A stretch of 64,000 nucleotides of DNA from NCBI GenBank assembly GCA_023898465.1, contig CP060223.1:256001-320000 (forward strand), in the 5' to 3' direction. Source of the DNA: Candidatus Nomurabacteria bacterium. GTDB lineage: Bacteria > Patescibacteriota > Patescibacteriia > HK-STAS-PATE-3. The notes beneath the pieces were generated by a model. The model searched no databases and was not told the origin of the DNA. It was given only the letters and a program-made list of their open reading frames with translations. How positions within the stretch are numbered: position 1 is the first letter of the stretch; each line of letters begins with the position of its first letter. The translations under genes were made by a program, and so were the position numbers. Of the stretch, positions 1 to 64,000 are shown piece after piece.

Positions 1-5
1 TAGTT

Positions 6-365
6 ATGAGCACACATTTAATGCACAAACAAGCAAAATTACAGCGACGAAAGCGCCGAGTTCGCGCGCGAGTTTCTGGCACTGCTGAACGACCTCGTTT
101 AAGCGTCAGCCGCAGCGTGAAACACGTGCTTGTTCAGTTAATTGATGACACTACGCATCGCACACTTTTAACTATGACTGATCGTGGAGCAAAAGATATC
201 ACCGGTACGAAGACCGAACGAGCTCGCGAATTAGGAAAGCGTTTTGCCAAGGCCGCCCAAGAAAAGGGTCTTACCCAAGCAGTTTTTGATCGAGGCGGAC
301 GACTTTATCACGGCCGTGTCCAAGCAATCGCTGAAGGCGCCCGAGAAGCCGGACTTAAATTATAA
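6..365 (+). CDS. rplR: 50S ribosomal protein L18 (uL18)
   Basis: 119-aa ORF with a basic N-terminus and a C-terminal FDRGGRLYHGRVQAIAEGAREAGLKL typical of uL18. It lies directly upstream of S5, as in the spc operon. Confidence 0.9.
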   Translation: MSTHLMHKQAKLQRRKRRVRARVSGTAERPRLSVSRSVKHVLVQLIDDTTHRTLLTMTDRGAKDITGTKTERARELGKRFAKAAQEKGLTQAVFDRGGRLYHGRVQAIAEGAREAGLKL

Positions 366-369
366 GACT

Positions 370-885
370 ATGAGCAATCAGCAACGACGATCTCGACGAG
401 ATGTAGAACAAAAAGACCGCGAATTTGAGCAGCGGGTTGTAGAAATTAGTCGTGTTACCCGTGTGGTAGCCGGCGGTAAGCGCATGCGATTTCGTGCTAC
501 GGTTGTGTTGGGTGATGCCAAGGGTCGGGTTGGTTACGGTACTCGGAAAGGTCTCGATGTCAGTGGTGCAGTCAGTAAGGCTTCTGCGGCAGCGCGTAAA
601 ACCATGATGCGAGTTCCGATGCAAGAGACTACCATTCCTCATGAAGTAAATACGCATTACGGTGCCGCTCATGTGCTTTTGAAGCCAGCTCCAGCCGGTC
701 GTGGTGTTATTGCTGGTGGTGCGGTCCGCATTGTCATGGAATTAGCAGGCGTTAAGGATGTGGTGGCAAAAATGTTTGGCTCACGTAATAAATTGAACAA
801 CATTAAGGCTACGTTCCGTGCCTTAGAGCAACTCCGTCCACCAAAGCCAAAGAAGACGGAAGAGAAGGAGAAGTCACATGACTAA
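370..885 (+). CDS. rpsE: 30S ribosomal protein S5 (uS5)
   Basis: The ORF track gives 244..885. The S5-like sequence starts at the ATG at 370 (MSNQQRRSRR..VVEISRVTRVVAGGKRMRFRATVVLGD..GYGTRKG), just after the L18 stop. The upstream extension overlaps rplR. Confidence 0.9.
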   Translation: MSNQQRRSRRDVEQKDREFEQRVVEISRVTRVVAGGKRMRFRATVVLGDAKGRVGYGTRKGLDVSGAVSKASAAARKTMMRVPMQETTIPHEVNTHYGAAHVLLKPAPAGRGVIAGGAVRIVMELAGVKDVVAKMFGSRNKLNNIKATFRALEQLRPPKPKKTEEKEKSHD

Positions 886-1357
886 AGGTTTGCACACACT
901 TCGCCAACCAAAAGGTGCTAAGTCTGGCAAGCGACGAGGTCGCGGTCATGGCAGCGGTTTAGGTACCTATTCCGGACGCGGTATGAAGGGTCAGCGAGCT
1001 CGTACTGGTGGACGCCAAGGAACCCTGCGACGTACCATGAAGCAGTTGATTGCTCGCATACCAAAGACGCGAGGTTTTTCCAGCGGCAAAAAAGCAGCAA
1101 CTGAAGTATACCTCAGTCAGCTCAATGTTTTTCCTGAGGGCAGTGAAGTATATCCTGGCTTATTGAAGAAACAGGGGATTATTCAGAGTGATCGACTCGT
1201 GAAGGTGATCGGCAACGCTGGATTGGAAAAAAGGCTTGATGTGAAGGCACATCGCTTTTCTGAAGGTGCTCGACGTGCTATAACTGAAAAAGGTGGCAAA
1301 GTTGTTCTCCTTCCTTTACCAATCGGTCCGCAACCAAAGCGACATCAAAGCTCATAG
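878..1357 (+). CDS. rplO: 50S ribosomal protein L15 (uL15)
   Basis: 159 aa with a glycine/arginine-rich N-terminus (GKRRGRGHGSGLGTYSGRGMKGQRAR) typical of uL15. Overlaps the S5 3' end by 8 nt. Confidence 0.9.
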   Translation: MTKGLHTLRQPKGAKSGKRRGRGHGSGLGTYSGRGMKGQRARTGGRQGTLRRTMKQLIARIPKTRGFSSGKKAATEVYLSQLNVFPEGSEVYPGLLKKQGIIQSDRLVKVIGNAGLEKRLDVKAHRFSEGARRAITEKGGKVVLLPLPIGPQPKRHQSS

Positions 1358-1360
1358 CCC

Positions 1361-2638
1361 ATGTGGGAAAAAATCTCACTCATCTGGCGAATTCCTGAAA
1401 TACGAAAAAAGATTCTGATTGTACTCGGACTCTTAGTTGTTTTTCGTGTCGCCGCACACATTCCAATTCCTGGCGTGAACACCTCTGAGTTGCAGAGTTT
1501 TTTTAATTCAAACCAATTCCTCGGACTCCTCAATATTTTTTCTGGAGGAGCCTTAGAGAATTTCTCCATTGTCATGTTGGGCGTAGGTCCATACATTACA
1601 GCTTCAATTATTTTCCAATTGTTGGTGATGATTATCCCTCGCTTAGAAGAGTTGCAAAAAGAAGGCGAGCGTGGACAGCAAAAAATCAACCAATGGACGC
1701 GTCTGCTTACTGTGCCGCTGGCCGTGTTGCAGGGCTATGCCACTATTACTTTTTTGAAACAGCAGCAGGGTGCCCAACTCATTGGCACACTCAGTAGCTT
1801 TGATCTCGTTGTTGCGCTTGTTACCGTTACTGCTGGTACTATTTTCTTAATGTGGATTGGTGAATTGATTTCTGAGCAGAAAGTAGGCAACGGTATTTCC
1901 TTACTTATTTTTGCCGGTATTGTTGCGCAAATTCCATTACAAATTCAACAACTCGCTGCCACCTTTGATGCAACCCAGATACTCAATGTTGGTGTCTTTG
2001 TCCTCATTGGACTTATCACCATCGCTGGGGTGGTCTATGTGACTGAAGCGCAACGAAACATTCCGGTGTCCTACGCTCGCCGCATTCGTGGTAATCGTAT
2101 GTTTGGTGGCGTCAATACCCATTTGCCTTTGCGCGTGAACCAGGCTGGTGTGATTCCAATCATCTTCGCAGTTTCGCTTGTGCTTTTTCCATCCTTGATT
2201 GCGCAGTTTTTTGTGAATTCAACTAATGCTACGGTGGCGGGTATTGCGCAATGGGTGACAACCGCTTTTCAAGGTGGATGGCTCTATGGCACTCTTTATT
2301 TCATCCTCGTGTTTGCCTTTACCTACTTCTACACCTCAGTAGTTTTCCATCCCAATCAGGTTGCAGAGAATTTGCAGAAGCAAGGCGGCTTTATTCCCGG
2401 CATCCGGCCTGGTCGACATACCGAAGAGTACCTAGGCTATGTTTCTAATCGCATCATTTTAGCCGGTGCGCTTTTCCTAGGTATCGTGGCAGTATTACCA
2501 ATTGCCCTCCAATCAGCCGCTCCATCTCAATCCCTCGTGATTGGTGGCACTAGCTTGCTGATTGTGGTAAGCGTGGTCATCGAAACCGTGCGACAAATTG
2601 AGTCCCAGTTGATTGTCCGGGACTACGAAGGATTTTAA
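1361..2638 (+). CDS. secY: Preprotein translocase subunit SecY
   Basis: 425-aa polytopic membrane protein. SecY motifs are present (GVNTSELQ, LGVGPYITASIIFQLL, GISLLIFAGI) and it holds the canonical position after rplO. Confidence 0.95.
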   Translation: MWEKISLIWRIPEIRKKILIVLGLLVVFRVAAHIPIPGVNTSELQSFFNSNQFLGLLNIFSGGALENFSIVMLGVGPYITASIIFQLLVMIIPRLEELQKEGERGQQKINQWTRLLTVPLAVLQGYATITFLKQQQGAQLIGTLSSFDLVVALVTVTAGTIFLMWIGELISEQKVGNGISLLIFAGIVAQIPLQIQQLAATFDATQILNVGVFVLIGLITIAGVVYVTEAQRNIPVSYARRIRGNRMFGGVNTHLPLRVNQAGVIPIIFAVSLVLFPSLIAQFFVNSTNATVAGIAQWVTTAFQGGWLYGTLYFILVFAFTYFYTSVVFHPNQVAENLQKQGGFIPGIRPGRHTEEYLGYVSNRIILAGALFLGIVAVLPIALQSAAPSQSLVIGGTSLLIVVSVVIETVRQIESQLIVRDYEGF

Positions 2639-2646
2639 CTACGCCT

Positions 2647-3246
2647 ATGGACACTACTTCAACGAGTGCGTCGTCTGAGCAGTCGAGTGCTTTGCATATT
2701 ATCATTTTAGGGCCGCAAGGTTCTGGCAAGGGCACCCAGGCTGAGGTGTTGGCGCAAAAGTATAACCTTTTTCACTTAGAAACAGGTAAATTAATGCGAG
2801 CAGCTGCTCAGGAAGAGAGCGACTTAGGTCGTCAGGTGAATGAATACATCAACGTGAAGGGAGAACTTGTGCCCTTCGATATTGTGATGGAAATTTTCCG
2901 GCGAGAAGTTGAACGTGTACCGCTCACTCAAGGAATTGTTTTTGATGGTACACCACGGCGAATGCCAGAAGTGGCATATTGGGATAAAGAGCTGCCCAAG
3001 TTGGGCCGGCGATTTACGCACATCTTTTCGCTGAGTTTATCCGAAGAGAAAACCATGGAGCGACTCATGCTGCGGAAACGAGAAGACGATACTGAGGAAA
3101 CTATTCGCAAGCGCTTGGATGAATACTATCGACAAACTGCTCCAGTATTAGCGCACTATAAAGAGGCAGGGGAGTTGATTGAAATTAACGGCGATCAAAG
3201 TATTGAAGAGGTATTTCGCGACCTTGAAAAGCATTTTCAAGTATGA
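2647..3246 (+). CDS. adk: Adenylate kinase
   Basis: P-loop ILGPQGSGKGTQ; 199 aa; canonical position after secY. There is no obvious zinc-binding lid. Confidence 0.9.
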   Translation: MDTTSTSASSEQSSALHIIILGPQGSGKGTQAEVLAQKYNLFHLETGKLMRAAAQEESDLGRQVNEYINVKGELVPFDIVMEIFRREVERVPLTQGIVFDGTPRRMPEVAYWDKELPKLGRRFTHIFSLSLSEEKTMERLMLRKREDDTEETIRKRLDEYYRQTAPVLAHYKEAGELIEINGDQSIEEVFRDLEKHFQV

Positions 3247-4016
3247 GTCAATTGAAGCAGCCAAATGAAATAAAGAAAATGGCTGCGTCTGGTCGTCAGC
3301 TGGCTGAGATATTAGACGAAGTCAAAAAGCATGTGCGGGTTGGGATAAGCACAGGCGAGCTTGATCGGATTGCCGCAAAACTGATGCAAGATGCCGGCGT
3401 GAAGCCAGCCTTCTTGGGATATCGCGGTTACCCCGGCGTATTGTGTACCTCACGCAATGAACAGGTGGTGCATGGAATTCCTTCAAACGATGAAATATTA
3501 CAGAACGGTGACTTACTGAGTATCGATATCGGCATAGTGAAAGAAGGTTGGTATGCTGACATGGCTGAAACGGTCGCAGTTGGGAACATAAGCTATGCGG
3601 CAGAGCGTTTAATGAGTACCACTCGCGAAGCGCTGCAACGTGGTATTGCCGCTTTAAAAATCGGTGAGCCATTAGGCAGGGTTGGTGCTGCGGTACAGAG
3701 CTTTAGCGAATCGCGTGGTTACGGAGTTGTGCGAGATCTTTGCGGACACGGCATTGGCCGAGCTATGCACGAGGATCCCATGGTGCCGAACTACGGTAGT
3801 GCGGAGAGTGGTCCTATTGTGCAGCCGGGTCTAGTTATTGCGATTGAGCCAATGATCACGGCAGGAAAATGGCAGGTAAAAACTTTAGCCGATGGATGGA
3901 CAGTGGTCACTGCCGATGGAGGCTTAAGCGCCCATTTTGAAAAAACAGTAGCGGTGACCGAACACGGTGTGGAGATATTAACCGGACTCAGCCATGGCAA
4001 GAATTCTCGCGCTTGA
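3243..4016 (+). CDS. map: Methionine aminopeptidase type I
   Basis: 257 aa. Metal-ligand context is present (DIGIVKEGWYADMA, GHGIGRAMHEDP, IEPMI). The start is an ATGA overlap with the adk stop. Confidence 0.9.
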   Translation: MSQLKQPNEIKKMAASGRQLAEILDEVKKHVRVGISTGELDRIAAKLMQDAGVKPAFLGYRGYPGVLCTSRNEQVVHGIPSNDEILQNGDLLSIDIGIVKEGWYADMAETVAVGNISYAAERLMSTTREALQRGIAALKIGEPLGRVGAAVQSFSESRGYGVVRDLCGHGIGRAMHEDPMVPNYGSAESGPIVQPGLVIAIEPMITAGKWQVKTLADGWTVVTADGGLSAHFEKTVAVTEHGVEILTGLSHGKNSRA

Positions 4017-4398
4017 TCTAGGTAAACAAAAGACCGGTCTTGCTTTATCAGACCCTGATCAGCGCTGGGCCTTTGGACGTGGTATCGTCAAGGGCAGTAT
4101 TGAAGATGTAGTAAAGGCGATTACTGACATTCGGACTACTGATGAGATTGAGCGCGTGGTAATTGGCTTACCGCTTTCTCTGCAAGGTACGGGTATAGGG
4201 GAGCAAGAGCAGTGGGTCCGCGAACAGGCTGAAAAGATTCGCCAAGGTGTGCAATTGCCCGTAGAGTTTATGGAAGAACGTTTTAGCAGCGAGATGGGGA
4301 GGCGTTTGCAGCAAGAGGCGGGCAAAAAAGGGGACGATGATGAGGCGGCAGCGAAAATTATTTTGCAGTCTTATTTAGATCAGCGTTTTCGCACATGA
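3994..4398 (+). CDS. ruvX: YqgF/RuvX-like putative pre-16S rRNA nuclease / Holliday junction resolvase
   Basis: 134 aa. The N-terminal ILALDLGKQKTGLALSD and later VIGLPLSLQG match the YqgF family pattern. Confidence 0.8.
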   Translation: MARILALDLGKQKTGLALSDPDQRWAFGRGIVKGSIEDVVKAITDIRTTDEIERVVIGLPLSLQGTGIGEQEQWVREQAEKIRQGVQLPVEFMEERFSSEMGRRLQQEAGKKGDDDEAAAKIILQSYLDQRFRT

Positions 4399-5495
4399 GT
4401 TTTTGGCTTGTCAACGGTATTTTTTTCCTAAGCAGTTTTGTGCTGGCTGCCTTGAGCACGCCGCTTTTTCGCCGGATCGCATATCGATTTCATTTACTTG
4501 ACACCCCGGCCAGCGCACCAGAACGAAAACTGCAGACTCAGCCAATTCCTTTACTTGGAGGTTGGGCGATTTTCTTTTCCTTTACCATGGTTATTCTTTT
4601 GGGTGCGTGGCTCGGCTGGTTTCAGGATGGAGTCATAAGCGCAAAAGCCTTGTATGGTGTGCTCCTCGGTGGTGGACTCATTATGGTTGGCGGTACAATA
4701 GATGATAAGTGGGGAGTAGGCCCGGCTAAGCAACTTATTTGGTCCTTCCTCGCTTGTGCTATTGTTGTGGTTTCAGGAATTGGCATCAGCTTCATTACCA
4801 ATCCATTTGGGGGTGAGTTACGCTTAGACACGCTTTCCTGGTCCGTGTTCACCATGAATGATATTTCTTATCAATTTGTGGTGTGGGCTGATCTGCTCAC
4901 TTTAGCTTGGCTCATGGGCATGATGTATACGACCAAGCTGCTTGATGGTTTAGATGGACTAGTGTCCGGAGTTGGTGCAATTGCCAGCCTTATTCTTTTT
5001 GGCGTCACCCAACTGCAAGATGTGCAGCAAGCGACCACGGGATATATTGCGCTCGCGCTGGCCGGGGCTTGTCTGGGTTTCCTTATATATAATTTTTCGC
5101 CAGCGAAGATATATTTGGGACAAGGTGGAAGTTTGCTTATCGGATTTTTCTTAGGTGTGCTTTCCATCGTGAGTGGAGGAAAAATTGCTACCGCACTTCT
5201 GGTGATGGGGATTCCGATACTGGATGTGGCGTGGGTGATTCTTCGTCGAGTGATTATCGAAAAGCGTTCGCCGCTCTCGGCAGATCGTAAGCATTTGCAT
5301 TTTCGTTTACTCGATGTTGGCTTTAGTCATCGCGGCGCCGTTCTTTTTCTCTATCTGCTCACAGCATTATTCGGTAGTGCGACATTATTCTTCCGAGGAG
5401 TGGCCAAGCTATACGCGCTCGGAGCGCTTCTCTTGGTTATGTGTGCCTTGGGTATCTGGCTCGTACGTCGATATCAAGGTTTCAATAAATCGTAG
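4395..5495 (+). CDS. Glycosyltransferase family 4 polyprenyl-phosphate HexNAc-1-phosphate transferase (WecA/MraY superfamily)
   Basis: 366-aa protein with about 10 TM helices. It has the DDKWG loop, TTKLLDGLDGL, and NFSPAKIYLGQGGSLLIG, characteristic of the MraY/WecA family. Confidence 0.75.
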   Translation: MSFWLVNGIFFLSSFVLAALSTPLFRRIAYRFHLLDTPASAPERKLQTQPIPLLGGWAIFFSFTMVILLGAWLGWFQDGVISAKALYGVLLGGGLIMVGGTIDDKWGVGPAKQLIWSFLACAIVVVSGIGISFITNPFGGELRLDTLSWSVFTMNDISYQFVVWADLLTLAWLMGMMYTTKLLDGLDGLVSGVGAIASLILFGVTQLQDVQQATTGYIALALAGACLGFLIYNFSPAKIYLGQGGSLLIGFFLGVLSIVSGGKIATALLVMGIPILDVAWVILRRVIIEKRSPLSADRKHLHFRLLDVGFSHRGAVLFLYLLTALFGSATLFFRGVAKLYALGALLLVMCALGIWLVRRYQGFNKS

Positions 5496-5498
5496 TCT

Positions 5499-5993
5499 AT
5501 GCAGCGACGTTTTTTCATTGGCCTCATTGTCGTGCTGCTAGGGCTGGCGGCCGGCATAGTTTGGTGGCTTTGGTTCGCGCCAGTGAGCACAAGCGGTACG
5601 CCGACGAGTGGCGATGGTCAGGCAAAGCTGACTATTCATGAACATGAGTTCCTTGTTGATCTAGCTATTCGATCAGAAACGCAAGCTACTGGCTTAGCCT
5701 ATCGTGATGATTTGGCGAGTGACAGGGGAATGTTGTTCCTTTTTACCGAGCCGCAGAGATTGAGTTTTTGGATGAAAGGTATGCGTTTTCCTCTTGATAT
5801 TATTTGGATACGAGATCAGCGGGTCATCGCTATTAGCCCTGAGGTCCCGCTAGCGCCTCGACGGGGCATTTTGCCAACCTATGCACCAAAAAGCCCAGCC
5901 GATGCCGTGCTTGAGGTCAGAGCGGGATTAGCAAAAAACCTAGGAATTTCGGTCGGTGACACAGTTTCTTGGGAGATATTGACGTCAGAGTGA
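5499..5993 (+). CDS. DUF192 domain protein (N-terminal membrane anchor)
   Basis: 164 aa with an N-terminal TM helix. It carries RGMLFLF..FWMKGMRFPLDIIWI, typical of DUF192. Confidence 0.7.
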   Translation: MQRRFFIGLIVVLLGLAAGIVWWLWFAPVSTSGTPTSGDGQAKLTIHEHEFLVDLAIRSETQATGLAYRDDLASDRGMLFLFTEPQRLSFWMKGMRFPLDIIWIRDQRVIAISPEVPLAPRRGILPTYAPKSPADAVLEVRAGLAKNLGISVGDTVSWEILTSE

Positions 5994-6016
5994 GTGCGTG
6001 CTAGCATACTGCCGTT

Positions 6017-6346
6017 ATGCCTAAAGAAGAAAACAAGCAACTCGCGGTTATTGCCCAGGGCGGACGTCAATATGTAGTTCGGCCAAACGCAAAAATTACG
6101 GTCAATTCTTTCACCCATGAAGGCGACACTGTCACGCTCGATAATGTGCTTTTAGTGCATGATGGAAAAACCACCAAGGTTGGTAAGCCTCAAGTGGAGG
6201 GTGCCACGGTTACCGCAAAAGTGCTGAAAGTAGGCAAAGGTAAAAAAGTAGTTATTCAAAAGTACAAGCCAAAGGTACGATACCGTCGCAAGACCGGTCA
6301 TCGCCAAGGTATTGTTGAATTGCAGATACAGGATATTCATTCCTAA
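6017..6346 (+). CDS. rplU: 50S ribosomal protein L21 (bL21)
   Basis: 109 aa. AVIAQGGRQYVV...KVLKVGKGKKVVIQKYKPKVRYRRKTGHRQ matches the bL21 pattern. Confidence 0.9.
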   Translation: MPKEENKQLAVIAQGGRQYVVRPNAKITVNSFTHEGDTVTLDNVLLVHDGKTTKVGKPQVEGATVTAKVLKVGKGKKVVIQKYKPKVRYRRKTGHRQGIVELQIQDIHS

Positions 6347-6382
6347 GCACGAAGTTCGAATTTCGAAACAATATTAAAACAC

Positions 6383-6407
6383 GAATGTTTCAAACATTCT
6401 GTTTTTT
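6383..6407. terminator. Bidirectional rho-independent terminator between rplU (+) and recR (-)
   Basis: GAATGTTT-C-AAACATTC hairpin flanked by a T-run on the plus strand (tgttttttg) and by a run of A residues on its 5' side (aaaac), which reads as a T-run downstream of the hairpin on the minus strand. Confidence 0.6.
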
Positions 6408-6434
6408 GTAATAAAGCTTGTTAGTATTTCGAGA

Positions 6435-7058
6435 TTAGGAATTTTGAGTTTGGTCAGCCTGCATGGCACTTCTCCCTTTTATCGCATTGGAGAGCGTTAC
6501 CTCGTCAGTGTATTCCAAATCGCTTCCCATTGGTAAGCCACGGGCCAGGCGGGTGACTTTTACATGCAGGGGTTTTAACTGCTGATGAAGATATAAGCCG
6601 GTTGCCTCACCCTCCATATCGGGGTTTGTAGCGATAATAAGTTCCTCGATAGATTCTTTCTGCACTCGATCAAGGAGTTGAGTCACGCGCAGTTGCTCAG
6701 GACCGATGCCGTCAATTGGATTGAGTACGCCGCCTAAAACATGATAGCGTCCCTGATACTCACCAGTACTCTCAATAGCCAGCATGTCAGCGCTGGTTGC
6801 TACTACACAGAGGGTATGCAAATCGCGTTGCGTGTCACGGCAAATGCGACAGGGAGAGGATTCAGTATAGGTTCCACAGATCTCGCAGCTGCGCACCTGC
6901 TCTTTAAGCACGCGCAAACTATCCACCAGATGTTCAATCTGTTCCGGGGGCCGAGTGAGGAGATAGAGCACATAGCGCTCGGCGGTTTTACGACCAACAC
7001 CGGGCAGACGAGCAAAATCCTCGATCAAATCATGAATCGGGGCGGGGAATTGCGTCAT
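6435..7058 (-). CDS. recR: Recombination protein RecR
   Basis: 207 aa with an HhH region (LPGVGRKTAERY), a C4 zinc finger (CEICGTYTESSPCRIC) and a Toprim region. Confidence 0.9.
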   Translation of the reverse strand: MTQFPAPIHDLIEDFARLPGVGRKTAERYVLYLLTRPPEQIEHLVDSLRVLKEQVRSCEICGTYTESSPCRICRDTQRDLHTLCVVATSADMLAIESTGEYQGRYHVLGGVLNPIDGIGPEQLRVTQLLDRVQKESIEELIIATNPDMEGEATGLYLHQQLKPLHVKVTRLARGLPMGSDLEYTDEVTLSNAIKGRSAMQADQTQNS

Positions 7059-7067
7059 ACACGTACG

Positions 7068-7364
7068 CTAGCCTAAGCCAGGGATCTGCATGCCTGAGGA
7101 ACGCATTTTCATTGCTACAGCTTTTTGTACTTTTTTTGTAGCCTCAGAAAAAAGTTCCTTGAGAGCCTTTTCCAGTTCATCCTTTTTCTCAGGATTGAGA
7201 AATTCCGGATCAATGGATAGGGAGAGCACTTCTTGATTTCCATCCATGACCAGGGAGATTTTTCCACCCTTTACGTCGTGGTGGATAGTTTCTTGTGCCA
7301 GCATATTTTGCAGCACTTTTGCTTGGTCTCGGAGGTCTTTGATTTGCTTGAGTTTGTTGAACAT
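7068..7364 (-). CDS. ybaB: YbaB/EbfC nucleoid-associated protein
   Basis: 98 aa; KQAKVLQNMLAQ...GGKISLVMDGNQEVLSLSIDPE. Shows the conserved pairing upstream of recR. Confidence 0.85.
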   Translation of the reverse strand: MFNKLKQIKDLRDQAKVLQNMLAQETIHHDVKGGKISLVMDGNQEVLSLSIDPEFLNPEKKDELEKALKELFSEATKKVQKAVAMKMRSSGMQIPGLG

Positions 7365-7436
7365 AGTATGGGAAGTTTAGCAAAAATACCCAATTCTGTC
7401 ACTCTGAAACAAGTTCAGGGTGACAACTGCTTGTGT

Positions 7437-8786
7437 TTAAAATGGTTCCTGAACTCGGGTTTCGAGGTTTTTGAAACTCACCGTGTTCTCATCGAAGAAC
7501 ATTTGCACGATGCCGGTAGGGCCATTACGGTGCTTGGCAATGTGAATTTCAGCCACATTGCGTCGGTCGGTCTCGGGCTTATAGAGTGCTTCACGATAGA
7601 TAAACATCACCACGTCGGCATCTTGCTCAATAGAACCGGATTCGCGCAGGTCGGCCAGCTTTGGTATCGGAGGAGTGCGGGATTCCACTGCACGAGAAAG
7701 CTGAGAAAGTGCTAAGACCGGCACATCGAGCTCTTTTGCAATACCCTTGAGTCCACGCGTGATTTCCGCAACCTGCTGCACACGGCTCTCTGAATCAACA
7801 CGTCCTTCCATTAACTGGAGGTAGTCGACAACAAGTAAGCCGAGGCCGTGTTCAGTTTTGAGGCGACGGGCCTTGGTGCGCATTTCCATGACCGAGGTCA
7901 CTGCTGAGTCATCGATGAAAATTTGTGCTTCGGATAGCGTACCAATCGCGTGGCCAATGCGAGGGAAGTCATCATCCTGTTCATCAGATGAGAGTTTACC
8001 AGTACGCATTTTCCAAAGGCTAACACCAGCTTCAGCACAGATCATACGATCGACCAATTGCTCCTTGGACATTTCTAAGCTGAAAATGCCAACCGGTTGC
8101 TTGCTCTTAATCGCCACATTACGGGCCAGGTCCATTGCCAGCGAAGTTTTACCAACTGATGGACGGGCAGCTAAAATAATGAGGTCAGAACGTTGTAAGC
8201 CCGCCAGGATATTATCAAGATCAGTGTAGCCAGTTGGTAAACCGCGCAGAGTACCACTTTGCTTATGCAGCTCGTCGATGCGTTCAAAAGCATCTGATAG
8301 GGCGCTTTGCAGACTGATAAACTGCTGGCGCATGTATTTTTGCGAGACCTCGAAGAGTCGCTGTTCAGCTTGGTCCAGCAGAATATCAACCTCGTCGGTT
8401 TCTTTATAGCCCAGCGCATTAATTTCCTGAGAAGCACCAATCAAGCGACGCAGCGTAGCCTTGCGTTGCACAATATTGGAATGATGCACGATATTTGAGG
8501 CAGTTGCTACGGCGTTAGAAAGTTCCGCCAAATAACTACGTCCGCCAATCATCTCGAGCTGTTTTCGCTCATTCAGGCGATTGGTGAGCGAGAGGATGTC
8601 GATAGGCTCCTGCTTGGCATAGAGCTCCAACATAGCCTCAAAAATCATTCGATGCGTGTCCTTATAAAAGTCCTCTGGCCGCAGCTGGTCCGCAATCTTA
8701 ATAATGGCGTCTTTATCTATAAGTAGACTGCCAAGAGTGGCCTGCTCTGCTTCGATATTCTGGGGTGGGATGATTTCCTGTGGCAT
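7437..8786 (-). CDS. dnaB: Replicative DNA helicase DnaB
   Basis: 449 aa with PQNIEAEQATLGSLL at the N-terminus, Walker A (ARPSVGKTS), and VVDYLQLM. No intein is present. Confidence 0.95.
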   Translation of the reverse strand: MPQEIIPPQNIEAEQATLGSLLIDKDAIIKIADQLRPEDFYKDTHRMIFEAMLELYAKQEPIDILSLTNRLNERKQLEMIGGRSYLAELSNAVATASNIVHHSNIVQRKATLRRLIGASQEINALGYKETDEVDILLDQAEQRLFEVSQKYMRQQFISLQSALSDAFERIDELHKQSGTLRGLPTGYTDLDNILAGLQRSDLIILAARPSVGKTSLAMDLARNVAIKSKQPVGIFSLEMSKEQLVDRMICAEAGVSLWKMRTGKLSSDEQDDDFPRIGHAIGTLSEAQIFIDDSAVTSVMEMRTKARRLKTEHGLGLLVVDYLQLMEGRVDSESRVQQVAEITRGLKGIAKELDVPVLALSQLSRAVESRTPPIPKLADLRESGSIEQDADVVMFIYREALYKPETDRRNVAEIHIAKHRNGPTGIVQMFFDENTVSFKNLETRVQEPF

Positions 8787-8914
8787 AGGCGTGGGTTGAT
8801 TGTAGGCTGAGCCGGCGGCAAAGGCAAGTCAGCGCTCCACAGCTTTTTCCCCATAATTTTCCCCTGTTTCTCCTGCTTGAAAAGGTGGGAGCTCTTCAGT
8901 ATAATGATCCGGTT

Positions 8915-9442
8915 ATGGGGCAAAATAATCTTGAACTCGTCGTCCTGGATGTAGAAACATCAGGCATGCGGCCAGAAGATGGTCATTGCGTGATTGAATT
9001 GGGCGCCCAACGCTTACGGGGCACCGAAATATTGGCGTCTTTTGATTATCTTATCAAGCCCTCACGTCCATTAGACCCTGAGTCGCAGGCCGTGCACGGT
9101 ATTACCGAAGCGGAATTGCTAGAAAAGGGGAGAGAGCCGGCCGAGGTCTTTGCAGAGTTTCGGGAATTTAGCAAGGATGCAGTTTTAGTGGGACACAATG
9201 TAGGTTTTGATCTTGCCTTCATAAATGCTGAATATCGCCGTTTAGGGCAGGAAGCCTTAACAAACGAAATTCTCGATACTATTGCCTTAGCACGACGTTA
9301 TCTTATTTTACCAAGCTACAGCTTAAAAAACGTCGCAGCATATTTGAAAGTGCCTCAACCAAGCGCCCACCGAGCCTTAGCCGACGTGCAAACAACAACC
9401 GAAGTGCTACTCAAATTGATTGAGCGGGCGAAGCAGCGTTGA
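8915..9442 (+). CDS. DnaQ-like DEDDh 3'-5' exonuclease (DNA polymerase III epsilon family)
   Basis: Exo motifs are present: VVLDVETSG, GHNVGFDLAFI, HRALADV. The ORF track starts at the GTG at 8885; the ATG at 8915 is preferred. Confidence 0.8.
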   Translation: MGQNNLELVVLDVETSGMRPEDGHCVIELGAQRLRGTEILASFDYLIKPSRPLDPESQAVHGITEAELLEKGREPAEVFAEFREFSKDAVLVGHNVGFDLAFINAEYRRLGQEALTNEILDTIALARRYLILPSYSLKNVAAYLKVPQPSAHRALADVQTTTEVLLKLIERAKQR

Positions 9443-9523
9443 GAGAGGTTTCCCTTGCTAGGACTTGAAAAAATATCAGCATTTTGCTATGTTCCCTACG
9501 ATTTAAGGGAAACATAAGAATCT

Positions 9524-9598
9524 GGGTCCATAGCTCAATGGTAGAGCAACTGCCTTTTAAGCAGTGGGTTGGTGGTTCGAGCCCACCTGGACCCACCA
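9524..9598 (+). tRNA. tRNA-Lys (anticodon UUU), CCA encoded
   Basis: Cloverleaf read by eye. Acceptor GGGTCCA/TGGACCC, anticodon stem ACTGC/GCAGT with loop CTTTTAA, T-arm GGTGG-TTCGAGC-CCACC, discriminator A plus CCA. Confidence 0.9.
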
Positions 9599-9662
9599 GT
9601 CATATCGCGCTTTTTGCATACCCAAGAAGCGAGACCCAGCATAGCGTGGGTCTCGTGTGAGT

Positions 9663-10079
9663 TCAGACGCCTTTGCGGGCGTGGGGATTGTGGCGATAGA
9701 TCGCCATTCCCGGCTTTGCGGTACTGGGAACCTCGATCAGGATATCTCCGCTAGCACCGAAGACGTTTCGCGTCGTTGCCCCGAGGTCAACACGCAGGGT
9801 TGTCAGAGGCGCTGCTCCGAGCGGATCCCCGAGACAAATAATGTCTCGATCATGCAGCGTCACTCCTTGTTTGAGGCTGGCCGTATGCGTTCGTTGGAAC
9901 TGCACACTGCCGAGTACGCCAATCTTGATCCAGTCGGTCTGCGTAGCCGCTTGCGTCGACATAGTACCCCCATTCTTCCAGTGAAAGGCACGCACGGATC
10001 TCATCCTGAGAATGTGCAAATCTTGCCACGGAGTGTAGCGCTGTGGATTTTCTTTGTCAAGCAAAACGGACACACTCAA
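9663..10079 (-). CDS. Hypothetical protein (GC-rich island)
   Basis: The 138-aa ORF starts at a TTG. An internal ATG at 9962 (MSTQAATQTDWIKIG...) has a G-rich Shine-Dalgarno-like sequence and may be the real start. A 9-bp hairpin at 9631-9657 lies downstream. I recognised no family. Confidence 0.4.
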   Translation of the reverse strand: MSVSVLLDKENPQRYTPWQDLHILRMRSVRAFHWKNGGTMSTQAATQTDWIKIGVLGSVQFQRTHTASLKQGVTLHDRDIICLGDPLGAAPLTTLRVDLGATTRNVFGASGDILIEVPSTAKPGMAIYRHNPHARKGV

Positions 10080-10100
10080 GTGAGGTGTCCGTAGTTGGGG

Positions 10101-10898
10101 TTAGTTGACGGAGGCGATCTCTTCATCAGGGATTGCGGCTATCAAGCGTCCGAGCGCCTTTTGCAGCGAAAGATTAGAGCGGGCTAAGCGTTCATCATAT
10201 CGGAAGAAGTGAAAGGGGATAGCAGAGGGGTCGGTCAACGCCATTTGTCCAAGCGCTCCAAGCTGCTGGAATACTGCCCCAAGATCGAGTTCGAGGTCGA
10301 ACAGGAGCTCCCAATCAATGCAAGATCGAAGCGCTTCCCAGGGTAGTGGCTCTTCCATGCAGCATGAGCGCCCGGCCAGCATTCTGACAAAGTGGCAGAG
10401 CCCAGGGTTGAAGAAGCTTTTTCTCCTTTGATCAGTCAGCAAGGTGCTTCTTGGGTCAAAGGGGTACACGGTGTCGTCCTCTCCCTGCATGAGCCATCCC
10501 TTGAGCAGCTCAAGATCAACCACGCTGGTGACCAAATCTTGGGTGGCGAGGGCCTTGCGATCAAAGCTCACGATGTCGCCCCAGGGGATCGGCAGACAGA
10601 TTGAGGCAACAAGTTCCACCCAAGCACCTAGTGTGTCTTGGCGATCCTCTGGGACAACCAAGAGAAAAGAATCAAGAGTTCTGGGAAGTGCCATAGCACC
10701 AAGGGCGGAGAGAAAGTTCCCGGCTTTTTTTCCTACAGCGTCGATGATGAGGCTTCGTATAGGCTCACCATCAGTATCTTCCAAGATGCTTTGAGAATCC
10801 TCAAGACTTGAGCAGACGGTGATGGTGTGGCAGTTGATCCGAGCTGCCAAATGGCGGGCTCGTTTCTGACTACCAGAAAAAACCAAGAGGTGTGCCAT
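10101..10898 (-). CDS. Hypothetical protein with receiver-like (CheY-fold-like) N-terminus
   Basis: 265 aa. The N-terminal pattern LLVFSG...ITVCSS...SLIIDAVG resembles the beta1/beta2/beta3 pattern of REC domains. The C-terminal 150 aa are unrecognised. Divergent from the CHAP lipoprotein gene. Confidence 0.5.
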   Translation of the reverse strand: MAHLLVFSGSQKRARHLAARINCHTITVCSSLEDSQSILEDTDGEPIRSLIIDAVGKKAGNFLSALGAMALPRTLDSFLLVVPEDRQDTLGAWVELVASICLPIPWGDIVSFDRKALATQDLVTSVVDLELLKGWLMQGEDDTVYPFDPRSTLLTDQRRKSFFNPGLCHFVRMLAGRSCCMEEPLPWEALRSCIDWELLFDLELDLGAVFQQLGALGQMALTDPSAIPFHFFRYDERLARSNLSLQKALGRLIAAIPDEEIASVN

Positions 10899-10972
10899 AC
10901 TCAGACCTCCGTTGAGTTATGAAGGTGCTTCCTCCTATAGAGAAGTGTAGACGCATTGCGCATCTTCGACAA

Positions 10973-11391
10973 TACTTGACAACCCACTTCACAGGAGTAC
11001 ACTAAATGCACAATTGGTGGCGATCTCTGCCTGGCACTGACCAGGTTGTCCGGAGACGCCATGTTTTTGTATGCGCGTGTTCTTCCTCCTTGCCGCAGGG
11101 TGTAGCTCGGCTCCGCTCGCTACCCATTTCTCGGCATCGGTCTCTTTGCGATGATCGAAACGAAGAGCGTCTTTTTCTACTCTCCTGCAGGGGCGGTGCG
11201 GGAGCGCGGAATAGTTCCGGGCTTCATTTCCTCACATGAGGAAAGCGGCTTTGTTGCCGTTTTGCACCTTGAAATGCATGGAGGTTCGCCATGACTTGGC
11301 GTTTCCGACTCTTCCTGCTCATGGCCATCGCGTTGACCATGACACCCCTCGCTTTCATGACCGGCTGCCAGGAGCTGCCGACGGAGGGGGA
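10973..11391 (+). repeat. Copy A of a duplicated promoter + leader + lipoprotein signal-peptide module
   Basis: Near-identical to 14570..14894, except for a block of about 94 nt present only in copy A and a few substitutions. It ends 33 codons into the downstream CDS. Confidence 0.9.
10976..11003 (+). promoter_or_regulatory. Sigma70-like promoter (TTGACA-N16-TACACT) of module copy A
   Basis: Consensus -35 hexamer and a near-consensus -10, conserved base for base in copy B (14573..14600). Confidence 0.5.
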
Positions 11392-12028
11392 TTCACAGGA
11401 TCAAGTGGTTGAGAGTCCGGAAGCTCAACCCGGTCCAGCGATTCAGTCTACTGGGCCCGAATGGTATAATCAGGTCGTAAGTGAAGCAAAGTACACATTG
11501 TGCCAGCTTCGAAACGGCACATCGCATGAGGTCTATCAGGGTAAGGCTATGGGTGATTGGCCCTACCCACATCAAGGGGATTGTTGTAACGCCCTTGGTG
11601 TAGTCCGTCAATATATGTACGGTGGTGGCTCTCCAGGACCGCTTGGCGAATGGAATGGCTTCCAGCAAGGCGGTTGGTGCAAGTTCTTTGTCAACTTGGT
11701 GCTCTACCGCTCTAGCTATGGCTACCCGGGCGGACATTTGCTCTTGCCCACTTCTACGTATCGTTACAATAATCCACGCCCGGTTTCCGAAGCACAACCT
11801 GGATGGATCTTGCAGTCAGAAACACTACCTCATACTGCGATCGTAGTAGAACGACTAGGCGGTGGCTTGGATGTAATCGATTCAAACTGGATCGGAACTT
11901 ACAAGCGTCCGGACGGAAGTTATTACTACTCATATGCCATCGCAAGGCATGAAATCACAAATACGGAGTTGGATCGCTACGATTTCATGGCATATCGTCC
12001 GCATGAGGCGTGCGTGCTGCATAACTAG
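11291..12028 (+). CDS. Lipoprotein, CHAP / NlpC-P60 superfamily peptidoglycan amidase/peptidase
   Basis: Signal peptide with lipobox (LAFMTGC). Candidate catalytic Cys in GGWCKFFVNLV and His in LPHTAIVVE...DVIDSNW, the CHAP-like Cys/His/polar arrangement. Shine-Dalgarno GGAGG lies 7 nt upstream. Confidence 0.75.
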   Translation: MTWRFRLFLLMAIALTMTPLAFMTGCQELPTEGDSQDQVVESPEAQPGPAIQSTGPEWYNQVVSEAKYTLCQLRNGTSHEVYQGKAMGDWPYPHQGDCCNALGVVRQYMYGGGSPGPLGEWNGFQQGGWCKFFVNLVLYRSSYGYPGGHLLLPTSTYRYNNPRPVSEAQPGWILQSETLPHTAIVVERLGGGLDVIDSNWIGTYKRPDGSYYYSYAIARHEITNTELDRYDFMAYRPHEACVLHN

Positions 12029-12101
12029 ATAGTGGGGGGTGCTGGAAAGTTTTTCAGTTCCCCCCACCTCCCACAAAGTCAATTATTTACTTCATAAGTA
12101 T

Positions 12102-12617
12102 ATGAAAAAAATCCAAATAGTCTTTCTCTTATTTTCAAGCATTGTTCTTGCGTCGGTGATTTTTTATTCCGGACATGCTATTTCATATAAAAATACAACC
12201 TACGGATATTCTTTTAGTACAATAAAAAAGTCTAATATTAAAGTTCTTGATCCAGCGCTTGTTCAAGTTTCAATTATAGGAGAAGAGGTTATTGAGGAGA
12301 GTCCAATAATAAACATATATGCTATTAAGTTGGAGCAAGATTCTTTGTCTGCAACCCAAGAACTTGAAACGTGGGTAGGGGAAGATCTTAATGGTTTCTC
12401 TGATATTAATATTCAGAGTACAACGACCGAAACAGAAAAAATAATTAACGTTACTTATACGGGAGGGGGGATGTCTGGAAGTATTAAATACGTCGGATTT
12501 TATGTTTTCAATCAGGAAGAAAAAACAATAATTAAGGTAGTAGCTTCTCAGTATAATGATAATATGGAATTGTTTGAGGCCTACAAAAAAATTCTTTCTT
12601 CCTTTCAGTTAATATAA
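12102..12617 (+). CDS. Hypothetical membrane-anchored/exported protein (AT-rich)
   Basis: The ORF track starts at the GTG at 12039. The ATG at 12102 gives MKKIQIVFLLFSSIVLASVIFYSG, a signal anchor. No family recognised. Confidence 0.55.
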   Translation: MKKIQIVFLLFSSIVLASVIFYSGHAISYKNTTYGYSFSTIKKSNIKVLDPALVQVSIIGEEVIEESPIINIYAIKLEQDSLSATQELETWVGEDLNGFSDINIQSTTTETEKIINVTYTGGGMSGSIKYVGFYVFNQEEKTIIKVVASQYNDNMELFEAYKKILSSFQLI

Positions 12618-13255
12618 TGACCACCACTCATCGTCTCCTCATATTACTCATTGTCGTAGTTGCCGCAGGCTTTCTCTATCTTGGATTAAGATCAGATTCC
12701 TCCGATGTAACAACGACGAACAAAACAGTCAACAAAGATTTCCGTGAACTTGAAATGCTCAGTTCAGCTGGTCACAAGGTGTTTCAATCAGAGAATTATG
12801 ATTTCACCTATACGATTGATCATGGTGTTGACTGGAGCGTTAGCGAGGCTGCAGAGCCGACTTTGCTCACCACTTGGTTTTCTTTACCAAATCCAAATAG
12901 TGAAGAGGAAGAAAGAGATGATATTCCGAATGGGTTTAATACCTTTGAAAAAAATAGTTTTCGACTTGATGTATATCCTAACTCAGGTTCAGTAAGTCCA
13001 AATGGAGAAGCGGAGCTAAAAGATTGGTTAAAAAATGATCTTAATAGTGAGTATATTCCTGGAAGCTTTTTAACCTTATCCATTGCAAGAAACCGTTTAT
13101 TCAAAGTAGTTGATTTTCAGGGGATTGATGTGCGAGAGGCGCATTATTATCTATTTGGCTCTGCATTTGTATATGTCTTTTCAAGCGGTGATTTCACTGA
13201 GCAAGAAATGCGCGAGTTTATTAGCGGTTTTACCTACGAAAGAGCGCCTTTATAA
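12617..13255 (+). CDS. Hypothetical membrane-anchored/exported protein (AT-rich)
   Basis: 212 aa with an N-terminal TM helix (LLILLIVVVAAGFLYLGL). The start is a TAATG overlap with the upstream gene. Confidence 0.55.
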   Translation: MTTTHRLLILLIVVVAAGFLYLGLRSDSSDVTTTNKTVNKDFRELEMLSSAGHKVFQSENYDFTYTIDHGVDWSVSEAAEPTLLTTWFSLPNPNSEEEERDDIPNGFNTFEKNSFRLDVYPNSGSVSPNGEAELKDWLKNDLNSEYIPGSFLTLSIARNRLFKVVDFQGIDVREAHYYLFGSAFVYVFSSGDFTEQEMREFISGFTYERAPL

Positions 13256-13462
13256 GCGCTTCATCTCATCTTTATTTCTTTACTTGACGCATCTCAGTAG
13301 TCCGAGCATAATCATTTTTGGGTAGTAACCCACGTTTTGATAAGCAGGAGAAGTACGGTAGATTCGATGGATGCGCCATGCGCACCCCATCTGCGTTGGA
13401 TTGTCACACTGAACCTCGGGTCAGGATAGCACCCTGACAAATCTGGAAAGAAAGGAGGCGTC

Positions 13463-14470
13463 ATGAACCGCCTGTTTGTCGTACTCGCGCTGATCACCAT
13501 CGGGGCTCTGGGTTTTGTTGGCTGCGGCGGTAAGGACGCCGCTACGAAGCCGGAAGAAATCCGCAGTCCAGATCAGATCGTGCAGTCTGAGATTGTCTAT
13601 ACCGTGAACCCAGACTACTCAGGGGTGAATGTTTCGTGGAAAACAAACATCCCGACAGTTGGAAGGGTGTACTATGGTAGGACTCCTCAACCAACTGACT
13701 ACGTCATCGAGGAGGTGAGCACTACTCAACATTTGTTGTGTGCACCTCGACTCAGGGGAGATGCGCTCTTCTACTTCCAAGTGCAATCATCCTTTTCCGA
13801 GGAAGTGATTAGCGCTCGGGAACCGAGCGAAGGCGATACACTTCGCACCCCACGATGGGTTGATTGGTCTCCACCTACCGTAAGATGGGTCGATCCTCGA
13901 GAAGGCGCAATAAAGGGCGGGACGATTGATCTCACTGTTTCGGCAAACGAATACGTTGTCAACGGGGTGGTAGAGGTGAAATTCTTTATCGATGGCAGGG
14001 TCATCGCTGTAGTGACTGAACCCGATGACGGTGATAAGATCTTCGTCGTGCATGACTTCAATACTACCCAGCTCACCGATGGCTTGCATAGCTTTCACGC
14101 GTTGGCAACAGATGTAAACGGTAACAGAGAGTCAAGGGGAATTACGGTCGACATCGACAACTCGAAGCCGGTCATCTATCGATGGGATGCTCCGAGAAAT
14201 CAGCGGGAGATCGGGAATTCTATCAATTTGCGAGTGGTGGCTCAGGACTTTCGTGGTGAACACGTCGATGATGTGTACATCACCCTCGATGGTCAACCAT
14301 TTGCGAGGCTTGAGGTGTGTGAACTGCGAGCTAGCGGCGTAGGAGATGTGTGGTGTAGAGACGTTGATACGTCGACGCTGTCACCCGGTCAGCACTACTT
14401 CGGTGCCGTTTCAGTAGATCATGCTGGCAACGAGTCAGATCCGGTCTACATCGGCGTCATCAAGCAGTAG
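13463..14470 (+). CDS. Lipoprotein with two tandem Ig-like (bacterial Ig / Big-like) domains
   Basis: Signal peptide with lipobox (LGFVGCGG). Two similar modules of about 90 aa (IDLTVSAN..VKFFIDG..TDGLHSFHALATDVNGN and INLRVVAQ..VYITLDG..SPGQHYFGAVSVDHAGN). Shine-Dalgarno AAGGAGG. Confidence 0.6.
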   Translation: MNRLFVVLALITIGALGFVGCGGKDAATKPEEIRSPDQIVQSEIVYTVNPDYSGVNVSWKTNIPTVGRVYYGRTPQPTDYVIEEVSTTQHLLCAPRLRGDALFYFQVQSSFSEEVISAREPSEGDTLRTPRWVDWSPPTVRWVDPREGAIKGGTIDLTVSANEYVVNGVVEVKFFIDGRVIAVVTEPDDGDKIFVVHDFNTTQLTDGLHSFHALATDVNGNRESRGITVDIDNSKPVIYRWDAPRNQREIGNSINLRVVAQDFRGEHVDDVYITLDGQPFARLEVCELRASGVGDVWCRDVDTSTLSPGQHYFGAVSVDHAGNESDPVYIGVIKQ

Positions 14471-14569
14471 CCTTTCCAGTCCGTCAGGAATCCAACAGAG
14501 CCTGGGATCATCGATCTCGGGCTCTTCTCTTTTTGATACGCTCCAGAATGAAAAAGTGAAGTTTACTAT

Positions 14570-14894
14570 TACTTGACAACCCACTTCACAGGAGTACACT
14601 AAATGCACAATTGGTGGCGATCTCTGCCTGGCACTGACCAGGATGTCTGGAGACGCCATGTTTTTGTATAGGCGTATTCCACCCTCCCTTGCCGTGGCGT
14701 TGGGGAGCGCGGAATAGTTCCGGGCTTCATTTCCTCACATGAGGAAAGCGGCTTTGTTGCCGTTTTGCACTTTGAAATGCATGGAGGTTCGCCATGACTT
14801 GGCGTTTCCGACTCTTCCTGCTCATGGCCATCGCGTTGACCATGACACCCCTCGCTTTCATGACCGGCTGTCAGGAGCTGCCGACGGAGGGGGA
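14570..14894 (+). repeat. Copy B of the duplicated promoter + leader + lipoprotein signal-peptide module
   Basis: See copy A. The two copies are offset by 3597 nt at the 5' end. The first 33 codons (MTWRFRLFLLMAIALTMTPLAFMTGCQELPTEG) are identical at protein level. Confidence 0.9.
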
Positions 14895-15492
14895 GACTTC
14901 GGTGATCTCTGATGAGTTGCCGGATGCTTCACCCTCAGCTCAGTCAAGCCCGATGACTTGGCCCTCTTCGATCCAGGATTTCAAACTCCCTTATGATGGG
15001 ATCCGGGATGCATGCGGGGGTCAGATTTGGAAGGTTGTTTGCGGGTACGGATGTGGTTATCATCACAACACAAACTACATGGCCGCCGCGTACCATTCGA
15101 TTGATCTTGTACGGCAGGATGCGCCGACCACTCATAGCGCAGTACTCGCTCCGGCGCGTGGCATCGTTTCGTTTGTCGGATGGAGGAATGGGTACGGTTG
15201 GTGCGTGGAGATGGATCATCGAAACGGCTGGAAGTCGCTTGTGGCCCATCTCGAAACGGATCCTTGGGAATTCGTCCATACCTATGACGACCTGCGGCAG
15301 GGGACTTTCCTGGGCTATGCAGGGAACAGCGGAGCGAGTACGACACCCCACATTCACTTCTCGGTGTGGCGGAACAACGTCACTCATACGCTCGATGGCG
15401 TATCGTTGATCAACCCGCGTCTAAATGGGCGATACAATTCCGGCAATGATTATGTTGCGCCACCGACGGGAAATCCGAACCCGATTCCTTAA
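14794..15492 (+). CDS. Lipoprotein, M23 (LytM/lysostaphin-type) metallopeptidase
   Basis: The N-terminal 33 aa are the same as in the CHAP protein. GNSGASTTPHIHFSV matches the M23 HxH motif. An upstream YHSIDL stands where HxxxD is expected, with spacing one residue short. Confidence 0.8.
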   Translation: MTWRFRLFLLMAIALTMTPLAFMTGCQELPTEGETSVISDELPDASPSAQSSPMTWPSSIQDFKLPYDGIRDACGGQIWKVVCGYGCGYHHNTNYMAAAYHSIDLVRQDAPTTHSAVLAPARGIVSFVGWRNGYGWCVEMDHRNGWKSLVAHLETDPWEFVHTYDDLRQGTFLGYAGNSGASTTPHIHFSVWRNNVTHTLDGVSLINPRLNGRYNSGNDYVAPPTGNPNPIP

Positions 15493-15498
15493 CACGAT

Positions 15499-15535
15499 AG
15501 CGGAGAAGGTTTTTCATTAGAAAGCCTTCTCCGCT
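15499..15535 (+). terminator. Hairpin terminator after the M23 gene
   Basis: 11-bp stem AGCGGAGAAGG/CCTTCTCCGCT with a weak T-rich tail. Confidence 0.45.
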
Positions 15536-15668
15536 GTCTCTCCTCTCTATGAATAGTCATGTTGCTATTCTTTCTGTTAGCGATCACCATCCTTTTAGTT
15601 GATTTAGGATTAAAACTATAATTACGTTATTCTGGAGCATTTTCTCATAATATCGTAATCTTACTACT

Positions 15669-16682
15669 ATGAATCGTTTTTCTATCTTCATCGCAGTGTT
15701 CGTTCTTATCAGCGCAGTGGTTTATGCTTTCTTTTTTGCTACATTATTTGGGGAAAAGAAAGCTATTGAAGGAGTGCAGGGACCTGCTTTTATGTTTGCA
15801 ACCCTGCCTGACTCAGATGCATCTGCCGCGATAAGCATTTTTGAGATTCCTACAATGTCGAAGCGAAAGGCTGAAGACACATCTTTGCCAATGCATTTTC
15901 TTAAAAAACTAGGAGATCCGAGAGAGTATTTTGATCCCATACTTTCTTCAAGTGGTGCATATTTGGCTTTTAATCGTAATATTGGGGAGCCGAAACAGGA
16001 TAAGACAAATTTAGTAATACTTGCAGCTGACGGAAAAGAAAGGAGCGTGGAGAGCGGCTCTGCTGGAGATATAGGAATAGGAATGCTCACGCCCTTGCAG
16101 TGGAGTGCTGATGAAAAAACGCTCTACGCTTTTTATACACACGCAACTGAAGGTAATATCGTAGGCCTGGTGGCAATTGATGTGGCAACTTTAAGCCAAC
16201 AACGAATTGAAAAAATTGATGATCTACGTGTAAGTAACTACGTCTTTGATGAAGTCGGAAATACCTACGGTTTTGAACCGCACTATCGATTCCGCCCTGA
16301 AGACGAGGCTCAAACAACCTTTTATCGAATTTCTTTGACTAGTGGCGAAACAAAAAGCTTTACACTCCAGCAATCGAGTTTGGACGATCTCTTGACCGTA
16401 GATCCAAGCGGGAGATACCTCGTGTACGCAAACGGAGATGATTTTAATTCTCGTAACATTTGGATGTATGACATGGAAACCGGTGAGGAGCGCGCGTTGA
16501 CTGAAAATGCTGTTGTTAATGAAATTTTGCCCTGGAAAGATGGATATTTGGTATTTCTGGAGGAAAGTGTAAACACCCCCGCAGAAAAAACACTTGTATC
16601 ATACGATGTAAATTCTGGCATTCGCAAAGTTCTTTTAGAAAATGTTACAGGGACGTTCCGGCTTCTTGGTTGGTATCCCTAA
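15669..16682 (+). CDS. Membrane-anchored beta-propeller-like protein (TolB/PD40-like repeats)
   Basis: 337 aa with an N-terminal TM helix. Repeated D-P-S-G-x-Y-L-(V/A)-(Y/F) type segments (LSSSGAYLAFN, DPSGRYLVYANGD...IWMYDMETGEERALT) resemble WD40-like/PD40 blades. Confidence 0.5.
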   Translation: MNRFSIFIAVFVLISAVVYAFFFATLFGEKKAIEGVQGPAFMFATLPDSDASAAISIFEIPTMSKRKAEDTSLPMHFLKKLGDPREYFDPILSSSGAYLAFNRNIGEPKQDKTNLVILAADGKERSVESGSAGDIGIGMLTPLQWSADEKTLYAFYTHATEGNIVGLVAIDVATLSQQRIEKIDDLRVSNYVFDEVGNTYGFEPHYRFRPEDEAQTTFYRISLTSGETKSFTLQQSSLDDLLTVDPSGRYLVYANGDDFNSRNIWMYDMETGEERALTENAVVNEILPWKDGYLVFLEESVNTPAEKTLVSYDVNSGIRKVLLENVTGTFRLLGWYP

Positions 16683-16940
16683 TTTCATATATCAGTTGGG
16701 AGGTTTTTATTAAACCTTGCCCCTCCCCTTAAAAAGTGGTATAGTCATTGAGCTATTCTGAATATCTCAATATTCTAGCAACCGCGTGAAAATGTCAGCA
16801 AAAACAGACATCGCGGAGGGGGAAATCACTCAAGAGCAGCACATACTCTTGTATACTCAAGCGTCCCTAGTAAAAAGGGATGTTTTTTGTGTGCAAAGTA
16901 GCCTCGTAGCTGCCACAAGTTCTGAAAGGAGCGAAGGCGC

Positions 16941-17600
16941 ATGTTAGGTTATCTTTTGCTCATTATATCGGTTGTAGAGTTTTTTATTGGCCTGTACCTT
17001 ATTTTTCGCTATGAAAAAAGCCAGGCAACAACATATTACGGTCTCTTTGCAATAAGTGTTGCGATCTATGTTGCCGCGAACGGTTTCGGATTTACCCGAG
17101 CTTCTGATAACGAGTTTATTTTTGAGCAACTTGCTTGGTTTGGCGGCTTACTTAGCGCCCCATTTATCCTTGGCTTCAGTTATAGCTTTCCTAGCCCTAA
17201 AAAATATCCCACTGAGCTATTTCCGTGGGTAATTTGGCCAGTAGTGTTATTTGGCGCAGGAATTTTTACTTCAAATATTTTCCTGGAGAAAACGTATATT
17301 TATTCCTTTGCCGAAGGCTACACTGCGCCAATCGGTGTCTTTTTCTGGTTCGCCATTGCAGTATTTGCGATGTATTGGATATGGGCAATACGAAACCTGC
17401 TGTATACGAGATTGCACACAAGCGGTTTTTATAGGAATTTTCTTACCATTGTGCTCATAGGGCTTTTTTCATCACTGCTTATTTCAGCAATTTTTGATAT
17501 TTACATTCCCTTAGTTTCAGTCACGCGCTACGGATATATTGGAGCATTATTCTCGTCTATTTGGCTGTTTACTACCGCGTATTTAATGGTGAGGAAGTAA
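16941..17600 (+). CDS. Stand-alone 7TM module, paralog 1 (histidine-kinase N-terminal 7TM-like)
   Basis: 219 aa with about 7 hydrophobic helices. Aligns by eye with the first 230 aa or so of the kinase at 23014. Ends ...TTAYLMVRK* where the kinase reads ...ISYAIIRHR and continues. Confidence 0.8.
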   Translation: MLGYLLLIISVVEFFIGLYLIFRYEKSQATTYYGLFAISVAIYVAANGFGFTRASDNEFIFEQLAWFGGLLSAPFILGFSYSFPSPKKYPTELFPWVIWPVVLFGAGIFTSNIFLEKTYIYSFAEGYTAPIGVFFWFAIAVFAMYWIWAIRNLLYTRLHTSGFYRNFLTIVLIGLFSSLLISAIFDIYIPLVSVTRYGYIGALFSSIWLFTTAYLMVRK

Positions 17601-17601
17601 G

Positions 17602-18261
17602 ATGATTGGATATATATTACTCATTATCTCAGTTGTTGAAGTAATACTCGGTTTTTATTTGATTTTTCGATATGTAAAAAGTCCAGCAACTATATATTAC
17701 GGCCTATTCGCGCTAAGTGTAGCACTCTATGTAGGTGCAAACGGGTATGGTTTTAGTCCGTTTTCAGAAAATGATATATGGCTGGAAATAATTGCCTGGA
17801 TTGGCGGGACCTTTACCGCTCCTTTTATTCTTGGCTTCAGTTACTCATTCCCTTATCCACGTAAGTCCAATAAGGAAATACTGTCTTTAGTTCTTAGTCC
17901 ACTCGTTTTTTTCTTCGTCGTAATACTTTTTTCTAATACTTTTGTAGATCATAATAGTGTTATCAGCTTTGATGAAGGATTTCAAAGACCTGTCGGGGAG
18001 TTACACTGGTTTGTATTATCAGTATTCTTTTTCTATTGGGTTTGGTCTTTTATTGAACTAGTAAAGAGTCGAAAAAAATCCGACGGCTTTAATAAGAATT
18101 TTCTTCTTATTTTAATTATAGGCTTAGTTTTTTCTTTGTTGGTTTCGGTATTTACTAACATCATTCATCCACTTGTCGATGTTTCAAAGTTAGGTTATAT
18201 GGGCCCCTTAGCCTCTTCAATCTGGCTATTTATTACTGGGTACTTGATATTGAGGAAGTAA
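17602..18261 (+). CDS. Stand-alone 7TM module, paralog 2
   Basis: 219 aa, collinear with paralog 1 (LLIISVVE..YLIFRY.KS.AT.YYGLFA, APFILGFSYSFP, SSIWLF). Starts 1 nt after the upstream stop. Confidence 0.8.
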   Translation: MIGYILLIISVVEVILGFYLIFRYVKSPATIYYGLFALSVALYVGANGYGFSPFSENDIWLEIIAWIGGTFTAPFILGFSYSFPYPRKSNKEILSLVLSPLVFFFVVILFSNTFVDHNSVISFDEGFQRPVGELHWFVLSVFFFYWVWSFIELVKSRKKSDGFNKNFLLILIIGLVFSLLVSVFTNIIHPLVDVSKLGYMGPLASSIWLFITGYLILRK

Positions 18262-18932
18262 TGAACACCTTTCATTTAGTTTTACTTTTTACACTTTTCT
18301 TTATTCACGCGACTCTCGCAATATGGATGTTGCGTAGATATGTGCAGACGCTATCCATTCGTTATTACTCAGGCTTTTTATTTGGACTAGCACTTATTGC
18401 ACTATTAAATGGTTTATTGCTGTTATTTGGCGGTCAGGAGAGTCAAACAGTCCTTCATAAGATCGGCTTTATCTCAGGCACCTTCACTTTTGTGATGTTC
18501 TTTATGTTTAGTAAGTACTTTCCAATTTCTACTGCAAGACCAAACTCCCGCGACATTCTTTTTTGGGTAATTCCGATTACATTTTTTATTCCATTCATAC
18601 TTTTTAATCAGCAGTTTATCCAGTCTGTGATTATAGAAAATGGAATAAGTAAGCCTACATTTGGAGTCTGGTATACACCATTTATGTTAGTTTTGGCCAC
18701 CTTTGTTCTGGGGGCTATCTATAATCTCATACAGAAATATAAAATAACCACTGAACTTGAAATTAGGAAGAACATTAGAGACATTACGGCAGTATTTTTC
18801 GTATCAGGACTCCTTGGCTTTTTGTTGGACGTTGTGTTGCCAAGGTTTAATGTTTATACGGCACATTACTTTGCCATTGAATCTTCACTTTTTGTTGCGC
18901 TAACTACTGCAATTATTATTGCAAAGAAGTAA
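18261..18932 (+). CDS. Stand-alone 7TM module, paralog 3 (divergent)
   Basis: 223 aa with the same helix layout. TAATG overlap with paralog 2. Ends ...AIIIAKK*. Confidence 0.75.
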   Translation: MNTFHLVLLFTLFFIHATLAIWMLRRYVQTLSIRYYSGFLFGLALIALLNGLLLLFGGQESQTVLHKIGFISGTFTFVMFFMFSKYFPISTARPNSRDILFWVIPITFFIPFILFNQQFIQSVIIENGISKPTFGVWYTPFMLVLATFVLGAIYNLIQKYKITTELEIRKNIRDITAVFFVSGLLGFLLDVVLPRFNVYTAHYFAIESSLFVALTTAIIIAKK

Positions 18933-18933
18933 G

Positions 18934-19605
18934 ATGAAAGAGTTTCTCATCATTGCAAATTATCTGGTTGGAATAGGGGAGTTGATGCTCGCTGGATATT
19001 TTTGGAAAACAAACAGCGGCAGCGCAATTCGGAAGGTGATGGTGTTGTTGGCGTTTTCGACTGGTATGTGGGTCATTTTTACCGGAACCTTTACCTACCG
19101 CTGGATTTTGCTTGATTACTTTGATCTCGGCATATCATTTGTATATTTCTTTGGAATTTTGTTCCTTACCGCCTTACTTCATTTAGTAATTCTCTTTCCT
19201 CACAAGATTTTCCCGTTTGATAGGCTACATACAGTTTTGTTGTATATTCCAACACTCATATTAGGTTTTGCCGCTTTTACTCCAGCGATAATTAAAGAAA
19301 ATATCACTCCGTCGAGCGGGTATACCACAAGTTATCCCGGACCAGCACATTGGATGTTTAATAGCTATCTTTTTCTCATGTATGCAATGGTGATAATCCT
19401 ACTCATTGTTAAGATCAAGCGTTTTGATGGATTTAGCAGAGATAACGCAAAAACTTTGCTTTGGGGTATTATTTTAGGCGGCCTACCCATCGTTTTCTTA
19501 GATTTGGTTTTGACAACTTTGGGCATCTACCCAAATGCTGCCGTTGCCAGCCTTTTCACAGTTGTCTGGCTTGGGTTTACTACTTACATAATTGTACGGA
19601 AATGA
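18934..19605 (+). CDS. Stand-alone 7TM module, paralog 4
   Basis: The ATG at 18934 lies 1 nt after the paralog 3 stop (ORF track start is 18919). Ends ...TTYIIVRK*. Confidence 0.75.
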   Translation: MKEFLIIANYLVGIGELMLAGYFWKTNSGSAIRKVMVLLAFSTGMWVIFTGTFTYRWILLDYFDLGISFVYFFGILFLTALLHLVILFPHKIFPFDRLHTVLLYIPTLILGFAAFTPAIIKENITPSSGYTTSYPGPAHWMFNSYLFLMYAMVIILLIVKIKRFDGFSRDNAKTLLWGIILGGLPIVFLDLVLTTLGIYPNAAVASLFTVVWLGFTTYIIVRK

Positions 19606-20288
19606 ACGGAGAAATAGTATTTTTTGATTTAATTTTACTTAGCGTTGTTGGATTATTAGAATTAGCCTTTGGGATTTATTTAATAGTCCGTTATGTGAGG
19701 ACAAGTTCGATAGTATTTTTTGCACTTTTCGTTTTCTTTCTTTCTTTGTGGGTGCTTACAAATGCGGCTGCTTTCGTAATACCAATACATAATGTCTTCT
19801 TTGATATTGATTCAAAGTTGAGTTTTGTTTTTGCAATATTACTTTTTCCAGCGCTATACTTATATGTAATTAATTTTCCCATCCCTACAATATTAATAAA
19901 TTGGCGTTTAATACTTTTTGTGTTTACTGCGCCAATACTTCTTAGTACAATGATTTTAGGGTCGGGAACGGTTGTATTTGGATTTGATAAATTGATAGAG
20001 AATCAGCCAACTATATTTGGAGAAGCTTTTTGGGCCTATTCTTTTTATATGTTGTTCATGTATGCAATTATTTTATTTGAATTAATAAGGCAGATTAATA
20101 AGTCCAAGGGTTCTCACAGATGGTATGCACAAATTTTATTTTTTGCTGTTTTCATTTCTGGCGCAATAGGGCTATTATTTAATCTTGTTCTGCCTTCGAT
20201 GTTCGATATTAGAATTGCTTATTGGATAGCCCCATCTAGTTCAATTATTTGGCTTGCTCTTGTTTGGTGGGCGACGCAGAGGAAATAA
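19602..20288 (+). CDS. Stand-alone 7TM module, paralog 5
   Basis: ATGA overlap with paralog 4. The ORF track start at 19461 runs inside paralog 4. Ends ...SSSIIWLALVWWATQRK*. Confidence 0.75.
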   Translation: MNGEIVFFDLILLSVVGLLELAFGIYLIVRYVRTSSIVFFALFVFFLSLWVLTNAAAFVIPIHNVFFDIDSKLSFVFAILLFPALYLYVINFPIPTILINWRLILFVFTAPILLSTMILGSGTVVFGFDKLIENQPTIFGEAFWAYSFYMLFMYAIILFELIRQINKSKGSHRWYAQILFFAVFISGAIGLLFNLVLPSMFDIRIAYWIAPSSSIIWLALVWWATQRK

Positions 20289-20290
20289 TT

Positions 20291-20959
20291 ATGGATTATG
20301 GTGTATACTTATTATTAGTTATTGCGGGCCTAGAACTTTGGTTGACAATATACATATTTACTCGCTACCAAAGAACAAAAGCTATTTTTTTCTTTGGACT
20401 CTTTACTGCTTGTGTGACTGGATGGGTGCTAACTAATTCTATTCCGCTTCTTTTTTCCTATTCAAGTTGGCAATCTGATTTTTTGCAACGCCTCTCGTTT
20501 TCTTTTGCTGCATTTATTTTTCCTTTTCTTTATTATTATATTCTTTTACATCCATTTCCAAGCATTGATATCAACAAGCGATTCATATTATTCACATCCC
20601 TCCCGGCCTTCTTTGTTTCTATTGCCACTCTCTTTGATAAAAACTTTGTTATAGGATTCTATGATACCTCAGTAAGGGCAACAATATACGGCGACTCTTT
20701 TTGGATGTATGCGGTAGTTATGTTGCTATTTGCAATTCTTATTCCTGTGGAAATAATTTTAAAAAGAAGAAGACTGGATGGATATTATCGCTACCAATTC
20801 AAATTATTATTCAGCGCCTATTTGTTTTCAGCGGCAGTAGGATTACTAATTAATTTAATATTGCCATATTTTTTCGACTTAAAAATTAACTATTGGCTTG
20901 GGCCCGCGTCATCGATTATTTGGGTGAGTATGGTTTGGTGGGTTATTAATAGAAGGTAA
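20291..20959 (+). CDS. Stand-alone 7TM module, paralog 6
   Basis: The ATG lies 2 nt after the paralog 5 stop. Closest to paralog 5 (..ASSIIWVSMVWWVINRR*). Confidence 0.75.
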   Translation: MDYGVYLLLVIAGLELWLTIYIFTRYQRTKAIFFFGLFTACVTGWVLTNSIPLLFSYSSWQSDFLQRLSFSFAAFIFPFLYYYILLHPFPSIDINKRFILFTSLPAFFVSIATLFDKNFVIGFYDTSVRATIYGDSFWMYAVVMLLFAILIPVEIILKRRRLDGYYRYQFKLLFSAYLFSAAVGLLINLILPYFFDLKINYWLGPASSIIWVSMVWWVINRR

Positions 20960-20981
20960 TGTTTAATTGCGATTTTCAAAA

Positions 20982-21641
20982 ATGACAATAGGACATGTAG
21001 TTGAAGAATTTAAAAGTCGGTATATTAAAAGACAACTAGATCATAATTTTATTGTTTTAGAGACTCAAAATAACAACCAACTAAATTTATCATATAGATT
21101 AAGATACGAAGTATATTGTCTAGAATGTAAATATTTAGACGTGAATAATTATCCCAATAGGTCTGAAAAGGATGAGTATGATGATTGTTCAATACATTTC
21201 ATCGCAATAAATAAAAAGACAAAAAATGTTGTTGGCACAATTCGACTTATTAAACGCACTAATAGGAATTTGCCAATAGAGCATGATTTTGGAATTTCTC
21301 TGAATGGATCAATTAGTTCTAAAAAAGTTGTGGAGATTTCTAGACTAGCGGTTGATAAAAAATTTAGGAAGTCGAGTTTAAAGCATCCAAGTATTATGTT
21401 AGGTTTATTAAAAGCATGCTATAGATACGCCGAAGAAAATGGAATTGCAATGTTTGTAGCGGCAATAGATCAAAATGTATATAATATGTTAAAAAAGTTT
21501 CGTTTTTCATTTAATTTATTAGGGGAACCAAAACATTATATGGGTTCAATCTCAGTACCCGTGTTAATTGATATCGAAAAAGAATCGCAGTGGTTAAAAA
21601 TAGTAAATCCTGGACTATGGACATTTCTTTCAAGCAATTAG
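20982..21641 (+). CDS. GNAT-fold N-acyl amino acid / acyl-homoserine-lactone-synthase-like acyltransferase (FeeM / PEP-CTERM-associated acyltransferase-like)
   Basis: LSYRLRYEVYCLECKYLD, IHFIAI...VVGTIRLI, VVEISRLAVDKKFR and MFVAAID follow the pattern I recall for the LuxI-related Acetyltransf_5/N-acyl amino acid synthase family. The ORF track starts at the TTG at 20967; the ATG at 20982 is preferred. Confidence 0.55.
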   Translation: MTIGHVVEEFKSRYIKRQLDHNFIVLETQNNNQLNLSYRLRYEVYCLECKYLDVNNYPNRSEKDEYDDCSIHFIAINKKTKNVVGTIRLIKRTNRNLPIEHDFGISLNGSISSKKVVEISRLAVDKKFRKSSLKHPSIMLGLLKACYRYAEENGIAMFVAAIDQNVYNMLKKFRFSFNLLGEPKHYMGSISVPVLIDIEKESQWLKIVNPGLWTFLSSN

Positions 21642-22276
21642 CTCATAAAATTGTATTATTCTATTTAAGACGGGCTAGCCACAAAAAATACCTAACATTT
21701 AGCTTTAGCGATCTTATTATACTCTGTCCCCCAAACGTGTTCCCGCCTAATTCGTTTACCACTGACCTAATGGCTAAGTGGCTAGTAAACGAAGAGATGG
21801 AAGGTAAACAGGTTTTAGAGATGGGTTGTGGAAGTGGATACATTTCGATTATTGCCGCACGAAAAGGGGCAAAAGTAATTGCAAGCGACATCAGCCCTAT
21901 CGCGGTTGATGCCGCAAAAATCAATACCATAATAAATAAGATAAAAAATGTCGAATGTTATTGCTCGGACTTATTTTCTAACTTAGAAGGAAAGTTTGAT
22001 TTAATTCTCTTCAACGCACCTTTTTTTCATGGAGAACCCACTTCTTTATTAGATAACAATTGGATGAGTAAGGATGGGGAGGTGGTCAGTAAATTTTTTA
22101 AAGACGCAAGAGAATATATTAATCCAATGGGGAAGGTAGTTATTACTAGTTCGACTCTAGTTAATCAAGATGCTCTGAAAATATTAATTAAAGAAAGCGG
22201 ATTTAATATTGAAAACGTGAAAACAAAAAATATTATTATTGAAAAATTTTTCTTGTATGAATGTAGAGCTTTTTAA
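21617..22276 (+). CDS. Class I SAM-dependent methyltransferase (HemK/PrmC-like amino-methyltransferase pattern)
   Basis: Motif I is VLEMGCGSGYISI, the acidic loop is ASDIS, and motif IV is FNAPFF (an NPPY-like variant). The start is ambiguous (GTG at 21590 or ATG at 21617) and overlaps the upstream gene. Confidence 0.7.
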   Translation: MDISFKQLAHKIVLFYLRRASHKKYLTFSFSDLIILCPPNVFPPNSFTTDLMAKWLVNEEMEGKQVLEMGCGSGYISIIAARKGAKVIASDISPIAVDAAKINTIINKIKNVECYCSDLFSNLEGKFDLILFNAPFFHGEPTSLLDNNWMSKDGEVVSKFFKDAREYINPMGKVVITSSTLVNQDALKILIKESGFNIENVKTKNIIIEKFFLYECRAF

Positions 22277-23021
22277 TAGAAATCAACCATTTATAACTAA
22301 AAAAGAACAAAAAATTCTCACAAAACAGAAAGTTTGTTTTATTGGATGTGGTCTTGCAAGTCAAGCCGCACTCCTTATTGCCAGGACAGGTATTGGAAAA
22401 ATAGTACTTTGTGATGGAGACAAGGTCGAGTTGAGTAATCTTAACAGGCAAGCATTTGACATTGGTGATATTGGAGAAAACAAAGCAGAAAGCTTAATGA
22501 GAAAGATATTAAGCATCAATTCAAATATTGAAGTGGAGCAGTATCCGGTTTTTTTAAAAAAATCGATTATTTCAAATGTAATAAAAGATTCAGATATTGT
22601 AGTGAGCACAGTTGATGCGGGTCCTTTATATTTTGAAATTCAGGAATATATTAATAAAAAAGGCATTATGGGAATATTCCCCATGAATATTGCCTTTGGA
22701 TCACTCGTATTCGTATCAAAAAATGGAAAGGGTGATTTTAAATCGTTATTTGGGGAGAAATTACCTGAAAATAATTCTGAATTTTTTTATCAACTTTACA
22801 ATAAACTTAAACAAAATGTACCAAGCTATTTATCTCCTCATATTGAAATCTTATTAAGTGGATTTAAAACAAACAGTCCAATTCCACAGCTAGGATTAAC
22901 GACTTTACTTACCGCATCTTTGATTACTGAGATAATACTGGCTGGGAACAGGGCTGAGCAATTATTGTTAACTCCAAGATTCTATTATTTTGATATTCGT
23001 GAATTCGTTCGAAATGGATAA
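22257..23021 (+). CDS. ThiF/MoeB/HesA-family E1-like adenylyltransferase
   Basis: KVCFIGCGLASQAALLIARTGIGKIVLCDGDKVELSNLNRQ carries the canonical ThiF nucleotide-binding signature. The protein is about 254 aa with no rhodanese or CxxC tail. It overlaps both neighbours. Confidence 0.75.
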   Translation: MNVELFNRNQPFITKKEQKILTKQKVCFIGCGLASQAALLIARTGIGKIVLCDGDKVELSNLNRQAFDIGDIGENKAESLMRKILSINSNIEVEQYPVFLKKSIISNVIKDSDIVVSTVDAGPLYFEIQEYINKKGIMGIFPMNIAFGSLVFVSKNGKGDFKSLFGEKLPENNSEFFYQLYNKLKQNVPSYLSPHIEILLSGFKTNSPIPQLGLTTLLTASLITEIILAGNRAEQLLLTPRFYYFDIREFVRNG

Positions 23022-25785
23022 ATTGCTAATCCCACAAAATTTAGCACTTATTATATTGCTCTTCGGATATTTAAGTCTGATAATTCTTCTTTTGAGACGC
23101 GAGAACACAAGTAGTAGATTATTTGGTGCTACCGTTATTACTCTCTCTCTTTGGATATTATCAATTTTACTTTTAAATATCAGCTCCTCAAAAGAAGAAA
23201 TTTTATTCTTTTCGCGATCGTCATTTATCGGGCCAATTATTCTCATACCAACATTCCTTCTTTTTTCTTGGTATTTTCCGAAAAAAACTATACATCTAAG
23301 GAAAAGTATTATTATTGTCGTTTCTTTAACGGCATGCTTCTTTTTAATTGCGACGTTTACGCCGTATGTAATTCAAGATGTCACAATAAAAGTAGGTGAA
23401 GGAGTCAGTCTAACCTATCAACTTGGAACACTATATTTTTTCCAATTTATTTTTTTAGCATTCTCATTACTTTATTCTTTTTTTATTCTTTATAAAAAAT
23501 ATAAAAAATCAAAAGGCCTAGAAAAATTACAAATTAGATATCTTTTTCTTGGCACCGTTATTACTGCAGTATTGACCTTGAGTACTAACGTAATTTTACC
23601 AATTTTTAATTTTTCATCTCTTGCTGGATTTGGCCCTCTTAGTACTCTATTTCTCTTATTTTTTATTTCATATGCCATCATCCGCCACCGCCTCCTCGAC
23701 ATCCGTCTTGTTATCACGCGTTCCTTAATTTATTTTTTCCTTATCCTGTTCGTCGCAGGATCATTTACTGGAATTACCTTACTCGCAAAGTTATTATTTG
23801 AAGAATTTGTTGGTGAAATAACCGCTACAATACTTGTTTCTCTCATCATCGTTATTGGTTTCGAGCCATTGAAGCGATGGGTCTCTCGTTCTACTGACTC
23901 GGTTTTTTATAAGGCAAAAATTGACTACGCTGATGTGTTGCGGGAAATCAGCGAAATTATTAACCGTGAAATTGTCCTGGATCCGCTCGTCACCTCCATC
24001 AGCGCCACGCTTGAGAGTAGGCTCAAGCTCAAGCACGCGGGCATTGCATTGAAAAGCGCCAAGGGGGATTTTGTTGAATACATAAACCACGATCACTTTG
24101 ATCCCAAAACCTTTTCCAGCCGATCCGGTATGATCGGATTCTTACGTTTCACATCTCGTATCACCATTTTAGAATCGCTCGAGCGCAAAATTCAGGACAC
24201 GAGCGAAGGGGACGAATTAAAAGAGTTGAAGCGATCGCGCGAGGAAATGGAAACGAACCACATTGCCTTAGCTGCTCCGATTGTGGCGCAAGGCAAATTC
24301 AACGCAGTCCTCATCCTGGGGCCGAAACTTTCCGGTGATAGCTTCTCGACCGAAGAGTTGAAGATGATTGAAACGTTGACTCCGCAGATCGGATCAGCGA
24401 TTGAGAAATCCATGCTCTTCGAAGAGGTGAAGAACTTCTCCAGTCAATTAAAGGTGAAAGTTGATGAGGCGACAAAGGAGTTGAAAGAGCGCAATCGTTT
24501 CCTTGGCGCTTTGCAGGATATCACGAGCACCATTACGCACTCTCTTGATTACAAAAAAGTAGGACAGGACATTGTGGACGGAGTAGCCAAGAAGCTCGGT
24601 TACATCGGTGCCGTGCTCCTGCTCTATGATCCAAAGACTGGCCAGTCATGGGCTGAGGCAATTACGCAAACGCCGGTTACTCGCGCGGCAATGAAATTAC
24701 TGCCCAAGCCGGTGAACGAATACCATGGGCACGTGGATGAGAATTCCATGACCGACCAAGTTATTTTGACTGGTGAAATGCGCGAAAGTGATTCACTAGC
24801 TGAATTCTTAGCACCGGCCGTGCCTAAAGCTTTTTGTTTCGCCATGCAGAAGTTGATTCGCGCAAAGTATATTGTGGCAGTGCCAATCTATGCCGAGGGT
24901 GAAATTCTCGGTGCCTTGGTTTTTGTGCTCGGGAAGAAGAAAGAGGAGATCAGTAGTCAGGAGCGGGCTATGATGATCGCTTTAGGTGACCAGGCCGGAA
25001 TCGTGCTGCACAATATTAAACTCTTTGATCGCATCCAGGATACGAATAAGCAGTTGGAGCAGGCGAATGAACACTTGAAGCAGCTTGATCAAGCTAAGTC
25101 GGAATTCGTCTCCATTGCCTCGCACCAATTACGCACGCCGATGACTGGCATTATGGGCTATCTTTCCATGATGGTGCAGGGGGATTTCGGTAAAATGGAG
25201 CCGGAGCACACCAAACTGCTGACTGAATTGTTGAGTGAGAGTCAGCGCATGATTCGTCTCATCAACCTCTTCTTGAACGTCTCAAAGATTGAGTCAGGTA
25301 AGATGACGATTAACAAGCAGCCGACGCAGATTAAGGATCTCATTGACCAACAGATTAAGGATCAGAAAAAGCCAGCCGAGGATAAAGGATTGGTGCTGAA
25401 AGTGGAAGTTGATAAAGAGCTGCCGATAATTGAAGCTGACGGTGATAAGCTCATGAACGTGGTGCAGAACCTGATTGATAACGCTATCAAATATACAGAG
25501 CGGGGAAGCGTGACTGTTCGCGCCTTTCAGACCGATGGCCATATCCAGGTAGAAATTCAAGACACTGGCGTTGGTATTAAGCGCGAAGATGTGCATGAAC
25601 TCTTTGGTAAGTTTGTGCGCGGGTCTGGCATTGCGCAGATCAATCCTGATGGCTCCGGTCTCGGACTCTTTATTGCCAAGTCAATTGTGGAAATGCACGG
25701 CGGTAAGATTTGGGTAGAATCAGAAGGTGAAGGGAAAGGTACTAAATTCGCATTCACGATACCAATTACACAGCCGAAAAAATGA
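23014..25785 (+). CDS. Sensor histidine kinase: N-terminal 7TM module + GAF-like regions + HisKA + HATPase_c
   Basis: About 230 aa of 7TM region, then long soluble GAF-like regions. H-box FVSIASHQLRTPMT, N-box NLIDNAIKYT, G-boxes DTGVGI and GSGLGL. The ATG at 23014 overlaps the ThiF stop by 8 nt. Confidence 0.9.
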   Translation: MDKLLIPQNLALIILLFGYLSLIILLLRRENTSSRLFGATVITLSLWILSILLLNISSSKEEILFFSRSSFIGPIILIPTFLLFSWYFPKKTIHLRKSIIIVVSLTACFFLIATFTPYVIQDVTIKVGEGVSLTYQLGTLYFFQFIFLAFSLLYSFFILYKKYKKSKGLEKLQIRYLFLGTVITAVLTLSTNVILPIFNFSSLAGFGPLSTLFLLFFISYAIIRHRLLDIRLVITRSLIYFFLILFVAGSFTGITLLAKLLFEEFVGEITATILVSLIIVIGFEPLKRWVSRSTDSVFYKAKIDYADVLREISEIINREIVLDPLVTSISATLESRLKLKHAGIALKSAKGDFVEYINHDHFDPKTFSSRSGMIGFLRFTSRITILESLERKIQDTSEGDELKELKRSREEMETNHIALAAPIVAQGKFNAVLILGPKLSGDSFSTEELKMIETLTPQIGSAIEKSMLFEEVKNFSSQLKVKVDEATKELKERNRFLGALQDITSTITHSLDYKKVGQDIVDGVAKKLGYIGAVLLLYDPKTGQSWAEAITQTPVTRAAMKLLPKPVNEYHGHVDENSMTDQVILTGEMRESDSLAEFLAPAVPKAFCFAMQKLIRAKYIVAVPIYAEGEILGALVFVLGKKKEEISSQERAMMIALGDQAGIVLHNIKLFDRIQDTNKQLEQANEHLKQLDQAKSEFVSIASHQLRTPMTGIMGYLSMMVQGDFGKMEPEHTKLLTELLSESQRMIRLINLFLNVSKIESGKMTINKQPTQIKDLIDQQIKDQKKPAEDKGLVLKVEVDKELPIIEADGDKLMNVVQNLIDNAIKYTERGSVTVRAFQTDGHIQVEIQDTGVGIKREDVHELFGKFVRGSGIAQINPDGSGLGLFIAKSIVEMHGGKIWVESEGEGKGTKFAFTIPITQPKK

Positions 25786-26216
25786 AACAGGTAAGGGGGA
25801 AACAACCAAAACGCATCCTACTTGTCGAGGACGAGCCGCTCTTAGCAACGATGTATATGTTGGCGTTGCAGCAACGAGTAAAGGCTGAGGTGTACGGGGC
25901 TAAGACACGCGAAGAAGCGGAGCGCATTATTGAGCGTGTGAAGCCGGATTTAGTGCTGCTTGATCTCATGATTCCCTCGATTACCATCCAAGACACGGAG
26001 CAGGATTTTCATCATCCAGTAGGGCTGCAATTCTTAGCCCAAATTCGGAAGAGTCCAAAGACGCGTTCAATCAAGGTAATGATTCTCTCCAACCTTGATG
26101 CGGATGAGCAACGCAAGCGGGCCATTGATTTAGGTGCCGAGGATTACCTATTAAAAGCCAGTCTGCAGCCGCACGCGATTGTGGAAAAGGTAAAGCATAG
26201 TTTAGGGATAAAATAA
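25782..26216 (+). CDS. Stand-alone response-regulator receiver (CheY-like) protein
   Basis: ILLVEDEP, DLVLLDLMIP and a lysine in ..LLKAS. There is no output domain. ATGA overlap with the kinase stop. Confidence 0.85.
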   Translation: MKQVRGKQPKRILLVEDEPLLATMYMLALQQRVKAEVYGAKTREEAERIIERVKPDLVLLDLMIPSITIQDTEQDFHHPVGLQFLAQIRKSPKTRSIKVMILSNLDADEQRKRAIDLGAEDYLLKASLQPHAIVEKVKHSLGIK

Positions 26217-26333
26217 GCCAGTCAATAATCTCATCCTTGACAGAGCCGGTGGTTTTTGTATACTTTCTGGCCCTGTTCTTTCCCATCGCGAATATCGGCA
26301 ACGGCCTCATTCTTAACATGTTTGGGAGGCCGT

Positions 26334-26531
26334 ATGTCGATTGCGTTTACTCCCACTGAGCTTATTCTCCTCGGAGGATTTCTCGTCTGGATCATGGCCC
26401 AAATCTATGCTCCAATGAAAGGTCGCCGCAAAGCTGTCAGCTTCGGCGCCATCGAGATTGTCTTCCTGCTCGTGGGTCTCGCGGTATTGCTCCTCGGAGC
26501 AATCACCCTTGCACAGAATCCTGCCTTCTAG
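26334..26531 (+). CDS. Small two-TM membrane protein, hypothetical
   Basis: 65 aa from an ATG with GGGAGG 5 nt upstream. Preceded by TTGACA-N16-TATACT (26236-26263). The ORF track start at 26256 is less likely. Confidence 0.5.
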   Translation: MSIAFTPTELILLGGFLVWIMAQIYAPMKGRRKAVSFGAIEIVFLLVGLAVLLLGAITLAQNPAF

Positions 26532-26547
26532 GCGGGATTCTTTTTTT
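26516..26547 (+). terminator. Rho-independent terminator
   Basis: GAATCCTGCC / GGCGGGATTC stem followed by TTTTTTT. Confidence 0.7.
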
Positions 26548-26568
26548 AAAAGATGCTAGAGTATAGCT

Positions 26569-27003
26569 ATGAAAAATATTTTTCCAAAAGGGGTCGAGGT
26601 AGTAGCGGGGGTAATAATATTCCATAAAGGGAAGATTCTGATTGCACGCTCACCGAAGTGGTCAGATAAATGGACATTGCCGGGCGGCCATATTGATCCC
26701 GGAGAAACAATTGCAGAGGCGGCTATGCGAGAAGCGGAAGAAGAGACGGGCTTAAAGGTTCATCCACTTGGTTTTGTGAAAGCAGGTGAACTTATTTATT
26801 CAAAGGATTTTCACCGGCCTGCGCATTTTCTCTATTTTGATTATGCTGTTGAAGCAGATGATGGTAATGCAACACTTGATAAGCGCGAATTAACGGAAAT
26901 GCAATGGTGTTCTCCAAAAGAAGCGCTCCAGATGGACTTAGCAGAAAGTTTTTCTGAATCAATCCAAGCTTTTTTAGAAAAGTTTCCGCAATACGCCGGG
27001 TAG
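26569..27003 (+). CDS. NUDIX hydrolase
   Basis: Nudix box GGHIDPGETIAEAAMREAEEETGL. Confidence 0.85.
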   Translation: MKNIFPKGVEVVAGVIIFHKGKILIARSPKWSDKWTLPGGHIDPGETIAEAAMREAEEETGLKVHPLGFVKAGELIYSKDFHRPAHFLYFDYAVEADDGNATLDKRELTEMQWCSPKEALQMDLAESFSESIQAFLEKFPQYAG

Positions 27004-27045
27004 TGCTGCTTTTCTGAAGCGCGAAAAAATGGTATAGTAGGGCGC

Positions 27046-29721
27046 ATGACAGGGGGGCAAACCTGGCACAAATACAGCACAAAAGACACAATACAAAAAC
27101 TGCGGGGGAGCCGACAGGGTCTTCGTTCTAAGCAAGCGCAGCAACGGCTCAAGCAGTACGGACCAAATGTGTTACCCGCGGCAGCTGGACGTACCGCGCT
27201 GCAAATTTGGGGTAGGCAATTTGCCAGTCCATTGATGTTGTTATTGATCGCGGCAGCTGGAGTGAGCTTTGCCCTGCGCGATACCATCGATGCACAAGTA
27301 ATTCTCGCCGCAGTTGTTTTAAATGTGGTGGTAGGATTTATCCAGGAGTATCGAGCCGAACGTACTTTGGAATCTTTGCGCAAGGTGGTTACTTTTGATG
27401 CGCTGGTGTTGCGCGATGGAGTAGAGCGGAGCGTGGCGGCGCAGGATATTGTGCCCGGTGATGTTTTGGTAGTGCGGGCCGGGATGCGAGTGGTGGCTGA
27501 TGCGCGTCTTCTCGAAGTAAATGATTTGCAGGTAAATGAAGCAAGTCTCACCGGTGAAAGCACGCCAGTAGAGAAAATACATAGTGCCCTCGACGGACAT
27601 TTGGGTTTAGGCGACCAGCACAACATGCTTTTTAACGGAACAACGGTTATTGCCGGTTCAGGTCAGGCAATAGTCGTAGCGACCGGCACCTCGACCGAGT
27701 TCGGTCAAATTGCTCAAACCGTGCAGAATGTAAAAGAGGATGCGACACCCTGGCAGCAGCGTTTGCAACGATTTAGCCGTTTTATTACCCTGGTCGTCCT
27801 GGGCGTTGCGGCAGCAATTTTCATATTAGGTGCTTTTACTGGCCGTTCCTTGCCTGAAATGTTTGCTGTGTCGGTAGCCATCGCTGTTGCCGCAATTCCG
27901 GAGGGTTTGGCTATTGGGGTAACTGTGGTGCTGGTGATTGGCATGCGACGTATTTTGCAGCAGCAAGCGCTGACTCGACAGCTGGTCGCCGTGGAAACGC
28001 TCGGTGCAATCAGTGTGCTGTGCTTTGATAAGACAGGCACGGTGACTGAAGGCAACATGGCTGTAGTGCGCGTGGTAACCGAAAACCATGATCTGCACGC
28101 CTCCTCCGACGAGCTGCACGCGCATAGTAAAGATGTGGCTTCAACCAAGAGCACTGTCCGACTTTTCAAAATCGCTCTGCTCTGCAATGACGCGCATATT
28201 GAAAATGAAGATAAAGCGCTGGAGCATCGCCTGGTCACGGGTAATCCCACTGAGCGCGCGCTCGTAAATGCAGCCCACGCTCTAGGATTGACTCGACATG
28301 CCCTCGAATCTGACGCGCCTCGAGTCGCCAGCATACCCTTTAGCTCAAATCGTAAATTCATGCTAACCGTGCATCATGATGCGCAAGGCGATGTGGCCTA
28401 TGCAAAAGGCGCGCCAGAGGTAATTTTACAGGCCACGCATGCTATAGATTTGGATGGGAAGGAAGTAAAGATACACAATGATCGTCGTCGTGAGCTTCTC
28501 CAACGCGCTGAGACTTTGAGTCGCGAAGGCCTCCGCGTCCTCGCTTTTGCCTATGCACGCTTGCCTGATCATAAGAATGACGAGCCAAGTGCGCTGCCGC
28601 AACTCACCTTTGTCGGATTTGCCGGCTTAAAAGATCCACTCCGCGCTGAGGCAAAAACAGCTGTGCAGGCGCTCCAACACGCTGGCATTCACGCTGCCAT
28701 GATTACCGGTGATCACAAATTTACTGCTCAGGCAATTGCGAAAGAGTTAGGCTTACCCATTGCGGCAAAACACATCCTAACTGGCCAGGACCTAGAGCGA
28801 CTCAGCGATGCGGACCTGCAAAAGAAAATTCGCGGCATCCATGTGTACGCTCGCGTGTCGGCAAAAGACAAGATACGCATTGTAAAAGCCTGGAAAGCCT
28901 TAGGCGAGGTGGTGGCTATGACCGGCGATGGTATCAACGACGCCGCAGCCTTGAAAGCAGCTGACGTTGGCATTGGTTTAGGGTCAGGTACTGAGGTAGC
29001 CAAAGAAGCTGCTAAGGTAATTCTGCTCAACGATAATATTCAAACGATTGAGTCAGCAGTGGAGCAGGGGAGGATAATTTTTGAAAATATTAAAAAGGTG
29101 ACGCTGTATTTACTTTCCGATGCCTTTTCCGCAGTTATTTTAGTCGCACTCAGTTTACTTGGCGGTTTACCACTGGCGCTTTCAGCTGCGCAGATACTCT
29201 GGATAAACCTTGTTACCGACGGCCTGCCAAACATGGCCCTGACTATTGAGCCAAAGGAGCGTAATGTGATGGCAGAAAAACCGCGTCCACGCAGCGAGCC
29301 ACTGCTTGATCAGACCGGTAAAATCTTTGTCGCCAGTATCAGTGCAGTTACGGGCGTGTTGTCTTTCATACTCTTCTTCATTGTGTTGCGGGAAAGTGGC
29401 AATGAAATTCTGGCTCGCTCGGTTGCCTATGCCGCCTTAGGCACTACGACTTTGCTATACGCCTTTAGCCTGCGTCATATCCGACAAGGCTTATTTAGTG
29501 GTAATCCATTTCAGAATCGTTGGCTCAATCTCGCGGTCGGTGTTGGACTCATTCTCCAAATCGGCGTGTTGTATTGGGCTCCTTTGCAGCATTTCCTTGG
29601 CACAACTGCGATTGACTGGACGCATTGGAAGTTAATTTTTGTTATGAATATCACGGTCTTGCTCTTTATTGAAGCGTTGAAGCTTTTTGTCCACAGTGGA
29701 AAGAAAAAGGCAGCTGCGTAG
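27046..29721 (+). CDS. P-type cation-transporting ATPase (type II, Ca2+/Mg2+-like)
   Basis: 891 aa with TGES, the phosphorylation site CFDKTGTVT, MITGDH and GDGINDAAALKAADVG. Confidence 0.9.
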   Translation: MTGGQTWHKYSTKDTIQKLRGSRQGLRSKQAQQRLKQYGPNVLPAAAGRTALQIWGRQFASPLMLLLIAAAGVSFALRDTIDAQVILAAVVLNVVVGFIQEYRAERTLESLRKVVTFDALVLRDGVERSVAAQDIVPGDVLVVRAGMRVVADARLLEVNDLQVNEASLTGESTPVEKIHSALDGHLGLGDQHNMLFNGTTVIAGSGQAIVVATGTSTEFGQIAQTVQNVKEDATPWQQRLQRFSRFITLVVLGVAAAIFILGAFTGRSLPEMFAVSVAIAVAAIPEGLAIGVTVVLVIGMRRILQQQALTRQLVAVETLGAISVLCFDKTGTVTEGNMAVVRVVTENHDLHASSDELHAHSKDVASTKSTVRLFKIALLCNDAHIENEDKALEHRLVTGNPTERALVNAAHALGLTRHALESDAPRVASIPFSSNRKFMLTVHHDAQGDVAYAKGAPEVILQATHAIDLDGKEVKIHNDRRRELLQRAETLSREGLRVLAFAYARLPDHKNDEPSALPQLTFVGFAGLKDPLRAEAKTAVQALQHAGIHAAMITGDHKFTAQAIAKELGLPIAAKHILTGQDLERLSDADLQKKIRGIHVYARVSAKDKIRIVKAWKALGEVVAMTGDGINDAAALKAADVGIGLGSGTEVAKEAAKVILLNDNIQTIESAVEQGRIIFENIKKVTLYLLSDAFSAVILVALSLLGGLPLALSAAQILWINLVTDGLPNMALTIEPKERNVMAEKPRPRSEPLLDQTGKIFVASISAVTGVLSFILFFIVLRESGNEILARSVAYAALGTTTLLYAFSLRHIRQGLFSGNPFQNRWLNLAVGVGLILQIGVLYWAPLQHFLGTTAIDWTHWKLIFVMNITVLLFIEALKLFVHSGKKKAAA

Positions 29722-29784
29722 TCATTAGGGTAAAGTTGACGTTTCGCTTCAGAATAAGTACAATTTTAAGGTATTTACTGAACT

Positions 29785-31077
29785 ATGCCGACACTTCGGA
29801 TATCGGATATTGCTGAGCGTACCGGAGAGGAAATCACGCTCAAGGGTTGGGTAGCGAACCTGCGTTCCTCAGGTTCCATACTTTTTGTGCAGTTTCGTGA
29901 CGGAAGCGGCTTATTGCAGGCAATAGTGAGCAAAGACGCAGTTGGCGAGGAGCTTTTTCAGCAGGCAAAAACACTTACCATAGAGTCGTCCCTTAGCTTA
30001 ACCGGCGTCGTGCAGCAGGATGATCGCGCTCCGGGCGGCTATGAAATGCAGGTAAGTGCCTTGCACATCGTGCAGGTAGGTCAGGAATACCCCATAGGTA
30101 AAAAGGAGCACGGCGTTGATTTCCTCATGGATCATCGCCATTTGTGGCTGCGTTCACCGCGTCAGACTGCGATTTTGCGTATTCGCGACGAGATTATTTG
30201 GCAGTTGCGCAAATGGATGAAGGAAAACGGTTTTGTGTTAACTGATACGCCGATTCTCACTCCAACCTCTTGCGAAGGAACTACTACGCTTTTTGAAACT
30301 GATTACTTTGGCGAACCAGCGTATCTCGCACAGTCAGGTCAACTCTATTTAGAGGCAACCACTGCGGCCTTTGGGCGCGCCTATGACTTTGGACCGACCT
30401 TCCGGGCAGAAAAATCCAAAACCCGTCGCCATTTAACCGAATTCTGGATGCTCGATGCTGAAGCGGCTTTTGTGGACTTTGCCGGCAACATGGAAATTCA
30501 AGAGCAAATGATTTCGGCGGTCGTGCAAAATGTGTTACGGGAGCGTCAAAGTGATTTTGCCTTACTTGAACGCGATACCAGCTTCCTCGAAAAAGTAAAA
30601 GCGCCATTTCCACGACTCCGTTACGACGATGCCGTGAAAAAACTTCAGGAATTAGGAAATCCCATTAAAGTTGGTGACGATATTGGGGCTGACGAGGAAA
30701 TGCTTTTAACTAAGGAGTACGACACACCTTTCTTCCTCACGCATTTCCCCGCAGCGATTAAGGGATTTTATTTCCAGCCTGAGGAGGGGAACCCAGAGCG
30801 CGTCTTGGGCAGTGATTTACTCGCTCCTGAGGGTTATGGAGAGATTATTGGCGGCGCCCAGCGTATTCATGATCTCGCTTTACTCGAACAAAAAATGAAG
30901 GAATATAAGTTGCCGGTCAAAGACTACCAATGGTATCTCGACCTGCGTCGCTATGGTTCTTTCCCACATTCCGGTTTTGGACTCGGCTTGGAGCGAGTTG
31001 TGGCCTGGATGTGTGGATTGGATCACGTGCGAGAGAGTATTCCTTTTCCTCGACTCTTAACCAGACTACGCCCATGA
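29785..31077 (+). CDS. asnS: Asparaginyl-tRNA synthetase
   Basis: 430-aa class IIb enzyme. [27 protein letters not shown] matches AsnRS rather than archaeal-type AspRS. Motif 3 is GFGLGLERV. Confidence 0.8.
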
Positions 31078-31487
31078 ACAAACAATGGATCATCTCCATC
31101 GTGAGTATTGCAGTTCTTTCTTTTGCTGCTGGCGTTTTCTTACTTGCTCGCGAGCAAAATAACTCTATCGATGCAGAAGTGCGCGGAGCAACCGATACGC
31201 GCGGTGTGTACAGTGTCTTAGTGCAAGCACATAGCCAAACAAGCGCTGATTTAAGCGGAATTCAGATTGAGGCGAGTCAATTAGGGACTGTGCAAGGTGA
31301 AAATCCTTTTTCTCAAATCTTAGCGATTGATACACAAAACGAGATTGTTTTTTCTCTTCCTGAAGGCAAATATTTACTGCATCCGGTGGATCAGGAATCC
31401 TATGCCGGTAGCACAGTTGTCGAGTTAAAGGGAAATACTACGGTTGATTTACGACTTGTTATGAAAACCCAAGAGGAAGCGCAATGA
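31074..31487 (+). CDS. Hypothetical membrane-anchored protein
   Basis: 137 aa from an ATG in an ATGA overlap with the asnS stop. N-terminal TM helix ([21 protein letters not shown]). Its own stop overlaps the aspS start, again as ATGA. Confidence 0.5.
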
Positions 31488-32893
31488 ATCGACGATTAAC
31501 TCGGGAAACGCCGGAACTTGTTGGCGAGGAAATAGTCTTAAAAGGATGGGTACATGCTCGCCGAAACATGGGTAAGCTTGTGTTTGTAGATTTGCGCGAC
31601 CGCTCTGGACTTGTACAGCTGGTTTTTTCGCAGGAAAACGCTGAGGTATACGCGATTGGTAAAAGTTTCCGCTCTGAGTTTGTGGTGAGCGTGCAAGGCA
31701 AGGTAGTGGAAAGAGAGGCAAATCGCGTTTCTGATGCGCCAAATGGTAAAGTTGAGGTGCTAGTGGAAAAAGCCGAGATTATCAGCCAATCTGAAACGCC
31801 TCCCTTTGAAATCGTGAATGAGGATCGCCAGGCAAATGACGAGCTGCGCTTGCAATATCGCTATCTAGATTTGCGACATGAACGCATGCAGCGAAATATC
31901 AAGAAGCGACATCAGATGGCACAGTTTGTTCGCCGCTATTTAAGCGAGCAGGATTTCACTGAAATTCACACGCCGATTTTATCGAAATCGACTCCAGAAG
32001 GCGCTCGTGACTTCCTGGTGCCGTCGCGATTACAAGCTGGTAAATTTTTTGCCCTACCGCAGTCTCCTCAACAGTATAAGCAGCTTTTGATGGTAGCCGG
32101 CTTTGAGCGCTATTTCCAAATCGCTCCATGCTTCCGCGATGAAGATGCTCGAGTCGATCGAGCGCCGGGCGACTTTTATCAAATTGATATGGAGTTGTCG
32201 TTTGTGACCCAGGATGAAATCCTTCGCTTGACTGAGGAAATGTTCACCAAGCTAATCGCTGAAGTATTTCCAGAAAAGAAAATCCTGCAATCGCCCTGGC
32301 CGCGGCTCACACACGCTGAGGTGATGGAGAAATACGGCACGGACAAACCTGATTTGCGTAAGAATAAAGACGACGATAATGAGCTGGCTTTTGCCTGGGT
32401 GCTTGATTTCCCGCTTTTTGTCACGCAGTCTGAGGAAGATTTCTTTCACGGTTCTGGGAAATCTCGTTACGCGCCTTCGCACCACATGTTCACCGCGCCC
32501 AAGGAAGAGGATATTCCTATGCTCGACAGCGATCCTGGCAAAGTGCGCTCATACCAGCATGATTTAGTGCTGAATGGCTTTGAAGTCGGTGGGGGAAGTA
32601 TGCGTATTCATCAACCAGAGATTCAGGAAAAAGTGTTTGACATCATTGGTTTTACCAAGGAGCAAAAAAAAGAATTCCGTCACTTACTCACTGCGTTTAA
32701 ATACGGCGTGCCTCCGCACGGTGGTATTGCTCCAGGCTTTGATCGCTTACTTTTCCGTTTATTGGGCGAGACAAGCATTCGGGAAATTATTCCTTTCCCG
32801 CTCACGTCAGATGGCCGTGATCCAATGATGGGATCGCCTTCAAAAGTCGCTCCAAATCAACTTCGCGATTTACATATTCGTGTAGAGAAGTAA
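31484..32893 (+). CDS. aspS: Aspartyl-tRNA synthetase, bacterial type lacking the GAD insertion domain
   Basis: QSPQQYKQLLMVAGFERYFQIAPCFRDEDARVDRAPGDFYQIDMELSF and GGIAPGFDRL are present. At 469 aa, the sequence runs from DKPDLR almost straight into FAWVLDFPLF. Confidence 0.9.
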   Translation: MNRRLTRETPELVGEEIVLKGWVHARRNMGKLVFVDLRDRSGLVQLVFSQENAEVYAIGKSFRSEFVVSVQGKVVEREANRVSDAPNGKVEVLVEKAEIISQSETPPFEIVNEDRQANDELRLQYRYLDLRHERMQRNIKKRHQMAQFVRRYLSEQDFTEIHTPILSKSTPEGARDFLVPSRLQAGKFFALPQSPQQYKQLLMVAGFERYFQIAPCFRDEDARVDRAPGDFYQIDMELSFVTQDEILRLTEEMFTKLIAEVFPEKKILQSPWPRLTHAEVMEKYGTDKPDLRKNKDDDNELAFAWVLDFPLFVTQSEEDFFHGSGKSRYAPSHHMFTAPKEEDIPMLDSDPGKVRSYQHDLVLNGFEVGGGSMRIHQPEIQEKVFDIIGFTKEQKKEFRHLLTAFKYGVPPHGGIAPGFDRLLFRLLGETSIREIIPFPLTSDGRDPMMGSPSKVAPNQLRDLHIRVEK

Positions 32894-32895
32894 GT

Positions 32896-33228
32896 ATGGG
32901 CCTCTCGCGCCTGCAGAAATATATCCTGAGGGAATTGGCGCAGACTCGACAAAAACAGGTGCCGAGCCAGCAGTTTCGTAAGTATTACACGAAGCAGTCA
33001 GCCAAGCCCAAGCAGAACGACATCGTTTCCATTGTCAGCACTTCCATTGAGCGTTTAATTGAGAGGGGGCTAGTCGTTGGCTACGGACGTCGCACCAAAG
33101 AGAAGTGGTTTATTGAAACGATTAGTCTGACTCCGAACGGTCGACATATCGCCAGAGCCTTACTCGGTCAACAACAGCGCTTGCCGCTCTTCCGCAGAAA
33201 AAAACATTCATCATCTTCCCATGCCTAA
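32896..33228 (+). CDS. Hypothetical basic protein (possible winged-helix)
   Basis: 110 aa, lysine/arginine/glutamine-rich. No family recognised. Confidence 0.4.
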   Translation: MGLSRLQKYILRELAQTRQKQVPSQQFRKYYTKQSAKPKQNDIVSIVSTSIERLIERGLVVGYGRRTKEKWFIETISLTPNGRHIARALLGQQQRLPLFRRKKHSSSSHA

Positions 33229-33814
33229 AAAAACTCCAAAGATTCCTCCCAAAGTAGATCGTTACCTTAGCCAAGCTGAATATCGCTTCGAGGCTTTTGT
33301 ACACCGAACGGTTTTTACGGCCTATGATTTAGCGCAGACCCTGAAATTTCCTTTAGAGAAAATCGCGAAAGTATTGCTGGTGCGGGCTGATAAGGACTTC
33401 GCGCTTATTGTGGTGGCAGCTAAGCGACGCCTGGACATGGCCAAAATCAAGAAGGCGCTCAAAGTAAAAAGCGTGAAAATTGCCAGCGAGAAAGATATGG
33501 TGAAGTACTTTAAGGTAAAAGCCGGTGCGATGACTGCCTTTGCCAAACTGCACGGCATTACCATGGCGCTGGATCGCGGATTAGCCAAAGAGTCGCAGGT
33601 GCTTTTCCCCAGTGGTGATTTTCAAATCGCCTTGCGGCTTTCTCCTAAGCAAGTGGTGAAGAATGAAGAGGCTATCCTGGCTGATTTGAGCGTTGCCACT
33701 AATCTGAAACTGCAGACACCCAAAAAGCCTCAGAAGAAATCCCGCCCAAAGAAAAAGGCGCGTCCCAGCAAAAAGAAAGTTTCATCGCCTAAACGGAAGA
33801 AGGGGAAGCGCTAG
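33221..33814 (+). CDS. YbaK/ProX-type aminoacyl-tRNA deacylase domain protein with polybasic C-terminal tail
   Basis: The core (KVLLVRADKDFALIVVAAKRRLDMAKIKKAL...GAMTAF) resembles the YbaK/EbsC family. The last 35 aa or so are PKKPQKKSRPKKKARPSKKKVSSPKRKKGKR. Confidence 0.65.
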   Translation: MPKKTPKIPPKVDRYLSQAEYRFEAFVHRTVFTAYDLAQTLKFPLEKIAKVLLVRADKDFALIVVAAKRRLDMAKIKKALKVKSVKIASEKDMVKYFKVKAGAMTAFAKLHGITMALDRGLAKESQVLFPSGDFQIALRLSPKQVVKNEEAILADLSVATNLKLQTPKKPQKKSRPKKKARPSKKKVSSPKRKKGKR

Positions 33815-34533
33815 TGTATCAAATCAAGCTGCAGCAATTTGAAGGGCCGCTTGATCTGCTTTTGCGTTTGATTGAGCAGAATCAGCTGGATATTTCTCAA
33901 TTAGCCCTGGCGGAAGTCACCGAGCAGTTTATTGCAGAGATTGAAGCGGCTGAGTATATGAGTCCGGAGGAGCTGGCTGACTTCTTAGTCGTGGCTGCTA
34001 AACTGCTCTACATCAAGTCAAAAATACTCTTACCGCGTGATGAAGAGGATGAGGAAGAAGACCCGGGCATTTCCTTAGAGCAGCAGCTACGTCTTTACCG
34101 AGCCTACATTGATGCAGCCAAGCATATTGCCGAGCGCTGGCAAAAAGGCGATCGTATGTTTGTGCGCGAGCAGGCTAGTTTGCCTGAATCAATTTTCTTA
34201 CCACCACCGGGTGTGACACCAACCTTGCTCCAAGAGTTACTCTTGCACGTGATTGCCGGTATTGAGCCGATTGTGAATGTGAACGAAGGTGTGGTGCGCG
34301 CCACCGTAAACATCCGCGAAAAAATTACGCAAATTCGCGACATGCTGACTGCACAGCCCGACATTCGCTTCAATTCCTTGCTCGAAAAAATTACCACCAA
34401 GACTGAACTCGTTGTTACCTTCTTAGCCATGCTGGAGTTGGTCAAGCAGCGTTCAGTATTGCTGCACCAAGAAGATAATTTTTCCGACATTGTTATTTCC
34501 AGTTATAATGAAAGTCCTAACGAAAACGTATGA
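33814..34533 (+). CDS. scpA: Segregation and condensation protein A
   Basis: GTG start. FEGPLDLLLRLIEQNQLDISQLALAEVTEQF is the typical ScpA N-terminus. Confidence 0.85.
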   Translation: MYQIKLQQFEGPLDLLLRLIEQNQLDISQLALAEVTEQFIAEIEAAEYMSPEELADFLVVAAKLLYIKSKILLPRDEEDEEEDPGISLEQQLRLYRAYIDAAKHIAERWQKGDRMFVREQASLPESIFLPPPGVTPTLLQELLLHVIAGIEPIVNVNEGVVRATVNIREKITQIRDMLTAQPDIRFNSLLEKITTKTELVVTFLAMLELVKQRSVLLHQEDNFSDIVISSYNESPNENV

Positions 34534-35237
34534 CACTTGAAGCCCAAATCGAAGCATTACTTTTTGCCAGCGCCCGATCTATCAGCCTGAAAAAAATCAG
34601 CGAGCTTACGCAGCAAGACACTGAGAAGGTGCAAAGCGCGGTAGAGCAGCTTATTGAAAAATATCGCAGCGAAGAGCGAGGGATTCGACTTATTCGTCAG
34701 GCGCAATCCGTCCAAATGGCCACCAGCGCTGAGGCCAGCGACATTGTCACCGCTCTGGTAAAGGATGATCAGCGGGCTGAGCTGACCAAACCGGCCCTGG
34801 AAACACTCACCATCATTGCTTACCGTGGACCGATTACCAAGGCAGAGCTCGACACTATCCGTGGTGTGAACTGCAGTTTGATTCTCCGCAACCTGATGAT
34901 TAAGGGCTTGGTGGAAACAGCGGAACGCGGACAAAAAATAATGACGAGCTATCAAGTGACCAATGATTTTCTGAGCTTCCTTGGATTGGAAAATATTGAT
35001 CAACTGCCTGACTATGCTACCTTGCATAGTGAAGAGCACATGAATAAGCTCCTGGAAAACGACGCAAAAGCCGCTACAGAAGCAGAAAAGACTGCTGAGG
35101 AAGGCGAGGACAAGCCTCAGGAGCAGTCTGAAGAGCCGACTCAAGCTATAGAGGACGAGACAAGCTCCAGTGAACATGCTTCATCAGATGGAAACGATGA
35201 GGCGAGCGAAGGGGAACATGATCAAAACACCAACTGA
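34530..35237 (+). CDS. scpB: Segregation and condensation protein B with acidic C-terminal tail
   Basis: IEALLFAS, LETLTIIAYRGPITKAELDTIRGV. The C-terminal region is glutamate/aspartate/serine-rich. Confidence 0.85.
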   Translation: MTLEAQIEALLFASARSISLKKISELTQQDTEKVQSAVEQLIEKYRSEERGIRLIRQAQSVQMATSAEASDIVTALVKDDQRAELTKPALETLTIIAYRGPITKAELDTIRGVNCSLILRNLMIKGLVETAERGQKIMTSYQVTNDFLSFLGLENIDQLPDYATLHSEEHMNKLLENDAKAATEAEKTAEEGEDKPQEQSEEPTQAIEDETSSSEHASSDGNDEASEGEHDQNTN

Positions 35238-36051
35238 ATTTACCAAGCGCAATGAGCCCTTCTTTGTGTTGGGCAATTGGAAAATGCATTTACGCGCCAG
35301 TGAGAGTGCGCGCATAGCCAAGGGTTTGGTGAGCACGGCCAAGCGCGTGCAGGGCAAGGTGACGACGGTGGTCTTCCCTAGCTTTCCCGCATTAGAGAAG
35401 GTCCACACCCAGGTAAAAAAGAGCGCGGTGCAGCTGGGAGCGCAAAATATGTCTTGGGAACTAGATGCCAGTGATACTGGTGAGGTTTCGGCTGAGCAGA
35501 TTAAGGAATTTGGTGCGTCCTGGGTTATTATTGGCCATTCTGAACGGCGCTTAAAACTGGCTGAGTCAGATGAAATGATAGAGCGTAAATTGGCTGCAGC
35601 GCTTTTGCGCGGGTTGCAGCCGGTCTTATGCGTGGGCGAGTCTGCACTTGAGCGTAACCAAGGCAGGGGATTATTGCATATCATGCATCAAGTTGAATCA
35701 GCCATGCGTTACGTGCAGCCGCAAAAAGATCAGGTGATTACCATTGCCTATGAGCCAATCTGGGCTATTTCACCTGGTAAACCCTGCGAGCCGGCTGATG
35801 CTGATGAAATGACGCAAAATATCCGACAAGTTCTCATTGACCGCTACGGGGTAAAACCAGCCTACCAACATTTCCGGATTCTCTATGGCGGGAGCGTCGA
35901 TGCCAACAATATTGCCTCGTATTTACGCTTAGATGAAGTTTCCGGCGTACTTGTCGGCAGCGCCTCGCTGAAAATTCCTTCATTTCGTGCTATGCTAGTG
36001 AAAGCTGCTCAGCTTCGGCAGTCGTTAGTAAAGAAGCGCACTCATTCCTAA
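35218..36051 (+). CDS. tpiA: Triosephosphate isomerase
   Basis: GNWKMH, IIGHSERR, YEPIWAI, YGGSV. The ATG at 35218 has GAAGGGGA upstream; the ORF track starts at 35170. Confidence 0.85.
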   Translation: MIKTPTEFTKRNEPFFVLGNWKMHLRASESARIAKGLVSTAKRVQGKVTTVVFPSFPALEKVHTQVKKSAVQLGAQNMSWELDASDTGEVSAEQIKEFGASWVIIGHSERRLKLAESDEMIERKLAAALLRGLQPVLCVGESALERNQGRGLLHIMHQVESAMRYVQPQKDQVITIAYEPIWAISPGKPCEPADADEMTQNIRQVLIDRYGVKPAYQHFRILYGGSVDANNIASYLRLDEVSGVLVGSASLKIPSFRAMLVKAAQLRQSLVKKRTHS

Positions 36052-36064
36052 TACTCCCGTATCC

Positions 36065-37090
36065 ATGCCACGTAAGACTTCTGCAAAACGACGACTCGCC
36101 ATTAACGGATTTGGCCGAATTGGACGAGCTGCTTTTAAAATTGCTTTAGAAAGTAAAAAGTTTGATATTGTCGCGATTAACGACCTGACTGATACCGAAA
36201 GTCTGGCCATGCTCCTGAAGCATGATTCGGTGTATCGCAACTTCAATCACAAGGTTGGCTTTACCAAGGATTCCCTTATTGTGGATGGTAAAAAAATTCG
36301 CATTCTGGCTGAAAAAGATCCGGCTATGTTGCCTTGGAAGCGTCTGAAGATTGACGTGGTGCTCGAATGTACTGGCCGCTTTGTGAAGGATGGCGCTGCC
36401 CGGGCCCATATCAAAGCAGGTGCCAAAGCAGCTGTCGTTTCTGCGCCAACCAAGGGCGGAGACATCCCAACAGCCTTACTCGGTGTGCGTCAACCAAAGC
36501 CCGGCGAGCAGGTCGTTTCTAACGCTTCTTGCACTACGAATAACGTCGCACCGGTCACTCGAGTGATTATGGAGAATTTCGGCGTGTTGCGAGCAGCCAT
36601 GACCACGATTCACTCCTACACGGCTGAGCAAAACTTGGTTGACGGCCCACCGCCACCATTGCACCGCGATTTACGACGTATGCGAGCTGCTGCGGTTAAC
36701 CTCGTACCAACCACTTCTGGCGCGGCTATTGCCACGACCGAGGTGATTCCTGAGCTTAAGGGCTCCTTTGATGGTTTTGCTATTCGCGTGCCAACACCAG
36801 TGGTGTCCTTGTCTGACTTCACTTTCCTGGTAAAGAAAAAGACCACTATCGAAGAAGTAAACCGAGCCATGAAAAAGGCGGCTGAGGATCCTTCCTACAA
36901 AAATGTGCTGGCCGTAAATGAAGAACCACGCGTCTCTAGCGACTTTATTGGCGACCCACATTCTGCAATAGTTGACTTACCGCTCACGAATGTGATAGGT
37001 GGCGACCTTGTCAAAATCGTGGCTTGGTATGATAATGAATGGGGATATTCAACGCGGCTGGTAGAGATGGCACAGAAAGTGCATATCTAA
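36065..37090 (+). CDS. gap: Glyceraldehyde-3-phosphate dehydrogenase
   Basis: INGFGRIGR, the active site SNASCTTN, and WYDNEWGYS. Confidence 0.95.
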   Translation: MPRKTSAKRRLAINGFGRIGRAAFKIALESKKFDIVAINDLTDTESLAMLLKHDSVYRNFNHKVGFTKDSLIVDGKKIRILAEKDPAMLPWKRLKIDVVLECTGRFVKDGAARAHIKAGAKAAVVSAPTKGGDIPTALLGVRQPKPGEQVVSNASCTTNNVAPVTRVIMENFGVLRAAMTTIHSYTAEQNLVDGPPPPLHRDLRRMRAAAVNLVPTTSGAAIATTEVIPELKGSFDGFAIRVPTPVVSLSDFTFLVKKKTTIEEVNRAMKKAAEDPSYKNVLAVNEEPRVSSDFIGDPHSAIVDLPLTNVIGGDLVKIVAWYDNEWGYSTRLVEMAQKVHI

Positions 37091-37126
37091 AAGCACGCAA
37101 AAAACGAAAGGGGGTGTATTCCGTAC

Positions 37127-37312
37127 ATGTTACAGCTTAATTCATCAATGCTCGCCAGAGCCTTTCTCTGGTTCGGCCTCGTTTGTGGGTTGTTTGCCGT
37201 ATTAACCCAGCTGTCTGGTAAGACTTTCTTTGCCAGCTCGTTTTTCTATCTACAGGCCGGTATTTTAGGCGTCTTAGCCAGCATTGCCGTCCGAATGGAT
37301 AAGAATAAGTAG
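37127..37312 (+). CDS. Small two-TM membrane protein, hypothetical
   Basis: 61-aa hydrophobic ORF. Confidence 0.35.
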   Translation: MLQLNSSMLARAFLWFGLVCGLFAVLTQLSGKTFFASSFFYLQAGILGVLASIAVRMDKNK

Positions 37313-37381
37313 TTTGAGCAGGGCCATAATGAAGGGCTTGGCGAATTGCGTAGTTTTTGTTACCCTACGCTGGTATTTCGG

Positions 37382-37456
37382 GGCCCTATCGTCTAGTGGC
37401 TAGGACGCATGGTTCTCATCCATGTAACAGGGGTTCGATTCCCCTTAGGGCTACCA
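37382..37456 (+). tRNA. tRNA-Glu (anticodon CUC), CCA encoded
   Basis: Acceptor GGCCCTA/TAGGGCT (G1-U72), D-stem GTCT/GGAC, anticodon stem CATGG/CCATG with loop TTCTCAT, T-arm AGGGG-TTCGATT-CCCCT, and ACCA. Confidence 0.85.
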
Positions 37457-37522
37457 GCCCGCTTAGCGGGCTCTGCTGATAAGGATAGAAGAAAGTAAAA
37501 GTGGAATGTTTAGCATGTTGTT

Positions 37523-37860
37523 TTATAAGTTAAGGAATCGAACGGGCGAGGACGTCTGCCAGCGGCAGGCGACCGCAAGCCCCGGCCTGAAGTCCCGATA
37601 GGGACGGAATGGTCGATTCCCCTTAGGGCTACCACGGGCCATTGCGCCGTGCGGACTGCGTCCGACCAGGTCGGACTCCGCCCTTACGGCGCATGTCCCT
37701 TTCCCCATTGCAAACAGTCCCTCTCGGCAGCCTCGAGGTCCTTGGTTTGCAACGGGGGCCCCGATAAGAGTGCGGGCCCAAGTGCTCGGCATTACAAAGC
37801 GTCCCAGAAAAAATGCCAGACACAAGTCTTCGGCATTTAATGAGAAGAAGACGTAGGTCA
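37523..37860 (+). other. GC-rich, hairpin-dense noncoding segment (candidate structured RNA or remnant of foreign DNA)
   Basis: Only overlapping, low-complexity ORFs on both strands. Successive strong hairpins include GTCCC-GATA-GGGAC and a stem of about 19 bp at 37642-37690. Strand assignment is tentative. Confidence 0.3.
37613..37634 (+). repeat. Exact 22-nt direct repeat of the tRNA-Glu 3' end (att-like)
   Basis: TCGATTCCCCTTAGGGCTACCA occurs at 37435-37456 (inside the tRNA) and again at 37613-37634. The second copy has no upstream tRNA body. Confidence 0.85.
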
Positions 37861-37927
37861 ACTTCAGAGTGAGTCACCACAAACATCGTCGCTGCGCTAG
37901 AGGCAGCATAATTCAGGAGGAAAAAAT

Positions 37928-38467
37928 ATGTCACGTAGCGTACTCATTTTCATCGTACTCCTCGTTATCCTCGCAGTAGGCGGTGGAATTGTTTGGTGGA
38001 TGGTCACCAACCCAAGCGAAAATAGCAACACAAATAATGCCGTTGTCGCGAATACCAACACTGAGGTGAATGCAAATGCTGCACCGAATATTGATGTACA
38101 GGCCGGTGCGGTGGATGTAGGACGAGAAGCCTTGCTGACCAGTGCGAACTTCCGCGCCAGCTCAGCTTCATTGCTCAGCGAATTTGACGGCCTAAGCGCC
38201 GCTGAAGATAAAAGCTACCTGGTTGTCTATTACATGTTGACGCCTTACGAAGGATCAAGCGAAAACGTGCCAAATCTGAACGATCAAAACGTTTCAGTCA
38301 GCAGCGGTGACACTTCCTATACACTGCAAGCAATTGGCACCACCCAGAGCGAAACTGATGGCGAAGAACTTGGCTATCTGCGTTTCGAAGTGCCTGTTGA
38401 CGCAAGCGGATTTGTCCTAACGATTTTAGACGGCGACATAGAGCAGACGATTGATCTGGGCTTTTAA
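37928..38467 (+). CDS. Hypothetical membrane-anchored exported protein
   Basis: 179 aa with an N-terminal TM helix and an asparagine/threonine-rich linker. Shine-Dalgarno AGGAGG. Confidence 0.55.
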   Translation: MSRSVLIFIVLLVILAVGGGIVWWMVTNPSENSNTNNAVVANTNTEVNANAAPNIDVQAGAVDVGREALLTSANFRASSASLLSEFDGLSAAEDKSYLVVYYMLTPYEGSSENVPNLNDQNVSVSSGDTSYTLQAIGTTQSETDGEELGYLRFEVPVDASGFVLTILDGDIEQTIDLGF

Positions 38468-38520
38468 CCTATTGAGTGCCGGGTGAGTAACGGGGGATTG
38501 GCATTAGCGCAGGAGATGGC

Positions 38521-39633
38521 ATGAAGATTGGCATAGTTACGCAGAGCTTTTTCCCCATTCGCGGAGGTGTCGCAGAACACGTCTATCATACAGCGCATGC
38601 TTTAGAGCGGCGCGGACACGAGGTCGTTATTATTACGGCCAATTTTAGTCGTTTTGATGAGGATAGGGGATGTCGGGTCGAGCGCATCGGCCGCGATTTA
38701 ACCATTCCCTTTAATCAGGCTTTTGTAAACCTGACCATTAGCTGGAATATCCCGCAGGAGTTACGCCACCTAGAGCGCAAGTACGGCTTCGACGTGGTGC
38801 ATATTCACGGACCCTACGAACCATTTTTACCTGCCCTGGCGCTGAAGAATATCGAGTGCCCAAAGGTTGGCACTTTTCATGCCTTTAACGCGCATCCCTC
38901 GTTGGGCTATCGCGTGTTTGAAAATTACATCCGAACCTTTAAGGATCGTTTGTCAGCCCGCATCGCGGTTTCGCAAGCCGCTAAGGACTTTATCTCGCAT
39001 CATTTCCCGGATGATTATGAAATCATCCCAAACGGCGTGGATGTGCAGCGCTTTAGTCCGCAGGTCAAACCCTTCCCTTGGTATAACCCAGAGAAATTCA
39101 CCATCCTCTTTGTCGGTCGTATGGATCCGCGCAAAGGTTTGAAATATCTCTTACGCGCCTTCACCATGATCGCGTCCGAGTTCCCGCAGGCCGAGGTGGT
39201 GGTTGTCGGCAATGGTATATTGCGTCGCTATTACGAAACCTTTTTAGAGCCGAGCCTGAAAGATCGCGTGCGTTTCGAGGGCTTTGTCTCGGCTGCAGAT
39301 TTACCGCGCTACTATGCCTCCAGCGATGTGTATGTGTCGCCAGCCACCGGCAATGAGAGTTTCGGCATTGTCTTGCTCGAGGGTATGGCCAGCGGCAAGC
39401 CGGTGATTGCGTCGGATATTGACGGGTATCGGGATGTGATTCGCCATGGCCAGGATGGGATTTTGGTGCCAAAATCTGACCCAGCCGCCCTAGCCCAGGC
39501 TCTCCGCACCCTGGCCCGTGACCCGCAAGAAAGAGCAAAATACCAGCAGGCCGGCCGTCAGCGGGCTGAGGAATTCTCCTGGGAGTCTATTACTGACCGC
39601 TTGGAGGAGGTGTATAGGAGGGTGGTGTATTGA
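38521..39633 (+). CDS. Glycosyltransferase family 4 (GT-B, PimA-like)
   Basis: GGVAEHVYHTAHAL at the N-terminus. The C-terminal E-x7-E region is PATGNESFGIVLLEGMASGKPVIASD. Confidence 0.85.
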   Translation: MKIGIVTQSFFPIRGGVAEHVYHTAHALERRGHEVVIITANFSRFDEDRGCRVERIGRDLTIPFNQAFVNLTISWNIPQELRHLERKYGFDVVHIHGPYEPFLPALALKNIECPKVGTFHAFNAHPSLGYRVFENYIRTFKDRLSARIAVSQAAKDFISHHFPDDYEIIPNGVDVQRFSPQVKPFPWYNPEKFTILFVGRMDPRKGLKYLLRAFTMIASEFPQAEVVVVGNGILRRYYETFLEPSLKDRVRFEGFVSAADLPRYYASSDVYVSPATGNESFGIVLLEGMASGKPVIASDIDGYRDVIRHGQDGILVPKSDPAALAQALRTLARDPQERAKYQQAGRQRAEEFSWESITDRLEEVYRRVVY

Positions 39634-39666
39634 ACGTAGCAATGGAAGAATTATTAAAGTAAAAGA

Positions 39667-42600
39667 ATGGACTCTGCCCCATTAACACTACAAACGAAGA
39701 CACTGCAGAGGTCTTCCGATCTAAATAATTACAGACTCTATCGCGCAGCTCTTGAATGGGAGTTGATTGATCCTATTGTCATAGAAGACCGGGATGACAT
39801 GCATTCCGAAAGTAGTTGGCGTGATCGTCTTGAGCCGTATCATCATCAAGTAACTAACCTAATAACTTTTTGTCGTCGCCTACCTGTTACTTTACTGGCG
39901 GATGATGTCGGGTTAGGAAAAACAATTAGTGCTGGCCTAGTTTTAAGCGAGTTAATTTCGCGCGGGAGAATTTCAAAAATATTAATAGTTTGCCCAAAAA
40001 TACTTCGAGATCAGTGGAAAGAAGAATTGGAAATAAAGTTCCGAATTCCGTCCACAATTGTGACAGGAAGAGAATTAATTACGGCAAAGCCTCCTGAAGA
40101 ACCAGGAGCGGTAATTACCACATACAATACGGCCAGACTGTATTTAGATAGAATTGACCAGAATGGTTTTGAAATATTGATACTTGATGAGGCGCATAAA
40201 TTGCGGAATCTATATGGTGTTGACCCAACACCTCAAGTTGCAATTAAATTCCGTAAAGCTCTGGCTGACCGGATGTTTAAGTACGTATTAATGTTAACTG
40301 CAACGCCGATCCAGAACAGACTATGGGATCTCTACTCGTTGGTTGACTTATTAACCGTTGCACGCGGCCATGAAAATCCCTTTGGAACGCCAGGTATTTT
40401 TGCGAGAAAATTTATTGCAGATAGTCGCACACAAGCGCGTCAGCTTAATCCGGAGATGCGGGATGAGTTTCGCTCAATTATTTACGGTTATATGTCTCGG
40501 GTTCGTCGTGGAGATGCAAAACTCCACTTCCCAGAGCGGGTAGTACAGTTGCATAAAGTTGACCCAACACCAGAAGAATTGCAGTTGATCGGTGTGGTCG
40601 GAAAATCTATACAACAACTGAATGCGCTTACACAAATTGTAATCCTCCAAGCTTTGGTGAGTAGTCCAGAAGCGCTAATAAAGATGTTAGAAGGAATGGC
40701 TAAAAAAGGAACCGTACCGCGTGAGGTGTTGGCGAACGTTAAGGAATCAGCCAAAGAAATTCAAATCACTACAAAACTAAAAGGTTTGGGCGCGTTAGTT
40801 GAAAAACTTAGAAAGGAGCAACCCAATACTTGGCGGGTGGTAGTTTTTACAAGATGGCGAGAAACTCAAACAACTATCGAAACTTTTCTTGAAAAGCAAG
40901 GAGTAAAATGCGGCTTGATAAATGGCGATTCAAGTAAGCGAAATCAGGAAACAATCCAAAGATTTAAAAAAGACTTACCAGACATTAATGTAATTATTTC
41001 TACTGAAGCAGGTTCGGAGGGCGTTAACCTTCAGGCCGCTAATGTTTTGGTTAATTACGATCTCCCCTGGAATCCAATGATAGTGGAACAAAGAATAGGT
41101 CGTATTCAAAGACTTGCTTCTAATTATGCAAATGTTTCTATTTTTAATATTGTTTTGCAAAATACCTTTGAAGAATATATTGTAGGGCGCTTGATGGAAA
41201 AGTTGCAGATGGCTTCTCATGCAATTGGGGATATTGAAGCACTATTGGAAGCATCCGGCATTGATGAAGGTGAAGAAAATGGCTCAAGTGGTTTTGAAGA
41301 AAAAATTCGCCAGTTAGTAGTTGCATCTTTAGCTGGAAAAGATGTTGAGCAGGCAACTCGTAAAGCTGAACAGAGTATTTCAGAAGCTAAAACAGAATTA
41401 GACCATGAAGAAAAGAACATTAATGCTTTACTTGGGGGGATGAGTGATTCTCTAGATTCTGGTCCAAGATGTCCGAAGCTTCCTCAAACTACTAAGTCGA
41501 TGGATGTCCGTGATTTTACTACGGCTGCTCTTATGAGCTTAGGCGCGGAACTACATCCAAAAAAGGATGGTTTATTAGTTTCACAACTTGCTGGGAAAAA
41601 AGAATTAATCCGATTTGATAATAACACTCTGAGCAGTGAAGAGGAGAGTGTCTTATATGCACCGGGAACTTCAACTTTTGAACGCTTAGTCCATAAAGTT
41701 GCAAATGTAGGAAAACACATTGTTGAAGACCTTGATAAAAACCCCCAACAGCAAATTGAGAAAGTAAGTCGTCAATGGGTCGAAAGTTTTGGCGGAGACT
41801 TCGAAAATGTAACGGTAGAGGACGTTTCTCGATGTTTTGCAGGAGTAGCAATAATTCGTGCAAGATCAACAGTAGCTCACGATAGTTATGAGCGTCTCAT
41901 TGAGGTTTCGTGCGCTCCCACTGAGCATTTCAGTTTTGTGACAAGAACGGGATTGGAACCCATCGGAGACTATATTGAAAATCCGACATCTGTTGGTGCG
42001 CTTTCAGAAAAATTAATTGAAAAAGCCAGCCAAGACTCGAGTATTCTTGAGTTCTGTAGATTTTATTTAGAACGAAGATCTCAAGAAATTGCCTCCGCAG
42101 GAAATGACGAAAGAAAAAAGAAAAAGCTTGAGGATGAGTTTACGCCCCGTCTTGAATTTTCCCTAGTCGGTCTTGAGGGCAAGGTTCATCGGATAGTTAA
42201 AAATCAGGTCTCTTATAGAATTGAACGTGAGGGCCAATACAAAAGTACCCTCATGATAACCCCCTCTTCTGGGCAAGTTGATATGCCGGGGATGGGACAA
42301 TGCATGAAAACAGGTAAGACTGTACCGAGCGATTGCTTAGCAAAGTGCGAAATAAGCGGACTTATAGTATTGCGGCATTTTCTTGATCAATCAGAGATCA
42401 GTAATCGACTGGCGCTCCCTGAGCACATCGTTTTATGTACGTTAAGCAACAAGCGAGTGCTAGCGGACGAAGCTATAAAATCAGATGTTACGGGCAAACT
42501 AGTCGCAAAGAAGTTTTTAAAAACATCTTCTCTGAGTGGCAAATTCGCTGAACCACAGTTCATTAACACTTGTGAGTTTACAAAAACAGAAGTTCTGGAA

Positions 42601-43194
42601 AGCGAAATTGCGGTCAGCCAGATTTCAGGAAAAAGATATCGCATTGATGAGCAACTTAAATCCGCAGTTTCAGGAAAACTAGGCCATCGACAAGAATTTG
42701 TAGCAAGTAGTATTTCATCAGCCCCACTTCTTGAAGAAGAAGCCATTCGTTCGGTCACTGGAAAATTTTGTGCACCAATGGAAGCGAGGCCCTGCACTTG
42801 GAGTGGTCGAAAGTGTCACCCCGAAGACCTTAGGACTTGCGAGTTGACCGGAGTCCAAATTCATTCAGAGTACGTAACGCTCGAACCACCAATTCGTTTA
42901 GAAACCCTAAATAATCTTTTGAATGGCACGAGGAGCAAATCTGACAAATTGGAAGTATGGCCTTCACTTTCAAATAGCGTTACAGCTTTATTAAAAGCAA
43001 AACGTTGTAAAATTGAAACAGCAGAAGTTTCACCTAGTGACGATATTTTGGCCGCTTCTATAGAGCTTCGAACTTTTCTAGGCCTGCGCGTGAGTCACAT
43101 TGGCGTACTTTATTCAATAAAGGATGGATCCGTAGTCGGGCGTGTTGCTAGAGGCAAGCGTGGTGATAAGGGCTGGAATCAAACTAAGAACTAA
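39667..43194 (+). CDS. SNF2-family helicase/translocase with a long C-terminal extension containing 15-residue repeats
   Basis: Motif I LADDVGLGKT, motif II LILDEAHKLRN, motif III LMLTATPIQN, helicase-C STEAGSEGVNLQ and QRIGRIQRL. About 650 further aa follow. AT-rich relative to the flanks. Confidence 0.85.
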   Translation: MDSAPLTLQTKTLQRSSDLNNYRLYRAALEWELIDPIVIEDRDDMHSESSWRDRLEPYHHQVTNLITFCRRLPVTLLADDVGLGKTISAGLVLSELISRGRISKILIVCPKILRDQWKEELEIKFRIPSTIVTGRELITAKPPEEPGAVITTYNTARLYLDRIDQNGFEILILDEAHKLRNLYGVDPTPQVAIKFRKALADRMFKYVLMLTATPIQNRLWDLYSLVDLLTVARGHENPFGTPGIFARKFIADSRTQARQLNPEMRDEFRSIIYGYMSRVRRGDAKLHFPERVVQLHKVDPTPEELQLIGVVGKSIQQLNALTQIVILQALVSSPEALIKMLEGMAKKGTVPREVLANVKESAKEIQITTKLKGLGALVEKLRKEQPNTWRVVVFTRWRETQTTIETFLEKQGVKCGLINGDSSKRNQETIQRFKKDLPDINVIISTEAGSEGVNLQAANVLVNYDLPWNPMIVEQRIGRIQRLASNYANVSIFNIVLQNTFEEYIVGRLMEKLQMASHAIGDIEALLEASGIDEGEENGSSGFEEKIRQLVVASLAGKDVEQATRKAEQSISEAKTELDHEEKNINALLGGMSDSLDSGPRCPKLPQTTKSMDVRDFTTAALMSLGAELHPKKDGLLVSQLAGKKELIRFDNNTLSSEEESVLYAPGTSTFERLVHKVANVGKHIVEDLDKNPQQQIEKVSRQWVESFGGDFENVTVEDVSRCFAGVAIIRARSTVAHDSYERLIEVSCAPTEHFSFVTRTGLEPIGDYIENPTSVGALSEKLIEKASQDSSILEFCRFYLERRSQEIASAGNDERKKKKLEDEFTPRLEFSLVGLEGKVHRIVKNQVSYRIEREGQYKSTLMITPSSGQVDMPGMGQCMKTGKTVPSDCLAKCEISGLIVLRHFLDQSEISNRLALPEHIVLCTLSNKRVLADEAIKSDVTGKLVAKKFLKTSSLSGKFAEPQFINTCEFTKTEVLESEIAVSQISGKRYRIDEQLKSAVSGKLGHRQEFVASSISSAPLLEEEAIRSVTGKFCAPMEARPCTWSGRKCHPEDLRTCELTGVQIHSEYVTLEPPIRLETLNNLLNGTRSKSDKLEVWPSLSNSVTALLKAKRCKIETAEVSPSDDILAASIELRTFLGLRVSHIGVLYSIKDGSVVGRVARGKRGDKGWNQTKN

Positions 43195-43195
43195 T

Positions 43196-44686
43196 ATGAA
43201 CCCTCTACTTACAAAAACCGATTATCTTCTTTACCGGGAATGCCCAAAGAATGTTTGGTATAAAATCCAAAAACCTGAATTGTATGCTACATCGGAGCTA
43301 ACAGAGTTTGAAAAATCGATAATGGAAACAGGTAATGAGGTTGAAAAGATTGCAAGGCAACTTTTTCCAAACGGGGTGTTAGTAACTTATCGTGATGCGC
43401 GCGGTCAAGCTGAGACACAAAAGCTATTGGCGGAGAACAAGGATGTGATTTTTCAGCCAGTTTTTGTCAAAAATAACTTTTTGGCTGCTATTGATGTTCT
43501 ACAAAAAGAAAAGAATGGCAAGGGCTACAATGTTTACGAAATAAAATCGACTAGTGATGTAGATAAGAAAACACATTTTCACGACCTAGCATTTCAAGTA
43601 AACGTTCTCAGAATGACAGGCCTGGGAATTAATAAATCATTTGTCATTCATCTAAACTCTGAATATATTCGAAAGGGAGAAATTGAGCTGGATCAGTTAT
43701 TTAAAGTATCAGATGTGACGGATGAAGTAGAAAGTCTTTTACCGGATGTTGCGACTGAGGCGGAAGAAGCATTGAAGTATATTAGCCAAACTTCTGAACC
43801 AGAGGGGTACTGCTGCTGTATTTATAAAGGTCGATCAAGGCATTGTTCAACCTTTCAGCTAGCGAACCCCGAAGTACCCGAATATAGTGTCCACGATATT
43901 TCTAGGATAGGGGTAAGCAAGGCTAAATTAAAAGAGCTAATTGACGGAAGTATTTTTCACCTGGACAAGATTCCGCCACACATTAAATTAAGCGAAATTC
44001 AACAAGGTCAAGTTGAAACCTATAAATTGAATAAGGTATTAGTAGATAAGGAAAGAATTGCGGAAGAATTTAGTGGTCTCACATTCCCACTTTATTTTCT
44101 TGATTATGAAACATTTCCATCAGCAATACCAAGATATGATGGCTTTTCACCATATAAACAAATTCCGTTCCAGTATTCTGTTTACAAACTAGATTCAGTC
44201 GAGAGTGAGCCAACTCATTTTGATTTTTTGTACTCTGGTCCCGAAGACCCCAGCAAGCACTTTGCCGAGTCTTTAAGGGAACATATCGGGGATAAAGGCT
44301 CGATCATCGTTTGGCATAAAGACTTCGAGTGTGGCAGAAATAATGAAATAGGTAGTCGAATTCCTACTTCGAAGGCTTTTTTTGACTCTGTTAATCAGCG
44401 AGTATACGATCTCGAAGACATTTTCAAGAAACAATACCACGTTCATCGAGATTATAAGGGAAGCACATCTATTAAAAACGTATTGCCTGTTTTAGTGCCA
44501 GAATTAACGTATAAAGACCTTGAAATTCGTGATGGTGGCAGTGCAGCGGATAGTTGGGACAAAATAATTAGTGGTGTATATAACGAGACAGAGAAAGAAA
44601 AGGTAATAAAAGATTTAAAGATTTATTGTGGTCTTGATACATTTGCAATGTATGCTATTTGGAATTGCTTGAACAAGCTACTCTAA
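43196..44686 (+). CDS. DUF2779-like dual nuclease (N-terminal Cas4/RecB-like PD-(D/E)XK with Cys cluster + C-terminal DEDD-type exonuclease-like half)
   Basis: The ATG lies 1 nt after the SNF2 stop. YRECPKNVW ... AAIDVL ... VYEIKS ... GYCCCIYKGRSRHC gives a D..ExK motif plus four Cys. The C-terminal half has YFLDYET, WHKDFE, and YCGLDTFAMY. Confidence 0.65.
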   Translation: MNPLLTKTDYLLYRECPKNVWYKIQKPELYATSELTEFEKSIMETGNEVEKIARQLFPNGVLVTYRDARGQAETQKLLAENKDVIFQPVFVKNNFLAAIDVLQKEKNGKGYNVYEIKSTSDVDKKTHFHDLAFQVNVLRMTGLGINKSFVIHLNSEYIRKGEIELDQLFKVSDVTDEVESLLPDVATEAEEALKYISQTSEPEGYCCCIYKGRSRHCSTFQLANPEVPEYSVHDISRIGVSKAKLKELIDGSIFHLDKIPPHIKLSEIQQGQVETYKLNKVLVDKERIAEEFSGLTFPLYFLDYETFPSAIPRYDGFSPYKQIPFQYSVYKLDSVESEPTHFDFLYSGPEDPSKHFAESLREHIGDKGSIIVWHKDFECGRNNEIGSRIPTSKAFFDSVNQRVYDLEDIFKKQYHVHRDYKGSTSIKNVLPVLVPELTYKDLEIRDGGSAADSWDKIISGVYNETEKEKVIKDLKIYCGLDTFAMYAIWNCLNKLL

Positions 44687-44690
44687 ACCT

Positions 44691-45392
44691 ATGAGCTTTC
44701 TTAAGATTTTTAGTGATGATTCTAAAGACAAGCCAAAAGAAAATGATAGTCGGAAACCTGAATGTCCATACTGTCAGGGCGTTTTAGTTAAAATTCCTGC
44801 TAGAAAAACAAAATGTTTTCACTGTGGGAAATATATTTTTGTACGAACACAGACAAAGGACAGAAAGCTCGTTTTGGTTACTGAAGAAAATTCGGCCGCG
44901 ATAGACTCTGAATGGGAGTCAAAACAAGCCGCTACGATCACTTCATTGGTGGAGAAAGTAGATTTTACAAAGAAAAAAGAAGGTCTGCGCGAAGGGTTTG
45001 GGGACAAGGAACCCTCCGTTAGTGACATAAAGTGGGGCTTGTGGAACAAGAGGCTTCAGGAAGCAATGAAACGCAATGATTTTTCAGAACTTTCAGGAAT
45101 ATATTTTCAAATGGCTCTGCGCTTGCACGAAAGTGGAAAAGACAGCTTTAAACTTCAGGGCCAGGCTCAAAAAATGTTTTTGTTTAAAGAAAAGCAAAGC
45201 GGTGTTGTTTCTAGCGTAGAGGTTTTTTCTAGAGATGGCTGTGAAGAATGTAAGAAAATAAACGGAAAGAAATTTGTTATTTTTGAAGCACTAAAACTCA
45301 TGCCACTACCCGTTCAATCCTGCACAAACAAACTGAATAAGAATGCGCCCAATGGTTGGTGTCGATGCACTTTTCTTCCTTTTATAGATTAA
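44691..45392 (+). CDS. Hypothetical protein with N- and C-terminal zinc-ribbon-like Cys motifs
   Basis: CPYCQG-x17-CFHCGK at the N-terminus. CEECKK ... SCTN ... GWCRCTF at the C-terminus. The middle is predicted helical. Confidence 0.5.
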   Translation: MSFLKIFSDDSKDKPKENDSRKPECPYCQGVLVKIPARKTKCFHCGKYIFVRTQTKDRKLVLVTEENSAAIDSEWESKQAATITSLVEKVDFTKKKEGLREGFGDKEPSVSDIKWGLWNKRLQEAMKRNDFSELSGIYFQMALRLHESGKDSFKLQGQAQKMFLFKEKQSGVVSSVEVFSRDGCEECKKINGKKFVIFEALKLMPLPVQSCTNKLNKNAPNGWCRCTFLPFID

Positions 45393-45546
45393 GACTTTGC
45401 CACCAATACTTTTGTTTCGGTCGCTGAGCATCCACCCTTTTTATCCCCCTCTGCCGATCTTCTAAAAAGAAACGGGAATTTAATCACGTAAAAAATAAAG
45501 AGGACCCATTATAACCCCTTGCCTCCGTCATTCGCGAACGACGGGG

Positions 45547-45575
45547 TTGACAGGGCTTTTTTGTTATACTATTCT
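45547..45575 (+). promoter_or_regulatory. Putative sigma70-type promoter of the hrcA operon (TTGACA-N17-TATTCT)
   Basis: A consensus -35 sits 17 nt from TATTCT. CIRCE begins 5 nt downstream. Confidence 0.4.
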
Positions 45576-45579
45576 TGTT

Positions 45580-45606
45580 TTAGCACTCAAATATTGAGAG
45601 TGCTAA
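45580..45606 (+). promoter_or_regulatory. CIRCE operator (HrcA binding site)
   Basis: A perfect TTAGCACTC-N9-GAGTGCTAA inverted repeat lies 10 nt upstream of the hrcA start. Confidence 0.9.
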
Positions 45607-45615
45607 TTCAAGCCC

Positions 45616-46341
45616 ATGAAGCTCTCAGAACGACAACAACACATATTACAGGCCGTGATTCAAGAACACCTGGTGCAGGGGAAGCCGGTTGGTTCGCAGC
45701 AACTGGTGACGGCCGGTGGATTCGACGTGTCGAGCGCGACTATGCGCAATGAAATGGCTGAATTAGAGGAAAAGGGCTTTTTAACGCATCCCCACACCTC
45801 AGCCGGTCGGATTCCGACGGAGCAGGGTTGGCGCTACTACCTCGACCATATCATTGAAAAAAAAGAGCTAAGTAAAAAGGAAGAAAGCTATCTGCAGCAG
45901 CAAGTGAAAAGCAGCGAGCCAGCTGGTCCGCAAAAAGTGAAAACCTTAGCCAAAGCACTGGCTGAGCTGTCAGAAGAAGCCATCATGATCGGTTTCGCGC
46001 CAAATGATGTGTACTACACCGGCTTGCGTAACCTTTTCTCTAAACCGGAATTCCAGGATTTTGCCGTGGTGACGCAGTTGTCTGAAGTGATTGACCATTT
46101 GGACGAGGCCTTGTCTCGCTTATTTCTACGAAAAGAAAAGTCCCAGCAGGATGTAACAGTATTAGTGGGACAGGAGCATCCTTTTGGCGCTGACTGCAGT
46201 GTCATTATGACGCAGATTCCGGTGGCCAAGGGGAATGCGACCGGTATACTCGGTATCCTGGGCCCGATGCGGCAGCAATATGCAGACAACATTGCTCGAT
46301 TAGATTATTCTCGTCATTTACTTACTGAATTATTTTCCTAA
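45616..46341 (+). CDS. hrcA: Heat-inducible transcription repressor HrcA (short form, 241 aa)
   Basis: LSERQQHILQAVIQEHLVQGKPVGSQ...SSATMRNEMAELEEKGFLTHPHTSAGRIPT is the canonical HrcA N-terminus. It is about 100 aa shorter than typical HrcA. Confidence 0.85.
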   Translation: MKLSERQQHILQAVIQEHLVQGKPVGSQQLVTAGGFDVSSATMRNEMAELEEKGFLTHPHTSAGRIPTEQGWRYYLDHIIEKKELSKKEESYLQQQVKSSEPAGPQKVKTLAKALAELSEEAIMIGFAPNDVYYTGLRNLFSKPEFQDFAVVTQLSEVIDHLDEALSRLFLRKEKSQQDVTVLVGQEHPFGADCSVIMTQIPVAKGNATGILGILGPMRQQYADNIARLDYSRHLLTELFS

Positions 46342-46344
46342 AGC

Positions 46345-46848
46345 ATGAGCACGAACGAAAACGAAGTCCAAGAAGACACTTCACCTGAAATGAGCACCCT
46401 GCAAAAGAAGGCGGAAGAGTACCTAGCCGGCTGGCAGCGCGCCAAGGCAGACTATCAAAACCTGAAGCGTCAGAATGAAAAAGAGCGCGAAGAGCTCATG
46501 AGTATGACCACTGGTGCGCTCATCCTCGACCTCCTGCCCGTGAAAACCAACTTTGACCTAGCCTGGCAACATCTGCCAGAGGATCTGAAAGACCACGCCT
46601 GGGTAAAGGGCATGGAACACGTGCAAAAGCAGTTTACCGAATTTTTACAAACCCTGGGTATTAGTTCCTATCAACCATCACATGAAGCCTTTGACCCCAG
46701 TAGCATGGAAGCGATCGAGCACACGGCTGACGCAGAAGTGCCCGAGGGTCAGGTGATCCGCACCACTGAGCCAGGCTATCGGATGCGCGACAAAGTCATC
46801 CGTCCGGCCAAAGTGGTGGTCAGCTCAGGTCCTAGTCAAGAATCGTAA
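46345..46848 (+). CDS. grpE: Nucleotide exchange factor GrpE
   Basis: RAKADYQNLKRQNEKE and the C-terminal beta domain GYRMRDKVIRPAKVVV. Confidence 0.9.
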   Translation: MSTNENEVQEDTSPEMSTLQKKAEEYLAGWQRAKADYQNLKRQNEKEREELMSMTTGALILDLLPVKTNFDLAWQHLPEDLKDHAWVKGMEHVQKQFTEFLQTLGISSYQPSHEAFDPSSMEAIEHTADAEVPEGQVIRTTEPGYRMRDKVIRPAKVVVSSGPSQES

Positions 46849-46883
46849 TCTTCTCTCAACATTAACCCTTAAGGAGAAACACT

Positions 46884-47294
46884 ATGGCAATTATCAAATG
46901 GAGTCCTTTTGCAGACATGCTTGGCGAAGATTTCTTCGAAGACATGCCGCTGGCTCGTAATTATCGCTTTGTCCCGGCCCTCGACATTTATGAGGATAAG
47001 GACAACATCGTAGTAGAAACCCCACTCTCGGGCATTGATCCAAACAAAGTAAATATTGAGATCGAGGACAACATCCTCAAAATCTCTGGATCAACCGAAA
47101 AGAAATCCGAAGTGGATGAAAAAAACTACTACCGCAAAGAAGTCCGCAGTGGACAATTCTTCCGCTCGGTTGCCCTGCCAAAAGCAGTGGATGCAGATAA
47201 GGCTGATGCGCAATATCACGACGGTATCCTGAAAATCACCGTGCCAAAGCGCGAAGAAGCCAAGCCAAAGACTATTTCCGTTCAAGTAAAGTAA
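46884..47294 (+). CDS. Hsp20/alpha-crystallin family small heat-shock protein
   Basis: PALDIYEDKDNIVVETPLSGIDP...FFRSVALP...A.YHDGILKITVPK. Confidence 0.9.
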   Translation: MAIIKWSPFADMLGEDFFEDMPLARNYRFVPALDIYEDKDNIVVETPLSGIDPNKVNIEIEDNILKISGSTEKKSEVDEKNYYRKEVRSGQFFRSVALPKAVDADKADAQYHDGILKITVPKREEAKPKTISVQVK

Positions 47295-47358
47295 ATTCGC
47301 CGTTTGAGCAGCCCCGCCTACGCTAAAAGCTTTGGCGGGGAACTGAGACGAGGAACCT

Positions 47359-47715
47359 ATGTCACAACAACGTATACCAGCCCCGCAATTTAATAACCCG
47401 CTCCTGCGGATGAATGGTCGCTGTCCGGTCTGCAATAGTTTGTACGACGTTCAGCAGCTGCGCATCCTGGCTGAAAAAGAGCAGTCTATCCTGGCGCACC
47501 TCGAGTGCAGCAACTGCTCAACCGCGGTGCTGTCTTATCTGCAGTTGAGCGGCATGGGCTTATCCAATCACGCATTGATTACGGATTTAACTCCGGATGA
47601 GGTGCACGATCGGATGGGAAGCTCGCCGCCTATTTCCAGCGATGACATCATTCTCTTCCACAGCTATCTGGAGAATGAGGTCAAGGCGACTGATCTCTAC
47701 AGTGAAGATAGCTAA
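47359..47715 (+). CDS. Hypothetical zinc-ribbon protein inside the heat-shock cluster
   Basis: 118 aa with CPVCNS...CSNCST. Confidence 0.45.
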   Translation: MSQQRIPAPQFNNPLLRMNGRCPVCNSLYDVQQLRILAEKEQSILAHLECSNCSTAVLSYLQLSGMGLSNHALITDLTPDEVHDRMGSSPPISSDDIILFHSYLENEVKATDLYSEDS

Positions 47716-47751
47716 CACTTATTTGTAAATCTCTTTAATCTCAACACACCT

Positions 47752-49686
47752 ATGGCAAAAATTCTCGGAATCGATCTCGGTACGACCAACTCAGCAATGG
47801 CTGTAGTGGAGGGTGGTGAACCGAAAATCATTGAAAACAACGAAGGCAATCGCACGACACCTTCTATGGTGGCGATGGCCAAAAACGGCGAGCGCTTAGC
47901 TGGACAGCTGGCCAAGCGACAAGCGGTTACCAATCCAGAAAACACAATTTTCTCGGTCAAGCGTTTAATTGGACGCCACTGGGATGATGCAGAAGTGCAG
48001 CGTGATGTAAAAACCATGCCCTACAAGATTACTCAGGGCGGTGAAGGCGTGAAAGTGAAGCTGGGTGATAAGGAATACACCCCGCAGGAAATTTCCGCCA
48101 TGATCCTGCAGAAGTTAAAGGCAGACGCTGAGGAGCGCTTGGGCGAAAAAATCACTGAAGCGGTCATTACGGTTCCAGCCTACTTTGATGACAGTCAGCG
48201 CCAAGCTACCAAAGACGCGGGTCGCATTGCCGGCTTTGACGTGAAGCGCATTATTAACGAGCCAACTGCTGCAGCCTTGGCCTATGGCTTTAACAAGAAA
48301 AAGGATGAGAAGATCGCCGTGTATGACCTTGGCGGCGGTACTTTTGACATCTCTATTCTCGAAGTGTCAGCTGACACGGTGGAAGTGAAATCCACCAATG
48401 GTGACACGCACTTGGGCGGTGATGACTTTGACCAAGTGATTATTCACTGGATCATTGATGAGTTTAAGAAACTGGAAGGCATTGATCTGTCTAAGGACAC
48501 CCAAGCGCTCCAACGCTTAAAGGATTCAGCAGAAAAAGCCAAGCATGAGCTTTCCACTGCTATGGAAACAGAAATCAGTCAGCCTTTCATCACCACTGAT
48601 GCCAGCGGTCCAAAGCACTTGAGCTTGAAATTGACCCGGGCCAAACTCGAAGGCCTGGTAGGCGAGCTGGTTGAAAAAACCCTGGTGCCGGTCAAGCAGG
48701 CGCTGAAGGATGCCGGCCTAGAAGCCAGCGATATCAATGAAGTCATTATGGTTGGTGGACAGACACGCATGCCTTTGGTGCAAAAAACCGTTGAGCAATT
48801 CTTTGGCAAGAAACCACACCTGGGCGTGAACCCTGACGAAGTGGTCGCCCTCGGTGCTGCAGTGCAGGCCGGCGTGCTCCAAGGTGATGTGAAAGACGTG
48901 CTGCTACTCGACGTCACACCTTTGACCCTTGGCTTAGAAACCCTGGGCGGTGTAGCGACTCCTTTAATCGAGCGTAACACGACTGTGCCGACCTCGAAGT
49001 CGCAAACCTTCTCCACCGCAGCTGATAATCAGACCTCAGTGGAAATCCATGTGCTGCAGGGTGAGCGACCAATGGCCAGCGATAACAAGACCTTAGGCAA
49101 ATTTATCCTCTCTGGTATTCCACCAGCTCCTCGAGGTGTGCCGCAGGTTGAAGTGACCTTTGATATTGACGCCAATGGTATCCTGAACGTGAAGGCAAAA
49201 GATAAGGCCTCGGGCAAAGAGCAGTCGATTACCATTACTGCTTCCACGCAGCTCTCCAAAGATGAAATTGAGCGCATGCGTACCGAAGCTGAGTCACATG
49301 CGGAAGAGGATAAGAAAAAGCGCGAGTCAATTGAGCTGAAGAACCAGGCTGAAACCCTTATCTACACGGCTGAGAAAGCGCTCAAAGACGCTGGCGATAA
49401 AGTTACTGATGATGTGAAAAAAGAAGTGCAAGAGAAGATTGATGCCCTGAAGAAGGCGCAAGAAAGTGATGACGCCGCGCAAATCCAGCCAGCCCTTGAT
49501 GTGCTCAATCAAAGCATGCAAAAAATCGGCCAAGCCATGTACGGCCAGCAGCAGCCAGGTCAGCCCGGCGCTGAACAAGCTGGTCAAGATGCTGGAGCAG
49601 CCGGTCAGGCCTCTGAAGAACCCAAAACTGATAACGCCAAAGATAGCGATACGGTAGAGGGGAACTACGAGGAAGTAAAAAAATAA
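47752..49686 (+). CDS. dnaK: Chaperone DnaK (Hsp70)
   Basis: [25 protein letters not shown]; 644 aa. Confidence 0.97.
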
Positions 49687-49755
49687 GCGCACTAACCCCG
49701 CCGTGTCTGCAAAGGCACGGCGGGATCGCAAATAATCTTCATAACTAGGAATACT

Positions 49756-50085
49756 ATGGCCAACAATTACAATATGCCCCCACAACAACAACGCCCGCAG
49801 ATTCAGATTAAGATTGCTGATGAGCAATTAAAAGGTGCTTACACCAACTCGGTGGCAGTTTTTCACTCCAAAGAGGAGTTTGTGCTTGATTTCATGAACG
49901 TGTATCCACCGCAAGGCATGGGCACGGTTGTCAGTCGCGTGATCACCAGCCCGGGACACATGAAGCGCCTCCTGGCAGCTCTGCAGGACAATATTGCCAA
50001 ATATGAGAAGCAACATGGTAAAATAGAAGAGGCAAAAACGCCTGACGCATCATTTGGCTTTAATACCGAAGAAAAGGATAAATAA
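49756..50085 (+). CDS. DUF3467-like protein
   Basis: 109 aa. GAYTNSVAVFHSKEEFVLDFMNV matches my recollection of the DUF3467 core. Confidence 0.6.
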   Translation: MANNYNMPPQQQRPQIQIKIADEQLKGAYTNSVAVFHSKEEFVLDFMNVYPPQGMGTVVSRVITSPGHMKRLLAALQDNIAKYEKQHGKIEEAKTPDASFGFNTEEKDK

Positions 50086-50337
50086 ATGGAAGAAGATAGT
50101 GAAAATAAATTAGTAAGCTGGAAAATAAAATTTATTTTTGGAGCCGTGATCGTGTCACTTTTTGCGGTTGAGGTAGGTGCTTTGTATGAACATGCGCCGA
50201 TGAATGATCATACAGGACCATGTAAGGTTATTGATTGCCATCAGGATCATACTGAAGAGTCTATATTTAACGGGGCAGTAAGTGGTATTTCTCCGTCAGG
50301 AACCATGGATTATACTGACCTTAACATTCCAAGCTAG
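50086..50337 (+). CDS. Small membrane-anchored hypothetical protein
   Basis: 83 aa with one TM helix. Its start abuts the upstream stop. Confidence 0.4.
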   Translation: MEEDSENKLVSWKIKFIFGAVIVSLFAVEVGALYEHAPMNDHTGPCKVIDCHQDHTEESIFNGAVSGISPSGTMDYTDLNIPS

Positions 50338-50351
50338 TAGTTATAGTTATT

Positions 50352-51419
50352 ATGGCCTCGAAGCAAAACAAAAAAAAGAAAGAAGAGCCAGTCGCGCCTT
50401 TGCAATACCATCAGCGTAATCGTTTGATAGGGATATACGCCTTTGCGATTCTTGCTTGGGCAGGCTTTTGGTGGCTCATCCGGACGGCCTTTGCTGCAGA
50501 GATGCTACTTAGCGCAGAAACGCTTTGGCTCGTCAGTGGTGCTTTTGTGCTGTTTGGGCTTTCCCTTGGACTCTTTGGCTTGATGGCGGCAGTTGTTCGC
50601 ATACCGCGTTGGGGCGTTCTCTATGCCGCCGGAGCTGGGCTATTGCCGATCGCGTTTTTCCCTTTGAACCTTTTTACTTTGGCCGGAGCTTTACTGCTCA
50701 TGGCAGTGTGGTTTCGCTATTGGGCCATGGTAACGGAGGAGTCTGAGCATCGCATTCGCTTCAATCTAGTAAAAAGTGTTACCCACGGACTTGGTACGAT
50801 AATTTACCTGACCGTATTAAGTGTGGCCGTGTTTTATCTGGCCGTGACCAGTCAGTCGAATCAAACAAGCACGACATTTATTGATAACGTAACAAACTCC
50901 GCCTCTGATGCCGTCTTAGCAGTGCTGGATAATCAGCTGCCGGAATTTGATGCACAAATGACTTTGGATGCATTTATTACGCAGTATAGCGACCAGGATA
51001 TCACCGCCCTTTTACCTGAAAACTTTTTACCGGAAGACGTAAATAAATCCTTATTGGAAGAAAACACGCAGCAGAATATTGAAAACCTGGACGAAACCGC
51101 GCGGCAAGCAGCTATTGAAGAAGCGCGTACGCAGTTATTGCAAGCCTTGAATATTCACGCTGAGGGTAGTGACAGTATGGAAACGGTGGTGCGTCGCTTA
51201 GTGGAAGATAAACTGCAGCCGTTACTTGAGCGTTATGATACTGTTATCCCGCCAGTGCTCGCCTTAGCACTTTTCTCAGTCCTTTCCATCCTGGGCCTGG
51301 TGTATTTCTGGTGGATCGTGTTGTGGGCTTTCATTTGCTATGGTATCCTGCGAATTCTTCGCTGGGTGGAATTTGTTGAACATACGCAGACCGTCACCCG
51401 CGCGGAAATAAAGAACTGA
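50352..51419 (+). CDS. Hypothetical polytopic membrane protein
   Basis: 355 aa with several TM helices flanking an acidic soluble loop. Confidence 0.55.
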
Positions 51420-51423
51420 AGCT

Positions 51424-52530
51424 ATGGCTAGAGATTATTACGAAATCCTCGGCGTCAGCCGCAACGCCTCGCAGGATGATATTAAAAAAGCATATCGCAA
51501 ATTAGCGCATCAACACCACCCAGATAAAAAGGGCGGGGATGAGGCAAAGTTTAAAGAGGTAAACGAGGCCTACCAGGTATTAGGCAACGCGGACAAACGG
51601 GCCAAGTACGATCAATTTGGCAGTGCTGTGTTCCAAGGTGGCGGAGCAGGCCCGGGCGGCGCCCAGTGGTCTGATTTCGCGCGCGGTGGTGGTTTCGGCG
51701 GCGGACAAGCCTATGGCAATGTTGATTTTGGTGACCTGGGAGATATTTTTGGCGACATTTTTGGTTTTGGTGGGCAGCGAGGCGGCCGCGGGAGTCGTCA
51801 GCAGCGCGGGAATGACGTGGAAACTGAAGTCCATATCTCCTTGAAAGACGCTGCTTTTGGTGTAAGTAAGTCTTTAGAGCTGACACAAGATTTGCCTTGC
51901 AGCACCTGTAAAGGAAACGGCGCTAAGCCAGGCTCAAAAGTGGATACCTGCTCGACCTGCGGAGGCAGCGGGCAAGTCGCTCAAGTGCGTAACACCTTAT
52001 TCGGTGCTATGCAGACCGTGGGTGCCTGTCCAAATTGCCAGGGCGAGGGGACTATCGTGAAAGAAGCCTGTACCACCTGCCGAGGCAGTGGAGTTGAGCG
52101 ACGGAAGCGCACACTAAAAGTACAGATCCCGGCCGGAATCGCTGATGGGCAGAGTATACGTTTGAACGGCGAAGGACAGGCAGGCAAGCGGGGAGTCGCA
52201 CCTGGAGATTTATATGTCCGAGTACGCGTTGATATGGATGCGAGTTTCGAGCGACAAGGCGATGATCTCTACATGCGCGTTCCCGTGTCGGTTTCCCAAG
52301 CTGCCTTAGGCGATAGCATTCAGATTGCCACCATCGATGGAGAAGTGAAGCTTGATATCCCGTCCGGTACGCAGCCAAATAGCAAGATACGCCTGAAGGG
52401 TAAGGGTATGACTCATCTGCGCTCCCGCGGCCGCGGCGATCTTTACGTTGTGGTGAAAGTGGAGATTCCAAAGAAGCTGAGCAAGGAAGCGAAAAAGGCG
52501 CTGGAGGTGTTGCGCGGCGAGGGGGTTTAG
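51424..52530 (+). CDS. dnaJ: Chaperone DnaJ (Hsp40), type I
   Basis: J-domain with HPD, a G/F region, and four CxxCxGxG zinc motifs. Confidence 0.95.
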
Positions 52531-52757
52531 TTTCATAGACAAGGCGTCCCGGCCTTGTCGTAGTTTTTTGTTATTCCATCCCGCCCTCACCGTGTTGTTA
52601 TAAGTAACTGCTCAAAGTACCACCTTTGAGCAGTAGTAGCGCTCCTCCCTGAACGTGGTAGTTCATGGAGTTGGGTAGTTCTTGCGTGAAGGTATGCGCT
52701 CTGCTACCATACGGGCGTTTTCACGTTCCTTAGGAGTGAATCAAGAGGAGGGAGCAC

Positions 52758-53081
52758 ATGTCCTGCACTTTTACCTTTCCCGTACCCAAGGGCGTCACGG
52801 AGTTTCGGATCACCACACCCAATTCTGAGAAACTGGCCGGCACCGGACCTCGCTGGGTGGAGGTCAAGGAAGGCTGGACCAGATCCTACAAGCCGATCGA
52901 GGGTGGGCCTGGTACCATCAGAGTGACCAAGGTTGGTCAGGTGCGAGGCGGACACCGTATGGTGACCGTCGAGCTGGTCGACATGACCGCCACCTACGAG
53001 GCGGTGCTGCACTGCAAGCCGGCACCGAGCCAGGCAGTGCAGGAGGCCAGACAGGAGGTCCCGGTCGCCCAAGCATCCTAG
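52758..53081 (+). CDS. Hypothetical protein in a GC-rich micro-island
   Basis: 107 aa. Shine-Dalgarno AGGAGGGAG upstream. A terminator-like hairpin (AACGGCC/GGCCGTT plus T-run) lies at about 53106-53140. Confidence 0.45.
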   Translation: MSCTFTFPVPKGVTEFRITTPNSEKLAGTGPRWVEVKEGWTRSYKPIEGGPGTIRVTKVGQVRGGHRMVTVELVDMTATYEAVLHCKPAPSQAVQEARQEVPVAQAS

Positions 53082-53199
53082 CTTCTCGACGCGCATAGTC
53101 CACAACGGCCTAGTATTGCACTGGGCCGTTTTCTTTTACGCGTTCATTGCAGCAGATTCGCGATTGTGGTATAATGCAAATAGATAAACACATACACAC

Positions 53200-53745
53200 A
53201 TGGGGGAAGCACAACAATTTGTCGCAAATATTGACTGGGCCACGCCTACTTGGGATTTATTCATCATCCTCTTCTTTGTGGTGGCTGGTTTGCTCTATGG
53301 TTTGAGTCTTGGTCGCGATCGCATTGTGGTTATCTTGGTGTCGATTTATATGGCTATGGCAGTGGCAACTACCGCGCCCTATATTGGCGAGTTAAATGCG
53401 CAAATCGGCATTCAGAATGTGTTTGTGTTCCAAATCTCCGCCTTCCTCGTTGCCTTTATTGCGCTTTTTCTGCTCTTGTCGCGCTCAGCCTTGCTCAAAA
53501 CAATTGCTGTTGGTGATGCGCAAGGCAGCTGGTGGCAGGTGCTGGTCTTCAGCATTCTCCATGTTGGCTTATTGGTGAGCATTACTTTGTCCTTTTTGCC
53601 GCCTGAAGCAGCTGAGGGTCTGTCACCACTCACACGTCAAATGTTTGCCTCCGAGGGCGCTCGCTTTGGCTGGATTATTGCGCCGATTATCTTAATGGTG
53701 CTCTTGCGCACGGATAACAAAAAGAAGTTTAAGTACGATATGTAG
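53200..53745 (+). CDS. Hypothetical 4-5 TM membrane protein (weak CvpA-like look)
   Basis: 181-aa hydrophobic ORF. Confidence 0.5.
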   Translation: MGEAQQFVANIDWATPTWDLFIILFFVVAGLLYGLSLGRDRIVVILVSIYMAMAVATTAPYIGELNAQIGIQNVFVFQISAFLVAFIALFLLLSRSALLKTIAVGDAQGSWWQVLVFSILHVGLLVSITLSFLPPEAAEGLSPLTRQMFASEGARFGWIIAPIILMVLLRTDNKKKFKYDM

Positions 53746-53829
53746 GAGAAATTCGAAATACTAATTTCGAAAATCAAAACAAATACTAAATCCGAATAAT
53801 ACAGAAGGAGGAATTGAGTCCCTAGAAAT

Positions 53830-54828
53830 TTATTTTTCCACTGCTGTGACCTCCTGCGGGAGGATTTTTTCTATTTGCTCAACTGATTCCACTTGTACGA
53901 GTTTTTGACGCAAGGCAGAGGCGCCTTCGATTCCGCGGATGTACCAGGTGAGATGCTTGCGAATTTCAAACATGCCGCGGCGTCCTTTTCGTTCATAGAG
54001 TAGTTCAGCATGTCGGAGCATGAGCGCGCGGATTTCCGGCCAGCTGATTGGATCGTAGGATCCACTTTCTAAATACTGACGCGTTTGACGGAAAATCCAC
54101 GCCTGTCCCTGGCTGCCACGGGCAATACCCACTCCATCAGCACCAGTTTGCTCGAGCATGCGTTTTGTATCCTCAGGTGTTTTAATACCCCCGTTCGCGA
54201 GTACTAATCCTTTGAAACGCTGCTTCACTGCTTGAATCATTTCAGTGTCTACTTCGCCACTATGACCCATTTCATATGAACGTCCGTGGATCATGATAGT
54301 GCTGACCGGGAGATCTTCAATTGCCTCGACGAGATCTAGGGCAGTATAACGCTCTTGGCATCCCGGGTCTTCTTCCTTACTTCGCTTGCGTATACTCGAA
54401 CGCACTTTAATAGAGAGGGGGATGGATACGCTGCCTAAAACAGATTCAATAAGCGCACGACAATAGGCTGGTTTGCGAAGCAGTGCCGCGCCAGAGCCGT
54501 GGCCCACCACCTTACGAGCCGGGCAGCCAAAGTTAATATCAATGCCGGAAAATCCGCGCGCCTCCACCTCTTTAGCTGCTTTTGCAAAAGCCTCGATGTC
54601 GTGTCCAAAGATTTGACAGACCACCGGTTGCTCAGCCGGATCAAAATCCATTTTCGCCAAAGCGGTGCGACCGCGATGTGCGATTGCGTCAGAAGAAATA
54701 AATTCGGTATATGCAACGGCAGCTCCTTGTTCGCGACAAAGCTGACGAAATGCCGAATCAGTCACGCCCTCCATGGGTGCCAGGGCGATAATCGGCTGCT
54801 TGAGTTGTGTCCAAAAGTTAGTAGCCAT
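53830..54828 (-). CDS. dusB: tRNA-dihydrouridine synthase
   Basis: LAPMEGVTDSAFR, DINFGCPARKV, and IMIHGR. Confidence 0.9.
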   Translation of the reverse strand: MATNFWTQLKQPIIALAPMEGVTDSAFRQLCREQGAAVAYTEFISSDAIAHRGRTALAKMDFDPAEQPVVCQIFGHDIEAFAKAAKEVEARGFSGIDINFGCPARKVVGHGSGAALLRKPAYCRALIESVLGSVSIPLSIKVRSSIRKRSKEEDPGCQERYTALDLVEAIEDLPVSTIMIHGRSYEMGHSGEVDTEMIQAVKQRFKGLVLANGGIKTPEDTKRMLEQTGADGVGIARGSQGQAWIFRQTRQYLESGSYDPISWPEIRALMLRHAELLYERKGRRGMFEIRKHLTWYIRGIEGASALRQKLVQVESVEQIEKILPQEVTAVEK

Positions 54829-54949
54829 ACGCAGATGCCCACTTTTCCTACCACGTTTTTGCTCTGCCGGTCAATACAAAGCGTGTGTGTCATTGACTTT
54901 TCGCTTGAGGCGAGTTAGCGTTTTGTTAGACCTTTACAGGGAGGGAAGT

Positions 54950-55216
54950 ATGGCTTCACTGCAGGTTTTTGTGCAAGAGGGCTCCAGGAAGCTCGTGCCT
55001 TTGGAAATCGTACTGGACGGAGGGCGTTTGACCTTCCGGGTGATTACCTCGCTCGGAGAAATGGGGGATACTGAGGCGCGCAGTGTGCTTGCCTCCTTGG
55101 TGGAGACCTGCCAAGGCGAGGGCTTGGCGTATACTCCAGAGTGCATTCGGGATGGAGATCGGCATGTGATCGACATGCTCTTTTTTACCCTGAATGCAAA
55201 GCCCACCACCTCGTGA
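54950..55216 (+). CDS. Hypothetical small protein in a GC-rich micro-island
   Basis: 88 aa from an ATG with AGGGAGGGA upstream. The longer ORF-track start at 54773 overlaps the dus 5' end. Confidence 0.4.
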   Translation: MASLQVFVQEGSRKLVPLEIVLDGGRLTFRVITSLGEMGDTEARSVLASLVETCQGEGLAYTPECIRDGDRHVIDMLFFTLNAKPTTS

Positions 55217-55264
55217 GTGGAGGAGATGATCAGAAACGTCTCGGTTATACCGGGGCGTTTTCCT

Positions 55265-56362
55265 TTAGACGTCGCGTACTCGGAATGACTTCCAGGCCAG
55301 TAAGAAGGACAGGAGAATCCAGCCACCCAGGATGCTGAACTCATAACCGAAGTCACTTATTGGGCTGCCATTTACTGCTACGCCACGTAAGACCTTGAGC
55401 AGTGAAGTGAGTGGCAAGAAGTCAACAATCCGTTCCACAGCTGGTGGTAACATGTCAGGCGAGAAAAAGACGCCAGACAAGAACATCATCGGCGTGGTGA
55501 AAGCATTAGACATTGCCTCAGCAGTATTCACTGTTTTTGCTTGTCCAGCCACAAAGAATCCGATGTTGAGGAAGACGATTGTGCCAATAAGTGTAACCAG
55601 AGTAAGCAGTAACAAGCTGCCGTGAATTTCGACACCAAAGACTAAGCGGGCCACGCTGAGAATTACCGTGATCTGCATTAAAGACAGCACGAGATAAGAT
55701 CCAACCTCAGCCACTAAGAAATTTCGTACCTTAATCGGCGTAGCTAATAAACGCTTGAGGATTTTTCGTTCACGATAGCGCGTAATGCCCACAGCAATAC
55801 CAATGATGGCCGAGAACATGATAGCCATGCCCAGGATGCCCGGGGTAAGGAAATCGAGGTATTTCACATCTTGACCCTGCACACCCTCGGTTGCCACGGT
55901 GAAAATAGGTTGGGCGCCCGCGATTTGCAGATTTACCTTATTTAAAAAGTCATTAAGCACGCTGACGATAATACCGCTCTGCTGATTTGTTTCATCCAGT
56001 ATAACGGTGAAGTTGAGCGGCTCAGTTACTTCATTTTGGGGGACTTGGCCATAGGCGTCTGGGATAACAATAATCCCATCGAGCTCACCATCTTTCATGC
56101 TTTGCACCGCCTCATCCTTATTCGTAATATCGGATTCAGTGAAAATTTCTAAGGAGAACATTTGCTCGCGCAGCATTTGAGAGGATTCAGTTTGTGCCTC
56201 ATCAATCACTGCAATATCAAAGGAGGCTGGAGCATCAAAATTAAATAAGCCAAAAATAACTAGGAAGAGCAGGGGAAAGACCAGCGACCAAAAGAGAGAC
56301 TGCCGGTCGCGAAACAGCATTTTGAGGTTGGAAAGGAAAAGCCTCCAGGTAGGGTTATTCAC
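55265..56362 (-). CDS. ABC-2 type transporter permease
   Basis: 365 aa: one N-terminal TM helix, a large external loop, then a C-terminal bundle of 5 TM helices. Overlaps the ATPase gene. Confidence 0.8.
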   Translation of the reverse strand: MNNPTWRLFLSNLKMLFRDRQSLFWSLVFPLLFLVIFGLFNFDAPASFDIAVIDEAQTESSQMLREQMFSLEIFTESDITNKDEAVQSMKDGELDGIIVIPDAYGQVPQNEVTEPLNFTVILDETNQQSGIIVSVLNDFLNKVNLQIAGAQPIFTVATEGVQGQDVKYLDFLTPGILGMAIMFSAIIGIAVGITRYRERKILKRLLATPIKVRNFLVAEVGSYLVLSLMQITVILSVARLVFGVEIHGSLLLLTLVTLIGTIVFLNIGFFVAGQAKTVNTAEAMSNAFTTPMMFLSGVFFSPDMLPPAVERIVDFLPLTSLLKVLRGVAVNGSPISDFGYEFSILGGWILLSFLLAWKSFRVRDV

Positions 56363-57296
56363 GGAGTTTGCTCCCGGTTAAGTGCAAGAAGACATCCTCC
56401 AAGGTTGCTCGAGTGACTTCAATATCTTCCAAGTGCATTTGATGCTGCTCAGCCCAACGGATGAGTGGAGGGAGTACGGCTGAGGCGTGAGTTATTTGTA
56501 ATCGGTATGAGTTTGGCTCACCGTTCATTTCAGCTTTGATGACACCTTCCATGTTAGTGAATTCACTCACTTCTACAGCCTGCGGTGTTTTAAAAGCAAG
56601 ATGGGCAGACGCGTCCAGCTGATCAATCAGTGCCTTAGGCGTATCCAAAGCTACAATCTTACCGTGATCTATGACGCCAATACGATCACAAAGCTCCTCA
56701 GCTTCTTCCATATAGTGGGTGGTGAGGACGACGGTCTTGCCTTGTTCCTTAATCTTGCGAATGAATTGCCACATATGCCGACGCGCCTGTGGGTCCAGAC
56801 CAGTGGTCGGCTCATCCAAGAATACAATCTCCGGATCATTCACTAGGCTAACGGCAATTGAGAAACGTTGCTGCTGACCGCCGGATAATTCCTTTACCAG
56901 TGCTTTTCGCTTTTCGTAGAGGTCAACAATCTTCAGTAGCTCCTCAGCATTTTTTTGCTTTGGGTAAAAAGTGCCAAACAGTTTCAAAATTTCTTCCAGT
57001 GACAGGTAATCGTAAAAAGATGATGACTGTAGTTGGATACCAATGCGTTGCTTTACTTTTTCTACCTCGTGATGAGAATCAAAGCCAAGCACCTTGGCTG
57101 AGCCTCGGGTGGGTACTTGCAGGCCTTCAATTATTTCCAGTGTGGTGGTTTTCCCGGCGCCATTAGGACCCAGGAAGCCAAAAATTTCACCTTGGGCCAC
57201 TTGGAAACTAATGCCGTCCACTGCAGTAAGTTTGCCTGAGCCTTTACCCGGGAGAGGAAATTCTTTGACTAGTTCTTGTACTTCGATGACAGACAT
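56355..57296 (-). CDS. ABC transporter ATP-binding protein
   Basis: Walker A GPNGAGKTT, signature LSGGQQQR, Walker B VFLDEP. The start is either the ATG at 57296 or the one at 57320. Confidence 0.9.
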   Translation of the reverse strand: MSVIEVQELVKEFPLPGKGSGKLTAVDGISFQVAQGEIFGFLGPNGAGKTTTLEIIEGLQVPTRGSAKVLGFDSHHEVEKVKQRIGIQLQSSSFYDYLSLEEILKLFGTFYPKQKNAEELLKIVDLYEKRKALVKELSGGQQQRFSIAVSLVNDPEIVFLDEPTTGLDPQARRHMWQFIRKIKEQGKTVVLTTHYMEEAEELCDRIGVIDHGKIVALDTPKALIDQLDASAHLAFKTPQAVEVSEFTNMEGVIKAEMNGEPNSYRLQITHASAVLPPLIRWAEQHQMHLEDIEVTRATLEDVFLHLTGSKLRE

Positions 57297-57409
57297 AAAG
57301 CAAAGGGGAGTGTAGTACATTCAAATGTGGGTGTAAAGGGAGCATTTGACATATTTTCATATTGTTTTATCCTTAGTCAGGATCTTTCGAAGAAATCAAT
57401 AGAGATGGC

Positions 57410-57818
57410 CTAACCCGCTCTTGGGGTTGAAGTCAACGTTGTTGCATTTCTCGGGTCCCTTTGGGACTCATGCAACCGATCGACAAACTGTTCTTCGGAA
57501 CAGGGGTCTGAGCCAAAACCAGTGTCGTGTACGTTGTACGACGTTGCGACTCTGGGGTTGTGGGGCATGCAGTAGAGTTCCGTACAGAAACTCATCGAGT
57601 AAGAAAATCGAGGGTTGAGAAGCCCCACGATCTCGACTAGCATGTACCCTGGACTTCGGTCCGCTGGGTGTTCGTCCCTTCGTGGTATATCGGCCTTCAT
57701 GGTCGAGCGCACATCCATGGCTAAACAATAGAAAGATCCTTTTGACCAGGACCTAGTCCTGTGCTCTCGAGGGGTGACACCACGTGTGCTCACCCCTCTC
57801 TTTCTTGCTTGTTTTCTG
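57410..57818 (+). ncRNA. Candidate structured RNA of unknown class ending in an intrinsic terminator
   Basis: Two UUCG-tetraloop hairpins on the plus strand (57488-57503 CTGTTC-TTCG-GAACAG; 57651-57662 GGAC-TTCG-GTCC). Nested helices (GTGGGGC 57560 / GCCCCAC 57622). A terminal 9-bp stem GAGGGGTGA/TCACCCCTC plus a T-rich tail. Only implausible ORFs overlap it. Confidence 0.35.
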
Positions 57819-57871
57819 CTTCTCGCCTAGACTGACCATAGCTCTTTTGTTTCGTCGATCGAGGAGGGACC

Positions 57872-58051
57872 ATGAGGTTGTTTCTTCTTTGTGTCACCAT
57901 CGTCGCCCTGCCAAGCATGTTTGGCTATGCGGTGCTATGGGCGAGTGCTCGAGGAGCAAAGGCCATCGAGGATGAGCTCCCTGACGACAGGGAAGGGCGG
58001 CGGGCAGCTCATTTGGCCAGATCGCTTGATCCACCTTTTCCTGACTACTAA
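57872..58051 (+). CDS. Unlisted 59-aa ORF, putative small membrane-anchored protein
   Basis: MRLFLLCVTIVALPSMFGYAVLWA... with GAGGAGGGA 2 nt upstream. A hairpin terminator (AGACGACT/AGTCGTCT plus TTTT) lies at about 58070-58098. It is below the 60-aa cutoff of the ORF track. Confidence 0.35.
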   Translation: MRLFLLCVTIVALPSMFGYAVLWASARGAKAIEDELPDDREGRRAAHLARSLDPPFPDY

Positions 58052-58147
58052 GTCAGGTGCATTCCATTGAGACGACTTTGCCCGGAGTCGTCTTTTCATA
58101 GCGTCTTTTCGAGAAAATTGCTATAGTGGAAGCTGAATTACGGGGGT

Positions 58148-59980
58148 ATGACGCAAAAATTTTCTTCATTAGAAAAAATAGCTGCCCAGCTTCGTTATGA
58201 TGTGCTCACCATGACGTCGCGGGCCGGATCAGGTCATCCATCATCTTGCTTATCCGCAGTCGAGATAATGACTGCTTTGTTTTTTGGAGGAGTATTTCAC
58301 GCTGATCTGACGAAGCCGGAGTATGCGAATAACGACCGACTTATTTTTTCAAAAGGTCATGCTGCTCCATTGCTCTATGCGCTCTACGCAAGTGCAGGTC
58401 AAGTAACGGAAAAAGAGCTGCTGAGTTTGCGTGCGTTCCAAAGTCCGCTGGAGGGGCACCCTAGTCGCGCTTTTCCTTACACTGAGGTGCCGACCGGATC
58501 GCTAGGACAAGGTTTATCCAATGGCATAGGTATGGCTGAGTACGCACACCGTCATCGTTTGTCGTATCACACCTATGTGCTTCTTGGTGACAGTGAAATG
58601 AGTGAAGGTTCAAACTGGGAGGCAATGGAGTATGCGGCCTCGCATAAGTTGAGTGCACTCGTGGCGCTTATTGACCTGAATGATTTAGGTCAAAGCATGC
58701 GCACTCTGCCACTCGCTAAGGCGGAACAATTAGCTGCTCGGATAAAGTCATTTGGATGGCAAGTCTATGTTGTTGATGGGCATACTATCCCACAACTCTT
58801 GTCCGTGTTGAGTAAGGCAAAAAAGAGTCTCCAAAAACCCGTAGCGATTATTGCTCGGACGGTAAAAGGGAAAGGCGTCTCTTTTATCGAGGGGCGTCAA
58901 GGCTGGCATGGAAAAGCGCTGAGCAATGAAGAGCTGGAAAAAGCTTTAAAAGAAATTCCGTATCCAAAAAATAGAGTGCGAGGAAAGCTAGCCCAGCCGC
59001 AGAAAAAATCCCTGCCAGAATCAACAGCACGTCCAGTGCCGAATTGCCAGTACCGTAAGAGCACTTCAGTTTCCACTCGACGGGCGGCTGCCCATGCACT
59101 TGTCCGATTGGCGCCAAAGTATCCGGAGCTGCTTGTCCTAGACACTGAGGTAGGAAACTCAACGCATACGGAAGACTTTGCCGAAGTGTATCCTGAGCGT
59201 TTTTTGCAGTGTGGCATAGCTGAACAAAATGCCGTTGGCATGGTTAATGGCTTAGCGCGTCGCGGCGCTTTACCAGTCTACGCTACCTTTAGCGCCTTTC
59301 TCACACGAGCCTTTGATCAGCTGCGCATGAATCAATACAGCGACACGCGTCAGGTGTATATTGGTACGCATTCGGGTGTTTCTATTGGCGCGGATGGTCC
59401 ATCGCAAATGGGTCTGCAGGACATTGCCATGTTTCGTTCGCTGGAAAAAAGCGTGGTGCTTTATCCATCTGATGCCTTTGCAGCTGAGCGCTTAGTTGAG
59501 GAGGCTATGAAGCAGAGCGGTATGGTCTATATCCGCGCGACCCGGCCTCGAGTACCTATACTGTACAGCGCAGGGACAAAGTTTATTGTCGGCGGCAGTC
59601 AGACTTTGCGTCAAAGTACAAATGATAAACTCACCATTCTCGCCGCTGGCATCACTGTGTTTGAGGCATTAAAAGCTGCTGATGCATTAGCTGGCAGGGG
59701 CGTTAAGGTGCGAGTGATCGACCTCTATAGTGTGAAGCCGCTTGATGTGTCAACCTTACGCAAGGCGGCTAAGCAAACGAAAGCCTTCATCGTTGTAGAG
59801 GATCATAACCCTGAGGGCGGTATTGCCGAAGCAGTGCGTAGTGCTTTTATCCAATGCCCAGTACCCATCTATAGCCTAGCGGTGCAAAAACGACCCAAGA
59901 GCGGAACGCCAGAAGAACTTTTAAAATATTGCAATATTGATGCCAGTGCCATACTTCGTAAAGCGCAGACACTCATATGA
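58148..59980 (+). CDS. tkt: Transketolase (single-chain)
   Basis: 610 aa with GHPSSCLS, SKGHAAP, GDSEMSEGSNWEA, and a C-terminal pyrimidine-binding region. Confidence 0.9.
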   Translation: MTQKFSSLEKIAAQLRYDVLTMTSRAGSGHPSSCLSAVEIMTALFFGGVFHADLTKPEYANNDRLIFSKGHAAPLLYALYASAGQVTEKELLSLRAFQSPLEGHPSRAFPYTEVPTGSLGQGLSNGIGMAEYAHRHRLSYHTYVLLGDSEMSEGSNWEAMEYAASHKLSALVALIDLNDLGQSMRTLPLAKAEQLAARIKSFGWQVYVVDGHTIPQLLSVLSKAKKSLQKPVAIIARTVKGKGVSFIEGRQGWHGKALSNEELEKALKEIPYPKNRVRGKLAQPQKKSLPESTARPVPNCQYRKSTSVSTRRAAAHALVRLAPKYPELLVLDTEVGNSTHTEDFAEVYPERFLQCGIAEQNAVGMVNGLARRGALPVYATFSAFLTRAFDQLRMNQYSDTRQVYIGTHSGVSIGADGPSQMGLQDIAMFRSLEKSVVLYPSDAFAAERLVEEAMKQSGMVYIRATRPRVPILYSAGTKFIVGGSQTLRQSTNDKLTILAAGITVFEALKAADALAGRGVKVRVIDLYSVKPLDVSTLRKAAKQTKAFIVVEDHNPEGGIAEAVRSAFIQCPVPIYSLAVQKRPKSGTPEELLKYCNIDASAILRKAQTLI

Positions 59981-60807
59981 ATATAGTTTTTGACATTGGT
60001 GGTACAAACATTCGCATTGCGCGAGTAAAAGGCACTCGCCTTGATCGAATTGAGAAATTTTCCACTCCCTCAAAGCCACAAGCTGCATTTACCTTGATGG
60101 TAAAGCACATTGATGCGCTTCGAGGTGAGGAAAAAGTCACACGGATTATCGGTGGCGTACCCGGGTCAGTGGATAGTACACGTCAACAGTTAGTCCGGGC
60201 AGCTAATTTAACGCAATGGAAAAAATTCGCCCTGGGAAAAAAACTTGCCCAGCATTATTCCGCTCGTGTACAACTTTATAATGATGCTGATCTCGCAGGA
60301 TTAGGTGAAGCATATTATGGCGCGGGAAAAGGCAAAGAAGTGTTTGCTTACCTTACCCTGAGCACCGGCATCGGCGGCACGAGAATCGTGAAAGGGAAAA
60401 TTGACCAGGCAAGTGGAACATTTGAACCTGGACACCACGTGATAGATGCTGCAACTGTCCTTCGGAAGGGCCCACGGTCAGAAGGCTATTGGGAAAAATT
60501 CGTTTCTGGTTCAGCTCTGCAGCGCCGCTTCCATAACCCAGCTGAAAAAATACATGATGCCAAAGTGTGGCAGGAATTTCATGCATATATTGCCCTGGGT
60601 TTGGTCAACGTCAGTATTTTTTGGTCACCGGAGGCCATAGTCTTAGGTGGCGCGCTTATGCAGAATACGCACGTTTCCATATCCCGTTTGCAAAAACTTT
60701 TACAAAAGTATTATTACATTTCCAGTCCTACACCCAAGCTCATCCGAGGCAAGTTAGGGGATAGAGCGGGCTTGTATGGCGCAATGAGTTTACTTCGTCA
60801 TATTTAA
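59977..60807 (+). CDS. ROK-family sugar kinase (glucokinase-like)
   Basis: FDIGGTNIRIA, NDADLAGLGE, and LSTGIGG. Confidence 0.75.
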   Translation: MNIVFDIGGTNIRIARVKGTRLDRIEKFSTPSKPQAAFTLMVKHIDALRGEEKVTRIIGGVPGSVDSTRQQLVRAANLTQWKKFALGKKLAQHYSARVQLYNDADLAGLGEAYYGAGKGKEVFAYLTLSTGIGGTRIVKGKIDQASGTFEPGHHVIDAATVLRKGPRSEGYWEKFVSGSALQRRFHNPAEKIHDAKVWQEFHAYIALGLVNVSIFWSPEAIVLGGALMQNTHVSISRLQKLLQKYYYISSPTPKLIRGKLGDRAGLYGAMSLLRHI

Positions 60808-60816
60808 GGAGCGTAT

Positions 60817-61251
60817 ATGCTTTATCTCGCATCCGACCACGGTGGATATCAACTCAAAGAGAAGTTAAAAAAACAATTAGGCAAGGCAAATATTTCTTTT
60901 GTCGACTTGGGTGCAAAAACAGTGAAGCCGGATGATGATTATCCCATCATTACCAAGCAGCTGGCCGAGGCGGTGGCAAAGTCCTCGAAGCATCAGGGCA
61001 TACTGGTCTGTCGATCTGGTACTGGGGTGTGCATTGCCGCGAATAAGATGAAAAAGATTCGAGCAGTGGCAGCGGGCGATGCGTGGACAGCCAGACGCGG
61101 CAAACGCGATGAAAATGCAAACGTGCTTTGTCTAGGATCTGAGCATCCTAATGCGGCCCAGAGCTGGAGCATTGTCCAGGCTTGGTTAAAGCAAGCATTT
61201 CGTAATAGCACTCGGGATAAGCGTCGCCTCATTCAGATAAGTACTTTGTAA
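60817..61251 (+). CDS. rpiB: Ribose-5-phosphate isomerase B
   Basis: ASDHGGYQLKEKL and GILVCRSGTGVCIAANK. Confidence 0.9.
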   Translation: MLYLASDHGGYQLKEKLKKQLGKANISFVDLGAKTVKPDDDYPIITKQLAEAVAKSSKHQGILVCRSGTGVCIAANKMKKIRAVAAGDAWTARRGKRDENANVLCLGSEHPNAAQSWSIVQAWLKQAFRNSTRDKRRLIQISTL

Positions 61252-61890
61252 ATGGCGAAGGTCCTGCTTACTCCATCAATTCTCACTGCCTCGATCGCGG
61301 TTGCGCAAAAGCAAGTAAAACTTTTTCATAGCTTTTGCCCTCGACTGCACTTGGATTTAATGGACGGCGTCTTTGTTGCGCAGCGATCATTCAGTCCGAA
61401 GCAGCTCATGAAGCTGCGTTTGCCGCGGCAGACAAGTGCGCATTTAATGGTGCATGATCCCAGCGAATGGATGAGCCAAGGGGTGCAGGCGGGGATTCGT
61501 AGTTTTATCTTACATACCAGCTCTGACTTCACTCCAGTCTTGTTACGCGAGTTGTCTGCGCAATATACATTGCGTCTGGCTGTCCGGCCGGGCGTTTCCT
61601 TGAGCGAGGTGAAGAAGCTGGCCAAGTATGCAAAAGGTCTACATGTGATGACAGTTGAGCCGGGCCGTCAGGGTGGACCCTTTTTGCCTGCTCAGATAAG
61701 CGTGCTGAGGCGTTTGCGTAAGCTTTATCCGCGCATGTCGATCAGCGTAGATGGACACATGAATGCTGATACCATACCACTCGCCGTTGAGGCAGGGGCA
61801 AACGAGATCATTTTAGGTTCAGTATTGACTCGGTCTCGTGAGCCAAAGAAAGTGTTTCACGCTTTGCAAAAAATAGCCCAGGCAGTTTAG
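61252..61890 (+). CDS. rpe: Ribulose-phosphate 3-epimerase (divergent)
   Basis: PSILTAS...HLDLMDG.F....F, HLMV, and the VDG.. pattern; 212 aa. Confidence 0.7.
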   Translation: MAKVLLTPSILTASIAVAQKQVKLFHSFCPRLHLDLMDGVFVAQRSFSPKQLMKLRLPRQTSAHLMVHDPSEWMSQGVQAGIRSFILHTSSDFTPVLLRELSAQYTLRLAVRPGVSLSEVKKLAKYAKGLHVMTVEPGRQGGPFLPAQISVLRRLRKLYPRMSISVDGHMNADTIPLAVEAGANEIILGSVLTRSREPKKVFHALQKIAQAV

Positions 61891-61932
61891 GAGATTGCGC
61901 CGCCGGCAGACTTCCAGTATAGTAGCCACTGT

Positions 61933-63807
61933 ATGAACGCCCAGTCTATTCGTAAGGAATTTCTAGAATATTTTGCGTCCAAAGGTCACGCGGTAGTGCC
62001 CTCATCTTCGCTCATACCAGATAATGATGCGTCAGTATTGCTGACCACGGCTGGAATGCAACAGTTTAAGCCATACTTCTTAGGGCAGCGTGATCCTAAA
62101 GAAGACTTTGGTGCGAATCGTCTTTGCTCGGTACAGAAGTGTTATCGCACGAGTGATATTGAGCCGGTCGGCGATGCCTCGCATCACACCTTTTTTGAAA
62201 TGCTGGGTAACTTCGCCATGCATGATTATTTTAAACCCGAAGCAATTGCTTTTGCCTGGGAGTTTCTGACCAAGAAAATGCACCTCCACAAGGATCGACT
62301 TTGGGCAACCTATTATGCCGGAGACGAGTTGGTGGGTGAGGATAGTGAGGCGGCAAAGCTATGGGAAGAGTATTTACCAAAAGAACGCATCCAGGGCTTT
62401 GGTCGCGATGCCAACTGGTGGGGTCCACCAGGTAATACCGGGTCTTGCGGTCCTTGCGCTGAGCTGCACTATGACATGACGGAAAAGGCCTGTGCCCTGG
62501 GAGAACAGTGTAAGCCAAACTGTGCCTGCGGTCGTTTCGTAGAGCTCTGGAATCTTGTGTTCACGGAGTACGAAAAAAATGAGAAAGGCGAATTCACTCC
62601 TTTGCCAACCAAGAATATTGATACCGGCATGGGTTTAGAGCGCCTGGCGACCGTTGTCCAAAAAAAGCAGAGCAACTACGAAACAGATTTATTTGCACCA
62701 ATTTTCGAGTTTCTAGAAAAAGACGAACACTTTGGTCAATTGGAATTTGCTTCAGAGAATTTGAAGCGCATGCGTATTGTGGCTGATCATATTCGAGGCG
62801 CGGTTTTCTTATTAGCTGATGGTGTGCGCTTTAGTAATAAGGATCGGGGATATGTGTTGCGTCGTGTGGTCCGTCGAGCAATTGATCAGTATGCATCGCT
62901 TGAACTTACTTTTGCCGGCATTGTTGAAACGATAGTGAGCATGTACGAAATGCCATATCCGTACTTGCGAGAGCATCAGTCAGAAATAGTGAGCTTGTTG
63001 GAAAAAGAGCTCGAAGGCTACCGTCGAGTATTAAAAGCTGATGTCACGGTGGTGTATAAGAAAGTGCAGAAGCAGCTTGGGTCGCAAGAGCTTGAAGAAA
63101 TGACAGAGCGGACACCGAGCGAACGGGACATAAGTGCTGAAGAAGCTTTTCGACTATTTACTAGCTACGGCTTTTCACCTGATCGATTAAAGAAAGAGGG
63201 CTATCGTTTTGATGAGGCAGCCTTCCAAGAGTTTCTCAAGCAGCATCAGGATGTTTCACGATCGCAGTCAGGGAAGGTGACTGGATTCCATGGAGGTTTA
63301 GCAGACACCAAGCCAAACACTGTGCGCGGGCATACTGCAACACACTTACTCCAAGCGGCTTTGCGTGAAGTGCTGGGGAATCATGTGGCACAAAAGGGAA
63401 GTAATATCACTACTGAACGCGTGCGTTTTGACTTCCTGCATCCTGATAAAATGACACCTGAGCAGATTCAGCAAGTTGAGCAGATTGTGAATGAAAAGAT
63501 CAAGGCGGATTTACCGGTCTATAAGAAGTGGTACACGGTAGCTGAAGCCAAAGAGATTGGCGCCTTAGGTTTATTTGAAGAGCGCTACGGCGATAAGGTG
63601 TCAGTATATTTAATGGGAAGTGAAGATCCGGCAAAAGTTTTTTCAAAAGAGTTTTGTGGAGGCCCTCACGTTGCGCACACCGGCTTAATCGGCAGCTTTA
63701 AAATAAGCAAGGAAGAATCTTCTAGTGCTGGGGTGCGCCGTATTAAAGCCTTGGTGGGGGAGAGTCTTGACCCTTCTTTGGCTGGAAAAGAAATCGAAAC
63801 GCTCTAA
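61933..63807 (+). CDS. alaS: Alanyl-tRNA synthetase, short form lacking the C-terminal C-Ala/DHHA1 region
   Basis: FFEMLGNF, WGPPGNTGSCGPCAELHYD, and the editing-domain motifs HTATHLL and CGGPHV. It ends at 624 aa. Confidence 0.9.
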   Translation: MNAQSIRKEFLEYFASKGHAVVPSSSLIPDNDASVLLTTAGMQQFKPYFLGQRDPKEDFGANRLCSVQKCYRTSDIEPVGDASHHTFFEMLGNFAMHDYFKPEAIAFAWEFLTKKMHLHKDRLWATYYAGDELVGEDSEAAKLWEEYLPKERIQGFGRDANWWGPPGNTGSCGPCAELHYDMTEKACALGEQCKPNCACGRFVELWNLVFTEYEKNEKGEFTPLPTKNIDTGMGLERLATVVQKKQSNYETDLFAPIFEFLEKDEHFGQLEFASENLKRMRIVADHIRGAVFLLADGVRFSNKDRGYVLRRVVRRAIDQYASLELTFAGIVETIVSMYEMPYPYLREHQSEIVSLLEKELEGYRRVLKADVTVVYKKVQKQLGSQELEEMTERTPSERDISAEEAFRLFTSYGFSPDRLKKEGYRFDEAAFQEFLKQHQDVSRSQSGKVTGFHGGLADTKPNTVRGHTATHLLQAALREVLGNHVAQKGSNITTERVRFDFLHPDKMTPEQIQQVEQIVNEKIKADLPVYKKWYTVAEAKEIGALGLFEERYGDKVSVYLMGSEDPAKVFSKEFCGGPHVAHTGLIGSFKISKEESSSAGVRRIKALVGESLDPSLAGKEIETL

Positions 63808-63827
63808 ATTTTTTCTTAAGAAAAAGT

Positions 63828-63850
63828 AAGCCCTCCCAAGGGCTTTTTTG
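63828..63850 (+). terminator. Rho-independent terminator after alaS
   Basis: AAGCCCT-CCCA-AGGGCTT followed by TTTT. Confidence 0.65.
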
Positions 63851-64000
63851 TATTGACGAAACCATTTTAAGTGATAAAATACTTGCGTAATAAGCCGTCG
63901 CATATAAAGCGCGACGGCGCACAAAAAAGAAATATTCGCTCTCTTACAAAGTTCTCAAAACATTTATTACAAAATCCGCGCCGTCGCAATGTGAGCGCCG

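What the first reader, a model, noticed from the sequence alone, without database searches (positions are those of the whole stretch)
37523..37860. 340-nt GC-rich, hairpin-saturated noncoding block between tRNA-Glu and the next gene
Three mutually overlapping ORFs with arginine/proline/glycine-rich nonsense-like translations cover it, typical of noncoding GC-rich DNA. It folds by eye into consecutive strong helices:
- GTCTGCC-AGC-GGCAGGC at about 37554-37570
- GTCCC-GATA-GGGAC (a GNRA loop on the plus strand) at 37592-37605
- a composite stem of about 19 bp, GCGCCGT-GCGGA..GTCCGAC-cag-GTCGGAC..TCCGC..ACGGCGC, at 37642-37690
- TTGCAAAC...GTTTGCAA at 37708-37752
- GGGCCC...GGGCCC at 37757-37779
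- a bulged stem at about 37807-37838 with an A-run before and no T-run after on the plus strand, so terminator-like on the minus strand

I could not assign it to RNase P RNA, tmRNA, SRP RNA or 6S RNA.
Basis: seen in the sequence. Interest (0 to 1): 0.5.

Follow-up and report, generated by a model that had tools for sequence, protein, structure and literature searches.

The report
Structured RNA repeat fused to tRNA ends
The GC-rich block is non-coding and has two parts: a stray duplicate of the 3' end of tRNA-Glu, then one copy of an undescribed structured RNA element that, wherever it occurs in this tiny bacterial genome, starts at the base right after a tRNA's final CCA.

Summary
The block 37523-37860 is the most GC-rich stretch of the window. 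It folds better than shuffled sequence and has no real protein homologue.

1. An exact 22-nt copy of the tRNA-Glu 3' end (DR2, 37613-37634) lies inside the block, 178 nt after the original (DR1).

2. The part after DR2 (37635-37838, "element E") is a repeat within this genome, a 1.08-Mb 'Candidatus Nomurabacteria' MAG.
- Two more copies directly follow tRNA-Trp and tRNA-Tyr. All three start at CCA+1 with CGGSCCAT, on the tRNA strand.
- The copies share a scaffold: hairpin H3 with a conserved base and a variable tip, and the conserved hairpin H4. Seven base pairs show compensatory changes.
- G·U to A-U changes favour the tRNA strand.
- In a sister species the tRNA-Trp copy is 96.7% identical, against 83.8% for the tRNA and 89.6% for the spacer.
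- Rfam has no match.
- The syntenic relative L145 has only 63 nt after tRNA-Glu.

Best reading: E is a structured RNA made as a tRNA 3' trailer. In the window a 178-bp insertion, probably an integration scar, has separated it from its tRNA. Its function is unknown. No transcription data were available, and copies were found in only two sister genomes.

The parts
37382..37456 (+). Intact tRNA-Glu(CTC) gene with encoded CCA.
   Evidence: ARAGORN. Rfam tRNA model, 62.5 bits.
37435..37456 (+). DR1: the last 22 nt of tRNA-Glu (T-loop to CCA), TCGATTCCCCTTAGGGCTACCA.
   Evidence: Exact direct repeat with 37613-37634. No such match in 100 shuffles.
37457..37471 (+). Hairpin GCCCGC-TTA-GCGGGC directly after the tRNA. 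It has no U-tract.
   Evidence: Read from the sequence. Lies in the segment between the two repeats.
37472..37533 (+). AT-rich part of the segment between the repeats. It holds a weak -10-like TATAAG at 37524-37529.
   Evidence: The promoter scan did not call it, so any promoter role is speculative.
37534..37543 (-). Inverted 10-nt copy of the T-loop segment: GGAATCGAAC is the reverse complement of GTTCGATTCC. It sits exactly at the AT-rich/GC-rich boundary.
   Evidence: I21. In the predicted fold it pairs with 37613-37620 to close a three-way junction. Its origin is unexplained.
37544..37612 (+). GC-rich hairpins H1 (37553-37571) and H2 (37592-37605, GAUA loop). No counterpart in the other copies of the family.
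   Evidence: z = -2.8 for 37534-37634. Local alignment to the other copies scores no better than shuffles.
37613..37634 (+). DR2: orphan duplicate of the tRNA-Glu 3' end. The sequence upstream of it bears no resemblance to a tRNA.
   Evidence: Identity ends sharply at the T-loop.
37635..37699 (+). Element E, hairpin H3. The base is conserved (GGG.CAU with AUG.CCC); the tip is variable.
   Evidence: Homologous starts (CGGSCCAT) in all copies. Tip sequences are unrelated but fold alike. Four pairs change on both sides.
37703..37757 (+). Element E, hairpin H4: CCCC.UUGCAAAC with GUUUGCAA.GGGG, enclosing an inner hairpin at 37722-37738. This is the most conserved part.
   Evidence: Window versus L152: 79.5% identity over 127 nt (tRNA-Trp copy) and 85.5% over 83 nt (tRNA-Tyr copy). 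Within H4 itself the tRNA-Trp copy differs at only a few positions (alignment). Three compensatory pairs, plus G·U to A-U changes in the inner hairpin.
37758..37798 (+). Element E, 3' region. It holds a tentative hairpin H5, either GGGCCC/GGGCCC or GAGUGC/GUGCUC, and the first 3' motif CAAGTGCTCGGCATT (37779-37793).
   Evidence: The motif alone does not fold stably. CCAAG could pair with CUUGG in the H4 loop; this is inference.
37811..37838 (+). Terminal bulged hairpin that includes the second 3' motif CAAGTCTTCGGCATT (37823-37837). It is followed by UUUAAU and is the likely end of the plus-strand transcript.
   Evidence: z = -2.8. Motif matches. The terminator scan did not call it.
37928..38467 (+). 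Downstream gene: a 179-aa hypothetical protein with an N-terminal membrane segment (H6760_01415).
   Evidence: Its positional counterpart in the relative L145 starts 63 nt after tRNA-Glu.

Best explanation
**Overview.** The block is a composite of two things.

**1. Element E (37635-37838).**
- E is one copy of a lineage-restricted family of structured RNA elements, about 165-230 nt long.
- Each copy is fused to the 3' end of a tRNA gene. In this genome they follow tRNA-Glu, tRNA-Trp and tRNA-Tyr.
- Every copy begins at the base after CCA, with CGGSCCAU, and lies on the tRNA strand.
- The shared architecture is:
  - hairpin H3, with a conserved base and a freely varying tip;
  - a CU-rich linker;
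  - the strongly conserved hairpin H4, with two 6-nt internal loops and an inner hairpin;
  - a 3' motif, CAAGYNYUCGGCRUU.

**Inferred mechanism.**
- E is transcribed from the tRNA promoter as the 3' trailer.
- The cut that matures the tRNA 3' end gives E its 5' end.
- E then persists as a stable structured RNA.
- The invariant H4 loops are the probable contact surface for a protein or another RNA.

**2. The 178 bp in front of E (37457-37634).**
- This is a later insertion bounded by 22-nt direct repeats of the tRNA-Glu 3' end.
- That arrangement is the signature of site-specific recombination in the T-loop of a tRNA gene: a regenerated tRNA plus a displaced 3' fragment.
- The inserted DNA has shrunk to, or never exceeded, 156 nt.
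- As a result, this copy of E is attached to an orphan tRNA fragment rather than to a whole tRNA.

**Shown versus inferred.**
- Shown: the repeat family, the CCA junction, the structure and its covariation, conservation in a sister species, and absence from a syntenic relative.
- Inferred: transcription, processing, any action in trans, and the integrase origin of the 178-bp insertion.
For: **A multi-copy family in one genome**
- A spurious-ORF hit led to loci L151 and L152.
- The proteins on L152 are H6760_03140 to H6760_03175, on the same 1,082,586-nt contig that carries the window's H6760_01415.
- A covariance model built from two copies finds the third at 85 bits, E = 3.5e-24.
- The model finds nothing in 635 kb of other, mostly candidate-phyla-radiation (CPR), loci.

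**The junction with tRNAs**
- Copies follow tRNA-Trp-CCA|CGGGCCAT, tRNA-Tyr-CCA|CGGCCCAT and DR2-CCA|CGGGCCAT.
- That is three of the five tRNA 3' flanks seen.

**Structure**
- Independent minimum-energy folds of two copies give the same architecture, with z about -3.
- Across three copies, 97.8% of cells are paired and 7 of 31 pairs change on both sides.
- None of 500 shuffles reaches the observed values. Slid controls give 35-54% paired.
- In the H4 inner hairpin, G·U changes to A-U and C-G changes to U·G. This fits only the tRNA strand.

**Constraint**
- In a sister species (93.6% nucleotide identity over 2,177 nt of coding-dominated sequence), E after tRNA-Trp is 96.7% identical.
- The tRNA-Trp gene itself is 83.8% identical and the downstream spacer 89.6%.

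**Not protein-coding**
- A 1-nt indel between copies shifts every reading frame.
- There are no Pfam or database homologues.

**The insertion**
- The 22-nt repeat is exact.
- The syntenic relative L145 has tRNA-Glu, then 63 nt, then the gene.
- The regenerated-tRNA-plus-displaced-fragment pattern is the one described for genomic islands in tRNA genes (PMC4383910).
Against: - No transcription data were available. Strand, ends and co-transcription with the tRNA are inferred.
- Covariation rests on three paralogues and one orthologue. The three-copy alignment was fitted to the model, which inflates pairing counts.
- The whole block folds slightly better on the minus strand (z = -4.6 against -3.1), because most stems are perfect palindromes.
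- The 3' motif is a stable hairpin in only one unit, so the transcript's end is uncertain.
- The window copy is detached from its tRNA and may be inactive.
- No integrase or other element gene lies between or near the repeats.
- GC-rich DNA lies on both sides of DR2. The simplest integration model does not predict that.
- The inverted T-loop copy at 37534-37543 is unexplained.
- The family was seen in only two sister genomes. It could therefore be a selfish repeat rather than a functional RNA.
Confidence: 0.55

Rival explanations
1. E is a selfish, non-autonomous mobile element (like a MITE, a miniature non-autonomous transposable element). It homes to the 3' end of tRNA genes. Its hairpins are recognition structures for a transposase or recombinase encoded elsewhere in the genome, read on single-stranded DNA or on RNA.
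For: - E is multi-copy within about 81 kb of a 1.08-Mb genome.
- The junction at CCA+1 is identical behind three unrelated tRNAs.
- It is absent after tRNA-Glu in the syntenic relative L145.
- It was not found in other CPR loci.
- The tRNA-Tyr copy looks like two partial units in tandem.
- E has about 62% GC in a 46% GC genome.
- Between sister species E is far more similar than the tRNA it follows, which could reflect recent spread or gene conversion.
Against: - No terminal inverted repeats or target-site duplications were seen.
- No transposase or integrase lies next to any copy.
- The copy after tRNA-Trp sits at the same site in both sister species.
- The H3 tips are completely different between copies while H4 is nearly fixed. 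That pattern fits long-term selection better than recent copying.
- No copy was found in IMG/VR viral contigs or in the phage and plasmid collections.
Confidence: 0.2
2. E acts in cis. It could be a structured leader (5' stabiliser or riboswitch-like sensor) for the gene downstream. It could also be an insulator or terminator that limits read-through from the strongly transcribed tRNA gene.
For: - In all three loci a same-strand gene starts soon after E.
  - In the window the gap is about 90 nt after the terminal hairpin.
  - After tRNA-Trp the gap is under 110 nt.
  - After tRNA-Tyr the gap is about 30 nt.
- The window copy ends in a hairpin followed by UUUAAU.
- No separate promoter was called for the downstream genes.
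Against: - The three downstream genes are unrelated hypothetical proteins with no shared Pfam family. A common ligand or regulator is therefore not suggested.
- Neither a stabiliser nor a terminator would need near-invariant internal-loop sequences or an exact CCA+1 start.
- The 3' motif is not a convincing terminator in most copies.
Confidence: 0.15
3. The whole block is inert debris of one or more integrated elements (leftover attachment-site arm DNA at a tRNA integration hot spot) and has no RNA-level function.
For: - The 22-nt repeat of the tRNA 3' end and the inverted T-loop copy are both present.
- The region is GC-rich against an AT-richer genome.
- The relative L146 also shows tRNA-Glu fragments around its gene.
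- The relative L145 lacks the block.
Against: - Compensatory changes keep H3 and H4 paired in three copies.
- E is more conserved than its flanks between sister species.
- The same sequence follows three different tRNAs, with no element genes near any of them.
Confidence: 0.07
4. The block is a divergent copy of a known housekeeping RNA (RNase P RNA, tmRNA, SRP RNA or 6S RNA), or it is a protein-coding gene.
For: Size and GC-richness are in the right range for RNase P RNA or tmRNA. Three ORFs of 63-112 aa cover the block.
Against: - Rfam gives no match at E <= 10 in the window, nor at E <= 1 (L151) and E <= 5 (L155) in the two other loci scanned.
- ARAGORN finds no tmRNA.
- There are at least three copies per genome.
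- The ORFs have no Pfam match and no real homologues. A frame-shifting indel separates the copies.
Confidence: 0.02

Closest known systems
Small RNAs derived from tRNA 3' external transcribed spacers, such as 3'ETS-leuZ of E. coli (from my own knowledge: Lalaouna et al. 2015; the term also occurs in PMC6191717, found but not read)
   Same: The RNA is encoded directly downstream of a tRNA on the same strand. It is presumably made from the tRNA transcript and released by tRNA 3'-end processing.
   Different: 3'ETS-leuZ is about 50 nt, single-copy and acts as an Hfq-dependent sponge. E is 165-230 nt, heavily structured, present behind at least three different tRNAs, and starts exactly at CCA+1. 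Processing and base-pairing targets were not tested here.
[quoted passage not shown]
   Same: The same non-coding RNA is fused downstream of several different tRNA genes scattered in the genome. It borrows the tRNA's promoter and processing machinery.
   Different: Those are eukaryotic Pol III units, and the passenger RNA has a known function. Here the host is a CPR bacterium and the passenger is an unknown RNA.
Attachment-site repeats of genomic islands integrated in tRNA genes (Islander database, PMC4383910)
   Same: A regenerated intact tRNA gene plus a displaced 3' fragment form exact direct repeats. The identity runs from the T-loop to CCA.
   Different: Only 156 nt lie between the repeats. 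There is no integrase or cargo. Element E lies outside the repeat-bounded segment.
Small hairpin-forming intergenic repeats of bacteria: REP/BIME, Correia/NEMIS, RUP and ERIC (from my own knowledge)
   Same: They are multi-copy, GC-rich relative to their surroundings, form hairpins, lie between genes and are co-transcribed with neighbours.
   Different: E has no terminal inverted repeats or target duplications. It has a strict orientation and a strict junction with tRNA CCA ends, and it combines a variable hairpin tip with a near-invariant second hairpin.

Membership tests
Rfam families, including RNase P RNA, tmRNA, SRP RNA, 6S RNA and self-cleaving ribozymes | A match to the family covariance model. 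| tested here: not met
   cmscan at gathering score on the whole window and at E <= 10 on 37300-38000 finds only the tRNA plus chance-level hits. The same holds for L151 and L155. ARAGORN finds no tmRNA.
tRNA-gene integration scar (attachment-site repeats) | An exact direct repeat of the tRNA 3' portion, with an intact regenerated tRNA at one end. | tested here: met
   The 22-nt repeat matches 22 of 22 bases at 37435-37456 and 37613-37634, with none in 100 shuffles. The tRNA scores 62.5 bits.
tRNA-gene integration scar (attachment-site repeats) | An integrase or other element genes between the repeats. | tested here: not met
   Only 156 nt lie between the repeats. The neighbouring genes checked by Pfam are glycolytic or housekeeping genes or hypotheticals, and none is an integrase.
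tRNA-gene integration scar (attachment-site repeats) | An unoccupied site in relatives. | tested here: inconclusive
   The syntenic relative L145 has tRNA-Glu followed by 63 nt and then the gene. It is too distant (73% GAPDH amino-acid identity) to align the spacer. It lacks both the 178-bp insertion and E.
tRNA 3'-trailer-derived RNA | Lies immediately downstream of a tRNA gene on the same strand. | tested here: met
   All three copies start at CCA+1 on the tRNA strand.
tRNA 3'-trailer-derived RNA | Co-transcribed with the tRNA and released by tRNA-processing nucleases. | not testable with these tools
   No expression data were available. The window copy is separated from its tRNA by 178 nt.
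Conserved structured RNA | Base pairs maintained by compensatory substitutions. | tested here: met
   7 of 31 pairs change on both sides and 97.8% of cells are paired. None of 500 shuffles reaches this, and slid controls give 35-54%. The sample is only three paralogues, so the support is limited.
MITE- or REP-like mobile repeat | Multiple dispersed copies. | tested here: met
   Three loci (four units) were found in about 81 kb of one genome.
MITE- or REP-like mobile repeat | Terminal inverted repeats and target-site duplications. | tested here: not met
   None was seen at the boundaries of the copies. No repeat of the tRNA-Trp or tRNA-Tyr 3' end lies downstream of those copies.
Intrinsic terminator | A GC-rich stem followed by a U-tract. 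| tested here: inconclusive
   The 37811-37838 hairpin (z = -2.8) is followed by UUUAAU on the plus strand and by U6 on the minus strand. The scan tool did not call it.
Protein-coding gene | A homologue or a conserved reading frame. | tested here: not met
   There is no Pfam match and no homologue for the 112-aa ORF. The only hit for the 101-aa ORF is a spurious ORF over a paralogous copy. A 1-nt indel between copies breaks the frame.

The most novel reading that the evidence does not exclude
E is functionally tied to the tRNA 3' end itself. One possibility is a self-processing RNA that cuts at CCA|C and so produces the mature tRNA 3' end, in an organism with a reduced set of RNases. The other is an element that specifically homes to the 3' end of tRNA genes by a mechanism not yet described in bacteria. 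The identical CCA+1 junction behind three unrelated tRNAs is compatible with both. So is the finding that E is more conserved than the tRNA it follows.
Probability: 0.12. Interest if true: 0.85.

Novelty: new variant of a known kind. Interest (0 to 1): 0.55.

Why it matters
- CPR (Patescibacteria) bacteria have very small genomes and few known regulatory RNAs.
- This genome spends several hundred bases on at least three copies of a structured RNA. The element is welded to tRNA 3' ends and evolves more slowly than the tRNA beside it. That makes it a candidate new RNA class.
- RNA genes fused to tRNA genes are otherwise known from eukaryotes (tRNA-5S rRNA in Yarrowia, tRNA-snoRNA in plants). This would be a natural bacterial example.
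- It also offers a concrete, testable case of how tRNA trailers are used in minimal cells.
- The locus also records a site-specific recombination event at a tRNA gene in a lineage where mobile elements are poorly known.

Tried and rejected
**Database searches that found nothing relevant**
- Rfam at gathering score and at E <= 10 found only tRNAs.
- blastn of 37457-37927 against the phage and plasmid collections gave no real match.
- IMG/VR viral-contig scans:
  - The 22-mer hit only a tRNA-Glu gene on a 332-kb contig.
  - The 17-nt palindrome gave 25 seed-only chance hits.
  - Three other block-specific patterns gave no hits.
  - A degenerate H4 pattern gave 5 hits, none matching the covariance model.
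- The metagenome scan for the 22-mer returned 34 loci. All are ordinary tRNA-Glu genes, and no flank resembles the block.
- The genome-collection scan with GAPDH found a nearest species representative at only 64% identity, with no similarity to the block.

**Protein routes**
- The 179-aa neighbour has no homologues.
- The 112-aa ORF has none.
- Pfam is negative for all three ORFs.

**Ideas considered and dropped**
- A tmRNA or permuted tmRNA: there is no partner for the acceptor strand.
- A decayed second tRNA-Glu gene as the source of DR2: this is possible, but the identity ends abruptly at the T-loop and the upstream sequence has no residual similarity to a tRNA.
- A primer-binding site for tRNA-Glu on the minus strand: no retroelement is nearby.
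- An HDV-like ribozyme fold: the helix order does not fit.
- An SRP domain IV motif or an RNase P CR-I motif: only superficial similarities.
- An integron attC-like site: the core sequences do not fit.
- Homology between the segment between the repeats and the E copies: local alignment scores equal those of shuffles.
- The 3' motif as a hairpin terminator: it is stable in only one unit.

**Blocked step**
The 1.08-Mb NCBI contig itself was never served.
Full report

Yes.
- tRNA-Glu(CTC) lies at 37382-37456. The next gene starts at 37928.
- The 471 nt between them hold the most GC-rich stretch of the window. GC is 0.61-0.69, against a mean of 0.465.
- The 338 nt fold better than dinucleotide shuffles on both strands: z = -3.1 on plus and -4.6 on minus.
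- Three overlapping ORFs cover the block. None has a Pfam match, and the 112-aa ORF has no homologue.
- Rfam gives nothing except the tRNA.
- An independent assembly (L081) is 100% identical over the whole block.
- The source is a MAG labelled 'Candidatus Nomurabacteria bacterium', with a 1,082,586-nt contig and locus tags H6760_.

**2.

- The last 22 nt of tRNA-Glu, TCGATTCCCCTTAGGGCTACCA, recur exactly at 37613-37634, which is 178 nt downstream. No such match appears in 100 shuffles.
- Upstream of the second copy nothing resembles a tRNA, so the identity ends abruptly in the T-loop.
- A 10-nt inverted copy of the T-loop segment (GGAATCGAAC, 37534-37543) sits exactly where AT-rich sequence turns GC-rich (I21).

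**3. Relatives**

- The nearest species representative has only 64% GAPDH identity. The nearest proteins in metagenomes reach 73-74%.
- One of these, L145, is fully syntenic. Its order is ScpA, ScpB, TIM, GAPDH, a 59-aa gene, tRNA-Glu(CTC), a 175-aa gene and a GT4 gene.
- L145 has only 63 nt between the tRNA and the next gene, against 471 nt in the window.
- The extra roughly 400 nt is therefore specific to the window's lineage.
- A metagenome scan for the 22-mer found 34 ordinary tRNA-Glu genes and nothing like the block.

**4. The key lead**

- A full HMMER search with the spurious 101-aa minus-strand ORF returned one short but strong hit, P0124 (73% identity over 30 aa).
- P0124 is another spurious ORF. 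Its contig, L151, reads: tRNA-Thr, rpmG, tRNA-Trp, and then a sequence homologous to window 37635-37800, directly after the CCA.
- L151 is 99.9% identical to L152, a longer contig found through the cluster member P0125.
- Exact look-up of five L152 proteins shows they are H6760_03140 to H6760_03175 of the same 1.08-Mb contig as the window.
- The "homologue" is therefore a paralogue. The element, which I call E, is a repeat within one genome.
- BLAST and a covariance model built from two copies found a third copy 900 nt away on L152 (85 bits, E = 3.5e-24). It again sits directly after a tRNA 3' end.
- L155 extends that contig end and shows a class II tRNA with anticodon GTA, that is tRNA-Tyr.
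- The model found no copy in 635 kb of other, mostly CPR, loci. This includes L145 and the tRNA-Lys flank in the window.

**5. Anatomy of E** (window coordinates)

- E starts at CCA+1 with CGGSCCAU.
- **H3 (37636-37699).**
  - The base is conserved: GGG.CAU pairs with AUG.CCC.
  - The tip differs completely between copies.
  - The region between the conserved strands is about 51 nt in the window and about 58 nt after tRNA-Trp.
  - After tRNA-Tyr it is about 130 nt, where it even contains an extra 3' motif.
- **Linker.** A CU-rich UUU(U) stretch.
- **H4 (37703-37757).**
  - CCCC.UUGCAAAC pairs with GUUUGCAA.GGGG.
  - The stem encloses two 6-nt internal loops (AGUCCC and UCCUUG) and an inner hairpin (37722-37738).
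- **3' region.**
  - A tentative hairpin H5.
  - The motif CAAGYNYTCGGCRTT, present twice in the window (37779-37793 and 37823-37837), twice after tRNA-Tyr and once after tRNA-Trp.
  - E therefore runs from 37635 to about 37838.

**6. Is the structure selected?**

- Independent folds of two copies give the same architecture.
- On the three-copy alignment, 97.8% of cells pair and 7 of 31 pairs change on both sides.
- No shuffle out of 500 reaches these values. Sliding the 3' partners drops pairing to 35-54%.
- In the unambiguously aligned H4, T-A becomes C-G in the tRNA-Trp copy, and G-C becomes U-A and C-G becomes G-C in the tRNA-Tyr copy.
- In the inner hairpin, G·U becomes A-U, U·G becomes U-A and C-G becomes U·G. 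All of these stay paired on the tRNA strand. On the other strand they would be A·C mismatches.
- A 1-nt indel between copies destroys any shared reading frame.
- Caveat: there are only three paralogues, and the alignment was fitted to the model.

**7. Is it constrained over time?**

- A sister species (L144) is 93.6% identical over 2,177 nt of adjoining sequence, almost all coding.
- Its locus L156 carries the orthologous tRNA-Trp plus E.
- E is 96.7% identical (174 of 180). The tRNA-Trp gene is 83.8% (62 of 74) and the downstream spacer 89.6% (43 of 48).
- One of the six differences in E turns a G-C pair into G·U.

**8. Interpretation**

- E always abuts a tRNA CCA end. The window copy abuts an orphan tRNA-Glu 3' fragment.
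- The simplest history is an ancestral tRNA-Glu-E fusion, later split by a 178-bp insertion bounded by 22-nt repeats.
- That pattern, a regenerated tRNA plus a displaced fragment, is the hallmark of integrase-mediated insertion in tRNA genes (PMC4383910).
- Here only 156 nt remain between the repeats and no integrase is nearby.
- A truncated second tRNA-Glu gene is a weaker alternative.
- For E itself I favour a structured RNA made as the tRNA's 3' trailer and released by tRNA 3' maturation.
- Known analogues are the E. coli 3'ETS-leuZ RNA (my own knowledge) and the dicistronic tRNA-5S rRNA and tRNA-snoRNA genes of eukaryotes (PMC2566860).
- Transcription, processing and function are inferred, not shown.

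**9. Rivals**

- **A selfish element that homes to tRNA ends.** Copy number, the identical junction, lineage restriction, a tandem partial copy and the GC excess all fit. Against it, there are no terminal repeats, no target duplications and no enzyme, and the site is fixed in both sister species.
- **A cis-acting leader or insulator.** A same-strand gene follows every copy, but those genes are unrelated hypotheticals.
- **Inert debris of integrated elements.** Covariation and conservation contradict this.
- **A known housekeeping RNA or a protein.** Tested and not met.

**10. What remains unexplained**

- The GC-rich hairpins H1 and H2 and the inverted T-loop copy upstream of DR2 (37534-37612) have no counterpart elsewhere.
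- The 3' end of the RNA is uncertain.
- It is unknown why tRNA-Trp diverges so much more than E between the sister species.

**11. Verdict**

The block is nevertheless composite and includes a tRNA-gene recombination scar.
- E is an undescribed family that abuts tRNA ends and has no Rfam match. I rate it a new variant of a known kind, tRNA-linked non-coding RNAs, with moderate to high interest.

Noticed in passing
window 9657-10094: A GC-rich stretch (about 0.61) lies right after tRNA-Lys(TTT) at 9524-9598. It is covered by overlapping ORFs on both strands (145 aa on plus, 138 aa on minus) with no Pfam match. It is not a copy of element E according to the covariance model.
   Followed up: partly
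window 52758-53081: A 107-aa ORF with a good ribosome-binding site and about 65% GC sits in a 46% GC genome, between dnaJ and the next gene. It has no Pfam match and looks like a foreign gene.
   Followed up: partly
L146 7303-7341 and about 7541-7554: In a relative with 73% GAPDH identity, tRNA-Glu is preceded by a partial duplicate of its own 5' half. It is followed by a GGGGCTACCA remnant that resembles the 3' end of other tRNA-Glu genes. The tRNA-Glu locus seems prone to rearrangement in this group.
   Followed up: no
L156 29-102 compared with L152 10267-10340: The tRNA-Trp genes of the two sister species differ at 12 of 74 positions (83.8% identity). The adjoining element E is 96.7% identical, and a 2,177-nt mostly coding stretch is 93.6% identical. 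This is unusual divergence for a tRNA and may reflect replacement of the tRNA gene.
   Followed up: partly
window 39667-44686: An SNF2-family helicase (1175 aa) and a DUF2779 protein (514 aa) follow the GT4 gene in the window. In the syntenic relative L145 an AF_1845-domain gene occupies that position. This may be an inserted defence-like gene pair.
   Followed up: no
L084 4611-4684 (same contig as L126): A 332-kb IMG/VR contig carries a tRNA-Glu(CTC) gene whose last 22 nt are identical to the window's tRNA-Glu. Its flanks are unrelated to the block.
   Followed up: partly
L155 53-175 (equals L152 11228-11106, minus strand): The tRNA-Tyr copy of the element looks like two partial units in tandem. 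The first has the 5' start, a hairpin and a 3' motif but no H4. The second starts inside the H3 3' strand, with 24 nt identical to the window copy, and carries H4 and a 3' motif.
   Followed up: partly

What the first reader, a model, noticed from the sequence alone, without database searches (positions are those of the whole stretch)
39667..45392. AT-rich three-gene island: SNF2 translocase + dual nuclease + zinc-ribbon protein (candidate defence system)
A 5.7-kb block of clearly lower GC than its flanks is wedged between a GT4 glycosyltransferase and the CIRCE/hrcA promoter. It contains a 1175-aa SNF2 helicase, a 496-aa protein starting 1 nt after the helicase stop, and a 233-aa Cys-motif protein starting 4 nt after that. 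The 496-aa protein combines a Cas4/RecB-like PD-(D/E)XK domain with a Cys cluster and a DEDD-like exonuclease half (DUF2779-like). Helicase or translocase plus nuclease plus a small accessory protein, tightly coupled and horizontally acquired, is the general pattern of phage-defence systems (DISARM, Zorya and others also use SNF2-type motors). I do not recognise this particular trio as any named system. No methyltransferase is present, so self/non-self discrimination would have to work differently.
Basis: partly seen in the sequence, partly recalled or inferred. Interest (0 to 1): 0.8.

Follow-up and report, generated by a model that had tools for sequence, protein, structure and literature searches.

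The report
Mobile SNF2 motor plus dual nuclease
A horizontally acquired island in a tiny CPR bacterium carries an SNF2 DNA motor paired with a two-headed nuclease, a gene pair that recurs (sometimes fused) in many bacteria and is probably an undescribed defence or DNA-processing module, while the third, zinc-binding gene is only a rare add-on.

Summary
Three co-directional genes (1175, 496 and 233 aa; gaps of 1 and 4 nt) form a low-GC island (GC3 0.33-0.35 versus about 0.50) between a GT4 gene and the CIRCE/hrcA promoter of a Candidatus Nomurabacteria genome.

- **The pair is real.** The SNF2 gene and the dual nuclease (a Cas4-like Fe-S PD-(D/E)XK domain plus a DEDDy exonuclease, DUF2779) recur together. 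Of 32 non-redundant SNF2 loci with both flanks readable, 25 (78%) have such a nuclease adjacent or fused, of either the DUF2779 or the TM0106/TIGR03491 type.
- **The SNF2 family is distinct.** It carries a unique ~615-aa C-terminal region with an expandable 15-residue beta-hairpin repeat array and no PDB match.
- **The trio is not a unit.** The 233-aa protein is absent from all 80 SNF2 loci and all 26 DUF2779 genome loci. It travels with DUF2779 next to different motors.
- **The context is mobile.** Neighbours include integrases, AbiEii, methyltransferases and Gabija-, Zorya- and Dsr2-like genes.
- **Repair stays open.** Stand-alone DUF2779 in other CPR genomes sits in a conserved rpoD-dnaG neighbourhood.

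No named system fits, and I found no paper describing the pair. It is a plausible, untested new variant of SNF2-plus-nuclease defence.

The parts
39667..43194 (+). SNF2-family ATPase/translocase gene (1175 aa) of a distinct, widespread family
   Evidence: ORF. Pfam SNF2-rel_dom and Helicase_C. More than 6878 homologues, full length at 55-74% identity in Patescibacteria, Nitrospirota and Elusimicrobia.
39829..41256 (+). SNF2 motor core (about aa 55-530), with GLGKT 82-86, DEAH 174-177, TATP 211-214 and QRIGR 475-479
   Evidence: The best solved relatives are the Sulfolobus Rad54-like enzyme 1z63, RapA, CHD4 and CSB, matching the core only.
41347..43191 (+). Family-specific C-terminal region (aa 561-1175): helices, small alpha+beta domains, a hairpin-repeat array and a terminal beta domain
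42304..42891 (+). Array of about 12 beta-hairpin repeats with a 15-residue period, motif [C/S]-x-[V/I/L]-[S/T]-G-[K/R] (about aa 880-1075)
   Evidence: Motif spacings of 15, 30 and 45 residues. Repeated strand-strand-turn pattern in the model. Repeat count scales with protein length across the family, r = 0.82.
43196..44686 (+). Dual nuclease gene (496 aa, DUF2779 family)
   Evidence: Pfam PF11074 at 123.5 bits. More than 2358 homologues. The start codon lies 1 nt after the SNF2 stop codon.
43196..43900 (+). Cas4/RecB-like PD-(D/E)XK half with Cys ligands: C16, D100, E115-x-K117, Q134, C206-208, C217
   Evidence: PADLOC Cas4 E 4.6e-7. These residues are conserved in at least 41 of 42 sequences, down to 30% identity. 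The same architecture is described in PMC13621843 and PMC3985635.
44087..44683 (+). DEDDy 3'-5' exonuclease half: D303-x-E305, E378, D405, Y477-x3-D481
   Evidence: Pfam DUF2779 at residues 300-425. Residue conservation. RNase H-like exonuclease clade (PMC3985635). Best HHpred match is MrfB, according to PMC13621843.
44691..45392 (+). 233-aa accessory protein: N-terminal CPxC...CxxC zinc ribbon, TPR-like helical middle, C-terminal CxxC...C...CxC beta domain
43206..45448 (+). Segment shared at 86% nucleotide identity with metagenomic contig L005 (DUF2779 + accessory gene + 53 bp downstream), which marks a recombination breakpoint at the SNF2/DUF2779 junction
   Evidence: blastn and alignments A6 and A7.
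45547..45606 (+). Right boundary, not part of the module: hrcA promoter-like site and CIRCE operator

Best explanation
The island is a horizontally acquired mosaic. Its functional core is a two-gene module.

- **Motor.** An SNF2-family double-strand DNA translocase. Its family-specific C-terminal region contains small alpha+beta domains and an expandable beta-hairpin repeat array.
- **Nuclease.** One protein joins a Cas4-like Fe-S PD-(D/E)XK nuclease (5'-3' polarity, by analogy with Cas4, AddB and Dna2) to a DEDDy 3'-5' exonuclease.

I think it most likely acts as a motor-coupled DNA-degrading machine against invading DNA. The SNF2 protein would engage target DNA, with its C-terminal repeat region acting as the recognition or regulatory surface. 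It would then bring or activate the nuclease, which can chew both strands from an end or a nick. There is no methyltransferase, so discrimination would rest on DNA ends or structures, or on an invader-derived trigger, not on methylation.

The 233-aa zinc-ribbon/TPR-like protein is a lineage-restricted accessory of the nuclease, an adaptor or regulator, and not of the motor.

**Shown:** the gene content, intact catalytic motifs, recurrent linkage and fusion, mobility, and the mosaic junction.
**Inferred:** physical coupling of the two proteins, the substrate, the sensing role of the repeat array, and the defence role itself.
For: 1. **Linkage.** 34 of 61 non-redundant SNF2 loci have a Cas4-like/DEDD nuclease gene within 700 nt or fused. 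Among loci with at least 1.6 kb on both sides the figure is 25 of 32.
2. **Interchangeable partners.** Two nuclease families with the same architecture fill the slot: DUF2779, and TM0106/TIGR03491 at 230-278 bits. They occur upstream, downstream, convergent or fused N-terminally (L103, L106, L110; P0243 of 1749 aa).
3. **Intact active sites.** All motor and nuclease motifs are present and conserved.
4. **Foreign origin.** GC3 is 0.33-0.35 against about 0.50. SNF2 homologues reach 70-74% identity in other CPR classes and 55-58% in Nitrospirota and Elusimicrobia.
5. **Context.** Among 121 nearest neighbours in 61 loci there is no conserved third gene. Instead there are phage-type integrases (4), resolvase/recombinase (2), AbiEii (3), N6/N4 methylases (3), UvrD/GajB-like helicases (3, two at about 1e-200), other ZorD/DrmD-like SNF2 genes (2) and RmuC (5). 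One neighbour matches BRO-N and PDC-S13 (L032), and there is a Dsr2-like sirtuin in L100.
6. **Variable repeat array.** Copy number runs from about 10 to 32 across the family, as in variable recognition modules.
7. **Closest profiles.** The SNF2 core scores best against defence helicases (BrxHI, DrmD, HmaA, ZorD, DpdE).
8. **Precedent.** HmaA (an Snf2 helicase with a fused PD-(D/E)XK nickase) protects against phage T4 (PMC11232893).
9. **DUF2779 as a modular effector.** Elsewhere DUF2779 sits in operons with other NTPases and effectors. Examples are helicase-ATPase-DUF2779-PLD on a Planktothrix plasmid, an SbcC-like ATPase operon that includes dGTPase on an Aliarcobacter plasmid, and PHP/SMC-like ATPase-DUF2779-WYL in Sulfurospirillum.
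Against: - There is no experimental evidence for any member of this SNF2 family or any DUF2779 protein.
- PADLOC 2.0 contains no model for the pair.
- There is no methyltransferase or other evident way to tell self from non-self.
- Close DUF2779 homologues in other CPR genomes stand alone in a conserved DsbA-like / rpoD / dnaG neighbourhood, and one family member is quasi-essential in a minimal cell (PMC13621843). Both points suggest housekeeping DNA metabolism.
- The DEDD half resembles the repair exonuclease MrfB, which works with a helicase (PMC11194089).
- The SNF2 C-terminal family was not found on any plasmid or phage record, nor in IMG/VR contigs.
- The defence-island enrichment is a rough count with no matched background.
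- 6 of the 32 fully readable SNF2 loci lack a detectable partner nuclease.
Confidence: 0.5

Rival explanations
1. The pair is a DNA repair or replication-fork processing module that spreads horizontally. The SNF2 motor would remodel or translocate on damaged or stalled DNA, and the dual nuclease would resect it. This would be analogous to MrfA-MrfB, AddAB/RecBCD, Dna2 (an Fe-S Cas4-like nuclease plus a helicase) or ZRANB3 (an SNF2 motor plus a nuclease).
For: - Stand-alone DUF2779 in Zambryskibacteria, Saccharibacteria and Parcubacteria keeps a conserved neighbourhood next to rpoD and dnaG.
- MMSYN1_0389 (DUF2779) is quasi-essential in JCVI-syn3.0, and its DEDD half best matches MrfB.
- MrfAB is a helicase-exonuclease repair pair, and the YprA-family study separates a repair branch from defence branches.
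- In L003 DUF2779 lies beside an SF1 AAA_11/AAA_12 helicase, which resembles Dna2 split into two genes.
- RmuC, a recombination-associated nuclease, is the most frequent neighbour: 5 of 61 loci.
- No methyltransferase is present.
Against: - The window copy lies in a compositionally foreign island.
- The SNF2 family is patchy and highly similar across phyla.
- Neighbours are integrases, toxin-antitoxin/Abi genes, methylases and known defence genes, not repair operons.
- Partner swapping, fusion and variation in repeat number are typical of conflict systems.
- Of 26 DUF2779 genome loci only one has an SNF2 gene within 10 kb, and it is not adjacent. The housekeeping DUF2779 therefore does not need this motor.
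Confidence: 0.28
2. The module serves a mobile element rather than the host, for example in competition between elements, counter-defence, or processing of the element's own DNA. The 233-aa protein would be an element-borne factor.
For: - A subclade has the order tyrosine integrase-RmuC-DUF2779-SNF2 (L089, L091, L105).
- In L001 the homologue of the 233-aa protein lies between two large serine recombinases, with an HTH gene and an Ltp-like lipoprotein.
- In L003 the cassette is near a Prim-Pol gene.
- Solo Cas4-like nucleases are known on mobile elements (PMC13621843, introduction to its section 10).
Against: - The window island has no integrase, recombinase, flanking repeat or adjacent tRNA. 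The nearest tRNA is 2.2 kb away, behind genes of normal GC.
- There is no match for the SNF2 C-terminal region in phage, plasmid or IMG/VR collections.
Confidence: 0.12
3. There is no joint function. The three genes are independent cargo that happen to sit together in a recombination hotspot upstream of hrcA.
For: - The island is a mosaic, with a breakpoint exactly between SNF2 and DUF2779.
- The third gene is not linked to SNF2 anywhere else.
- DUF2779 usually occurs without SNF2.
Against: - 78% of fully readable SNF2 loci have the nuclease adjacent, and there are independent fusions.
- Gaps of 1 nt and 4 nt indicate one transcription unit.
- The 233-aa gene is next to DUF2779 in 3 of its 4 known contexts.
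Confidence: 0.1

Closest known systems
Hma system, HmaA (Swi2/Snf2 helicase with a C-terminal PD-(D/E)XK nickase; PMC11232893)
   Same: An SNF2 motor combined with a PD-(D/E)XK-superfamily nuclease. It lies in a hotspot where defence genes insert. The PADLOC HmaA model matches the motor core (E 7e-46).
   Different: In HmaA the nuclease is a fused C-terminal domain, and the operon includes HmaB and HmaC (according to PADLOC, a methylase and an ATPase). Here the nuclease is a separate Cas4-like + DEDDy protein. The SNF2 C-terminus is a non-nuclease repeat region. No methylase or ATPase gene is present.
Zorya type I ZorD (SNF2 helicase with an Mrr-like nuclease)
   Same: An SNF2 motor plus nuclease acting as a DNA-degrading effector. 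PADLOC ZorD models match the core (E 1.5e-36).
   Different: NCBIfam ZorD scores 72.9 bits against a cut-off of 1500. There are no ZorA, ZorB or ZorC genes. The nuclease type and arrangement differ.
DISARM DrmD / BREX BrxHI / Dpd DpdE SNF2 helicases
   Same: These are the best-scoring profiles for the motor: DrmD 215.5 bits, BrxHI E 2.1e-57, DpdE 171 bits.
   Different: All are far below the equivalog cut-offs (610-950 for DrmD, 500 for DpdE). None of the defining partners (DrmA/DrmB DUF1998, PglX/PglZ, dpd genes) is in the island.
MrfA-MrfB (YprA-YprB) mitomycin repair pair of Bacillus subtilis
   Same: A helicase encoded next to, or fused with, a DEDD-type 3'-5' exonuclease. The DUF2779 exonuclease half is reported to match MrfB best.
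   Different: MrfA is a DUF1998/YprA-family helicase, not SNF2. MrfB lacks the Cas4-like Fe-S nuclease half. MrfAB has a repair phenotype, whereas this pair is in mobile contexts.
AddAB / RecBCD / Dna2 helicase-nucleases
   Same: A motor combined with a RecB/Cas4-like nuclease that has an Fe-S cluster, able to process both strands. RecBCD also degrades phage DNA.
   Different: Those motors are SF1 helicases that unwind DNA, whereas SNF2 enzymes translocate on duplex DNA without unwinding it (established knowledge). No Chi-like control is known here. The second nuclease here is a DEDD exonuclease.
DUF2779 / MMSYN1_0389 lineage of solo Cas4-related nucleases (PMC13621843; PMC3985635)
   Same: Protein 2 is a clear member. 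It has the same two-domain architecture and the same conserved catalytic residues.
   Different: The published descriptions concern stand-alone genes. The linkage to an SNF2 motor, the TM0106-type substitution and the fusions are not mentioned in the papers found. The window protein keeps Cys16, Cys206-208 and Cys217, while MMSYN1_0389 keeps only two Cys residues.

Membership tests
SNF2 family ATPase (Pfam PF00176 + PF00271) | SNF2-related N-lobe and Helicase_C lobe above the gathering scores, with Walker A and DExx motifs | tested here: met
   92.5 bits (cut-off 24.9) and 75.8 bits (cut-off 23.5). GLGKT at 82-86 and DEAH at 174-177.
DUF2779 (PF11074) Cas4-like + DEDD nuclease | PF11074 domain above the gathering score, with conserved D...ExK and DEDD(y) residues | tested here: met
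   123.5 bits against 23.3. D100, E115, K117, D303, E305, D405, Y477 and D481 are conserved in at least 41 of 42 sequences.
CRISPR-associated Cas4 | Cas4 equivalog score and association with cas1/cas2 or a CRISPR array | tested here: not met
   Only a weak PADLOC Cas4 hit (E 4.6e-7) and no NCBIfam cas4 hit for the window protein. The neighbouring genes are GT4 and hrcA, with no cas genes.
DISARM | DrmD equivalog score | tested here: not met
   NF038317 scores 215.5 bits against a cut-off of 610. NF038318 scores 184.3 against 950.
DISARM | DrmA/DrmB (DUF1998 helicase pair), DrmC PLD and a methyltransferase in the locus | tested here: not met
   The island holds only three genes. The flanks are GT4 and hrcA-grpE-hsp20-dnaK.
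Zorya type I | ZorD equivalog score and ZorA/ZorB/ZorC partners | tested here: not met
   NF041790 scores 72.9 bits against a cut-off of 1500. No such partners are in the locus.
Hma | An SNF2 helicase carrying a fused C-terminal PD-(D/E)XK nuclease, plus HmaB and HmaC | tested here: not met
BREX (types with BrxHI/BrxHII) | PglX methyltransferase, PglZ, BrxC and other BREX genes in the locus | tested here: not met
   BrxHI is the top PADLOC profile (E 2.1e-57), but no other BREX gene is in the island.
Dpd (7-deazaguanine) system | DpdE equivalog score and the dpd gene cluster | tested here: not met
   171.2 bits against a cut-off of 500. There is no dpd cluster.
RapA/HepA RNA polymerase-associated SNF2 | RapA equivalog score and RapA-specific N- and C-terminal domains | tested here: not met
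MrfAB repair pair | A YprA/DUF1998 helicase partner | tested here: not met
   The helicase here is SNF2, with no DUF1998 hit.
MrfAB repair pair | A MrfB-type DEDDh exonuclease | not tested
   The similarity of the DUF2779 C-terminal half to MrfB (8UN9) is taken from PMC13621843. My PDB sequence search found no hit at E <= 1.
Candidate SNF2 + Cas4/DEDD nuclease module (defined here) | An SNF2 protein with the family-specific ~615-aa C-terminal repeat region, adjacent to or fused with a DUF2779- or TM0106-type nuclease | tested here: met
   The window has both, 1 nt apart. The C-terminal family has 597 representative clusters. Linkage holds in 25 of 32 fully readable non-redundant loci.
Candidate SNF2 + Cas4/DEDD nuclease module (defined here) | Anti-phage or anti-plasmid activity | not testable with these tools
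   This needs heterologous expression and challenge assays.

The most novel reading that the evidence does not exclude
Probability: 0.35. Interest if true: 0.7.

Novelty: new variant of a known kind. Interest (0 to 1): 0.55.

Why it matters
If the pair is a defence system, four things follow.
- It adds a new family to the SNF2-plus-nuclease effectors (Hma, Zorya ZorD, DISARM) that does not depend on methylation.
- It gives two large families of unknown function (DUF2779 and TM0106/TIGR03491) a first functional context.
- It points to a new, variable repeat fold as a possible recognition module.
- CPR bacteria have tiny genomes and few known defences, so a dedicated 5.7-kb island is a notable investment.

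If it is a repair module instead, it would be a new horizontally spread end-processing machine. That could help explain how organisms lacking RecBCD or AddAB process DNA ends, and why a DUF2779 gene is quasi-essential in a minimal cell.

In both cases the linkage and fusion data give a directly testable protein pair.

Tried and rejected
- **Named systems.** DISARM, Zorya, BREX, Dpd, Hma, RapA and the PLD-helicase model all match the motor core only and fall far below their cut-offs. Their partner genes are absent.
- **The trio as a unit.** Rejected: the third protein is in 0 of 80 SNF2 loci and 0 of 26 DUF2779 genome loci.
- **Phage or plasmid carriage of the SNF2 family or the third protein.** There are no hits for either in IMG/VR viral contigs and none for the SNF2 C-terminal region in phage or plasmid records. 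PHROGs gives only generic helicase hits.
- **Function of the third protein from its fold.** Only generic TPR-like hits were returned. From memory its C-terminal CxxC...CxC motif resembles the Phage_Mu_F motif, but Pfam gave no such hit and that part of the model has low confidence, so I dropped the idea.
- **RmuC and DUF2130 as one conserved third component.** They show no detectable similarity.
- **A degraded DUF2779 in the uncalled gap of L001.** The ORF there is a serine recombinase.
- **Operon signals.** Promoter-like and terminator-like sites are no more frequent than in shuffled sequence.
- **Structure jobs.** I rebuilt the alignments from protein ids.
- **AlphaFold database fold search.** Unavailable.

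Full report
**What is there.** The window comes from a Candidatus Nomurabacteria (CPR/Patescibacteria) genome. The third protein and the SNF2 protein are 100% identical to NCBI entries from a contig of 1,082,586 bp. Three co-directional ORFs lie at 39667-43194 (1175 aa), 43196-44686 (496 aa) and 44691-45392 (233 aa), separated by 1 nt and 4 nt. They form a block of GC 0.37-0.42 in a region of about 0.50. Their GC3 is 0.33-0.35, against 0.60 for the GT4 gene on the left and 0.54 for hrcA on the right. The right edge is the hrcA promoter-like site (45547-45575) and CIRCE (45580-45606), followed by hrcA-grpE-hsp20-dnaK.

**The three proteins.**

*Protein 2* is a clear DUF2779 member (123.5 bits) with a weak Cas4 match in its N-terminal half. 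C16, D100, E115-x-K117, Q134, C206 and C217, and D303-x-E305, E378, D405 and Y477-x3-D481, are conserved in at least 41 of 42 sequences, down to 30% identity. Both nuclease centres therefore look active. This architecture is already published: DUF2779 is placed in the 3'-5' exonuclease clade of RNase H-like proteins together with a PD-(D/E)XK domain (PMC3985635). It is also described as a Cas4-like plus DEDD(h/y) fusion in MMSYN1_0389, a quasi-essential gene of JCVI-syn3.0, whose DEDD half best matches the repair exonuclease MrfB (PMC13621843).

*Protein 3* has an invariant CPxC...CxxC zinc ribbon, a helical middle and a second invariant Cys cluster at 184/187/211/224/226. Its model (pLDDT 71.8) gives only generic TPR-like fold matches.

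**Does the trio recur?** No, but the pair does.
- Starting from the SNF2 protein, 80 metagenomic loci were fetched.
- After collapsing SNF2 proteins above 90% identity, 61 loci remain.
- 34 of these have a Cas4-like/DEDD nuclease gene within 700 nt or fused.
- Among the 32 loci with at least 1.6 kb on both sides, 25 are linked, 1 has a nuclease nearby and 6 have none.
- The partner is either DUF2779 (18 loci) or the TM0106/TIGR03491 "RecB-like putative nuclease" (16 loci; 230-278 bits against a cut-off of 97), which has the same two-domain design.
- It can be downstream, upstream, convergent or fused to the SNF2 N-terminus (L103, L106, L110). P0243, at 1749 aa, carries PF12705 and PF13482 along with the SNF2 domains.

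Interchangeable partners together with independent fusions are strong evidence for a functional, probably physical, coupling.

Protein 3 is absent from all 80 loci. In the other direction, 26 species-representative genomes with a DUF2779 gene show no protein 3 and only one SNF2 gene within 10 kb, which is not adjacent. Protein 3 has only 7 clusters in 5.8 billion proteins. It sits next to DUF2779 in three contexts:
- the window, behind the SNF2 gene;
- L003, where the order is SF1 AAA_11/AAA_12 helicase, then the protein-3 homologue, then DUF2779;

In L001 it occurs without any nuclease, between two large serine recombinases and beside an HTH gene and an Ltp-like lipoprotein.

**The island is a mosaic.** The window matches L005 at 86% nucleotide identity from the DUF2779 start codon, through gene 3, and 53 bp beyond, up to the end of that contig. 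There is no similarity upstream. The DUF2779 proteins are 94% identical. The closest SNF2 homologues (70-74%) come from loci whose DUF2779 is only about 69% identical. So a DUF2779-plus-protein-3 cassette has been joined to different motors.

**Context.** Among the 121 nearest neighbours of the 61 loci there is no conserved third gene. The most frequent families are:
- RmuC (5);
- AAA_19/UvrD (5 and 3, two of them GajB-like at about 1e-200);
- phage-type integrase (4);
- DUF2130 (3), AbiEii (3) and N6/N4 methylase (3);
- resolvase/recombinase (2) and further ZorD/DrmD-like SNF2 genes (2).

One neighbour (L032) matches BRO-N and PDC-S13. A Dsr2-like sirtuin follows the pair in L100, and a subclade has the order integrase-RmuC-DUF2779-SNF2. 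This looks like mobile or defence-island territory, but I had no matched background, so the enrichment is only qualitative.

As a control, I examined stand-alone DUF2779 loci with the same neighbour procedure. In Zambryskibacteria, Saccharibacteria and Parcubacteria the gene (50-54% identical to the window copy) shows a repeated gene pattern, identified in L011 and L013 as a DsbA-like gene upstream and rpoD and dnaG convergent downstream. In Sulfurospirillum it is in an operon with a PHP/SMC-like ATPase and a WYL regulator. On plasmids it occurs as helicase-ATPase-DUF2779-PLD (Planktothrix) and in an SbcC-like ATPase operon that includes dGTPase (Aliarcobacter). DUF2779 is therefore a versatile nuclease: housekeeping-like in some lineages, and paired with various NTPases in others.

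**Known systems.** The motor scores best against defence helicases (BrxHI, DrmD, HmaA, ZorD, DpdE), but every NCBIfam equivalog is far below its cut-off and none of the defining partner genes is present. PADLOC has no model for proteins 2 and 3 beyond a weak Cas4 hit. Full-text searches for DUF2779, TM0106, COG2251, PF13482 and TIGR03491, and for SNF2 with Cas4 or RecB-like nuclease, found no description of this pairing. The closest validated precedent is HmaA, an Snf2 helicase with a fused PD-(D/E)XK nickase that protects against T4 (PMC11232893). The closest repair precedent is MrfA-MrfB (PMC11194089).

**Most likely mechanism.** I favour a motor-coupled DNA-degrading module directed at foreign DNA (confidence about 0.5). 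The SNF2 translocase would engage DNA, and its variable C-terminal repeat region would act as the recognition or control surface. It would recruit or activate a nuclease able to attack both strand polarities. Discrimination would rest on ends, structures or an invader cue, since no methylase is present. Protein 3 would be an adaptor or regulator of the nuclease.

The gene content, intact motifs, linkage, fusions, mobility and mosaic junction are shown. Everything about substrates, coupling and biological role is inferred.

The main rival is a horizontally spread repair or fork-processing module (about 0.28). It is supported by the housekeeping-like DUF2779 copies, the quasi-essentiality in syn3.0 and the similarity to MrfB. 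A role serving mobile elements (about 0.12) or mere co-location (about 0.10, already disfavoured for the pair) remain possible.

**Verdict.** The finding is real, and more interesting as a pair than as a trio. It is a widespread, uncharacterised combination of an SNF2 motor and a Cas4/DEDD nuclease, with a motor C-terminal region that matches nothing in the PDB. It fits the known theme of SNF2-plus-nuclease effectors, so I rate it a new variant of a known kind, with interest 0.55. It is not a member of any named system, and its function is untested.

Noticed in passing
window 12039-25782: A second, larger AT-rich block (gene GC 0.30-0.43, GC3 as low as 0.21). It encodes several paralogous 7TM proteins (HisKA_7TM-like), a FeeM/LuxI-like N-acyl amino acid or autoinducer synthase (20967-21638), a ThiF-like protein (22239-23018) and a 7TM-GAF histidine kinase (22990-25782). 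This may be an acquired signalling cluster in a CPR genome.
   Followed up: partly
L015 7456-12408; L017 7642-12387: In Sulfurospirillum, DUF2779 is in an operon (overlap or 0-nt gaps) with a PHP/SMC-like ATPase of about 800 aa. In L015 a WYL/HTH regulator follows; the 304-aa gene in the same position in L017 was not scanned. This is another candidate DUF2779-based system.
   Followed up: partly
L113 (Planktothrix agardhii plasmid p2) 2445-8455; L112 (Aliarcobacter plasmid pM830MA) 1-12991: Plasmid-borne operons: DEAD/DEAH helicase - ATPase - DUF2779 - phospholipase D family protein; and SbcC-like AAA ATPase - ATPase - DUF2779 - hypothetical - AAA - dGTPase.
   Followed up: no
L003 5280-12027: A 1517-aa SF1 helicase (AAA_11/AAA_12 with a Top1-type zinc ribbon), then the homologue of the 233-aa protein, then DUF2779, near a Prim-Pol gene. 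It resembles Dna2 split into separate genes. The 173-aa gene call for the middle protein looks truncated, because the ORF aligns over residues 21-233 of the window protein.
   Followed up: partly
L001 7026-12241: The homologue of the 233-aa protein lies between two large serine recombinases, one of them not called in the source annotation, together with an HTH gene and an Ltp-like surface lipoprotein. This points to an integrative element.
   Followed up: partly
L089 3219-11693; L091; L105: A subclade with the conserved order tyrosine integrase - RmuC - DUF2779 - SNF2. In L032 a DUF2130 protein follows DUF2779 instead. RmuC and DUF2130 showed no BLASTP similarity.
   Followed up: partly
window 37382-37456: tRNA-Glu(CTC) lies 2.2 kb left of the island. 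It is separated from the island by a 179-aa ORF with no Pfam match and by the GT4 gene, both of normal GC, so it is not the insertion site of this island.
   Followed up: yes
window 43142-43195: An in-frame GTG 54 nt upstream would give a 514-aa version of the nuclease that overlaps the SNF2 gene. Homologues align from the ATG at 43196, and the similarity to L005 begins there, so the 496-aa reading is preferred.
   Followed up: yes

What the first reader, a model, noticed from the sequence alone, without database searches (positions are those of the whole stretch)
42301..42882. Thirteen tandem 15-residue repeats (degenerate CxxCG-type knuckles) in the SNF2 C-terminal extension
From codon 879 the protein reads in strict 15-residue register, with one 14-residue unit:
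- CMKTGKTVPSDCLAK
- CEISGLIVLRHFLDQ
- SEISNRLALPEHIVL
- CTLSNKRVLADEAIK
- SDVTGKLVAKKFLKT
- SSLSGKFAEPQFINT
- CEFTKTEVLESEIAV
- SQISGKRYRIDEQLK
- SAVSGKLGHRQEFVA
- SSISSAPLLEEEAIR
- SVTGKFCAPMEARP
- CTWSGRKCHPEDLRT
- CELTGVQIHSEYVTL

The consensus is [C/S]-x-[hydrophobic]-[S/T]-G-[K/R]-x8-9. This looks like a zinc-knuckle (C-x-x-C-G-K) array in which most second cysteines, and half of the first, have become Ser/Thr. It would be a metal-free solenoid of ribbon-like hairpins. Such a periodic module on an SNF2 motor could be a nucleic-acid ruler or recognition surface.
Basis: seen in the sequence. Interest (0 to 1): 0.6.

Follow-up and report, generated by a model that had tools for sequence, protein, structure and literature searches.

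The report
Quantised hairpin-repeat rod on SNF2 ATPase
The tail of this bacterial SNF2 motor protein really consists of thirteen 15-residue repeats, predicted with high confidence to form a regular structure that matches no described family. Relatives carry 13 to 73 repeats and change length almost only four repeats at a time, which suggests a rigid spacer whose length and twist both matter.

Summary
Residues 879-1072 of the 1175-aa SNF2 protein (39667..43194) are 13 tandem 15-residue units; period 15 gives z=9.3, against at most 4.6 in shuffles. AlphaFold2 predicts the array at pLDDT 94-98. Each unit is a knuckle-like loop (C/S-x-h-S/T-G-K/R), a strand, a one-turn helix and a strand.

The array defines an unnamed SNF2 family: 670 clusters at 50% identity, in at least nine phyla.

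New result: unit number is 4k+1 (13, 17, 21 ... 73) in 53 of 62 full-length members. Three independent 13-unit forms, the window's among them, each lost exactly four units at a different place.

"Metal-free" is unproven, because Cys is conserved unit by unit and Cys/His clusters cap both ends.

Best reading: a rigid, phase-locked spacer rod between the motor and a small C-terminal domain. A Cas4/RNase H-like nuclease gene (DUF2779) is adjacent in 8 of 36 loci. Function is inferred, not shown.

The parts
39667..43194 (+). Gene for the 1175-aa SNF2 ATPase that carries the repeat array. Stop codon TAA at 43192-43194.
   Evidence: ORF list; Pfam SNF2-rel_dom and Helicase_C; the identical protein occurs on two contigs of an independent assembly.
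39889..41115 (+). SNF2 motor core: SNF2-rel_dom residues 75-307 and Helicase_C residues 381-483.
   Evidence: The best NCBIfam/PADLOC matches are DrmD, BrxH, DpdE and ZorD models, all far below their cutoffs.
41116..42300 (+). Middle region, residues 484-878. It has long helices, then alpha/beta modules with very long beta-hairpins, and contains the near-invariant motif V-A-H-D-S-Y-E-R-L (residues 736-744). Fold and function are unassigned.
42301..42882 (+). The finding: 13 tandem 15-residue units, residues 879-1072. Consensus: 1 C/S, 3 hydrophobic, 4 S/T, 5 G, 6 K/R, 8-9 hydrophobic, 10 P, 11-12 D/E, 13 hydrophobic.
   Evidence: AF2 pLDDT 94-98 with the DSSP pattern loop(1-6)-E(7-9)-H(10-12)-E(13-15) per unit.
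42301..42378 (+). N-terminal cap of the array, units 1-2. C879, C890, C894 and H904 are a candidate Cys3His metal site. P887 is invariant family-wide.
   Evidence: In the 17-unit subfamily: C 100%, C@12 97%, C 97%, H@11 94%. Family-wide: C1 100%, P9 100%, C12 60%, H11 86%. Metal binding is inferred, not shown.
42694..42705 (+). Junction of the in-register deletion of four units. Units 10-13 of the 17-unit form, the 'CCCC' block, are absent between ...GHRQEF and VASSIS...
   Evidence: A 60-column gap in alignment A1; unit-by-unit alignment to L019.
42769..42840 (+). C-terminal cap of the array, units 11-13. C1035, C1043, W1045, H1051 and C1058 include a candidate Cys3His site.
   Evidence: >=90% conserved in A1. 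Family-wide, C at position 1 of the last two units is 97% and W is 93%, but H is only 16%.
42883..43191 (+). C-terminal alpha+beta domain, residues about 1073-1175: two helices packed on a five-stranded antiparallel sheet.
43196..44686 (+). Partner gene DUF2779: a Cas4-like PD-(D/E)XK domain plus an RNase H-like predicted 3'-5' exonuclease. Its ATG lies 1 nt after the SNF2 stop codon.
   Evidence: Pfam PF11074 at 8.6e-36; PADLOC Cas4 at 4.8e-7; sequence at the junction. It is adjacent and on the same strand in 8 of 36 loci. Domain interpretation comes from PMC3985635 and PMC13621843.
44691..45392 (+). 233-aa protein with CxxC...CxxC motifs, the third gene of the low-GC island. Whether it belongs to the module is doubtful.
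   Evidence: Only weak sub-threshold Pfam hits. It is not found beside other family members. It shares the 41% GC of the island.

Best explanation
Shown or directly computed. The region is an ancient, conserved tandem-repeat domain. Each 15-residue unit is predicted to form a six-residue knuckle-like loop (C/S-x-h-S/T-G-K/R), a three-residue strand, a one-turn helix (P-D/E-E) and a second three-residue strand. The units follow each other without linkers, between the middle region of an SNF2 ATPase and a roughly 100-residue C-terminal alpha+beta domain. The array is the hallmark of an unnamed, widely distributed SNF2 family. Its unit number varies from 13 to 73 but is almost always 4k+1.

Inferred. 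The units stack into a continuous rigid rod. Four units make one structural super-period, most simply one turn of a superhelix. Length can then change only by whole turns if the C-terminal domain is to keep the same angular register relative to the motor. On this reading the rod is a spacer or ruler. It holds the C-terminal domain, and whatever that domain binds, at a lineage-specific distance from the DNA-translocating motor. The small residue at position 1 and the S/T at position 4 would stabilise each knuckle by hydrogen bonds instead of a metal. The Cys/His clusters at the two ends may be true zinc caps.

The gene lies in a low-GC three-gene island. In 8 of 36 loci it is adjacent to a Cas4-like/RNase H-like nuclease gene, with a 1-nt gap in the window. 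The most likely role is therefore a DNA-tracking module that delivers or licenses nucleolytic processing, in genome conflict or repair.
For: Repeat and predicted structure:
- The repeat is real.
- The prediction is confident and strictly periodic.
- Positions 3, 8, 9 and 13 are hydrophobic in 62-86% of 2052 units, consistent with a continuous core.

Family:
- 670 representatives at E<=1e-3, with full-length members of 1175-2098 aa.
- Motor, middle region, array and C-terminal domain lie in one ORF in nearly all of the genome loci that hold the whole gene, across Nitrospirota, Planctomycetota, Acidobacteriota, Proteobacteria, Patescibacteria, Ignavibacteria, Verrucomicrobiota and Deinococcota.

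Quantisation:
- N is congruent to 1 mod 4 in 53 of 62 representatives, and 13 of the 22 distinct N values are 4k+1 (P=7e-4 on distinct values alone).
- Two different expansion modes both preserve N mod 4. 'SCCC' tetrads are added singly. 'CSS' triplets are added only four at a time, as 12 units.
- Three independent 13-unit forms each lost exactly four units at different sites: units 10-13 in the window, 3-6 in L029 and 5-8 in L032.
- The first two and last two units are always Cys-type, which is cap-like.

Context:
- The island is at 41% GC against 49% in the flanks.
- DUF2779 is adjacent on the same strand in 8 of 36 loci, and recombinases lie nearby in 6.
- Remnant copies exist that are truncated or interrupted by an IS element.

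Precedent: SNF2 remodelers use 'ruler elements' (PMC8163753, found).
Against: - No coordinates were available, so rise, twist, units per turn and Cys-Cys distances were never measured. 'Rod' and 'four units = one turn' are inferences.
- AlphaFold2 can give over-confident regular folds for repeats, and pTM is only 0.60.
- Unit-to-unit similarity peaks at lag 3 as well as lag 12. The sequence super-repeat is therefore 3 and 12, not simply 4. A structural period of 3 with a historical quantum of 4 is not excluded.
- 9 of 62 arrays are not 4k+1.
- Most loci lack DUF2779 or any other conserved partner.
- No defence-system model reaches its cutoff.
- The family was not found in the phage, plasmid or viral collections.
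- The function of the C-terminal domain is unknown.
Confidence: 0.42

Rival explanations
1. Partly metal-bound array. The unit-specifically conserved Cys and His form several tetrahedral zinc sites, and these hold the array together. Candidates are an N-cap Cys3His, the four consecutive Cys-type units 10-13, and a C-cap Cys3His. The array would then be a chain of unusual one-Cys-per-knuckle zinc modules rather than a metal-free solenoid. This can coexist with the spacer-rod idea.
For: - The 17-unit subfamily has 12 Cys and 4 His conserved at >=80% (16 ligands, enough for four sites). Position 1 is strictly Cys or strictly Ser depending on the unit.
- A tetrad of Cys-type units ('CCCC', 'SCCC', 'CCCx') is the module gained or lost in several lineages. 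Four units is also the length quantum.
- The cytoplasm is reducing, so conserved Cys are unlikely to form disulfides (general knowledge).
Against: - Family-wide, the extra ligands are not conserved: C@12 of unit 1 is 60%, and H@9 of unit N-1 is 16%.
- Unit 13 is Ser in 20% of subfamily members.
- Long arrays carry one Cys per three units ('CSS'), which cannot build local four-ligand sites.
- The window protein lacks the CCCC block altogether yet is intact, and it was assembled on two separate contigs of that sequencing run.
- No CxxC pair exists in any unit.
Confidence: 0.3
2. Nucleic-acid-binding ruler. The K/R residues at positions 6-7 form a basic stripe that lies along DNA or RNA, so that the array measures or recognises a length of nucleic acid.
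For: - Positions 6 and 7 are K/R in 54% and 32% of units, and positions 10 and 15 are also often basic.
- The array is attached to a DNA translocase.
- Length variation is quantised.
Against: - Positions 2, 11 and 12 are acidic in 37-49% of units.
- Net charge of whole arrays is about 0 to -0.9 per unit, and +2 in total for the window. This is unlike known DNA-coating repeats.
- No similarity to any nucleic-acid-binding repeat family was found in Pfam, PDB sequence or fold searches.
Confidence: 0.15
3. Protein-interaction or oligomerisation scaffold. The array is a docking surface for partner proteins, or it pairs with the array of a second subunit. Length variation would then reflect partner number or an arms race with inhibitors, not geometry.
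For: - Many short-period repeat domains are binding scaffolds (general knowledge).
- The surface positions of the units are variable and mixed in charge.
- Gene decay and turnover are frequent, as is typical of conflict genes.
Against: - No partner is conserved in most loci.
- Within the 17-unit subfamily each unit is individually conserved across phyla. That argues against rapid diversifying selection.
- A scaffold would not obviously require a 4-unit quantum.
Confidence: 0.12
4. Not a folded domain. The region would be a low-complexity or compositionally biased linker, and its regular prediction would be an AlphaFold artefact.
For: AlphaFold is known to over-regularise some repeats (general knowledge). 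pTM is 0.60.
Against: - There are position-specific hydrophobic, Gly, Pro and C/S patterns over 2052 units.
- Unit-by-unit orthology is conserved across phyla at about 40% identity.
- The repeats are diverged, with no DNA-level repeat.
- Length changes keep strict register.
Confidence: 0.03

Closest known systems
Zinc-knuckle beta-hairpins of FYVE / RIM / Slp4-type zinc fingers (e.g. PDB 2yw8, 1dvp, 2cjs, 5x6t, 1joc)
Tandem Cys-rich knuckle arrays such as the DnaJ CxxCxGxG domain (from general knowledge; not tested here)
   Same: Repeated C-x-x-X-G motifs at hairpin turns give an extended beta-hairpin architecture.
   Different: DnaJ has four CxxCxGxG motifs forming two zinc centres. There is no sequence or fold match here, no second Cys, and a far longer array.
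Short-period beta-solenoids and beta-hairpin superhelices (15-residue-coil insect antifreeze beta-helix, RTX beta-roll, choline-binding beta-hairpin repeats; from general knowledge)
   Same: A short strict period (15 residues), alternating turn and strand segments, a Cys/Ser/Thr ladder, and variable copy number.
Prokaryotic defence-associated SNF2 ATPases: DrmD (DISARM), BrxH (BREX), ZorD (Zorya), DpdE
   Same: The SNF2 motor plus a post-helicase extension match these models best: NF038317 DrmD 1.5e-63, PADLOC BrxHI 2.1e-57. Like ZorD, the motor is combined with a nuclease, here encoded by a separate adjacent gene.
   Different: Scores are far below the family cutoffs (215 vs 610; 73 vs 1500). 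None of the partner genes of those systems lies beside it. None of those models extends into the repeat array in these scans.
Ruler elements of eukaryotic SNF2 chromatin remodelers (PMC8163753)
   Same: In concept, an accessory element attached to an SNF2 motor sets a distance.
   Different: Those rulers are unrelated domains or subunits that act on nucleosome spacing. No homology exists, and the bacterial substrate is unknown. This is an analogy only.

Membership tests
SNF2 family ATPase (Pfam PF00176 + PF00271) | SNF2-related N-lobe and Helicase_C lobe score above the Pfam gathering thresholds | tested here: met
   92.5 bits (cutoff 24.9) and 75.8 bits (cutoff 23.5), residues 75-483.
DISARM DrmD | Full-length match above the NCBIfam equivalog cutoff | tested here: not met
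   NF038317 scores 215.5 against a cutoff of 610, and NF038318 scores 184.3 against 950. The matches cover only the motor and the region up to about residue 663.
DISARM DrmD | Neighbouring drmA/drmB/drmC or drmE and a methyltransferase | tested here: not met
   The neighbours are a GT4 glycosyltransferase, DUF2779, an unknown 233-aa protein and hrcA-grpE-dnaK. No such cluster is conserved across 36 loci.
BREX BrxH / Zorya ZorD / Dpd DpdE | Model match at the family cutoff, plus the system's partner genes | tested here: not met
   ZorD scores 72.9 against 1500 and DpdE 171 against 500. The PADLOC BrxHI hit is partial, covering residues 353-643. No conserved partner other than DUF2779 was found.
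Zinc ribbon / zinc knuckle (CxxC-type) | Two Cys spaced C-x-x-C in each knuckle | tested here: not met
   Position 4 is S 57% / T 37% in 2052 units, and Cys is not among the listed residues. In the 17-unit subfamily, C at position 4 is at most 2% in any unit.
Zinc ribbon / zinc knuckle (CxxC-type) | Knuckle-hairpin local geometry | tested here: inconclusive
Zinc ribbon / zinc knuckle (CxxC-type) | Bound zinc | not testable with these tools
   Candidate Cys3His sets at both ends are conserved in the short subfamily but only partly so family-wide.
Any described repeat or domain family (Pfam-A, NCBIfam, PADLOC, PDB sequences) | A profile or sequence match covering residues 879-1175 | tested here: not met
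   No Pfam family at E<=10 for 42100-43194. No NCBIfam or PADLOC match extends into the array. The PDB profile search gives only a spurious E=0.0034 hit. PHROGs was not scanned.
Beta-solenoid / beta-hairpin superhelix repeat folds | Fold match to a solved solenoid over several coils | tested here: not met

The most novel reading that the evidence does not exclude
The array is a new protein repeat fold. It would be a largely metal-free 'knuckle-hairpin' superhelix with four 15-residue units per turn, used by a previously unrecognised, phylogenetically broad SNF2 family as a rigid, phase-locked molecular ruler. Evolution would tune its length from about 13 to 73 units in whole-turn quanta, setting the distance between a DNA translocase and an effector or sensor domain.
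Probability: 0.3. Interest if true: 0.78.

Novelty: new variant of a known kind. Interest (0 to 1): 0.6.

Why it matters
- SNF2 motors are central to chromatin remodelling and to several bacterial anti-phage systems. What distinguishes their functions is the accessory domains.
- Here a whole family (670 clusters at 50% identity, at least nine phyla) is defined by an accessory module that Pfam, NCBIfam, PADLOC and the PDB do not recognise.
- The 4k+1 rule for unit number was reached by independent deletions and by two different expansion modes. This is a rare, clean evolutionary signature of a geometric constraint on a repeat protein.
- The rule makes the hypothesis directly testable, by adding or removing 1-4 units.
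- If the rod is a ruler, it would be a bacterial counterpart of the ruler elements of eukaryotic remodelers.
- It could also serve as a designable rigid spacer with a 15-residue increment.
- The link to the uncharacterised DUF2779 Cas4/RNase H-like nuclease offers a route into that family's function.

Tried and rejected
- Pfam, NCBIfam and PADLOC scans of the array, middle region and tail found nothing beyond the motor.
- Foldseek against PDB gave no significant hit. The weak ones map to the C-terminal domain.
Whether the fold occurs in other protein contexts therefore remains open.
- The first locus search, with the 51-sequence alignment, failed for lack of a conserved stretch. It was repeated with a closer subset.
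- A metagenome scan for relatives of a 73-unit member found nothing, so the gene context of long-array members is unknown.
- tblastn against plasmids and phages, and a viral-contig scan, were all empty.
- An apparent standalone array protein (P0324, P0328) was rejected. Both start inside the middle domain and are 5'-truncated remnants.
- The 233-aa downstream gene was rejected as a system component because it is not conserved.
- Literature searches for DUF2779+SNF2, zinc-ribbon repeats in SNF2 proteins, 15-residue solenoids and metal-free knuckles found no description of this family.
- The search for homologous proteins returned only proteins under about 870 aa, mostly fragments. Full-length members came only from the exhaustive profile search.
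Full report
**1. The observation**

The ORF 39667..43194 (+) encodes 1175 residues.

BLOSUM62 autocorrelation of this stretch peaks at period 15 (z=9.25), with harmonics at 45, 60 and 30. The best z over any period in 2000 shuffles was 4.63. The preceding 379 residues show nothing comparable.

A profile-based dynamic-programming parser recovers 13 units. Tandem Repeats Finder sees no repeat in the DNA, so the units are old and diverged.

The N-terminal half is a bona fide SNF2 ATPase, with SNF2-rel_dom and Helicase_C well above their Pfam thresholds.

**2. Anatomy of the unit and of the protein**

I pooled 2052 units from 62 full-length family members. The consensus is:

| Position | Composition |
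|---|---|
| 1 | C 57% / S 39% |
| 3 | hydrophobic 78% |
| 4 | S 57% / T 37% |
| 5 | G 72% |
| 6 | K/R 54% |
| 8 | hydrophobic 86% |
| 9 | L 46% |
| 10 | P 30% |
| 11-12 | D/E 44-49% |
| 13 | hydrophobic 84% |

AlphaFold2 was run on residues 733-1175 with 51 aligned homologues. It gives mean pLDDT 88.8, and 94-98 throughout the array. The DSSP pattern is strictly periodic: loop (positions 1-6), strand (7-9), one-turn helix (10-12), strand (13-15).

**3. Is it known?**

- No Pfam-A model matches the array or tail even at E<=10.
- NCBIfam and PADLOC match only the motor. The best matches are DrmD, BrxH, DpdE and ZorD models, all far below their cutoffs.
- A profile search of all PDB sequences finds nothing credible.
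- Foldseek against PDB has no hit at E<=1e-3.
- The AFDB library was not available.
- Literature searches found no description.

The array as a whole has no described counterpart.

**4. The family**

An exhaustive profile search of 1.84 billion representatives finds 670 clusters at E<=1e-3, of which 303 are at E<=1e-30. Full-length members run from 1175 to 2098 aa.

In 33 loci from species-representative genomes, the hosts are MAGs of Nitrospirota, Planctomycetota, Acidobacteriota, Alpha-, Delta- and Gammaproteobacteria, Patescibacteria, Ignavibacteria, Verrucomicrobiota and Deinococcota. The one isolate is Arenimonas donghaensis. In nearly all of the loci that hold the whole gene, the motor, middle region, array and C-terminal domain lie in one ORF.

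The family is absent from the plasmid, phage and viral-contig collections searched. All database members are unnamed or labelled 'hypothetical'.

I found no copy of the array outside this architecture. Apparent short proteins are contig fragments, frameshifted genes, an IS21-truncated remnant or 5'-truncated remnants.

**5. The new result: quantised length**

I measured the array between HMMs for its flanking domains and parsed it into units. The unit numbers and the number of representatives with each value are:

| N | 13 (window) | 17 | 21 | 25 | 29 | 33 | 37 | 41 | 45 | 49 | 57 | 61 | 73 |
|---|---|---|---|---|---|---|---|---|---|---|---|---|---|
| Count | 1 | 8 | 2 | 17 | 4 | 2 | 6 | 3 | 1 | 3 | 1 | 4 | 1 |

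That makes 53 of 62 representatives with N = 4k+1. Counting only distinct values, 13 of 22 are 4k+1 (P=7e-4).

The position-1 patterns show two different ways of growing:
- 'SCCC' tetrads are added one at a time (25 to 29 to 33).
- 'CSS' triplets are added only in fours, as 12 units (25 to 37 to 49 to 61 to 73).

Unit similarity accordingly peaks at lags 3 and 12, with lesser peaks at 4 and 8. Both modes preserve N mod 4.

The most telling evidence comes from the genome loci. Of the 28 arrays that could be parsed, 26 have 17 units and two have 13 (L029, L032). With the window protein that makes three 13-unit forms. Each lacks exactly four consecutive units at a different place:
- the window lacks units 10-13;
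- L029 (Desulfatirhabdium MAG) lacks units 3-6;
- L032 (Patescibacteria MAG) lacks units 5-8.

Independent events of identical size at different sites argue for a structural constraint, not for one inherited duplication boundary.

The window protein is the shortest full-length member seen. Its deletion is not an assembly artefact, because the identical protein occurs on two contigs in an independent assembly of one sequencing run.

**6. Cysteines and metal**

Position 4 is S/T in 94% of units, and Cys there is essentially absent.

'Metal-free' is not shown either. In the 17-unit subfamily, position 1 is about 100% Cys in units 1, 2, 4, 7, 10, 11, 12, 16 and 17 (80% in unit 13). It is 98-100% Ser in units 3, 5, 8, 9 and 14. 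Further conserved residues are C@12 (unit 1), H@11 (unit 2), H@9 (units 9, 16 and 17) and C@7 (unit 15).

This gives candidate Cys3His sets at both ends: C879/C890/C894/H904 and C1035/C1043/H1051/C1058 in the window. It also gives a CCCC block, which is exactly what the window has lost.

Family-wide, only the position-1 Cys of the first two and last two units, P9 of unit 1 and W3 of the penultimate unit are near-invariant. The extra ligands are not. Long 'CSS' arrays cannot form local four-ligand sites.

My reading is that most knuckles are metal-free and stabilised by the position-1/position-4 side chains. The end caps may bind zinc. This needs coordinates or metal analysis.

**7. Context and likely role**

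The SNF2 gene, the DUF2779 gene and a 233-aa gene form a 5.7-kb stretch at 41% GC in a 49% GC background. It lies between a glycosyltransferase gene and hrcA-grpE-dnaK.

The DUF2779 ATG (43196) lies one nucleotide after the SNF2 stop codon. Published analyses describe DUF2779 proteins as an uncharacterised fusion of a Cas4-like PD-(D/E)XK nuclease with an RNase H-like predicted 3'-5' exonuclease (PMC3985635, PMC13621843). PADLOC also sees the Cas4-like part.

Clustering of neighbours over 36 loci finds DUF2779 as the only conserved partner. It is immediately adjacent on the same strand, on either side, in 8 loci. Serine recombinases lie nearby in 6. One remnant copy sits in an island with recombinases, IS21, ThiF/ubiquitin-like genes and a methyltransferase.

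Net charge of the arrays is about zero or slightly negative, which speaks against a general DNA-coating function.

I therefore favour a DNA-translocating SNF2 motor that carries, on a rigid and phase-locked rod, a small terminal domain of unknown specificity. Where DUF2779 is present, the motor would work with that dual nuclease, in genome conflict or DNA repair. The SNF2 identity, the repeat, the predicted regular fold, the family and the quantisation are shown. The rod geometry, 'four units = one turn', the spacer function and the conflict role are inferred.

**8. Verdict**

It is partly unsupported: there is no evidence for decayed CxxC, proven metal-freeness or nucleic-acid binding.

The protein is a new variant of a known kind, an SNF2 ATPase with an undescribed repeat domain. 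The 4k+1 rule is an unexpected and directly testable regularity.

Interest 0.6.

Noticed in passing
window 16941-25785: A low-GC island (33-40% GC against about 49%). It holds about nine tandem same-strand ORFs of 219-275 aa, followed by a 931-aa 7TM-GAF-HisKA-HATPase histidine kinase. Four of the ORFs were scanned. Two are kinase-less HisKA_7TM/7TMR-DISM modules, one gave only a sub-threshold TgpA_N hit, and one (20967..21641) is a FeeM/autoinducer-synthase-like N-acyl amino acid synthase.
   Followed up: partly
window 44691-45392: A 233-aa protein with an N-terminal CPYC...CFHC zinc-ribbon-like motif and a C-terminal CEEC. It has only sub-threshold FYVE/HP1451_C hits. It shares the low GC of the SNF2 island but is not conserved beside other family members.
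   Followed up: partly
window 41872-41898 (residues 736-744): The near-invariant motif V-A-H-D-S-Y-E-R-L, predicted to sit in a very long beta-hairpin of the middle region. H, D, Y and E are invariant in 39 sequences. It may be a catalytic or binding site.
   Followed up: no
L001 1-16762; L037; L039; L040: Family members are often decayed. Examples are an IS21-truncated remnant inside an island with serine recombinases, ThiF/Multi_ubiq/BubE genes and a methyltransferase (L001), a gene called as several pieces (L037), and 5'-truncated copies lacking the motor (L039, L040).
   Followed up: partly
L013 2513-5368; L015 about 2.5 kb upstream of the family gene: A second, different SNF2-type ATPase gene lies 2-2.5 kb upstream on the same strand in two loci.
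   Followed up: no
P0157, P0158, P0165, P0180, P0192 (representative proteins): Some family members have an extra N-terminal extension of about 100-340 residues. Their array starts at residue about 970-1230 instead of about 880. The nature of the extension is unknown.
   Followed up: no
L002 680-3654: In one metagenomic locus, the split SNF2/array gene is preceded by an 800-aa AAA_15/SMC_N-type ATPase and a 182-aa protein. An AAA_15 ATPase also lies about 4 kb downstream in L041. This is a possible alternative partner.
   Followed up: no
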